32,000 bases of DNA from Acaryochloris marina MBIC11017. Its GTDB lineage: Bacteria > Cyanobacteriota > Cyanobacteriia > Thermosynechococcales > Thermosynechococcaceae. The stretch is taken from contig NC_009925.1 in the NCBI RefSeq assembly GCF_000018105.1, positions 2,220,001 to 2,252,000 on the forward strand, written 5' to 3'. Positions 1 through 32,000 of this stretch are shown in pieces; within the stretch, counting starts at the first letter, position 1; each line of letters starts with the position of its first letter. The position numbers and the translations under genes are program-made. Under the pieces are notes generated by a model. The model was not told the origin of the DNA, made no database searches, and saw nothing but the letters and a program-made list of their open reading frames with translations.

Positions 1-246
1 TCCGAGTTGCATCCATATATGCAATAGGAAAAAGTAAAGGGGGCGTGAGATTAAAAATTTTGATCTAATATTATTCGCATCGCGAATACTAAAAACCTCA
101 TCATTCCAGAGGCTTTCACTATCTAACTGATAGAAAAATAGAAAAATTGCAAGAAGAAAAACAAGGCCAAATGGCAGAAACTCTTGGATCGATTTATTGC
201 CACTAAACCTAGTGTCTAAGGATGTTTTTTGCATCGGTTTCTGCAT
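1..246 (-). CDS. Partial CDS (N-terminal ~78-82 aa, continues beyond left edge): ArnT/PMT_2-like membrane glycosyltransferase
   Basis: Not in the supplied ORF track because it runs off the edge. Hand translation of the minus strand from ATG 234 (in-frame ATG also at 246; in-frame stop at 253-255 bounds it) gives MQKTSLDTRFSGNKSIQEFLPFGLVFLLAIFLFFYQLDSESLWNDEVFSIRDANNIRSKFLISRPLYFFLLHIWMQLG. This is a TM helix followed by LWxDE..FS....RPLYFFLLHxWxxLG, which I associate with the N-termini of GT39/GT83-type glycosyltransferases. The region is AT-rich relative to the rest of the window. Confidence 0.5.
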   Translation of the reverse strand, partial: MQKPMQKTSLDTRFSGNKSIQEFLPFGLVFLLAIFLFFYQLDSESLWNDEVFSIRDANNIRSKFLISRPLYFFLLHIWMQLG

Positions 247-1021
247 CAGTAATCAATTGAACTGAAATCAGTGATTCAGTTGGCAATTTGCGGGTTGACT
301 GTAGGGGAAGAATTTATTTTGCTCCTAGACCATAATATCTAGCCATGTGTAGTTATGTCACGAAGACAAGTGTTTGCATCATGCTCTTTGCAAATCTGGA
401 TCATGGTAAAAGAAGCTGAATTAATATCGTCTAGTGTTGAAAAAACGAGCGTCTGATTATTTTTGATCTAGGAAAATCGCGTTCCAGTTTAGGTCTGTCA
501 GCCGGTGCCCATCCACTAAAAAAACATTCAGAAGCGTAGTAATGGGATCAAATTTACAGCCCATTTAGGCAGATCACTGGGCTGGAAACTGCCCTTCAAT
601 CAATCCTCCCTTCAAACCAGGCTCTCCTCAACCCGAATGATTCATGAGGGCTTCAAACACTGATTACAGGGACACTTCTAGAAACAAGCTGTATTTCAGG
701 CAGGTGATGCTTTTAATCCATTAGAAACGTGTTCGAGGAATTGCCCAAATAGTCATGAATAATCCAGGTTAGGACGACCAGAGGTAGCATCCAGGGCCGT
801 CCTCACCGCCGAACAGGAGGAGAGTCCCAGTAAAACGGAGGGGAAACGATTGAGTCTTCGAGAAGAGTAAATTCAGGAAATTTTGACTGCTCTGGTCTTA
901 GCAACGCCACAGGGCAGGATTATGCAGCCCTTGTTTAAGCAGGGTTTAAGATACCCTCGCCTGTGCCCAACTCCCCGTTGCCGGAGCAGAGGGTTGAGAC
1001 GGTTGATTCTTGGACGCCTAG

Positions 1022-1342
1022 CTACTCATCTTGAGAGTAGATAGAAACACCATAAACAGCAAAGCTACCATAGACAAAGGCAGGCATGATTAAAACCGCC
1101 CACCATTTTCCCAATAGCCACCAGTCATTAATGGGGGTATGAGGTTCAATATTGCTGGCAATTAGGAAGCCTAAGGCCGTTGCACAGCCACCGATCACAT
1201 GGATATAAAGGGGACATTTAAAACCTGACTGTTGCCAGAGAAACAGGCCACAGAATAGAACCAATACTAGGATGCCAACTTCAAGAGGAGTCACGTTCGT
1301 CCCTTTATGCTTCGTTCTTAGATTTCCCGCTCTGAGAAGCAA
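1022..1342 (-). CDS. Small hypothetical integral membrane protein (~90-106 aa, about 3 TM segments)
   Basis: ORF-track entry. Hydrophobic stretches include ILVLVLFCGLFLW, IGGCATALGFLIA and WWAVLIMPAFVYGSFAVYGV. The track start at 1342 is a TTG. The only other candidate is a GTG 16 codons in, so the start is uncertain. No family recognised. Confidence 0.4.
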   Translation of the reverse strand: MLLRAGNLRTKHKGTNVTPLEVGILVLVLFCGLFLWQQSGFKCPLYIHVIGGCATALGFLIASNIEPHTPINDWWLLGKWWAVLIMPAFVYGSFAVYGVSIYSQDE

Positions 1343-1507
1343 CCTATCATAAACTGTTGCCAGGCACAGGCCGTGGTCCTAGTCACCACTGCCAAAAAGA
1401 ATCGCGATCAAAAAAATAGACCGATACTTGCTCCCCTGGAAAGGAAGGTCAGCATCAGTCTGGCGTGAGGTTTAGTGTGCTTAGGTAAAGATCTCAGGGG
1501 ATAGTGC

Positions 1508-2236
1508 TTAGTCGATTTTTAGATCTTTTTTTAACCGCAAATCCAGGTCGCGATCGGGATAGATGACTACGAGGTTGCGATCGCGTCTGGTATCAAAATC
1601 GTCATTGCGGCTATCGAAGTCATCATCTCGTCTACGATCGCCCAAAATCGTCGCTAAGACATCTCTGACGCCTTCGGAGGTTTTTGTGCGGCGAGAGGCA
1701 ACCCGGCGATTGGGATAAATAACCTCAGAGAACGCATCCAGATTGTAACGACGACCATTGGGTAAAACAATCCGCTTGGCGTCATACTGAATCCCCCCAT
1801 CTCGGGAACGCAGGCGACCTTCAATGCGGCTATTACGGGGAATAATCACCCGGTCCGTATCGTCTGCCCGAATATCGTTCTCGATGTAGAGGGTCAGATC
1901 TCGATTATCATTTTTGCGCATCACGATGCGATAGCGATTCTTGGCCGAGGTTCGTATCGTTTTGCCTTCATACAGGCGACCTTTATTAAACCGAAAGCGA
2001 TCGCTGCGGCGATCTCGCCGATCATCAAACCGATCATCGTCATCGAACCGGTCATCATCCACTTTGCAAAAGTAGCCCCGGCGCTCCCGCTTGCACTCGT
2101 AACCCCACCGTTCTGCCGCTTCAGGGAAGGAGCGAGGTCGCCGAAACTGGGCGTGGGCCGCGTCGATGCCCAATCCTGAGCCCATCAAGACCAAAGAGGC
2201 CAGGGTTGTAGGTAGGAGTCTGATTTTAGATTTCAT
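1508..2236 (-). CDS. Secreted hypothetical protein with Arg/Asp charge-cluster regions
   Basis: The track ORF 1508..2245 starts at a GTG. The ATG at 2236 gives MKSKIRLLPTTLASLVLMGSGLGIDAAHA-Q, a typical Sec signal peptide with an AHA cleavage site. The mature protein has DDDRFDDDDRFDDRRDRRSDRFRF near the N-terminus and RRRDDDFDSRNDDFDTRRDR near the C-terminus. No family recognised. Confidence 0.6.
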   Translation of the reverse strand: MKSKIRLLPTTLASLVLMGSGLGIDAAHAQFRRPRSFPEAAERWGYECKRERRGYFCKVDDDRFDDDDRFDDRRDRRSDRFRFNKGRLYEGKTIRTSAKNRYRIVMRKNDNRDLTLYIENDIRADDTDRVIIPRNSRIEGRLRSRDGGIQYDAKRIVLPNGRRYNLDAFSEVIYPNRRVASRRTKTSEGVRDVLATILGDRRRDDDFDSRNDDFDTRRDRNLVVIYPDRDLDLRLKKDLKID

Positions 2237-2347
2237 AAGTATCACTGCCTTACAAGGAGTTCAGAGAGATTCAACAACCGATTGGTACATCCTCTGACGC
2301 CCCAGAAATCTAAATAGTTTCTGATGGGCAAGTGATTCGCCCTTCCC

Positions 2348-3736
2348 TTAGAGCGATACGGCGGTATCAGCCGCTGTGGTTTGACGGTAATAGCTGGCGA
2401 CGATGGCTACCGTTAACCACCACAGGGTATTGATTTCAGGGCGATACCAAACGGTATCCACAAACCCGTGCATTAACATACCGATGATGGATGCGATCGC
2501 ACCCACTAACCACCAAACATCCTGGCTTTGGAGCTGACGTAGCTTGTGAAACTGCACCCAGGTTTGCTGAAAAATCAGGGCGAGAAGCCACATTAAACTG
2601 GCAAACCCAACCACCCCGGTCTCCACCAAGGTTTCTAAATAAATGGAATAGGCACTCAGGGCAGTGTAATTGGGTCGTTGAAATAGGGGGTAAATCTGGT
2701 TAAAGGCCACATTACCCGGGCCAATCCCCAACACGGGACGTTTTCGGATCATATCCTGCACCCCGGCCCAGACATTCAGTCGAAAGCTATTGCTACTATC
2801 TTCATGACCGGAGAAGGCGCTCAAGGCTCGGTTACGGAGAGGAGCCACAAATAAAATCCCTAAGGCGACTGCGCCCACAATCGTGCCAATGGTGAGGGGA
2901 AATACCCAAATCTGCCACAACTGCGGTAAGCGGGGCAGTATCCAATAGAGCACCATCATGGCCATCACAAAAATCGCCAGGACTAAACCAATCCAAGCCC
3001 CTCGGCAGCCCGTCCAGTACATACAGGCACAGTGAACCAGCAGCATCGTCCCGGCCAAGAGCTTCGCACCCCAACGCTGCCAAGCCACCACGGCACAGAT
3101 GCTAAAGAGGATGGCGGGCAGAATATAGGCTGCCAGCAGGTTGGGATTGCCCAAATAGCTGTAGACTCTGACCTCATCGGCGGTGGTGGAATTGGGATCT
3201 ACCCAAGTAGCTAAGGCCTCTGCCCCAAAGAATTTTTGCCGCACCCCATAAATAGACACAATGATCGCTGTATGCAGATAGACGGCGATCAGCCAGGAGC
3301 GTAGTCGAGGCGACCGCACCACCCGCTCTGCCAGAACAAAGACAAATACATACAGGGTCATTTTGACCAACCCAGAGACCGCTGCCAACTTCACCGGCGA
3401 TAGGGCTGTAGCCATCACCGTAATCCCCCAAAACAAAAACACGAGTAGATAAATCGGGGAAAATCGATGGGGTTTCAGGTCATCCGAAAGGGTCAACAAC
3501 AGCCAATAACAGCCACAAGCCATTGCCAATAATCCCGTCAGGCTATTAGGGACAAAGGGAGCCAAGGTAAAAACCGCCGTCAGCAAGACTGCACCAATTT
3601 CCTGGTGCCAGTTCAGCAGCCAACTCCCCTGCCGCCACTGGCGAAGGAAGGCAAGCAGTCGCCAGAACAGACTGCCTTGTCGCCATTGCAGGGATTGGAT
3701 GTTGTTCAAGGTCAATGTCTGCCAAATGGTATGCAT
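2348..3736 (-). CDS. ictB: IctB-family polytopic membrane protein (O-antigen ligase/Wzy_C-like; the 'putative bicarbonate transporter' of cyanobacteria)
   Basis: 462 aa, about 10 TM segments. It is collinear with my memory of Synechococcus PCC 7942 IctB: N-terminal WQTLT..., RVYSYLGNPNLLAAY, EDSSNSFRLNVW, GIGPGNVAFNQIYP, TALSAYS, HGFVDTVWYRPE..TLWW. ATG at 3736. Confidence 0.85.
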   Translation of the reverse strand: MHTIWQTLTLNNIQSLQWRQGSLFWRLLAFLRQWRQGSWLLNWHQEIGAVLLTAVFTLAPFVPNSLTGLLAMACGCYWLLLTLSDDLKPHRFSPIYLLVFLFWGITVMATALSPVKLAAVSGLVKMTLYVFVFVLAERVVRSPRLRSWLIAVYLHTAIIVSIYGVRQKFFGAEALATWVDPNSTTADEVRVYSYLGNPNLLAAYILPAILFSICAVVAWQRWGAKLLAGTMLLVHCACMYWTGCRGAWIGLVLAIFVMAMMVLYWILPRLPQLWQIWVFPLTIGTIVGAVALGILFVAPLRNRALSAFSGHEDSSNSFRLNVWAGVQDMIRKRPVLGIGPGNVAFNQIYPLFQRPNYTALSAYSIYLETLVETGVVGFASLMWLLALIFQQTWVQFHKLRQLQSQDVWWLVGAIASIIGMLMHGFVDTVWYRPEINTLWWLTVAIVASYYRQTTAADTAVSL

Positions 3737-3741
3737 AAGAG

Positions 3742-4425
3742 TTACTGTGTCAGACCGTTCTCCAAGGCAAAGCGTACCAGTTCTGTCCGGCTATTGGTGC
3801 CCGTTTTACTAAAAAGTCGGCTGACATATTTTTCGACGTTGCGGACGCTGGTTTCTAAGCGACGGGCAATCTCTTTGTTCATGAGCCCGACCGCCACCAG
3901 GTCCAAGACACTTTGTTCGCGGGGGGTAAAGTCAATTTTTACGGTGGGGGTATTTTGGGTGGGTAAAGGAGCGCGGTTCATCAAGATGGCTCGAATTTCG
4001 GCCACCTGATTGGCTAGATCGGCAATATCAGTGGTGGCGTTAGCGTCTTTGGCTTCTTTACGGGTCAACAGATTGGTGACGATGGCGACCAGTTCGTCCG
4101 GGTCAAAGGGTTTGGAGAGATAGGCATCCACTCCAGCGTTATAGCCTTCAATCCGATCTTTGGTCATGCCACGGGCGGTTAAAAATACGATGGGCAATCG
4201 CATAAACCGAGGATCTTCCCGCAGTTGGGCTAGGAATTGGTAGCCATCGACTTCGGGCATCATAATATCGGAAATCACCAGGTCGGGAATGCGCTGTTGC
4301 AGCAGCTCCCATCCAGCTTTGGCATTACTAGCAACATCGACGGTAAAGCCGCTGTCTTCGAGGTAGGCTTGCACGGCTTCCCGCAATCCTGGCTCATCGT
4401 CTACCAATAGTAAATGCCCGGTCAT
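3742..4425 (-). CDS. NarL/FixJ-type two-component response regulator (REC + LuxR HTH)
   Basis: The receiver domain has LLLVDDEPG, the phospho-acceptor context VISDIMMPEVDG, and LSKPF. The C-terminus TPREQSVLDLVAVGLMNKEIARRLETSVRNVEKYVSRLFSKTG is a LuxR-type HTH. ATG at 4425. The stop lies 5 nt before the ictB ATG. Confidence 0.9.
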   Translation of the reverse strand: MTGHLLLVDDEPGLREAVQAYLEDSGFTVDVASNAKAGWELLQQRIPDLVISDIMMPEVDGYQFLAQLREDPRFMRLPIVFLTARGMTKDRIEGYNAGVDAYLSKPFDPDELVAIVTNLLTRKEAKDANATTDIADLANQVAEIRAILMNRAPLPTQNTPTVKIDFTPREQSVLDLVAVGLMNKEIARRLETSVRNVEKYVSRLFSKTGTNSRTELVRFALENGLTQ

Positions 4426-4521
4426 AGAATTTCCGTCTAATGAGTACTACTAGCTTCAGTTTACCGCCCGAATCTGTCAGTATGAGGGGTGAATTGCCGA
4501 ATGAGGGATTGAGGTAGGCCG

Positions 4522-4926
4522 ATGCGGTTAGAGTTTGTACCAGTAGAAGAGTTTTACTTTGCGATTACGCTCTGTGTGCGGGTGCTGACGGAAATTGAAA
4601 ATCCTGAGTTGGTGGCTCAGATGCAGGAGAAATTGGCGACTACGTTGGGTCAGTCTTCGACGGTGGCGGCGGCTCAGCAGAATAGTTTTAATTATGTGTT
4701 TCGAGTGTATGAGGTGGATTGTGCTCCGGCAGAGGAGTTGATTGTGTCGATTGCGGATTGGGGGGAGGCGTTGCGATTGAGTAGTGATTTTGGCTGGATG
4801 TTGGATGAGAATCGCAAGCCAAAGCGGACGGAGAAGTTTGGACAGCGGGATGCGTTTTTGCAGCAGTTGAAGGCTAAGTTGCAAGAGGAATTTCAGGTTG
4901 TCTTAAATGAGCCGACTCCGCTCTAG
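4522..4926 (+). CDS. Hypothetical acidic 134-aa protein
   Basis: ATG 4522 is preceded by GAGG at 4511-4514. The amino-acid composition is balanced. The nearly coextensive antisense ORF (4528..4884) is L/R/H/Q-rich and looks like an antisense artefact. No family recognised. Confidence 0.55.
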   Translation: MRLEFVPVEEFYFAITLCVRVLTEIENPELVAQMQEKLATTLGQSSTVAAAQQNSFNYVFRVYEVDCAPAEELIVSIADWGEALRLSSDFGWMLDENRKPKRTEKFGQRDAFLQQLKAKLQEEFQVVLNEPTPL

Positions 4927-5115
4927 GTAAATTAGATTAGGGGACCAAAACATGGATAGGGCATGGCTTGAACGTAAGGAGATGAAATTTCTAGTGGCCC
5001 TAGCAAGAACTGCAATGGCTACTCGAAGAAGATCGTCCTAGCAGATCAACAGCAATTGACCTCATCCTACAAACCCTTGCTTTAGTATGGTGAAGATCGT
5101 TTCCACTGCTGACTG

Positions 5116-6420
5116 ATGGCAGTCAAAACTAAAACAAACATCACCCTCACCGAGCATCAACAGACTGCCCTGGATCAGCTCCACAACTTTCTGGATAGTC
5201 CCGAACGGCTGTTTGTCCTAGAAGGGTATGCAGGCACGGGCAAGACTACCCTGCTGCAAGCTTTTGTCTCTCAGCTCAAAGAGCGGGGAGATCGCCGAGA
5301 TATTGTTTTTAGTGCTTTTACCAACAAAGCCACCAAAGTCCTGCACCAAATGGTGTCCTCGTGGGGATTGAGCGTCGAATGCCTGACCTGCTGTCAGCTC
5401 CTAGGGTTACGCCCGCAGATTAATCCCGAAACAGGAGAGCAAGAGTTTGTCCTCGATCCCAATGAGGAAAGCTCCTTTGGCAAATTTGCCCTAGTGGTGG
5501 TTGACGAATGTTCCATGGTCAACCGCAATCTGTGGGAGCTATTGCAAACGGAACTATATGCGTTTCACCTCACCACTCAGCTTTTATTTGTAGGCGATTC
5601 CGCCCAGCTTCCTCCGATTAATGAACCGACTTCCCAAACCTTTGTTGAAATTGCCAACAAAGCCCAGCTGACCGAAGTCGTGCGTTATGGCAGCTCCATT
5701 GGCGTCTTGGCAGAATCCGTCCGCTGCCATTTAGACACCTACAGACTCCCTACCTTTCAGACCGACCTCAACGAAGATAAAACCGAAGGCACCGTCGTTC
5801 TGCGCCAATCCGACTGGACAAAACAACTCCTCCGAGCCTTTACTAGTGAAAAAGGTCAGGAAGATTCGGATTATGTCCGGGCCTTAGCCTATACCAACAA
5901 GCAGGTCGCCAGTCTCAATCAACAAATTCGCAATGCCATTTTTGGTGCAGAGGCGTGCCGCTTTGTCCCAGGAGAACGGCTGATTGCCATGGGGCCAGTC
6001 TTTCGGCGCAAAGATGAAATTGTGATGCAAACCTCTTCCGAATGCTGGGTGGAAGACGCTTACGAAGACGATTCTTCTGGCTGGCAGGTCTGGCGACTCT
6101 TTGTGGTCACCGATGCCAACTTTGATGTCGAGGTCACGGTTTTGCATGAGTCTGAACACCAACGGTTTCAAAAAGAACTCAAGCGCTTAGCAGAAGGTAA
6201 GCAATGGCAAGATTTTTGGCTGCTCAAGCAACAGCGATTTGCCAACTTAAACTATAGCTATGCATTAACCGTGCATAAGTCCCAAGGCTCCACCTTTCAG
6301 AATGTCTTCGTTGACCTGCCCAACCTCATGCGCAACAGCAATATTCGCGAACGCAACCAGCTACTTTATGTCGCCGTTACCCGAGCCGCCAAACGGCTGT
6401 TTGTTTGCAAAGCCCGCTAA
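5116..6420 (+). CDS. SF1B DNA helicase, Dda/RecD/Pif1-like (AAA_30 + UvrD_C_2 architecture)
   Basis: Motifs present: Walker A GYAGTGKTT, motif II VVVDECSMV, motif III VGDSAQLPPI, motif V/VI LTVHKSQGSTFQNVFV and LYVAVTRAAKRLFV. At 434 aa it is essentially the size of phage T4 Dda. Confidence 0.85.
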   Translation: MAVKTKTNITLTEHQQTALDQLHNFLDSPERLFVLEGYAGTGKTTLLQAFVSQLKERGDRRDIVFSAFTNKATKVLHQMVSSWGLSVECLTCCQLLGLRPQINPETGEQEFVLDPNEESSFGKFALVVVDECSMVNRNLWELLQTELYAFHLTTQLLFVGDSAQLPPINEPTSQTFVEIANKAQLTEVVRYGSSIGVLAESVRCHLDTYRLPTFQTDLNEDKTEGTVVLRQSDWTKQLLRAFTSEKGQEDSDYVRALAYTNKQVASLNQQIRNAIFGAEACRFVPGERLIAMGPVFRRKDEIVMQTSSECWVEDAYEDDSSGWQVWRLFVVTDANFDVEVTVLHESEHQRFQKELKRLAEGKQWQDFWLLKQQRFANLNYSYALTVHKSQGSTFQNVFVDLPNLMRNSNIRERNQLLYVAVTRAAKRLFVCKAR

Positions 6421-6807
6421 TCTATGCCCAGAGAGGATTACAAGGGTTATACGAACCTTTTTTGCAACTGATTTGAAACTTCTACAGAAGTTATACAAGT
6501 ACAACTTGTGGTTGAACACTATCTCAACCCTCGCCTTGTAATACTAATGATGTGGAGAAAAAACAAACCCCTCCAAACCAACCCTTAAACCCAGCATCAT
6601 CCAGTGAACACTCCTACACTACTCACCCCACAACCCCAGGCAGACCGGATGATGCCTCTAGTGATGTCCCACCCATCACCTTCCCAAGAAAATACCCCGA
6701 CTGCAAAAGCAATCGAGGTACGACAGACACATGATGGGAACACAACAACGTTTCAGGTCCAAGCCAAAGAAAAAGGCAACTGAAACCAAAAAGAAGGGAA
6801 AGAAAAA

Positions 6808-9800
6808 TTAAAAAGCAACAACTGGGCTAGCGTAATAGAAAGAAGAATCAGTCAAAGAAAGCTGAGAAACGCCAGAAATAGTTGCAATTAACTCATCCGA
6901 ACCACCCACTTGACCATCTTGGTTGGTATCTAGATAAAGATTGACGCCTTGAGCAGTGGATCCTAATACATAATCAGAAGCGGATCCGGCAAGCTGAATC
7001 TTGTCTTCTTGGGTATTGAAGTCAGTAATCATGGCAAAGTCATACGTACCTGCCGACTGGTCGTCACCATCGTTATAGAAGGCCACGGCATTACCGAGGA
7101 TAAAGTGGTCTTCCCCCGCACCACCGGTTAGCACATCTACAGATCCTTGGCCAAAACCAGCGTTGGGATCGACACCGACTAAAATATCGTTACCAGCTCC
7201 ACCAATCAGGGTGTCATTACCGAAGCCACCTTCCAAGATGTCATTACCTTGGTTGCCGGACAAACGGTCGTTACCATTGTTGCCGAGGACAATATCATCG
7301 CCTTCGCCACCAAAAAGTAGATCATTACGAGTTGCAGAGACCGATTCAAAGACAGTAACGTCGTCTAAGTAACCGCCTAAGCTATCGTCTTTACCTGCTG
7401 CTCTAAATTCCAGAGCTGTCGTCTCACCTTCACCTGCTTCAACAGTGTAAGTATAGGTTTTCCAAGCTTCAGTCTTGCTAGCGCCAGTGATGGTATCGAG
7501 AAGTTCGCCATTCCAGTAAACTTCGATGGGGTTACTAGTTTCAGCCACACCTGGACGAGGCGTATAAGCAAAGGAGATTTCGTAGGTTTTACCGGCTTCT
7601 GTGTCTAGGTTTTGCATCATGCCACTGTTATTGTGGCTATCTAATTCGATGCGGGCTTTGCCATCGTCAGCTTTACCAAACTGCTGAACTTCAATGCCTT
7701 TACCTTGAGTCGTCGTCCAACCCTCAACAGAGCCAAAGACACCCCAGTTACGATTGCCCAGCTGATTGTCTTCAAAGCTACCGTTCGCGACTAAGTTACG
7801 AGGCGCAATGACGTCTTCTGCACCACCATCAATGATGTCGTTGCCCGTGCCACCGTAAATCGTATCGTTACCAGCACCACCGTTAAGGATGTCATGACCG
7901 GCATCACCGTACAAGCGATCAGCACCTTCGTTGCCGACAATGATGTCTTCGCCTTCGCCACCGTAGAGTCTGTCTCTACCAGCGCCACCGAGAACCACAT
8001 CGTTGCCGGTGCCGCCGTAAATCAAGTCGCGACCTTCGTCTCCACTTAAGACATCATGACCGGCTTCACCGTAGAGACTATCGTTGCCTGTCCCACCAGA
8101 CACCCAATAGTCATCACCAGCACCGCCAATCAATTTGTCATGGCCCGCCTCACCTTCGAGAATATCGTGACCGTCTTGACCAAGCAGAGTGTCATTACCA
8201 GTGCCACCCTTGAGGACGTCATGGCCTGCTCCGCCATCCACTAGGTCTCGGCCTGCGCCACCTTCTGCATAGTCGTCGCCTTCGCCGGCATATAAGGTGT
8301 CACGACCTTCGTCTCCGAAGAGGGCGTCATTGTCTAGCCCCCCTTCAATATAGTCACGACCCCTACCACCGCTCAGAACATCATGACCGACCTCACCATA
8401 AAGACTATCGTTGCCTGTCCCACCAGACACCCAGTAGTCATCTCCAGCACCGCCAATCAATTTGTCATGACCAGCCTCACCTTCTAAGACATCAGCACCA
8501 TCTTGACCAAGAAGCGTATCGTTACCTGTCCCACCTTTAAGGACGTCATGGCCAGCACCACCATCAATCAGATCACTGCCTTTGCCACCTTCAGCGTAGT
8601 CTTCACCGTCACCAGCTAATAAGGTATCTTTGCCCTCATTCCCAAAGAGAGCATCGTTGCCAATTCCGCCTTCGATATAGTCACGGCCTTTGCCACCACT
8701 CAAGACATCATCGCCAGCTTCACCATAGAGACTATCGTTGCCTGTGCCACCGGATATCCAGCCATCACTACCGGCTCCACCGATCAATTCGTCGTGGCCA
8801 GCTCCGCCTTCTAGGACATCATTGCCGTCTTGGCCGAGGAGGGTATCATTACCCGTGCCACCCTTGAGAACGTCATGGCCTGCGCCGCCATCCACCAGGT
8901 CTCGGCCTGCGCCACCTTCTGCATAGTCGTCGCCTTCGCCAGCGTATAAGGTGTCACGACCTTCGTCTCCGAAGAGAGCGTCATTGTCGAGCCCCCCTTC
9001 GATGTAATCACGGCCTTTGCCACCGCTCAGAACATCATGACCCGCTTCACCGTAGAGACTATCGTTACCTGTCCCACCAGATACCCAATAGTCATCGCCA
9101 GCACCGCCAATCAATTTGTCGTGGCCCGCTTCACCTTCTAAGACATCAGCGCCTTCTTGGCCTAAAAGAGTGTCATTACCAGTGCCACCTTTAAGAACAT
9201 CATGGCCAGCACCACCGTCAATCAGGTCACTGCCTTTGCCACCTTCAGCGTAGTCTTCACCTTCTCCGGCATAGAGAGTGTCTTTACCTTCATCACCAAA
9301 GAGGGCGTCGTTGCCAATTCCACCTTCGAGATAATCACGGCCTTTGCCACCGCTTAAGACATCATCGCCAGCTTCGCCATAGAGACTATCGTTGCCTGTG
9401 CCACCAGACACCCAGTAGTCATCACCAGAGCCACCGATCAATTCATCATGACCAGCCTCACCTTCAAGAATATCGTGACCATCTTGCCCTAGGAGGGTGT
9501 CATTACCGCTGCCACCTTTGATGTGGTCATGGCCTGCACCACCATCTACTAAATCGCGACCACTACCACCTTCGGCATAATCTTCACCGTCACCACCGAG
9601 GAGGGTATCATGCCCTTGGTTCCCTTGGAGATTGTCGTTATCAGCGCCGCCTTCGATATAGTCACGGCCTTTGCCACCGGTTAAAAAGTCGTTACCCGCC
9701 TCACCATAAAGGCTGTCATTACCCGTCCCACCAGAGACAAAATAATCGTCGCCAGCGCCACCAATGAGTTCATCATGGCCCGCTTCGCCTTCGATAATGT

Positions 9801-16649: not shown

Positions 16650-17177
16650 ATGCATCAGGCACTTCCAAAACTCTTCAAGAAGGATGCTTCCCCTATGCCA
16701 GAAGTTACGACTCCCATCCACCAAACTGGCGACTTTTTTGTGGATTATGAGGAAAAAGTCTTCCCCGATGTGCAGGCCGATCCGGGCGAAAAAGCCTTAG
16801 TTACCTTTCACACTGTCGCTTTTGAAGGATCAATTGGCTTGGTGAACCTATTGCAGGCCACCCGCCTGATTCGCAAAGGATTTGAGACTTCTGTTTTACT
16901 CTATGGTCCTGGTGTAACCCTGGGCGTCCAGCGCGGCTTTCCCAAACTTGGAGATGAAGCTTTCCCCGGTCATATGGCCATGAATAATCAGCTCGTCAAG
17001 ATTATGGAAGAAGGGGGCAAAGTCTATGCCTGCCGATTTGCCCTACAGGCCCTCTACGGTCATGGTGAACCCTCTTTGATTCCGGGGATTCGACCTATCA
17101 ATCCCTTGGATGTCTTGGATATTGTCTTGGTGCACCGCAAAGCAGGGGCCTTTATTCTCGATACCTGGACTATGTAA
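16650..17177 (+). CDS. Nit1C Hyp1 (MSMEG_0572/Sll0783-type nitrogen-starvation-response protein)
   Basis: This is the first gene of the operon, immediately upstream of the nitrilase, which is the position of Hyp1 in Nit1C clusters. If the predicted TSS is near 16634, ATG 16695 (MPEVTT..., preceded by GAAGGA) is the more likely start. Confidence 0.7.
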
Positions 17178-17207
17178 TCGTTGGGCCAGCCCCTTGAGGT
17201 CATCGTT

Positions 17208-18206
17208 ATGGATCACGAAAAAGCAGTACGAGCTGCTGCGGTGCAGATCAGTCCGGTCTTGTTCAGTCGAGAAGGGACCACGGAGAAGGTTTTGGATGCG
17301 ATCGCATCTGCGGCCCAAGAAGAGGTGCAATTGATTGTCTTCCCGGAAACCTTTGTCCCCTACTATCCCTATTTCTCCTTTGTTCAGCCGCCCGTGGTGA
17401 TGGGGAAGGCCCATATGCAGCTGTATGAAGAAGCAGTGACTGTGCCGGGAGCCGTGGTGGATGCCATCAGCCGAGCCGCTCGCTCCTACGAAATGGTGGT
17501 GGTTCTGGGGGTGAATGAGCGGGAGGGCGGTTCCCTCTATAACACCCAACTGATCTTTGATGCCGATGGCACCTTGGGGCTGAAGCGACGCAAGATTACC
17601 CCTACCTACCACGAACGGATGGTCTGGGGACAAGGAGATGGGGCTGGACTCGCCGTCCTAGAGACGGCAGTGGGTCGGCTAGGGGCCTTGGCCTGCTGGG
17701 AGCATTACAATCCCCTAGCTCGCTATGCCCTGATGGCTCAGCAGGAAGAAATTCACTGTGGGCAGTTCCCCGGATCCATGGTGGGGCAAATCTTTGCCGA
17801 CCAAATGGAGGTGACCATGCGTCACCATGCTCTAGAGTCGGGCTGTTTCGTGGTCAATGCCACGGGCTGGCTTACCCCAGAGCAAAAGCAGCAAATTACC
17901 GCCGATGAAAAACTGCAAAAAGTCCTCAGTGGCGGCTGCTATACCGCCATTATTAGCCCCGAGGGGGTGCCCCTCTGCGACCCCGTGACCGAGGGAGAAG
18001 GGATGGCCATTGCCGATCTCGATTTCTCCCTGATTACCAAACGCAAACGAATGATGGACTCCGTAGGCCATTATTCCCGCCCCGATTTGCTGCAGCTGCA
18101 GGTCAACCAACAAGCGTGGGCCGTAATGCAATCGGCTCCCACCGTACCGCTCCCAGAGCAGGATTCTCCCTTATCCAGTGAGCCCATCCCTCACCCCGTC
18201 GATTAA
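17208..18206 (+). CDS. Nitrilase (carbon-nitrogen hydrolase superfamily, Nit1C/Nit6803-type)
   Basis: Glu-Lys-Cys catalytic triad contexts: [15 protein letters not shown] and [11 protein letters not shown]. The track start 17181 is a TTG. ATG 17208 follows GAGG at 17196-17199. Confidence 0.92.
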
Positions 18207-18215
18207 CCCAAGATT

Positions 18216-19301
18216 ATGGACAAACAACATCTAATTACTGAACTGCAATCGAACGGACTGCAGGTGATTGCCCCCAGTATTGGCGTAGCGGGTCGTCGGG
18301 GTGGGGCCGGTCCCTCGGATCATAAAGCGGTGACGGTGGATGGGACGACGGTGATGGTTCCGATTTATACGGGAACCGCCAGCCAGTCCCCCTATACCGC
18401 CCAGGTGAATCAAGGCCGGCAAGCGGTGTTAGAGAAAGCCGACCAGGCCGTGGCCACGGTGGAATTTCCTCGGCAACCCCAGTTTTACCAACTACAAACG
18501 GCAGAGGGCATTCCCTACTGGAAGATTGCCCTCCTCCATAGCCATGACGTGTTGGCCACCACGGTATTGCAAACCTGTATGCGGTATCGCGATCCTGATA
18601 CGGCCTGCCAGTTTTGTGCCATTGAAAAGTCCCTAGAGGCGGATCGGACCATTGCTCGCAAAACACCGGAACAACTAGCAGAAGTGGCGGAAGCAGCAGT
18701 GCGCCTGGACGGGGTCCAGCATATGATTATGACCACCGGGACGCCCAATACCCGCGATCGCGGAGCTGCCTACTTAGCCGAATGTGCCCAAGCCATTAAA
18801 GCTCGGGTCAACCTACCGATTCAGGCCCAATGCGAACCCCCGGATGGTTTTGGCTGGTTTGCCCAGATGAAGGCGGCAGGTATCGACAGTTTGGGAATGC
18901 ACCTAGAAGCCGTCGATCCACAGGTGCGATCGCAAATCATGCCCGGTAAAGCCGAAGTCCCCCTATCCCATTACTTTGAAGCCTTTGATGCCGCAGTACA
19001 GGTATTTGGCTGGGGTCAAGTTTCCACCTATTTATTGGCTGGACTGGGCGATAGCCTGGACACGCTGGTGGAGGCTTCACAACGACTTATTGATTTGGGG
19101 GTATATCCCTTTGTTGTGCCCTTTGTCCCTATTTCCAGTACCCCCTTAGCCAATCATCCCGCCCCCAGCAGCGAGTTTATGTTTACCCTCTATCAGCAGG
19201 TGGGGGCGATGCTCAAACAAGCGGGCATGTCCTCGGCAGATATCAATGCAGGATGTGCCAAGTGTGGGGCCTGTTCCGCTTTGTCTACGTTTGAAGCTTA
19301 A
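18216..19301 (+). CDS. Radical-SAM family protein, Nit1C-associated (MSMEG_0568/Sll0785-type)
   Basis: Third position in the Nit1C gene order. The Cys cluster is TCMRYRDPDTACQFCA (Cx9Cx2C). The body looks like a TIM barrel (MTTGTP..., GIDSLGMHLEA). The C-terminus has CAKCGAC. It starts 9 nt after the nitrilase stop. Confidence 0.8.
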   Translation: MDKQHLITELQSNGLQVIAPSIGVAGRRGGAGPSDHKAVTVDGTTVMVPIYTGTASQSPYTAQVNQGRQAVLEKADQAVATVEFPRQPQFYQLQTAEGIPYWKIALLHSHDVLATTVLQTCMRYRDPDTACQFCAIEKSLEADRTIARKTPEQLAEVAEAAVRLDGVQHMIMTTGTPNTRDRGAAYLAECAQAIKARVNLPIQAQCEPPDGFGWFAQMKAAGIDSLGMHLEAVDPQVRSQIMPGKAEVPLSHYFEAFDAAVQVFGWGQVSTYLLAGLGDSLDTLVEASQRLIDLGVYPFVVPFVPISSTPLANHPAPSSEFMFTLYQQVGAMLKQAGMSSADINAGCAKCGACSALSTFEA

Positions 19302-19371
19302 TTTTTAGAGGGTTTATGCCAGCAATCCCCCGATTGCTAGGTAGTACTATTTAGCAGCACAGAGGTATCTG

Positions 19372-19881
19372 ATGGCATCCAGTCGATATTGCTTTAAGTT
19401 GGCGCAATCTCCCCAGGATCTACGGGGATATTTTGACTTGCGTCAGTCTATTTTTTGCCAGGAACAAGGTCTATTTGAAGGGGACGATGAAGACGATATC
19501 GATACCACCGCCTATCCGATCGTAGCTATTGATCAAGAAGCACCTCCAGACCAACAGGTGGTCGGCGTAGTCCGCATTTACGAGGAGCAAGATCGCCTCT
19601 GGTACGGCGGTCGCTTAGGGGTTCATGCTGACTATCGGCGGGTGGGTCGCATCGGTAAGGGCCTGATCTATAAAGCCGTGACCACTGCTAATACTTGGGG
19701 ATGCGATCGCTTCTTGGCTACGGTCCAACTCCAGAACGTTCGGTTTTTTCAACGCCAGCACTGGGACTCCTTAGAAGAGATACAGATTTGCGATCGCCCC
19801 CATCACCTGATGGAAGCAGACTTAGCCTTCTATCCTCCCGGTCATGAACCCCGTCCCCAGCCCCTCCTGCAAGCCTCTTAA
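19372..19881 (+). CDS. GNAT N-acetyltransferase, Nit1C-associated (MSMEG_0567/Sll0786-type)
   Basis: The acetyl-CoA binding segment is LGVHADYRRVGRIGKGLIYKAV. An AGAGG SD lies upstream of ATG 19372. Its stop overlaps the next start (TAATG at 19879-19883). Confidence 0.85.
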   Translation: MASSRYCFKLAQSPQDLRGYFDLRQSIFCQEQGLFEGDDEDDIDTTAYPIVAIDQEAPPDQQVVGVVRIYEEQDRLWYGGRLGVHADYRRVGRIGKGLIYKAVTTANTWGCDRFLATVQLQNVRFFQRQHWDSLEEIQICDRPHHLMEADLAFYPPGHEPRPQPLLQAS

Positions 19882-20882
19882 TGCTGTCGGAGTTAGCCAC
19901 CGAATTACGACAAACCTTGGGCCTGCTGCATAAACGGGATATTCAACCCGTGGCCCGTCACTTGGGGGCTTGGGTCCCGGATAATACCACTCAAAAACCC
20001 ATTTGGTTAGGAGATGACTGTGCCGCTATCCCTGATGGTGAGGGTTATCTATTGCTGGCAGCGGAGGGCATGTGGTCCGTGTTGGTAGAAACAGAACCCT
20101 GGTTTGCAGGCTGGTGTGGAGTACTCGTCAACGTTAGCGATATCTATGCCATGGGAGGCAAACCGATTGCCGTAGTGGATGCCCTCTGGAGTCAGTCCAC
20201 GGATCAGGCAGAACAGCTTTGGCAAGGGATGCAAGCGGCATCTAAGGCCTTTAACGTGCCCATTGTTGGCGGCCATACTCACTGTCATAGCCCCTATAAA
20301 GCTCTATCGGTGGCAATTTTGGGACGCGCCCAACAGTTGATCACCAGTTTCAATGCCCAACCCGGCGATACCTTACTGCTGGTCACCGATCTCAAGGGTC
20401 AGCCCCATCCCAAATATCCGTTTTGGGATGCAGCGACAATGGCAGAACCCCAGACGCTACAGGCCCATCTCAATTTACTGCCCGCCCTGGCTGAGTCAGG
20501 ACTATGCGATGCCGGGAAAGACATTAGCATGGGGGGCTTAGTGGGCACCTTGTTGATGTTACTGGAGACTTCCGGTTGCGGGGCTGAGCTAGACCTAGAG
20601 GCGATTCCCTGTCCTTCGGATTTGGACTTCAAACAGTGGCTGGTGAGTTTTCCCAGTTATGGTTTTTTGCTCAGTGTTAGACCCGATTGTGTGGAGCCAA
20701 TCCAGCAGTTATTTGCCCCCCATGATTTGGTCTGTACAGCCATTGGACAAATCACGCCGGGGCATACCTTAACCCTAAAATCTAGCGCTGAGTCAACTTC
20801 CTTCTGGGACTTGAGCCAAGAATCCCTCACGGGTTTTTCTCCATCCCACGCAGACCGGAAGCACAACCCATCAAACCTCTAA
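19881..20882 (+). CDS. AIR-synthase-related (PurM/ThiL/HypE/SelD-fold) protein, Sll0787-type
   Basis: Motifs LGDDCAAIP, NVSDIYAMGGKP, VGGHT and KDISMGGLVGT are typical of the AIR-synthase-related superfamily. This is the fifth gene in the Nit1C order. Confidence 0.85.
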   Translation: MLSELATELRQTLGLLHKRDIQPVARHLGAWVPDNTTQKPIWLGDDCAAIPDGEGYLLLAAEGMWSVLVETEPWFAGWCGVLVNVSDIYAMGGKPIAVVDALWSQSTDQAEQLWQGMQAASKAFNVPIVGGHTHCHSPYKALSVAILGRAQQLITSFNAQPGDTLLLVTDLKGQPHPKYPFWDAATMAEPQTLQAHLNLLPALAESGLCDAGKDISMGGLVGTLLMLLETSGCGAELDLEAIPCPSDLDFKQWLVSFPSYGFLLSVRPDCVEPIQQLFAPHDLVCTAIGQITPGHTLTLKSSAESTSFWDLSQESLTGFSPSHADRKHNPSNL

Positions 20883-21998
20883 ATTGGGCGGTTGTCGATC
20901 TTGCAGTTGGGCCATTTCGCGATGGAGTTCGGCCTGGAGTTCAGCTTCAGTGGGGAGGTGGAGTTGATAGCGGCTGGCAAAGATTTTGGTTTGTTGGTTG
21001 GGACCAAGGGTGTATTTGACCACGGCATCATTTTTGTCAGAGCAGAGGATTAGACCAAGGGTGGGGTTGTCGTCTGGGGCGCAGCGTTCGAGATCGTAGT
21101 AGTTGACGTAGAGCTGGAGCTGACCAAGGTCGCCGTGGTTGAGTTTGCCGACTTTCAGATCGATCAGAATGTAGCACTTAAGGATGGTGTGGTAGAAAAC
21201 GAGATCAATATAGAAGTGATCGCCTTCGAGGCTGATCCGTTCTTGGCGGGAGACAAAGGCAAATCCTTTGCCCAGTTCGAGCAGAAAGGTTTGCAGGTTG
21301 CTAATCAGGGCGGTTTCGAGGTCGGATTCGACGATACGAGGGGATTCGGGAAGGCCAAGGAATTCAATCACGACAGGGTCTTTGAATACATCGCTGGGAG
21401 TTTGGATAATTTGGCCTTCGGTGGCGAGCTGCATCAGTCCGGCTTTATCGGTGCTTTTGGCGAGGCGCTCAAATAGAAGGCTGCTAATTTGGCGTTCGAG
21501 TTCGCGGGCGGACCAGTTATTTTTGAGCGCTTCGATTTCATAGAAGGATCGGGCATCCAGATTATCGACTCGCATCAGTCTTCGGTAATGGGTCCAAGAC
21601 AGATTGGGATGAAGTTGACCGGGTTGCCAGTTGGGGTTGGATTGAAGGATTTTCGAGAGGTTGAAGGGGGCATCAGAAAGGCTACTCACCGCGTAGCCTT
21701 TGTCCTGGTCACCCAAAAGTTGCGGATAAGCAAAATAAAATTGACGGATAAATTTGAGATTGGCGTAGGAAAAGCCTTTACCAACATCTTTGGTCAGTCT
21801 ACGAGAAAGGTCTTTGAGGAGGTTTTCGCCATATTCGGCCCGCTGTTGTCCCTGTTGTTCTTGTTCGACAATTTCGCGCCCGATCAGCCAGTAGGAGACG
21901 ACTTGTGTCGTATTGACGGTTCGGGAAACGCCGATTTGGGCGGCGTTGAGGATGTCGCGAATACGTTGATATAGCAAATCGGGGTGATTATCGTTCAT
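20871..21998 (-). CDS. DUF1016/YhcG-family PD-(D/E)xK nuclease
   Basis: 375 aa. The N-terminal LYQRIRDIL...SYWLIGREIVEQEQQG..RAEYGE.LLKDLSRRL...FSYANLKFIRQFYFAY is the typical DUF1016 head. The C-terminal nuclease core is FYIDLVFYH...YILIDLKVGKL. It starts 38 nt after the hsdS stop. Confidence 0.85.
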   Translation of the reverse strand: MNDNHPDLLYQRIRDILNAAQIGVSRTVNTTQVVSYWLIGREIVEQEQQGQQRAEYGENLLKDLSRRLTKDVGKGFSYANLKFIRQFYFAYPQLLGDQDKGYAVSSLSDAPFNLSKILQSNPNWQPGQLHPNLSWTHYRRLMRVDNLDARSFYEIEALKNNWSARELERQISSLLFERLAKSTDKAGLMQLATEGQIIQTPSDVFKDPVVIEFLGLPESPRIVESDLETALISNLQTFLLELGKGFAFVSRQERISLEGDHFYIDLVFYHTILKCYILIDLKVGKLNHGDLGQLQLYVNYYDLERCAPDDNPTLGLILCSDKNDAVVKYTLGPNQQTKIFASRYQLHLPTEAELQAELHREMAQLQDRQPPNLEV

Positions 21999-22036
21999 GG
22001 GAACGGGCTTACAGGGGTGGCACTTAGACCTAAAAC

Positions 22037-23758
22037 CTAAACTTCTAGCTGGCCTACTACAGCAGCGGCAAGGGCTGTGGCTTTTTCCTGGGTTTCGTGC
22101 AGGTGGGCTTCGAGGTTGTCACAGAAGGTCATCAGTTGATCGACTTTGATGACTATGCGTTTTTGTTCAGCGAAAGGGGGAAGAGGAAAAACGAATTGCT
22201 TAAGGGAACGAATATTAACATGAGGGACAGTCATTCCAGCCGCATCATTTAATGCTTGATTAAAAATGACTGGAGCATTCATAACCCAAGAAAAAAAGTA
22301 GGGATCTATATTCGAAGCTACACGGAATTGCATCATACGCTGTGAAAGACATATTTCACATTGCGGTGGAACAACCGCCGCTATCCCAAAATTTCCCTCT
22401 CTCGAATAAAAAATATCTCCCTCTTGTGGTATGAGTCTTTGAGTTTGTGTTTGATACTCTTCTATCCCAACTTTTCGAGCTTGATCAACAAGGATTTTAC
22501 CTGGCTGTATATCTGAAGTTCGAATTGCAGGATAACCATTCTCTTGATACTTAGGTGTTCGATGTAAGCAATCAACAATATGAGTGCAAATTGTCTCAAC
22601 ACGAACCCATGTCCACGACCTTGGAATTTGAAACGGCTGTTCTACTTCATCTAAGGGCTTGATTTTCCTAAGTTTGGGAAACGGCTTCTTTTTTGATAAT
22701 GCATTTTTTTCATGCTGAGCCTGCTCAATGACTTTATCTACAGAGCCATCAGTAACAGTCTGTTTCGATAATTTGCCTCTTGCTCCTAGCTGCAAGATGA
22801 CTTTGCGGACGGTCTCAACTTCTTCAGGTTCCTGAATTAGGCATTCCCAATGCTCTTGAACAAATTCCCAGGCCGTATTTAGCGATTCATCTGTTTCAGC
22901 ATTCATCAGGGCATCGTTCGCACTTGCTCGCATTTTTGTTCGTAGGGTGTTGCGATCGCACTTCGATACCTCATAGCGATCGCACATTGCCATCAATTCA
23001 TCCACCTTCGCCACAATCCGCTTCTGCTCTGCAAGAGGTGGTAGTGGTAGACAAATTTGTTCTACGTCTTTAACTCGCAGATGCTTAACTGTCATTCCAA
23101 CAGCATTACTAGCAAGTCGCTTGATTAAACCTGGTTCAGTCAACGCTAACAGTACAAAGTTTCGATCTACAAACTGTTCAAAGACACGAATTAGCATTGT
23201 TCGCTGTCCCAAACAAACTTTCATCCCATCAGGAATAATAGTGGCTTCACCCATTGGAGCTTCGCGCGTAAAGATAATGTCTCCTGGCTCAGGGAAGCAT
23301 CTTCGTGACCAAAACTCATATGTGTCTTGATCTACATATTTCATCCCATGAAAACGGAACTGGCGATTTCTGATATTAGTCGTTCGTATTAGTGGAATAC
23401 CTTCGAAAGTGGTGGGAGCTGTTTTGTTATGACAATCCACAACCAAAAGAGATAAATCAATTAGATGTGCTATCGACCAATTTGACGGTATATCAAAGGG
23501 GGGGACAGAGGATTCTAAAGCAGAGAGCTTTTTCAACATTCTGCGATACTCAGTATTGGAATCCGCAGTTTTTGCTAAATGTTCAGCTCGCTCATTCCTC
23601 AGATTTGCAAGCTGTTCTTGAGCTTGTCCTTCTGTCGGATCTTGCGGCACTAACTTTCCCCGTACCGCCAAATCCAAAATCAACTCCCGCAGCCGTTGCA
23701 CCCCACCCGGCGCTTCCGCAATCACCTCGAAATTATCCCAAAATGTTGGCAAATCCAT
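22037..23758 (-). CDS. hsdS: Type I restriction-modification specificity subunit HsdS (two target-recognition domains)
   Basis: There is an internal duplication. Each half begins with ...L(I/L)L(D/Q)L(A/G)(V/A)RGKL... and ends with LPLPPLAEQKRIVAKVDELMAMCDRYE or FPLPPFAEQKRIVIKVDQLMTFCDNLE. The two intervening regions are AT-rich and variable, as expected for TRDs. Confidence 0.9.
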   Translation of the reverse strand: MDLPTFWDNFEVIAEAPGGVQRLRELILDLAVRGKLVPQDPTEGQAQEQLANLRNERAEHLAKTADSNTEYRRMLKKLSALESSVPPFDIPSNWSIAHLIDLSLLVVDCHNKTAPTTFEGIPLIRTTNIRNRQFRFHGMKYVDQDTYEFWSRRCFPEPGDIIFTREAPMGEATIIPDGMKVCLGQRTMLIRVFEQFVDRNFVLLALTEPGLIKRLASNAVGMTVKHLRVKDVEQICLPLPPLAEQKRIVAKVDELMAMCDRYEVSKCDRNTLRTKMRASANDALMNAETDESLNTAWEFVQEHWECLIQEPEEVETVRKVILQLGARGKLSKQTVTDGSVDKVIEQAQHEKNALSKKKPFPKLRKIKPLDEVEQPFQIPRSWTWVRVETICTHIVDCLHRTPKYQENGYPAIRTSDIQPGKILVDQARKVGIEEYQTQTQRLIPQEGDIFYSREGNFGIAAVVPPQCEICLSQRMMQFRVASNIDPYFFSWVMNAPVIFNQALNDAAGMTVPHVNIRSLKQFVFPLPPFAEQKRIVIKVDQLMTFCDNLEAHLHETQEKATALAAAVVGQLEV

Positions 23759-24204
23759 TAGACTTCCAGCTCATCTACAACCAAAACCTGCAGCTCAGCC
23801 ACCTTCTTCAGCTGAAAATCATTTGTCAAAAAACCATCACATCCAGACACAATCGCAGTCGCAAGCTGCAAAGCATCCGGTAACTTCAGAGAATATTGAA
23901 CCCGTAATTGAGCCGCTTTTACCGCGATTCCGGCATCAATCGCAACAAAGGTCGTAAACGCTGCCGTTGTGATCACATCCGTGAAAACCTGTTGTTGTTG
24001 AGAATTGCTATCTCTTAGAGGAAACATCAACGTTTCCGCCAAGGTCACCGGAGAAGTCACCGCCACAAAATCTCCTCGACTCAGACTCCGAAAAATCGGT
24101 TGCAACAGCACAAAATACTGCGGATGTTGCTCTACATAGTAAATAACAGGTGCGGTATCGAGGAACAATCGATTGATGCCGGAAAGCACCGCATCGATCC
24201 TCAT
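23758..24204 (-). CDS. vapC: PIN-domain toxin (VapC-like)
   Basis: LFLDTAPVIYYVE near the N-terminus (first acidic residue of the PIN fold) and FLTNDFQLKKV near the C-terminus. ATG 24204 overlaps the upstream stop as ATGA (plus-strand tcat at 24201-24204). Its own stop overlaps the hsdS ATG (TAATG at 23760-23756). Confidence 0.75.
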   Translation of the reverse strand: MRIDAVLSGINRLFLDTAPVIYYVEQHPQYFVLLQPIFRSLSRGDFVAVTSPVTLAETLMFPLRDSNSQQQQVFTDVITTAAFTTFVAIDAGIAVKAAQLRVQYSLKLPDALQLATAIVSGCDGFLTNDFQLKKVAELQVLVVDELEV

Positions 24205-24686
24205 ACCGATGTTTGCCACTGATTTTCGCGATCGTCCCACTCATCACGCATTTTCGTCACCCAAACCTGCGCATTTTCTTCTCTACCAGCACCAGCCGCA
24301 ATCCCCTCTAACTCTAGCCACGATCGTTTAGATGCGATAGTCTCCGCCTCAATATCAGCTAAATCTTCGACCCACTCTGCCCAGCGTCGTTTTAGTTCAG
24401 CTTGATCCACTTGCTCTGCTGCTTGAGACTGAGGATTGGATATGGTCTCTGCATTCGAATATTCCTTAGCCAATAGCAGGACTTCATCCAAATTCCTGAC
24501 ATCCCCCGCCGCAATATCCGCTTCTGCTCTGGCAATAAACGCATCCAATCGTCCCGCCTCCGCATCCGTCTTAATCTGTGCATCCCAGGCATCATCTAAA
24601 TAATCCACCAACCATGCTGACAACTGCCGTGCCTCATCCTCCGGCAACTGTCGAATTGCTGCTTCAATTTCAGCCACTGTGGTCAT
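24201..24686 (-). CDS. Antitoxin-like protein, unusually long (161 aa; apparently two antitoxin-like modules)
   Basis: ATG 24686 is preceded by a strong AAGGAG SD. The track start 24728 is a TTG that overlaps hsdM. The N-terminal part MTTVAEIEAAIRQLPEDEARQLSAWLVDYL..WDAQIKTDAEAGRLD resembles addiction-module antitoxins. The C-terminal SWLELEGIAAG....AQVWVTKMRDEWDDRE resembles cyanobacterial partners of PIN toxins. Confidence 0.6.
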   Translation of the reverse strand: MTTVAEIEAAIRQLPEDEARQLSAWLVDYLDDAWDAQIKTDAEAGRLDAFIARAEADIAAGDVRNLDEVLLLAKEYSNAETISNPQSQAAEQVDQAELKRRWAEWVEDLADIEAETIASKRSWLELEGIAAGAGREENAQVWVTKMRDEWDDRENQWQTSV

Positions 24687-24715
24687 CTCGCCATCTCCTT
24701 GCTCAAAGGATTTTC

Positions 24716-26182
24716 CTATTCTAAACAATCTCGCAAAGCCGCTTGTAAAGCCGATCTCGCTTCATCCGCCTGTTGCACAGCAAACCGATACTTATCCAGC
24801 AATACCGCCGCATCCTCATGCACCTCCCCCGCTGCATTCGGATTCTTTACATCCAGATTGTAGTTATTCGCCTGAATCTCCTGCAGCGACACCTTCCAGG
24901 CAAACTCATTCTCCTCCCGCTGCTCCCACCACGCCTTCTCCGGCCCAAACTCCTCAATCCGCATCGGCTTCGTCTTCGAGTAGGACTTATACCCCTTGGG
25001 ATAAGGATGCTCGTAATACCAAATCTCCTGGGTCGGCTCCCCCTTGGTAAAAAACAACAGATTCGTCTTAATGCTCGTATAGGGTGCAAACACCCCATTC
25101 GGCAACCGCACAATCGTATGTAAATTACACTCCCGCAGCAGCTTTTCCTTAATCCGCGTTTTAATCCCTTCCCCAAATAACGTCCCATCCGGCAACACAA
25201 TCGCGGCCCGTCCGCCTGCCTTCAGCAGCTCCATCACCAACACCAGAAACAGATCCGCCGTCTCCCGCGTGCGGAACTCCGTTGGGAAACCCCGCTCAAT
25301 ACCATCCTCCTCCATGCCCCCAAAGGGCGGATTGGTCACCACCACATCCACCTGATCCGCCCGTGCATAATCCCGTAAGGGCTTGCGCAATGTATTGTCA
25401 TGGCGCACATTGGTTGGCACCTCCAGGCCATGCACCAGCATATTCGTCACGCAGAGCAAATGAGGTAGAGGCTTCTTCTCTACCCCCCAAACCCCCTGCT
25501 TGGCCTGCTCCAAATCCTGCGAACCCTGCACCTGTTGCTTCAAATGCTCAAAGGCGCAGGTCAAAAATCCCCCCGTGCCGCAGGCCGGATCCAGCACCCG
25601 CTCTCCCAACTGCGGATTCACCCTATCAATGGCAAACTGGGTGACCGCACGGGGCGTATAAAACTCGCCCGCATTGCCTGCCCCTTGAAGATCCTTGAGC
25701 AACTGCTCATACATATCCCCAAACAAGTCCCGCTGCTTCGACTCATTAAAATCGATATTGTCATTGATCTTATTCACCACCTGCCGCAGCAACGTGCCCG
25801 ACTTCATATAGTTGTAGGCATCTTCAAACACCGATCGCAGCAGTGCGCCCCGCCCCTGAGCAATTCCCTCTAGGTCTTCTAGGTCCAACTCCTTTAGGGC
25901 CGGAAACAAGCAATTATCCACTAGATCCAGCAGTGCCTCTCCCGTCAACGCCTGCTTGCCCAATTGCTCACTATCCGCCCAGGCCGACCACTGCAGTTCC
26001 GCTGGAATCGGAGACTCATAGTCATCCACTAGGGCTTCCAGTTCCAAGTCCTGGTCGCTAAAAATCTTAAAAAACAGCATCCAGCCCAACTGTCCGATGC
26101 GCTGGGCATCTCCATCGACCCCCACATCCTTGCGCATGATGTCTTGAATCGACTTAATCGTGGCGGATAAAGACATAGCCAT
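24716..26182 (-). CDS. hsdM: Type I R-M N6-adenine DNA methyltransferase subunit HsdM
   Basis: SAM-binding motif VLDPACGTGGFL, catalytic motif VVTNPPFGG, and an HsdM N-terminal helical domain. Confidence 0.95.
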   Translation of the reverse strand: MAMSLSATIKSIQDIMRKDVGVDGDAQRIGQLGWMLFFKIFSDQDLELEALVDDYESPIPAELQWSAWADSEQLGKQALTGEALLDLVDNCLFPALKELDLEDLEGIAQGRGALLRSVFEDAYNYMKSGTLLRQVVNKINDNIDFNESKQRDLFGDMYEQLLKDLQGAGNAGEFYTPRAVTQFAIDRVNPQLGERVLDPACGTGGFLTCAFEHLKQQVQGSQDLEQAKQGVWGVEKKPLPHLLCVTNMLVHGLEVPTNVRHDNTLRKPLRDYARADQVDVVVTNPPFGGMEEDGIERGFPTEFRTRETADLFLVLVMELLKAGGRAAIVLPDGTLFGEGIKTRIKEKLLRECNLHTIVRLPNGVFAPYTSIKTNLLFFTKGEPTQEIWYYEHPYPKGYKSYSKTKPMRIEEFGPEKAWWEQREENEFAWKVSLQEIQANNYNLDVKNPNAAGEVHEDAAVLLDKYRFAVQQADEARSALQAALRDCLE

Positions 26183-26216
26183 TCCTCAAAACCGATGCTA
26201 AAGCGTGAGGCGCTGT

Positions 26217-28571
26217 CTACGCCCCTGGAGAAGCTGATTCATCATCGTACAGCATCCGCGCCAACTCACTTACCGCTGCCCGATATTGCTTCTTCCCCCC
26301 AAACTGTTTCAACAACTCCACAGGCGTCCCTAACTGGGCAAACGGCTCCAACTGCAGAACCTTCGCATCCTCCATAGAGACCACCCCCTGATCGGCATAC
26401 TTCTCCAACAGACCTTCCAACACCGCCCGCGCGGTCTCCCCATATTGCGTAAACACATCTCGCTTGCGCACCTGGTTGGCTCGCTCTCGTCTGGTTTTGG
26501 GGGGCTGATCAAAGGCCACATGGCAAATCAAATCAAAGAGGTCATACTCTGCCCCCACCTGTTTGGCTAATGCTTCCACCATCACTCCGTGGGACTGGAG
26601 TTCCTCCAAGATCGCCGACTTGCGATCCGCCTTATTCCATTTCCCCAAAAAGCGATCCAGAGACTGATACGCCTCATTAATCGTCCGACGGTTATAGTCC
26701 TTGAGGGATTCCGTCGTCAGTTTCCCCTCCTTGTCGTAGTAGCTCACCCGCTCCCGCGCCACCATAAATTCCTGACGCCCCACTTGGTATTTCACCCGTT
26801 CAGCAGAACCATCATCGAAGGCTGGGTCAAGGGTGACATCTCTAGGCTCTGACTGGGCCGAGGATGGACCAACACCAAACTGCTCATCCTGAATCGGAGG
26901 CCCATCCCAATCCTCATCGTTAAACAATGCCGTAGCATTGCGAAAATCAATAATGGTGAAAAAGTTTTTGCCAAAGTCGGGGCGTAACCGCGTCCCTCGC
27001 CCCACAATCTGCTTAAACTCGGTCATCGACTGGATCCGTCGATCCAAAACAATCACATGACAGGTTTGGGCATCCACCCCCGTCGTCATCAGCTTCGAGG
27101 TGGTCGTAATCACCGGATAGTCTTCTTTCGGATTGATAAAGTGATCCAGTTGGGCCTTCCCTTCCTTGTCATCCCCCGTTACCCGCATCACATAACGCCG
27201 ATCCTGCTCCACGAGGGGCCGATTCACCGCAACATTCACAAAAGCCTGCCGCATCCGCTCCGCATGGTCAATATCCTCACAAAAGACAATCGTCTTGCGC
27301 ATCGGGTCGCCTTGATGCAGAAACTCACTCACATACTCCGCCACCGCCTGGGTTCGCTGGTCAAACACTATATTGCGGTCAAAGTCCCGCAAATTGTACT
27401 CCCGCTGCTCGATCAATTGCCCCTGATCATCCACCTCATTGGCGTCCGGTATCCAGCCCTCTATATCCTTATCCAACTGCACCTGCACCCGACGGAACGG
27501 AGCCAAGAAACCATCCTCAATCCCCTGCCGCAGGGAATAGGTGTAAATGGGTTCACCAAAATAATCAATATTAGAGACGTATTGAGTTTCCTTAGGAGTA
27601 GCGGTTAAGCCTAACTGAGTGGCGCTGGTAAAATAATCCAACACCTGTCGCCAGTTAGAATCCTCCGCTGCGCTGCCCCGGTGACATTCATCAATCACAA
27701 TCAAATCAAAGAAATCTGCCGGGAACTTGCTGTACAGATCCTCCTGGCCTTCCTGGCCAATAATCGCCTGGTAAATACCGAGATAGACCTCATAGGAGGT
27801 ATCAATCTTGCCATTGTCGTCTACCAGTTTGCGCGTCAGCTTAGTCATCACCTGGCCAAAAGGGCGAAAATCATTGGTAATGGTTTGATCCACCAACGCA
27901 TTGCGATCGGCTAAAAACAGCACCCGCTTCACCACCCGCTTTTTCCACAGTCGCCAAATAATATTGAAAACCGTGTAAGTCTTTCCAGCTCCCGTCGCCA
28001 TCACTAGGAGACAGCGCTTCTGCCCCTTGGCAATAGCCGCCAAGGTCTGATTGATCGCCAACTGCTGATAGTAGCGGGGCTTCTTCCCTCCTATCTCAAA
28101 ATAATAAGGCGAGGTGAGCAGCGCCTCGTCCACCCCCAACAACCCTTGGCTCTGACGATACCGTTGCCACAGCTCATCCGGTGACGGAAACACCTCCAGC
28201 GCTAGCGCCTGCTCCACCTGAGGATAAGTACCACTGCGATCATGGAGCAAAAAGCCATCCCCATTCGAAGAAAACACAAACGGAACCTGCAAAGTCTCGG
28301 CATATCCCAGGGCCTGCTGCATTCCCGCCCCCAAACTATGTTTGTTATCCTTGGCTTCAATTACGGCAATCGGCTGGTTCTGAGGGTAAAACAGCAAATA
28401 ATCTGCTCGCTTGCGTTTTCCCCTCGTCGTCAATTGCCCCCGCACAATGATCTGCCCATCCGTAAAGCCATATTCCCGCCGGATTTGGCTTTTCTTCCAA
28501 CCCGCCGCATCAATCGCCGGAGTAATATAGCGATCGCAAATATCCACTTCACTCAGAGATTTTTTGGTCAT
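26217..28571 (-). CDS. hsdR: Type I R-M restriction endonuclease/translocase subunit HsdR (EcoEI/EcoAI-like, probably family IB)
   Basis: N-terminal PD-(D/E)xK nuclease (ADYLLF...IAVIEAKDN). SF2 motor with MATGAGKT and VIDECHRG. The C-terminal segment (FDLICHVAFDQPPKTRRERA...LQLEPF...FGGKKQY) resembles the EcoEI R C-terminal domain. ATG at 28571; the track start 28574 is a TTG. Confidence 0.95.
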   Translation of the reverse strand: MTKKSLSEVDICDRYITPAIDAAGWKKSQIRREYGFTDGQIIVRGQLTTRGKRKRADYLLFYPQNQPIAVIEAKDNKHSLGAGMQQALGYAETLQVPFVFSSNGDGFLLHDRSGTYPQVEQALALEVFPSPDELWQRYRQSQGLLGVDEALLTSPYYFEIGGKKPRYYQQLAINQTLAAIAKGQKRCLLVMATGAGKTYTVFNIIWRLWKKRVVKRVLFLADRNALVDQTITNDFRPFGQVMTKLTRKLVDDNGKIDTSYEVYLGIYQAIIGQEGQEDLYSKFPADFFDLIVIDECHRGSAAEDSNWRQVLDYFTSATQLGLTATPKETQYVSNIDYFGEPIYTYSLRQGIEDGFLAPFRRVQVQLDKDIEGWIPDANEVDDQGQLIEQREYNLRDFDRNIVFDQRTQAVAEYVSEFLHQGDPMRKTIVFCEDIDHAERMRQAFVNVAVNRPLVEQDRRYVMRVTGDDKEGKAQLDHFINPKEDYPVITTTSKLMTTGVDAQTCHVIVLDRRIQSMTEFKQIVGRGTRLRPDFGKNFFTIIDFRNATALFNDEDWDGPPIQDEQFGVGPSSAQSEPRDVTLDPAFDDGSAERVKYQVGRQEFMVARERVSYYDKEGKLTTESLKDYNRRTINEAYQSLDRFLGKWNKADRKSAILEELQSHGVMVEALAKQVGAEYDLFDLICHVAFDQPPKTRRERANQVRKRDVFTQYGETARAVLEGLLEKYADQGVVSMEDAKVLQLEPFAQLGTPVELLKQFGGKKQYRAAVSELARMLYDDESASPGA

Positions 28572-28856
28572 CAAACAAAAAATAAAGGTATTTTAAGCGT
28601 GAACAGCATCCAGCTCGCTCCTACTCATCATACCCAGGTAAATCACCTATGGTTCGGCAGTTTGATAGGTCTATTCCTCTCGATCTGGGCCTTGCCTGTC
28701 TCTGCTTACACCCTATTCCCTAGATCTCGGCCTGCAAAGTTCCCAGAGTTATGTCACCCATTTACACACCCAATAACACCCAATTCAGGTGTTGGATTCG
28801 ACAGGGCATCCCTTTAGACTATTGGCATTCAATTTATCAGAGCCAAGGGCCAACCC

Positions 28857-30014
28857 ATGTCCGCCGCACCCCTATCAATCGCACTGTTGACCTATGCCAC
28901 AAAACCACGGGGCAGCGTTATCCATACCCTAGAACTGGCGGCAGCGCTTACCGCTTTGGGCCATCAAGTTTATGTATATGCCCTCGATAAAGATGGAAAA
29001 GGATTTGAGCGAATCCTACCTCATCCCGTACAACTTATTCCTGCTCAAGCCGCCCCTAGCGATATTGATGCCCTGATCCAGCAACGGATTCAGGAATTTG
29101 TAAGTTTCTTAGGAGCACATCCCCATAAACACGATATCTATCATGCTCAGGATTGCATTAGTGTCAACGCTTTAATGCAGCTTCGCCAAACCCAACATCT
29201 CCCCCACGTCGTCCGCACCGTCCATCATATTGAAGACTTCCAGAGTCTCTATTTACAGCAGTGCCAAGACCGCTCAATTCGAGACCCCGACTTATGTTTA
29301 TGCGTCAGTGATTACTGGCAAGAGAGGCTCGTCACTGAGTACCACATCACCGCCCCTCGGGTAACAAATGGCGTTAATTTAGAGCGGTTTTCTCTTATTC
29401 CCACTGGACAAGAATCTGTGCTTAAAGAAGCCTTAGGTTTGCATGGATCTCCCATTTATCTGACGGTGGGTGGAATTGAACCGCGAAAAAATTCCATTCG
29501 GTTACTCACAGCCTTTGCCCAAGTATTACAGAACAGACCCCAAGCCCAACTCGTGATTGCGGGCGGTGCAACCCTGTTTGACTACCAAGCGTATCGAGAC
29601 CAGTTTTTCCAGCAAGTCCAGACATTGCAAATTGATATTGGACGATCTCTAATTTTGCCGGGGGTTGTGCCTGATGCTGATCTTCCGGTGCTTTATCGTT
29701 GTGCGGATGCCTTTTGTTTCCCGTCTTTGAAAGAAGGATGGGGACTGGTCGTTCTAGAAGCGATCGCATCTGGGTTACCGCTGCTTCTCTCTGACCAACC
29801 GCCGTTTACAGAATTTTTAGGTAGGGAACAGGCCGTGTGGGTCAATCCCCAAGATCCTGACCAGATGGCTAAAGGGATGTTGAGCCTTGATCCGACCTAC
29901 GGTTCTGTATACCTCTCCTCTGCCACCCCAATTTTGGACCAATATTCCTGGCATCAGTCAGCGCTTTCTCATGTGGAACAATATCAGCGCTTACGGGCTA
30001 ACCACCAGGAATAA
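28857..30014 (+). CDS. GT4-family glycosyltransferase, probably the Nit1C-associated MSMEG_0565-type
   Basis: GT-B fold with the E-x7-E motif in FPSLKEGWGLVVLEAIASGLP. The N-terminal YATKPRGSVIHTLELAAAL is typical of GT4. The family subtype is inferred from the neighbouring Hyp2 gene and from the known Nit1C gene content. Confidence 0.8.
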   Translation: MSAAPLSIALLTYATKPRGSVIHTLELAAALTALGHQVYVYALDKDGKGFERILPHPVQLIPAQAAPSDIDALIQQRIQEFVSFLGAHPHKHDIYHAQDCISVNALMQLRQTQHLPHVVRTVHHIEDFQSLYLQQCQDRSIRDPDLCLCVSDYWQERLVTEYHITAPRVTNGVNLERFSLIPTGQESVLKEALGLHGSPIYLTVGGIEPRKNSIRLLTAFAQVLQNRPQAQLVIAGGATLFDYQAYRDQFFQQVQTLQIDIGRSLILPGVVPDADLPVLYRCADAFCFPSLKEGWGLVVLEAIASGLPLLLSDQPPFTEFLGREQAVWVNPQDPDQMAKGMLSLDPTYGSVYLSSATPILDQYSWHQSALSHVEQYQRLRANHQE

Positions 30015-30291
30015 ATTGAATCATTTGTACCTTGGGATCGGCGAGATCTTGATAGGTCTGAGCCCGAGTTTCCAGAGATTGCAGTTGTCCTAAGGCGAGG
30101 CTGCAAGGCATACCATATTTAGCTTTTACTCGGTCGCTGGCAATGGTCAGAGCGGTTTGTGATCGCGCCATAAAGTCACTCAATTCATAGGTACTTCCTG
30201 GCTCGAAATAGTCTTTGACGACCAAGGAAGGTGAATAGCAGGTTTCCTGGGTACCGTCGGGCCATTGGATTTGAAAGCGAATTTCTGGCAT
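29998..30291 (-). CDS. 97-aa protein, probably Nit1C Hyp2 (MSMEG_0570/NitG-type)
   Basis: MPEIRFQIQWPDGTQETCYSPSLVVKDYFEPGSTYELSDFMARSQTALTIASDRVKAKYGMPCS... matches my recollection of the small conserved Nit1C hypothetical. Its 3' end overlaps the convergent glycosyltransferase gene by 17 bp. Confidence 0.6.
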   Translation of the reverse strand: MPEIRFQIQWPDGTQETCYSPSLVVKDYFEPGSTYELSDFMARSQTALTIASDRVKAKYGMPCSLALGQLQSLETRAQTYQDLADPKVQMIQFIPGG

Positions 30292-30338
30292 GGGGCAAAG
30301 TGCAAAGGGAGATAAGTGAAACAGATTTCCTGACCTTT

Positions 30339-30382
30339 ACTTTAACGGCGCAGGGGGAGTCGCAAGTTGTACTGGTTGATAC
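30339..30382 (-). promoter_or_regulatory. Candidate NtcA-type promoter in the Hyp2 / GAF-LuxR divergent gap
   Basis: GTACTGGTTGATAC (perfect GTA-N8-TAC, 30369-30382). On the minus strand, TAAAGT (TAN3T) follows 24 nt downstream at 30344..30339. I found no good -10 at the right spacing on the plus strand. Confidence 0.4.
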
Positions 30383-30457
30383 AAAGTGAGGGGAGTCTTT
30401 TTTATTCAATAAAGAAGTGATCCGTTCTCTTGAGCCATTCCAGCCCCAAGCCACACC

Positions 30458-31867
30458 TTGCTAAATTCTGTTCAGTTACTCTCCGATCTTCAGGATGTCA
30501 ATGCGATTGGTCAAAGTATTTCTGGGTGCTTAGAACCAGCAGAAATTGCCCATCGTGTCACTGAAGCGTTGGTCCAGCGTTTTCAATGTGCCTTTGCTCG
30601 CATCTGGTTAACGGACACTGATCAGCAAGCTCTGACCTTAGTTGCCTCTTCTGGGCTGTATACCCATACCAATGGTTCTTTTGCCCATGTGCCCATGGGT
30701 GCCTATAAGGTGGGCAAGATTGCCCAAAACCGAGTGCCGTTTTTAAGTAATTATTTACCGGATGAACCCTGGGTCAAGGATCGAGACTGGGCAATTGCCA
30801 ATCAAATTCAAGGGTTTGCCGGGTATCCGCTAATGGCGGGTGATCGGGTGTTAGGAGTCCTGGCCACCTTTAGTCATACTCCCCTCGCTCCAGAATTCCT
30901 GGAAGTTCTGCAAATGCTGTGTCTGACGACAACTATTGCCTTAGATGCCGCACTTCAGTCTCAGAGAACGATACCCAAATCTGTGTCTCAAAGTGGGGCA
31001 ATAGCCCTTTCCGATCAACTGGCAAAGGTGCTCACCTCAACTCAGTTAATGTTGGTGGGCACGGAGCGGGATCTTCCGGCTTCTATGGCCTATGCCCTGC
31101 TGCGCGGGGTGGAGCTGTTAACCCAACTGGATTGCAGCTATTGCCGCTTGACCTATGGTGAACAAGCCGTATTGTTGGATGCAATCGCAATCTTCCCCCC
31201 TAACATCCGTGAAGATCTGTTAGAGCAAACTGCCTCTCCCTTAGCCGAGCTACAGCGGCTGACTCTGTGGCTGGGAGGGACATTGACTACCCAACCGGAC
31301 CCCCAAGATCGCGTGTTTGAGCTGACTTTAACGCTGCCCTATGGGGCTGCAACTGAGCATTTCTCCGTGTCCGTCCACTGTCAACAGTCTGTCTTACAAC
31401 TGGCATTTACCCATCTATGTTTGCAAGCAGGCTTAAATCTGAAAGAAATGACGTCTGCCAAAACAGCAGAATCAAATTGTCAAGAAGTCCTGCTGACAGA
31501 TCGTCTGGATATCCCATCGTCTAAGTCACCTATCATTTGGATTCAGCATTCCCCTCGGGGGCAGATCCCTGCAGCAGCTCAAGCGGTGGTGACACTGGAT
31601 ATTATTCCTCAGCAACTCTATACAGTTGTGGCTCAAGTTTCGCAAGGCCAAGCGGCTTTGCCTGAGCTAATCGCTCCTACGTTATCCGACCGGGAACAGG
31701 AAATTATGCGGTTGTTATCTCAAGGGCTAAGAGATCGCGATATTGCCAACCGATTACATATCAGCGAAAGTACCGTTCGGTTTCACGTCAACAATACTTT
31801 GACCAAGTTAAAGGCCAAAAATCGGTATCAAGCGGTTTATGAGGCTACTAGTCGAGAGTGGATTTAG
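30458..31867 (+). CDS. GAF-domain + LuxR-type HTH transcriptional regulator
   Basis: N-terminal GAF-like region (ARIWLTD....LTLVASSGLY...GYPLMAGDRVLGVLATFS). The C-terminal LSDREQEIMRLLSQGLRDRDIANRLHISESTVRFHVNNTLTKL is a LuxR HTH. The only start in frame near the 5' end is TTG 30458, so the start is uncertain. Confidence 0.8.
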   Translation: MLNSVQLLSDLQDVNAIGQSISGCLEPAEIAHRVTEALVQRFQCAFARIWLTDTDQQALTLVASSGLYTHTNGSFAHVPMGAYKVGKIAQNRVPFLSNYLPDEPWVKDRDWAIANQIQGFAGYPLMAGDRVLGVLATFSHTPLAPEFLEVLQMLCLTTTIALDAALQSQRTIPKSVSQSGAIALSDQLAKVLTSTQLMLVGTERDLPASMAYALLRGVELLTQLDCSYCRLTYGEQAVLLDAIAIFPPNIREDLLEQTASPLAELQRLTLWLGGTLTTQPDPQDRVFELTLTLPYGAATEHFSVSVHCQQSVLQLAFTHLCLQAGLNLKEMTSAKTAESNCQEVLLTDRLDIPSSKSPIIWIQHSPRGQIPAAAQAVVTLDIIPQQLYTVVAQVSQGQAALPELIAPTLSDREQEIMRLLSQGLRDRDIANRLHISESTVRFHVNNTLTKLKAKNRYQAVYEATSREWI

Positions 31868-32000
31868 GTGCTCAGTCGTGACTTTAGAACGAGACTGGGC
31901 AGACATTCAAAAATAGATATTCAGTGCAAGTATGAGAAGGCGACGCCAGCTCCTGGGACATGATTTATGGATGGTTTCTGGGTTCAATCCCTGGATAAAA

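Follow-up and report, generated by a model that had tools for sequence, protein, structure and literature searches.

The segment between positions 20840 and 28757 of the Acaryochloris marina window analyzed here (the whole stretch of 32,000 nucleotides) is probably a self-contained 7.9-kb type IB (EcoAI-family) restriction-modification (R-M) operon that occupies a multi-allelic slot in the Nit1C nitrogen-starvation gene cluster of the genus Acaryochloris, and the pair of CATCAAAC octamers within it is a coincidence. The locus is a defense hotspot free of mobility genes, a kind that is already known. An earlier note on this DNA had described six minus-strand defense genes inserted within Nit1C and bracketed by an 8-bp direct repeat. 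The gene content and coordinates given in that note, the 12-bp convergent overlap at the left end and both octamer copies, 7,700 bp apart, are all present as it described them. The boundaries of the island, its history and its effect on the neighboring genes are revised below.

The Nit1C cluster and its native flanks

The native left flank (16695..20839, plus strand) carries genes for Hyp1, a nitrilase, a radical SAM protein (rSAM) and a GNAT acetyltransferase, followed by codons 1-320 of an AIR-synthase-like (AIRS) gene (19881-20882, plus strand), and its homology with all relatives extends to 20839. These genes represent the Sll0783-Sll0787 families by Pfam and NCBIfam. NCBIfam matches were obtained with TIGR04044 (290 bits) and, for AIRS, TIGR04049 (507.7 bits), and the middle three genes were assigned by Pfam only (CN_hydrolase, Radical_SAM and Acetyltransf_1). 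The start of Hyp1 on record is 16695, which gives a protein of 160 aa; an alternative ORF of 175 aa was looked up and had no match. The order Hyp1-nitrilase-rSAM-acetyltransferase-AIR synthase is the same as that of the Nit1C cluster of Podar et al. (2005; PMC1199592), and a flavoprotein gene is located upstream, on the opposite strand, as described there for cyanobacteria.

An NtcA-type box, GTAGTTATTGATAC, is located at 16586..16599 (plus strand), approximately 96 bp upstream of the start of Hyp1 (Sll0783 family). It is one of only two GTAN8TAC sites in the 32 kb, and it occupies the same position in seven relatives, with a variable N8 spacer; this is in line with the NtcA-driven promoter assumed in the earlier note. 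Judging from its position and conservation, this box is probably the nitrogen-regulated promoter of the Hyp1-nitrilase-rSAM-GNAT-AIRS operon.

The native right flank (28857..30291) consists of a glycosyltransferase gene (28857-30014, plus strand) and the Hyp2 gene (29998-30291, minus strand). The glycosyltransferase belongs to the Nit1C-associated MSMEG_0565 family, as anticipated (TIGR04047, 546.1 bits against a cut-off of 259.85), and Hyp2 to the MSMEG_0570 family (TIGR04042, 132.7 bits against a cut-off of 79.85). A Pfam GT4-conflict match, by which the glycosyltransferase might have been taken for a conflict gene, was set aside, as it covers no more than 46 residues of the widespread GT4 core. 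A 28-nt native motif, CCATTTACACACCCAATAACACCCAATT, which includes a direct repeat of ACACCCAAT, lies at 28758..28785 (plus strand), i.e., 72-99 bp upstream of the glycosyltransferase ATG. It is common to the empty and Fic alleles of the slot (see below), is missing from the alleles that have DUF1016 alone, and may be a regulatory site for the glycosyltransferase. The GTAN8TAC search of the 32 kb revealed no NtcA box between hsdR and the glycosyltransferase, and promoter and terminator scans of 20600-30400 gave fewer matches than did shuffled sequences and thus carry no information on this point.

In some taxa, the glycosyltransferase itself has been described as an insertion between Nit1C ORFs 5 and 6 (PMC1199592). 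Compared with that description, in Acaryochloris 190 bp or more set it apart from the cluster, and Hyp2 has the opposite orientation. The glycosyltransferase gene is found at -24 to +299 bp after AIRS in 32 of 62 informative cyanobacterial loci, and the reading of the six minus-strand genes as a foreign defense cassette, placed where these two genes are adjacent elsewhere, is upheld.

Genes of the island

The whole island (20840..28757, minus strand), whose extent of 7,918 bp was determined by alignment with cassette-free alleles, contains one type IB R-M operon, in which a putative toxin-antitoxin pair is embedded and a DUF1016 nuclease gene comes last, in the order hsdR-hsdM-antitoxin-PIN-hsdS-DUF1016. 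All positions in this section are on the minus strand unless stated otherwise. The hsdR gene (26217..28571) encodes a restriction/translocase subunit of the EcoAI/FtnUII (type IB) family and is full length: NF046051 of NCBIfam (1134.7 bits, cut-off 550) covers residues 6-776 of 784, and the PADLOC REase_I score is 1053 bits. The hsdR leader and promoter region (28572..28757) is specific to the island; it is kept in three R-M-bearing lineages, and nothing corresponding to it is present in the empty or Fic alleles. A 191-aa ORF on the plus strand (28242-28817), antisense to hsdR and with no family match, was treated as spurious.

The hsdM gene (24716..26182) encodes an intact N6-adenine methyltransferase (Pfam N6_Mtase, 263.8 bits, and HsdM_N; PADLOC MTase_I, 726.9 bits). 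It falls outside the TIGR00497 subfamily because its score with this equivalog model, 77.8, is under the cut-off of 242.75. The specificity subunit encoded by hsdS (22037..23758; 573 aa) has two target-recognition domains, with Pfam Methylase_S matching on two stretches and PADLOC Specificity_I (375.9 bits) spanning residues 19-570. Only 22813-23047 and 23631-23758 of hsdS align with other Acaryochloris alleles, and the target-recognition domains vary by strain.

A variable slot is nested within the operon (23758..24686) and is filled differently in other strains, for example by ParE-like or other PIN genes. Here it holds a candidate VapBC-type pair, made up of a PIN-domain toxin (23758-24189, with an alternative call to 24240; PIN domain, 55 bits) and, upstream of it, a putative antitoxin of 161 aa (24201-24686). 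The putative antitoxin had no family match in Pfam, PADLOC or NCBIfam; over the first 80 aa it shares 62% identity with the product of a 74-aa gene located at the same position in the filamentous cyanobacterium LEGE 11480 (L105). The last gene of the operon (20871..21998), which starts 38 bp after the hsdS stop, encodes a DUF1016/YhcG PD-(D/E)XK nuclease (Pfam PF06250 and PF17761; PADLOC candidate defense family PDC-S02, 462.9 bits).

LEGE 11480 has the same six-gene operon, in the same order, at an unrelated locus, and amino acid identities with the island are 84% for DUF1016, 82% for hsdM and 68% for hsdR. When plasmids were searched with the island, the sole match was to 128 bp of hsdM, at 77.5% identity, in a plasmid of Leptolyngbya, and no plasmid donor was found. 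Based on these genes, HsdM2S would methylate a bipartite target and HsdR would cut unmodified incoming DNA. The toxin-antitoxin pair may act as an operon stabilizer or a back-up, and DUF1016 as an accessory nuclease.

Island boundaries and a chimeric AIRS C-terminus

Homology with cassette-free relatives (the empty and Fic alleles L090, L098, L100, L101 and L002) stops between 20839 and 20840 on the left and between 28757 and 28758 on the right. The left breakpoint is found in five independent cassette-free alleles, and on the right side homology resumes at 28758; the intergenic alignment, at approximately 90% identity, places these ends to within a few bases. Neither terminal inverted repeats nor long direct repeats beyond chance were detected at the true island ends. 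In agreement with the earlier note, a scan that covered the island genes and 21 of the other ORFs of the window revealed no domain of an integrase or transposase.

The AIRS gene was altered by the insertion. In alleles without DUF1016, AIRS is 324 aa long and ends in GFSK[S/F/V][D/S][L/S/P] before the stop, and the match to the NCBIfam AIRS model stops at residue 319. In the window, the last four native codons have been swapped for 13 island-derived codons, PSHADRKHNPSNL, and a stop (20840..20882, plus strand), read antisense to the 3' end of DUF1016 and to the 31-nt trailer behind it; the chimeric protein has 333 aa. The stops of AIRS (TAA, 20880-20882) and DUF1016 (TCA, i.e., minus-strand TGA, 20871-20873) fall in the 12-bp convergent overlap. 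The suspicion that the AIRS C-terminus is island-derived was thus correct, and the replaced tail comprises 13 codons rather than the approximately four first proposed.

Alleles of the AIRS-glycosyltransferase slot

At least six states were observed between AIRS and the glycosyltransferase in approximately 20 Acaryochloris-clade loci, most of the relatives being represented by short metagenome or Logan contigs: a Fic gene, an empty slot from which Fic has been deleted, DUF1016 alone, a toxin-antitoxin remnant, another gene and the full cassette. The cargo in these loci (type I R-M, PIN and ParE-like toxin-antitoxin modules, DUF1016 of PADLOC PDC-S02, and Fic) is mostly related to defense or toxins. 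Fic alleles occur in both Acaryochloris subclades, as do DUF1016 alleles; R-M alleles were seen only in clade I. Among full-cassette alleles, the hsdS target domains and the toxin-antitoxin inserts are swapped between strains. In the unrelated cyanobacterium L063, genes for TIR, STAND-NTPase and 2OG-oxygenase proteins lie in the same gap, on the minus strand.

An empty site, which the earlier note proposed to look for, is present in L090 and L098; these alleles lack the cassette and have a gap of 190 bp between AIRS and the glycosyltransferase. Other R-M-free relatives hold other DNA in the gap (Fic, DUF1016 alone or toxin-antitoxin remnants), an observation that the earlier note had itself named as refuting its inference. 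In addition, whichever Acaryochloris allele is considered, the glycosyltransferase lies apart from the operon upstream of it, and therefore the island was not the cause of this uncoupling; the idea that the insertion separated the glycosyltransferase from the operon promoter had to be abandoned.

The DUF1016-only alleles (L001, L099 and L097) lack the region corresponding to ~22030-28810, yet both copies of a repeat are kept at the junction, as CACTTAGAC-CTT-CACTTTAGAC. In the window, CACTTAGAC (22021..22029, plus strand) adjoins the left end of the absent segment and CCCTTTAGAC (28810..28819, plus strand) its right end. The L001 junction was read by eye, to within a few bases, as global pairwise alignment across the R-M indel gave scattered spurious blocks. 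DUF1016 in these alleles has either lost its ATG (now TTG) or been truncated. L096 and L091 keep a 217-nt 3' piece of DUF1016, toxin-antitoxin genes and a 3' remnant of hsdM, fused approximately 70 nt upstream of the glycosyltransferase start, and these remnants show decay of the island by deletion.

Age and composition

Four-fold-site divergence between the window and clade I is 21-28% in core genes, 22-27% in DUF1016 and 16-20% in hsdM and hsdR. With a synonymous divergence of DUF1016 equal to that of the flanking core genes, and that of hsdM and hsdR slightly lower, the island is by this measure old and not a recent clean insertion. In the comparison with L083, the corresponding values are 19% for hsdR, 4% for the glycosyltransferase and 0% for a GAF-LuxR gene, a contrast that, as read from these alignments, marks a recent recombination breakpoint at the right edge of the island. 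The GC content of the island is 0.498 (compared with ~0.50), and its tetranucleotide distance is 0.0143, compared with 0.0153 +/- 0.0034 in control chunks of its size taken from the remaining sequence. The compositional check suggested in the earlier note thus did not set the island apart; since its composition is within the control range, a foreign origin is neither supported nor refuted by it.

Origin of the island

A single, ancient entry of the cassette is proposed, by illegitimate recombination in which neither a transposase nor an integrase took part. Since then, lineages may have traded alleles, with the conserved flanks in Nit1C serving for homologous recombination, and slot alleles would decay by deletion. 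The earlier note had instead taken the CATCAAAC copies at 20869..20876 (over the DUF1016 stop) and 28569..28576 (over the hsdR ATG), both read on the plus strand, to bracket the island precisely, and had allowed for either a target duplication or a chance match; the former would mean a single insertion of exactly 20871-28574 with an 8-bp target-site duplication. The octamer is indeed found at both places, and the prior chance of this is low (~0.9-1.6%): for a shared direct 8-mer in two fixed 30-nt windows of this sequence, P = 0.0085, or 0.016 when inverted matches are included, close to the 1-2 percent estimated originally, a value that is suggestive when taken alone. However, in the five cassette-free alleles the left break is between 20839 and 20840 and the right one no earlier than 28758, so that the octamers lie inside the island, 29 bp and ~180 bp from its breakpoints, and within coding or start-codon sequence of its genes. 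Seven of 10 DUF1016-bearing lineages have CATCAAAT in place of the left copy, CATCAAAC is missing from the ends of the homologous LEGE 11480 operon, and neither a transposase among the scanned ORFs nor terminal inverted repeats were found; four occurrences are present in the window, compared with 1.39 expected. Because the breakpoints lie elsewhere and the octamer varies among relatives, the pair is, as judged from these alleles, a coincidence and no target duplication, which leaves the single-insertion model with a probability close to nil.

A different succession of events, in which DUF1016 came first and the hsdR-hsdS block (~22030-28810) was added in a second step, in a single subclade, to the gap that separates DUF1016 from the glycosyltransferase, would account for the occurrence of DUF1016-only alleles in both subclades and of R-M alleles in clade I only, for the retention of both CACTT(T)AGAC copies in the former, and for the somewhat lower divergence of hsdM and hsdR. 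Such a succession is nonetheless unlikely. The whole hsdR-hsdM-TA-hsdS-DUF1016 arrangement is also found, as one unit, at a locus unrelated to this one, and a promoter of its own for DUF1016 would not fit in the 38 bp after hsdS. The native 28-nt motif is kept by R-M alleles and missing in DUF1016-only alleles, a pattern more easily explained by a deletion that ran from hsdS across the motif. Decay of the island by deletion can be observed directly in L096 and L091, and the lost ATG or truncation of DUF1016 in the DUF1016-only alleles also speaks against this succession. We consider it still less likely that the cargo is held in place by a divergent control region shared with the glycosyltransferase, through co-regulation in nitrogen starvation or because Nit1C is itself a conflict system. 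All cargo, the L063 genes included, lies on the minus strand and diverges from the glycosyltransferase; the 28-nt repeat motif is conserved in the shared intergenic region, and NtcA boxes flank the region. On the other hand, in approximately half of the cyanobacterial clusters the two genes are not separated by any gap, the stretch between hsdR and the glycosyltransferase has no NtcA box, and hotspots beside unrelated core genes are common (PMC10250203, PMC10121019). Moreover, left breakpoints vary with the type of cargo, which points to independent illegitimate events. It is similarly improbable that conflict genes dock repeatedly at the AIRS-glycosyltransferase junction in cyanobacteria at large, with defense or toxin expression wired to nitrogen starvation or Nit1C being part of a conflict system. 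The ancient entry of a complete R-M operon, followed by exchange and decay of its alleles, thus remains the preferred explanation.

Comparison with known systems

These data correct the annotation of the locus with regard to the island boundaries, the chimeric AIRS C-terminus and the absence of a target duplication. They also make the locus a clear case, from a cyanobacterium, of a defense hotspot without mobility genes in which variation is nested at three levels, i.e., slot cargo, hsdS target domains and toxin-antitoxin insert. For work on Nit1C and Sll0783, it is relevant that in Acaryochloris the glycosyltransferase and Hyp2 are outside the NtcA-box operon and that strains vary in content between the two halves of the cluster. 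No general principle is changed by these findings.

The island resembles type IB R-M systems (EcoAI/FtnUII) in its HsdR family match and in its intact HsdM and two-domain HsdS. Its order differs in that a putative toxin-antitoxin pair is embedded in hsdR-hsdM-...-hsdS and DUF1016 trails the operon. PrrC in EcoprrI is one example of an accessory gene in a type I R-M locus. DUF1016, RhuM and GIY-YIG genes are likewise known as accessory genes between or beside type I core genes, and the island shares with such loci the association of DUF1016 with type I subunits and the presence of unrelated small genes between hsdM and hsdS (PMC9881135, PMC3424549). Unlike in those loci, DUF1016 is located after hsdS and not between core genes, the embedded slot holds different toxin-antitoxin modules in sister strains, and neither an invertase nor phase-variation machinery is present in the island.

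Cassette-like allelic variation of hsd genes in the E. coli 'immigration control region' was reportedly treated by Sibley and Raleigh in 2004. As in that region, alternative restriction systems or none occupy one position between conserved flanks, with exchange by homologous recombination and reshuffling of hsdS domains. The organism and the flanks differ, and the alternatives here are Fic, toxin-antitoxin remnants or DUF1016 alone, not other R-M families.

Defense hotspots flanked by conserved core genes have been described in P. aeruginosa (cDHS; PMC10250203) and in the E. coli pan-genome (PMC10121019); many of them are without mobility genes, and their turnover was ascribed to recombination through the flanks. 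The Acaryochloris slot is similar in having conserved flanks and strain-specific cargo that is mainly defense or toxin genes. It differs from those hotspots, in the ~20 loci sampled, in being located inside a conserved metabolic and regulatory cluster, Nit1C, of a cyanobacterium, and in that one of its cargoes replaced the 3' end of a neighboring gene.

Gene content of the region

ORF listing and family searches bore out every gene named in the earlier note. The plus-strand Nit1C genes encode Hyp1 (best start 16695, end 17177; TIGR04044, Sll0783 family), nitrilase (17181-18206), a radical SAM protein (18216-19301), a GNAT protein (19372-19881) and the AIR synthase-like protein AIRS (19881-20882; TIGR04049, 507.7 bits, with the model covering residues 2-319 only). 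A flavin monooxygenase gene (14601-15893) lies upstream on the opposite strand, the cyanobacterial arrangement of Podar et al. (PMC1199592). The minus-strand island comprises DUF1016/YhcG (20871-21998), hsdS (22037-23758), a PIN toxin gene (23758-24189), a putative antitoxin gene (24201-24686; 161 aa, no match in family searches), hsdM (24716-26182) and hsdR (26217-28571; EcoAI/FtnUII family, 1134.7 bits). It is followed by the glycosyltransferase gene (28857-30014; TIGR04047, MSMEG_0565 family, 546 bits), minus-strand Hyp2 (29998-30291; TIGR04042, MSMEG_0570 family) and a GAF-LuxR regulator gene (30458-31867). Scans of the island genes and 21 other ORFs of the window detected no integrase or transposase domain.

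The chromosome of A. marina MBIC10699 (AP026075) is 99.98-100% identical to the window, and its genome paper (PMC9324425) mentions neither the nitrilase nor restriction or defence genes. Farther upstream, 6808-10698 (minus strand) encodes an RTX-type protein of 1,296 aa, in which 34 matches to hemolysin-type calcium-binding repeats were identified; at 8051-10580 its gene has a 327-bp unit repeated 7.7 times in tandem (75% identity). Ahead of an ARPP-2 family gene (13411-14583, 391.5 bits), and overlapping it, is a gene for a 478-aa protein (11997-13433) with only a faint VWA_CoxE match; this pair is kept in two compared loci, L088 and L089. Some Acaryochloris lineages, but not the window, have a gene of about 227 aa without a Pfam match between the radical SAM and GNAT genes (L090:7531-8217, L099:6565-7248, L100:6605-7288).

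A type I restriction-modification operon

The six island genes form a single operon: the hsdS stop and the DUF1016 start are 38 bp apart, and the remaining genes are nearly contiguous or overlap. Its order recurs in the filamentous cyanobacterium LEGE 11480 (hsdR, hsdM, small ORF, PIN gene, small ORF, hsdS, DUF1016), where the operon is flanked by unrelated genes, one Wzy-like and the other for a GGDEF/EAL response regulator. At the amino acid level, it shares with the window 84% identity in DUF1016, 82% in hsdM and 68% in hsdR. Because the same order occurs at this unrelated locus, DUF1016 belongs to the restriction-modification (R-M) unit, and the gene content first proposed for the island is right. 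This membership agrees with published reports that DUF1016 co-occurs with subunits of type I R-M systems (PMC3424549, PMC9881135) and with its listing as PADLOC candidate PDC-S02. In its sequence, the system has the features of a type I system of the EcoAI family.

Island boundaries

An AIRS protein scan of the genome collection yielded 80 loci, and exact-protein look-ups with Hyp1, Hyp2 and close glycosyltransferase and DUF1016 homologues added about 30 (L081-L111), most of them from the Acaryochloris clade. Five independent alleles lack DUF1016 (L090, L098, L100, L101 and L002). In all five, homology to the window ends after 20839 (...GGTTTTTC|); on the right, homology to DUF1016-free alleles restarts at 28758, with the 28-nt motif CCATTTACACACCCAATAACACCCAATT. 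Measured this way, the island spans 20840-28757 (7,918 bp).

Both copies of the octamer CATCAAAC, which had been thought to bracket the island as a possible target duplication, are present, but they lie inside these breakpoints, by 29 bp on the left and about 180 bp on the right. This empty-site comparison, the check called for in the earlier note, is decisive; it and the variability of the left copy, which reads CATCAAAT in 7 of 10 DUF1016-bearing lineages, rule out a target duplication. The octamer was also not found at either end of the homologous operon in another cyanobacterium. The pair is a chance match. The probability of a shared direct 8-mer in two fixed 30-nt windows of this sequence is 0.0085, close to the original estimate, and the window has four occurrences of the octamer where 1.39 are expected. 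At the true island ends, neither inverted nor direct repeats were found.

The AIRS and DUF1016 stops overlap convergently by exactly the 12 bp first reported. In cassette-free alleles AIRS (324 aa) ends in ...GFSK(S/F/V)(D/S)(L/S/P), whereas in all DUF1016-type alleles it ends in ...GFS-PSHADRKHNPSNL or variants thereof. The last 13 codons are therefore island-derived, the native 3' end having been overwritten by the insertion; the earlier note had suggested such an origin for only about the last 4 codons.

Allelic states of the AIRS-glycosyltransferase interval

Within the Acaryochloris clade this interval, or slot, occurs in at least six states. The full island exists in four versions. Their hsdS target-recognition domains differ, alignment being confined to the conserved central and terminal segments, and so does the insert between hsdM and hsdS, which is the antitoxin and PIN genes, a different PIN pair, or a ParE-like pair with others; DUF1016 is broken into two ORFs in L083 and L088. 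Other alleles have DUF1016 only (L001, L099 and L097, the last truncated to 272 aa), a minus-strand Fic-domain gene (L100, from A. marina CP064923, and L101-L104) or another convergent gene (L002). L096 and L091 have deletion remnants: a 217-nt stretch from the 3' end of DUF1016 and a piece from its interior, along with toxin-antitoxin genes and a 3' fragment of hsdM, joined to the flank at about 70 nt before the start of the glycosyltransferase gene. Finally, L090 and L098 have "empty" sites of 190 bp. These seem to have arisen by nearly exact deletion of Fic and not to be pristine, since some 15 nt from the 5' end of its coding sequence remain (...GTAGTATCGAACAT/C; L090:9826-9850 and L098, compared with L100:9906-9921). 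Left breakpoints vary by cargo type, which argues for independent illegitimate events and not for a site-specific integrase.

What the DUF1016-only alleles lack is the segment from about 22030 to 28810. Next to its ends lie the two copies of an imperfect repeat (CACTTAGAC at 22021-22029 and CCCTTTAGAC at 28810-28819), and these alleles keep both of them, 3 nt apart. Two histories can be considered: either the R-M genes were deleted or the R-M block was inserted later. We favor deletion because the operon exists as a unit elsewhere, L096 and L091 show deletion decay directly, the native 28-nt motif is kept in R-M alleles and absent from DUF1016-only alleles, and the latter have a TTG start or a truncated DUF1016; later insertion is unlikely.

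Age and recombination

The island is not compositionally distinct, the outcome of a check suggested in the earlier note: its GC content is 0.498, and its tetranucleotide distance is 0.0143, versus 0.0153 +/- 0.0034 in equal-sized control chunks. At four-fold-degenerate sites, divergence between the window and other lineages of clade I, the Acaryochloris subclade with R-M alleles, is 21-28% for Nit1C core genes, 22-27% for DUF1016 and 16-20% for hsdM/hsdR. Given these values, residence of the cassette at this locus goes back about as far as the divergence of the compared lineages. Relative to L083, hsdR shows 19% divergence, the glycosyltransferase gene only 4% and the GAF-LuxR gene 0%, so the right edge of the island marks a recent homologous-recombination breakpoint. 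A neighbor-joining tree of the Hyp1-AIRS region has two subclades, each with both Fic-type and DUF1016-type alleles, which indicates allele exchange or long-standing polymorphism.

On the upstream side of Nit1C, identity to L088 is 98.9% at 10156-11820 and 93.5% at 11822-14583, and additional genes precede Hyp1 in L088, namely Uma2 and, between Hyp1 and the monooxygenase gene, a DUF6880 gene; this side is therefore also mosaic and variable. L098 has a TIR_2 gene there.

Detachment of the glycosyltransferase gene

In other cyanobacteria, the glycosyltransferase gene starts -24 to +299 bp after AIRS in 32 of 62 informative loci, mostly within 60 bp. In Acaryochloris the gap is at least 190 bp in every allele and usually holds a convergent gene. 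Hyp2 is inverted in all loci of this clade, with a 17-bp convergent overlap with the glycosyltransferase 3' end; in most other cyanobacteria (L005, L014, L043 and others were compared) it follows on the same strand. Because every Acaryochloris allele has both features, detachment of the glycosyltransferase gene from the operon predates the R-M island and is independent of it, contrary to the proposal that the insertion had separated it. The observation in the earlier note is upheld overall; of its interpretation, the island gene content stands, and the octamer bracketing and the cause of this detachment do not.

Only two NtcA-type boxes (GTAN8TAC) occur in the window, at 16586 upstream of Hyp1 and at 30369-30382 (GTACTGGTTGATAC) in the divergent Hyp2/GAF-LuxR intergenic region; none lies upstream of the glycosyltransferase gene. 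Both positions are kept in seven relatives, with varying spacers. Given the second box, Hyp2, the GAF-LuxR regulator or both may be under nitrogen control of their own. The 28-nt motif (28758-28785), about 70-100 bp upstream of the glycosyltransferase gene and common to R-M, Fic and empty alleles, contains a direct repeat, ACACCCA(A)T, with starts 11 nt apart, and may be a transcription-factor site.

Comparison with known systems

The MAG P01_D01_bin.156, from an unrelated cyanobacterium, has three genes on the minus strand between AIRS and the glycosyltransferase gene (L063:10924-15602); their products are a TIR-domain protein, a STAND/TPR NTPase of 893 aa and a 2OG-Fe(II) oxygenase. Here defence-like genes have been inserted at this junction independently. 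Defence hotspots free of mobility genes have been described in P. aeruginosa and E. coli (PMC10250203, PMC10121019). The slot is a hotspot of this kind, and the cargo in the MAG leaves small room for something beyond it. Cassette-like hsd variation also occurs at the immigration control region of E. coli, and the slot resembles it as well.

Follow-up and report, generated by a model that had tools for sequence, protein, structure and literature searches.

A VapBC-type toxin-antitoxin cassette with a putatively chimeric antitoxin in the hsdM-hsdS slot of a type IB restriction-modification operon of Acaryochloris marina

A vapBC-type II toxin-antitoxin (TA) cassette was recognized between hsdM and hsdS in a chromosomal type IB restriction-modification (R-M) operon of Acaryochloris marina MBIC11017. 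The analysed window was a stretch of 32,000 nt (NC_009925.1:2220001-2252000), and all positions are counted from its first letter. The slot that holds the cassette is variable among sister assemblies, the antitoxin appears to be a chimera, and the cassette is best read as a generic module that is not controlled by the R-M system. The probability of this reading as a whole was set at about 0.75.

The gene order on the minus strand is hsdR, hsdM, a 161-aa gene, a 148-aa PIN gene, hsdS, and yhcG, with short gaps throughout. The restriction subunit HsdR (26217..28574, 785 aa) was assigned to type IB, i.e., the EcoAI/FtnUII family, by NCBIfam NF046051 (1134.7 bits, cut-off 550), with the Pfam domains ResIII, EcoEI_R_C, and HSDR_N_2. 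The N6-adenine methyltransferase subunit HsdM (24716..26182, 488 aa) showed N6_Mtase (E=2.8e-78) and HsdM_N (E=5e-11) domains, and its dN/dS against the sister assemblies was 0.03-0.05. The specificity subunit HsdS (22037..23758, 573 aa) matched Methylase_S in two stretches (E=8.8e-25). With an HsdR of the EcoAI family, an HsdM with both domains, and a two-domain HsdS, the host operon is a chromosomal type I R-M operon of family IB (EcoAI-like). The last same-strand gene of the cluster encodes a YhcG-like PDDEXK nuclease (20871..21998, minus strand), i.e., DUF1016_N (E=5.6e-57) and YhcG_C (E=1.8e-38) in Pfam and PDC-S02 (E=1.8e-139) in PADLOC. This gene lies downstream of hsdS in all syntenic loci that reach that far.

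The hsdM stop codon TAG (24718-24716) is followed by a gap of 29 nt to the ATG of the antitoxin gene at 24686. In the gap, a Shine-Dalgarno-like AAGGAG was read from the sequence (24695..24700, minus strand), 8 nt before the ATG. Because the gap is so short and neither a promoter-like nor a convincing terminator-like site was found in it, the cassette is probably transcribed together with hsdM. The 161-aa antitoxin gene (24201..24686, minus strand) has no Pfam, NCBIfam, or PADLOC family. Its TGA overlaps the ATG of the PIN gene (23758..24204, minus strand) as ATGA at 24204-24201, and the PIN stop codon TAA shares 1 nt with the hsdS ATG in TAATG (23756..23760, minus strand; read from the sequence). 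The earlier note had described the 29-nt distance from hsdM, the AAGGAG, and both overlaps, and the coordinates agree with it. Both start codons of the cassette are backed by homologues, since the family of the antitoxin N-terminal module begins with MTT and has 73 aa, and the PIN family has 148 aa. At least 381 PIN homologues and at least 203 metagenomic relatives of the N-terminal module were counted, so both ORFs are real genes and not chance reading frames.

The 148-aa protein matched Pfam PF01850 (E=1.2e-14, 55.4 bits, cut-off 23.6), and its residues 14-137 covered profile positions 2-119/120. Among 26 homologues of 50-95% identity, the acidic residues D16 and E57 were invariant, and D110 and D129 were conserved in at least 90%. 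The AF2 model was confident (pLDDT 90.2, pTM 0.85). The Foldseek search gave 31 PDB matches at E<=1e-3, almost all to VapC, FitB, or archaeal PIN proteins; the top ones were to VapC/PIN structures, with TM 0.6-0.7. The PIN profile also matches VapC of K. pneumoniae (7by2), with which the LKLPDA segment aligns. By profile, acidic residues, and predicted fold, the protein is assigned as a VapC-type PIN protein, and it may act as a VapC-like Mg2+-dependent RNase.

The upstream partners of the PIN family were compared in 80 loci. An upstream ORF was found in 77 of them, including two frame artefacts, with a median length of 83 aa (range 75-139). The C-terminal motif [KR]xWxE[LI]xG.AP..L.GEDAQxWVxxxRxExDExRE was present in the partners at 75 of the 80 loci, and in most cases the upstream stop codon and the PIN ATG overlap by 4 nt (ATGA). 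The canonical partner, of about 75-100 aa, has its own N-terminal domain, LLxQxLxEIEQLTPEEQLxxIxHL. In the window, residues 120-154 of the antitoxin (KRSWLELEGIAAGAGREENAQVWVTKMRDEWDDRE) fit the family C-terminal motif. This segment, K120-E154 (24225-24329, minus strand), is the presumed toxin-neutralising part. By tblastn, residues ~94-160 matched directly upstream of PIN in 14 loci. The canonical N-terminus and length were not found in the window antitoxin, which has 161 aa and a ParD-like module in that place. Thus the proposal of a PIN toxin with an upstream antitoxin inside the hsd operon is supported by the profile match, the four conserved acidic residues, the VapC-like model, and the motif of the cognate partner. 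The profile searches it suggested gave a PIN family for the toxin and no curated family for the antitoxin.

Compared with VapBC systems, i.e., Shigella/F-plasmid VapBC, Rickettsia VapBC2, and K. pneumoniae VapBC (7by2), the cassette shares the PIN fold with its four acidic residues, the upstream antitoxin gene with a 4-nt ATGA overlap, and a C-terminal antitoxin segment whose conservation follows the toxin family; the toxin model matches VapC chains. However, the window cassette has no separate promoter region, being placed 29 nt after hsdM, and its antitoxin has no recognisable AbrB, RHH, PhD, or HTH domain. The N-terminal half is the almost complete antitoxin of a ParE_like system.

An identical 161-aa protein is annotated as 'hypothetical protein [Acaryochloris marina]'. 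It is about twice the usual size of the family, as had been noticed, and the earlier suggestion that two antitoxin-like modules are fused in it could be traced to its sources, a ParD-like antitoxin and the antitoxin of the PIN protein. Residues 1-70 (24477..24686, minus strand) are a near-complete ParD-like antitoxin module, 84% identical to a 73-aa gene that overlaps a ParE_like gene in the sister assembly L001. Residues 71-95 (24402..24476, minus strand) are a linker, LLAKEYSNAETISNPQSQAAEQVDQ, from the middle of a VapB-like antitoxin, which aligns with LLAKRSANATPLSKDQPDP of P0006 in L001. Residues 96-161 (24204..24401, minus strand) are the C-terminal module of the PIN-cognate antitoxin, with 95% DNA identity to L001 6192-6963. 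By blastn, the window and L001 were collinear up to 24478, and the match picked up again at 24402-23631 (95% identity); collinearity with another assembly, L002, reached 24348. The junction was aligned at ...DEVL|LLAK..., where the module lacks the last 2-3 residues and the stop codon of the 73-aa antitoxin and continues into another antitoxin. In an alignment of the homologues, N-only, C-only, and fused classes were distinguished. From these comparisons, the 161-aa protein is considered to be a chimera of the ParE_like-associated 73-aa antitoxin and the C-terminal two-thirds of the PIN protein's own antitoxin.

The AF2 model of the antitoxin was poor (pLDDT 63), and residues 81-91 were its least confident part (below 50). 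The linker is also the least constrained segment. The dN/dS values, each from few substitutions (5-20 per comparison), were about 0.5 for the linker, 0.13-0.19 for the N-module of the fused alleles, 0.13 for the C-module, and 0.21 for PIN. Both properties agree with the low-complexity linker, at residues about 77-95, that had been described earlier. Both halves of the fused antitoxin thus appear to be under purifying selection.

The ParD-like family was searched in 80 metagenome loci. The N-module was exactly 73 aa in 66 of them, most of which then carried an overlapping 85-86-aa ORF of the ParE_like type, and the family alignment showed 17 invariant columns. In the 32-kb window, no ParE_like gene (PF24732) was found (best tblastn E=1.6); the ParD-like module has no toxin partner there. 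ParE_like toxins are present in L001, L169, and L170.

The ancestral slot may have held two tandem cassettes, ParD-like/ParE_like followed by VapB-like/PIN, as sister assemblies still show. The ParE_like toxin, one small ORF, and the VapB N-terminal domain would then have been lost, and an almost complete ParD-like antitoxin would have been joined in frame to the VapB linker and toxin-binding tail. The family-wide lengths, rather than a rooted phylogeny, suggest this direction, i.e., fusion by deletion and not a split by insertion. L001 is not the direct parent because the linker has diverged. The N-terminal half of the chimera opens with a helix-LPxxE-helix motif resembling the VapB N-terminus that it replaced, and the profile similarity of the two N-termini was weak in hhalign (32 columns, E=1.2e-4, probability 55%). 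Because of this resemblance and the purifying selection, the ParD-like half probably supplies a scaffold or dimerisation, perhaps also operator binding. It may also have kept the ability to neutralise ParE_like toxins from genes elsewhere. The PIN protein would be kept inactive by the last 40-65 or so residues of the antitoxin, which presumably bind it, and the two genes may be translationally coupled via ATGA, as in most family members.

The slot was compared in seven other assemblies in which the same genes flank it (L001, L002, L003, L007, L169, L170, and L171), and six configurations were found among the eight assemblies including the window. The sister slots contain unfused ParD/ParE and VapB/PIN pairs, a different PIN gene, or a 5'-deleted PIN gene. 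In L001, the order is hsdM, the 73-aa gene, ParE_like (PF24732, E=1.3e-10), orf64, a 130-aa VapB-like gene, PIN148, and hsdS. PIN137 is found instead of PIN148 in L002, L007, and L171, and these three alleles have a non-coding spacer of 75-107 nt before hsdS. In L003, L169, and L170, the 5' part of PIN148 has been deleted, and the deletions end at two or more different points. Two of these three have an intact hsdS, and in L170 a transposase-like ORF interrupts the gene. L001 and the PIN remnants of L003 and L169 still have the TAATG junction. Another toxin, PIN162, orphan orf61/64, and a truncated antitoxin also occur in sister slots. Since the same slot differs in its contents across the seven assemblies, the cassette is exchangeable and dispensable.

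The fused alleles share the N-module and linker, and their tails differ, matched to PIN148 or PIN137. This resembles the modular antitoxins whose 'linear' neutralisation elements can be exchanged (Ernits et al. 2023, PNAS, PMC10440598), in which a scaffold domain carries a swappable C-terminal neutralising tail. Unlike those, the scaffold here is the antitoxin of another family, and the case is a natural one with an unfused, precursor-like arrangement in sister strains.

Between the window and L001, dS was 0.10 for PIN and 0.58 for hsdM, which points to recent exchange of the cassette. The two target-recognition domains of HsdS vary between strains, and hsdS matches to the sister assemblies were limited to three conserved regions, at the N-terminus, in the centre (23047-22814), and at the C-terminus. 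The slot is read as a recombination hot spot in which conserved sequences of the hsdM 3' end, the antitoxin, and the hsdS 5' end serve as homology arms; with such arms, cassettes and hsdS recognition domains would be swapped between lineages.

A tighter link to the R-M system was weighed first among the other explanations. The PIN protein would be a guardian or abortive-infection nuclease that fires on a phage-blocked R-M complex, or TAATG would set the hsdS output by toxin translation. We regard this as improbable, about one chance in eight. Type I R-M subunits are the commonest immediate neighbours of the PIN family, at 11-12 of 80 species-level loci (about 14%) in Cyanobacteria, Acidobacteriota, and Chloroflexota, and this recurrence could be more than hitch-hiking. 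The layout hsdR-hsdM-vapBC-hsdS is also kept in L010, where a Leptolyngbyaceae genome has the orthologous operon (HsdM 76% and PIN 55% identical). However, about 86% of the family members have no R-M neighbour. An unrelated ParD-like/ParE_like pair lies between hsdM and hsdS in L116, so that the site seems to be a general landing pad.

The precedent for such a guardian is PrrC, an ABC-ATPase-HEPN protein (PMC3710099) of the EcoprrI type IC locus. As with PrrC, and also RloC, Abi2, and further nucleases found within R-M operons, a presumably latent RNase gene lies within a type I hsd operon and is probably co-transcribed. PrrC, however, lacks a dedicated antitoxin, and it is the R-M complex that silences it, whereas the window nuclease is a single-domain PIN protein with its own cognate antitoxin carrying the family-wide motif. 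Moreover, the cassette is interchangeable, and its versions in sister strains are often degraded; unrelated toxins (ParE_like, PIN137, and PIN162) or a truncated PIN with intact hsdS are found there. No evidence of PrrC-like wiring was found in these comparisons, and the earlier proposal that the pair is wired to the R-M enzyme was not upheld.

For the overlap with hsdS, there is a parallel in EcoKI, whose hsdM and hsdS genes have a 1-nt overlap and are coupled in translation (PMC3510504). The 1-nt PIN/hsdS overlap may let termination-reinitiation coupling occur in the window allele, and the survival of TAATG and the PIN 3' end in deleted alleles would be consistent with hsdS expression requiring that sequence. 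Because some assemblies have the 75-107-nt spacer, the overlap is not a conserved design; it is probably a by-product of compact cassette insertion rather than a conserved regulatory device. The spacer in the PIN137 alleles, together with hsdS left intact in two alleles with 5'-deleted PIN, speaks against the suggestion of a designed link between hsdS dosage and toxin translation. Matelska et al. (2017, NAR, PMC5499597) described PIN-like TA pairs with transcriptional coupling to type I R-M subunits, and these arrangements were not conserved between close species. On plasmid pSYSG of Synechocystis PCC 6803, the order is hsdM, DUF433 (ssl8008), DUF5615 PIN-like (sll8007), and hsdS (Kopfmann 2016, PMC4963859). 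There too, hsdM and hsdS enclose a PIN-type TA pair of the same strand, and the toxin stop overlaps the hsdS start by 4 nt, against 1 nt in the window. Like those arrangements, the window cassette is not conserved among close relatives. It differs from pSYSG in having a PF01850 VapC-like toxin rather than DUF5615/PIN_10, another antitoxin family, a chromosomal type IB operon, and a fused two-module antitoxin.

A broader form of the same idea would make the VapBC family a genuine type I R-M accessory, a second-line abortive or guardian nuclease locked to M/S expression, with the fused antitoxin as a dual-specificity hub for the local PIN protein and ParE_like toxins elsewhere. We give it slightly less credence, some one chance in ten. 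If true, such a hub would link two TA networks to the restriction operon.

Somewhat less probable again is a regulatory co-option, in which the antitoxin or TA complex mainly regulates hsdS or operon transcription or translation and the toxin activity is secondary. The model for it is TvrAT, Phd-Doc homologues inside the pneumococcal SpnIV/tvr type I locus, which damp expression of the recombinase there and for which no addiction phenotype was found (Kwun 2018, PMC6265443). As in tvr, TA homologues lie here amid the genes of a type I hsd locus with variable hsdS specificity; the gene position suits translational coupling to hsdS, and the selection on both antitoxin halves would agree with a regulatory role. 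However, the TA family is another one, and tvr has a dedicated recombinase and programmed shuffling; no recombinase and no inverted hsdS copies were seen in the window. In the antitoxin, no DNA-binding domain (RHH, AbrB, HTH, or Phd) was matched in Pfam/NCBIfam at E<=0.1, and its relatives gave nothing meaningful at E<=5, although an absent match does not exclude DNA binding. Near the cassette, no operator-like inverted repeat or promoter was found. The intact and conserved PIN catalytic residues and the varying slot content also argue against this role.

Decay of the cassette, with the fusion as an erosion scar, an inactive or unexpressed PIN protein, and a vestigial N-half, is very improbable: the N-half has lost its ParE_like partner, and 5'-deleted PIN in three of the eight assemblies, the orphan ORFs, the truncated antitoxin, and the cut hsdS of L170 would fit it, but both ORFs of the window are intact with a good Shine-Dalgarno site and overlapping codons, all four acidic residues are present, dN/dS is 0.13-0.21 for the two modules and PIN, and the fused architecture persists over alleles with dS up to 0.43 and 74-91% protein identity.

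The preferred reading is therefore kept, in which the cassette would be a generic selfish or stabilising TA module, possibly for phage defence, riding in a defence operon and not an R-M-controlled nuclease. Stabilisation of the island or second-line defence, as had been proposed for the pair, are possible as generic TA roles. PIN TA pairs in type I R-M operons are an already published kind of arrangement; the result for A. marina is a natural, apparently fused antitoxin in a TA hot spot.

The gene pair lying between hsdM and hsdS is predicted from its sequence to be a toxin-antitoxin cassette of the VapBC type whose antitoxin is a natural ParD-like::VapB-like fusion. It lies in a type IB hsd operon, at a site that is prone to recombination and serves as a landing pad for toxin-antitoxin cassettes. 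All relevant genes, from hsdR to the yhcG-like nuclease gene, were located on the minus strand, i.e., hsdR of type IB (EcoAI/FtnUII) at 28574-26217 and hsdM at 26182-24716, with its TAG at 24718-24716. After a gap of 29 nt, in which AAGGAG (24700-24695) precedes the ATG (24686) by 8 nt, the 161-aa antitoxin ORF was found at 24686-24201. Its TGA overlaps the ATG of the 148-aa PIN ORF as ATGA (24204-24201), and the TAA of the PIN ORF shares one base with the hsdS ATG, i.e., TAATG (23760-23756). The hsdS gene (23758-22037) is followed by the yhcG-like gene (21998-20871), 38 nt downstream. The gap, the AAGGAG, and both overlaps had been described in the earlier note, and each was located at these positions.

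A mini-ORF of three codons (ATG GCG AGA TGA; 24683-24694, minus strand) begins right behind the AAGGAG, and its stop overlaps the antitoxin ATG. The encoded residues suggest that it is present in L001, an assembly with the same flanking genes, but not in L002, another such assembly, and it is probably fortuitous. A search of the cassette and its surroundings for promoters, terminators, and operator-like repeats gave nothing that exceeded the shuffled expectation. We infer that the cassette is co-transcribed with hsdM. No RNA family of Rfam was found in the window, and no clear sign of an island was seen in its base composition; GC was lower (0.43-0.45) over hsdS and PIN only.

HsdR scored 1134.7 bits against the EcoAI/FtnUII (type IB) model of NCBIfam. 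In profile search, HsdM showed HsdM_N and N6_Mtase domains, and HsdS showed two Methylase_S stretches. Seven other assemblies (L001, L002, L003, L007, L169, L170, and L171) share the neighbourhood, i.e., glycosyltransferase, hsdR, hsdM, the slot between hsdM and hsdS, hsdS, yhcG, AIRS-like, GNAT, and radical SAM genes, with L171 being a short contig that covers the slot and hsdS only. Across the window, L001, L002, L003, and L007, HsdS was conserved only at the N-terminus (23758-23631), the centre (23047-22814), and the C-terminus. The two target-recognition domains are different in each assembly; therefore, each strain probably has a distinct specificity. The YhcG/DUF1016 PDDEXK nuclease gene (20871-21998, minus strand) matched PDC-S02, a candidate defence family of PADLOC (E=1.8e-139). 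This gene follows hsdS in every syntenic assembly reaching that far, and may therefore be a conserved accessory of the type IB system. On the plus strand at 18216-20882, radical SAM, GNAT acetyltransferase, and AIR-synthase-related genes form a compact, partly overlapping cluster, which is kept beside the operon in all syntenic assemblies.

The last residues before the stop are ...LEV in PIN, HsdS, and YhcG alike (window 23758, 22037, and 20871). The ending of PIN was considered as a scar of cassette insertion and rejected, because most members of the PIN family outside hsd contexts also end in ...ELEV. It is a family trait for PIN and probably a coincidence for HsdS and YhcG.

The 148-aa protein matched the Pfam PIN family along the full length of the domain (E=1.2e-14), with 55.4 bits where the cut-off is 23.6. 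The acidic residues, on which the earlier note had made the PIN assignment depend, were present and conserved, i.e., D16 and E57 were invariant and D110 and D129 were at least 90% conserved in 26 homologues of 50-95% identity. The AlphaFold2 model was confident (pLDDT 90.2), and its best PDB matches were VapC toxins and archaeal PIN proteins (TM 0.6-0.7). In the PDB sequence search, only one weak VapC match was found. The family comprises at least 381 proteins, with 468 matches among GTDB species representatives; plasmids yielded only four distant relatives, whose annotation is VapC or PIN domain protein.

A 6.5-Mb contig encodes an identical copy of the 161-aa antitoxin, annotated as 'hypothetical protein [Acaryochloris marina]'. 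The profiles of Pfam, NCBIfam, and PADLOC gave no meaningful match for the antitoxin or its relatives, the PDB sequence search was uninformative, no homologue of the fused antitoxin was found on plasmids, and the AlphaFold2 model was poor (pLDDT 63). Sixteen relatives, plus one identical entry, were compared and fell into three classes. The first (90-114 aa) matched residues 1-70 only, and the second (114-130 aa) matched residues of about 71-161 only, with a different N-terminus. The third (142-143 aa) was alike over the first 113 or so residues and had a different tail.

The C-half was identified from the loci of the PIN family. At 77 of 80 species-level loci, an ORF was found upstream of PIN, mostly with a 4-nt overlap with the PIN ATG and with a median length of 83 aa (two frame artefacts counted in). 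These ORFs end in a conserved motif, [KR]xWxE[LI]xG.AP..L.GEDAQxWVxxxRxExDExRE. Residues 120-154 of the window antitoxin (KRSWLELEGIAAGAGREENAQVWVTKMRDEWDDRE) agree with this motif, so the C-half is the antitoxin tail of PIN itself. Against the median of the PIN partners, the 161-aa protein is indeed about twice the usual size, as the earlier note had claimed.

For the N-module, i.e., residues 1-70, at least 203 relatives were found, and 80 metagenome loci were examined. At 66 of these, the module was a free-standing protein of exactly 73 aa. Downstream of most N-module genes, and overlapping them by 22-25 nt, stood an ORF of 85-86 aa, of a type that scores as Pfam ParE_like (PF24732). Thus, residues 1-70 are an almost complete antitoxin of another toxin-antitoxin family, and a ParE_like toxin for it is absent from the window. 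The homologue classes and the family loci bear out the proposal that two antitoxin modules were fused, with a ParD-like module at residues 1-70 and a C-half cognate to PIN. Two widespread antitoxin families are flagged in this way, neither of which is covered by any curated library. In three metagenome contigs (L004-L006), a 90-aa N-module homologue (P0008) lies between genes of a 600-aa AAA_15/AAA_21 ATPase and of a DUF559 (Vsr-like endonuclease) protein, and no ParE_like gene was called downstream; this may be another defence-island context of the module.

The slot contents differed between the window and its sister assemblies, and among the latter. The window carries the fused 161-aa antitoxin and the 148-aa PIN (PIN148), and L001 carries ParD-like (73 aa), ParE_like (85 aa, at 5437-5694), orf64, VapB-like (130 aa), and PIN148. 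L169 and L170 carry ParD-like (73 aa), ParE_like (85 aa), orf61, VapB-like (120/123 aa), and a PIN148 reduced to its 3' part, which starts at residue 83 or 88. L003 carries a 162-aa PIN (PIN162), orf62, a truncated VapB-like protein (116 aa), and a PIN148 3' remnant of the same kind, in which D110 is changed to N. L002, L007, and L171 carry a fused antitoxin of 142-143 aa, with the N-module and linker as in the window and another tail, and an unrelated 137-aa PIN (PIN137).

The first 82-87 or so codons of PIN148 are missing in three assemblies (L003 6348-6551, L169 4360-4557, and L170 4315-4497), with at least two deletion end points. Yet in these three, as in every other allele of the PIN148 type, the 3' end of PIN and the junction to hsdS are retained, which may be by chance or because hsdS expression needs the PIN 3' end. 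A third cassette type was seen at L003 5238-5898, i.e., a 162-aa PIN with a weak Pfam match and then an overlapping 62-aa ORF. The 61-64-aa ORF stands alone as an orphan at L001 5765-5962, L169 3713-3898, and L170 3690-3875, and is possibly an antitoxin remaining after toxin loss. In L170 (4500-5296), the restriction-modification locus itself appears disrupted, since hsdS breaks off after about 84 codons and is followed, at the end of the contig, by a transposase-like ORF of opposite orientation.

The alignments of these alleles point to the origin of the chimera. The window and L001 are collinear as far as 24478, over a stretch that takes in hsdM and the 73-aa gene; then 745 nt of L001 (ParE_like, orf64, and the VapB N-terminus) are skipped in the window, and the alignment resumes at 24402-23631 with 95% identity. 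The fusion junction reads ...DEVL|LLAK... in the window, and its counterparts in L001 are ...DEVLNND* and ...EYL|LAKRS.... The window and L002 are collinear to 24348 (94.6% identity) and are next shared only from the hsdS ATG. In the simplest reading, a tandem ParDE-VapBC array would have lost the ParE_like toxin and the N-terminal domain of VapB by deletion, giving an in-frame antitoxin-antitoxin fusion. Later, tail and toxin would have been swapped (PIN148 for PIN137) via the shared AELKRRWAEWVEDL segment. A fusion rather than a split is inferred from the uniform lengths, 73 aa and about 83 aa, in both parent families. In toxin-antitoxin decay, loss of the toxin with the antitoxin kept is the permitted direction. 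At L143 301-876, a 191-aa fusion of the N-module with a DUF433-like antitoxin precedes a DUF5615 PIN-like gene, and at L146 221-964 and L149 2501-3256, the module occurs in fusions of 247 and 251 aa with an unknown domain of about 180 aa. These independent fusions suggest that the ParD-like module fuses repeatedly once its toxin is lost.

Selection was estimated by the Nei-Gojobori method, in which dN/dS rested on small substitution counts, i.e., 0.13-0.19 for the N-module and about 0.5 for the linker among fused alleles, 0.13 for the C-module and 0.21 for PIN between the window and L001, and 0.03-0.05 for hsdM between the window and sister assemblies. By these ratios, both antitoxin halves look constrained and the linker relaxed; the linker coincides with the low-confidence AlphaFold2 segment 81-91. 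Alleles that differ by a dS of up to 0.43 share the fused architecture. The dS between the window and L001 was 0.10 for PIN but 0.58 for hsdM, so the PIN cassette was recently exchanged between lineages. The N-terminal 32 or so residues of the ParD-like and VapB-like proteins align weakly (hhalign E=1.2e-4, probability 55%); therefore, the replaced and replacing N-termini may be analogous helix-LPxxE-helix scaffolds.

Specific functional wiring of the PIN cassette to the restriction-modification enzyme, which the earlier note had inferred, was not supported. The genes found most often directly beside members of the PIN family encode type I subunits (11/80 loci; Cyanobacteria, Acidobacteriota, and Chloroflexota), and a Leptolyngbyaceae genome retains the order hsdR (64%)-hsdM (76%)-vapB (about 78 aa)-PIN (55%)-hsdS. 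However, about 86% of the family is located elsewhere, in close relatives the slot is occupied by unrelated toxins, or by a truncated PIN beside an intact hsdS, and the PIN module has an antitoxin of its own. What stands is a VapBC-type cassette with a two-module antitoxin in the hsd operon. Members of the ParD-like/ParE_like family were also seen between hsdM and hsdS at another locus (L116), and of the 80 loci of this family, which have shorter flanks, 2 in total abut hsd genes. The TAATG overlap resembles the canonical 1-nt overlap between hsdM and hsdS, two genes that are coupled in translation in EcoKI (PMC3510504); thus, coupling of hsdS to PIN translation is plausible in the window allele. 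The further claim that hsdS dosage is tied by design to toxin translation was not supported, because the overlap is not conserved and the PIN137 alleles have a non-coding spacer of 75-107 nt before hsdS.

The view that the gap between hsdM and hsdS serves toxin-antitoxin cassettes in general as a landing pad is supported by two unrelated metagenome contigs, i.e., L116 (76-2083), with a ParD-like/ParE_like cassette between HsdM-like and HsdS-like genes, and L102 (49-1850), with an HsdS-like gene after such a cassette. The conserved ends of hsdM and hsdS suggest homology arms that turn the gap into this landing pad.

PIN toxin-antitoxin pairs within type I restriction operons have been documented (Matelska et al., PMC5499597), so the arrangement itself adds little. 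On Synechocystis pSYSG, the order was verified as hsdM (8346-6652), DUF433 (6601-6377), DUF5615 PIN-like (6393-6043), and hsdS (6046-4652); there the PIN-like gene overlaps hsdS by 4 nt, whereas the overlap in the window is 1 nt. The pSYSG pair ssl8008-sll8007 is listed as a toxin-antitoxin system (Kopfmann 2016, PMC4963859). TvrAT (Phd-Doc homologues) is located inside the pneumococcal tvr type I locus (PMC6265443). PrrC, the classic nuclease embedded in a restriction-modification system, differs from the window PIN in having another architecture and no antitoxin (PMC3710099). The tail swapping at the slot matches the modular-antitoxin model (Ernits 2023, PMC10440598).

The useful part is a natural allele series at one chromosomal slot, in which gain, swap, fusion, and erosion of cassettes are seen stepwise, i.e., two tandem cassettes, a complete antitoxin fused with another antitoxin's toxin-binding tail, joint exchange of tail and toxin, and 5' deletion of the toxin. 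It offers a ready test case for whether PIN is neutralised by the tail alone, and whether ParE_like is still neutralised by the ParD-like half. The alleles support a model of antitoxin evolution with a scaffold plus an exchangeable linear neutralising tail.
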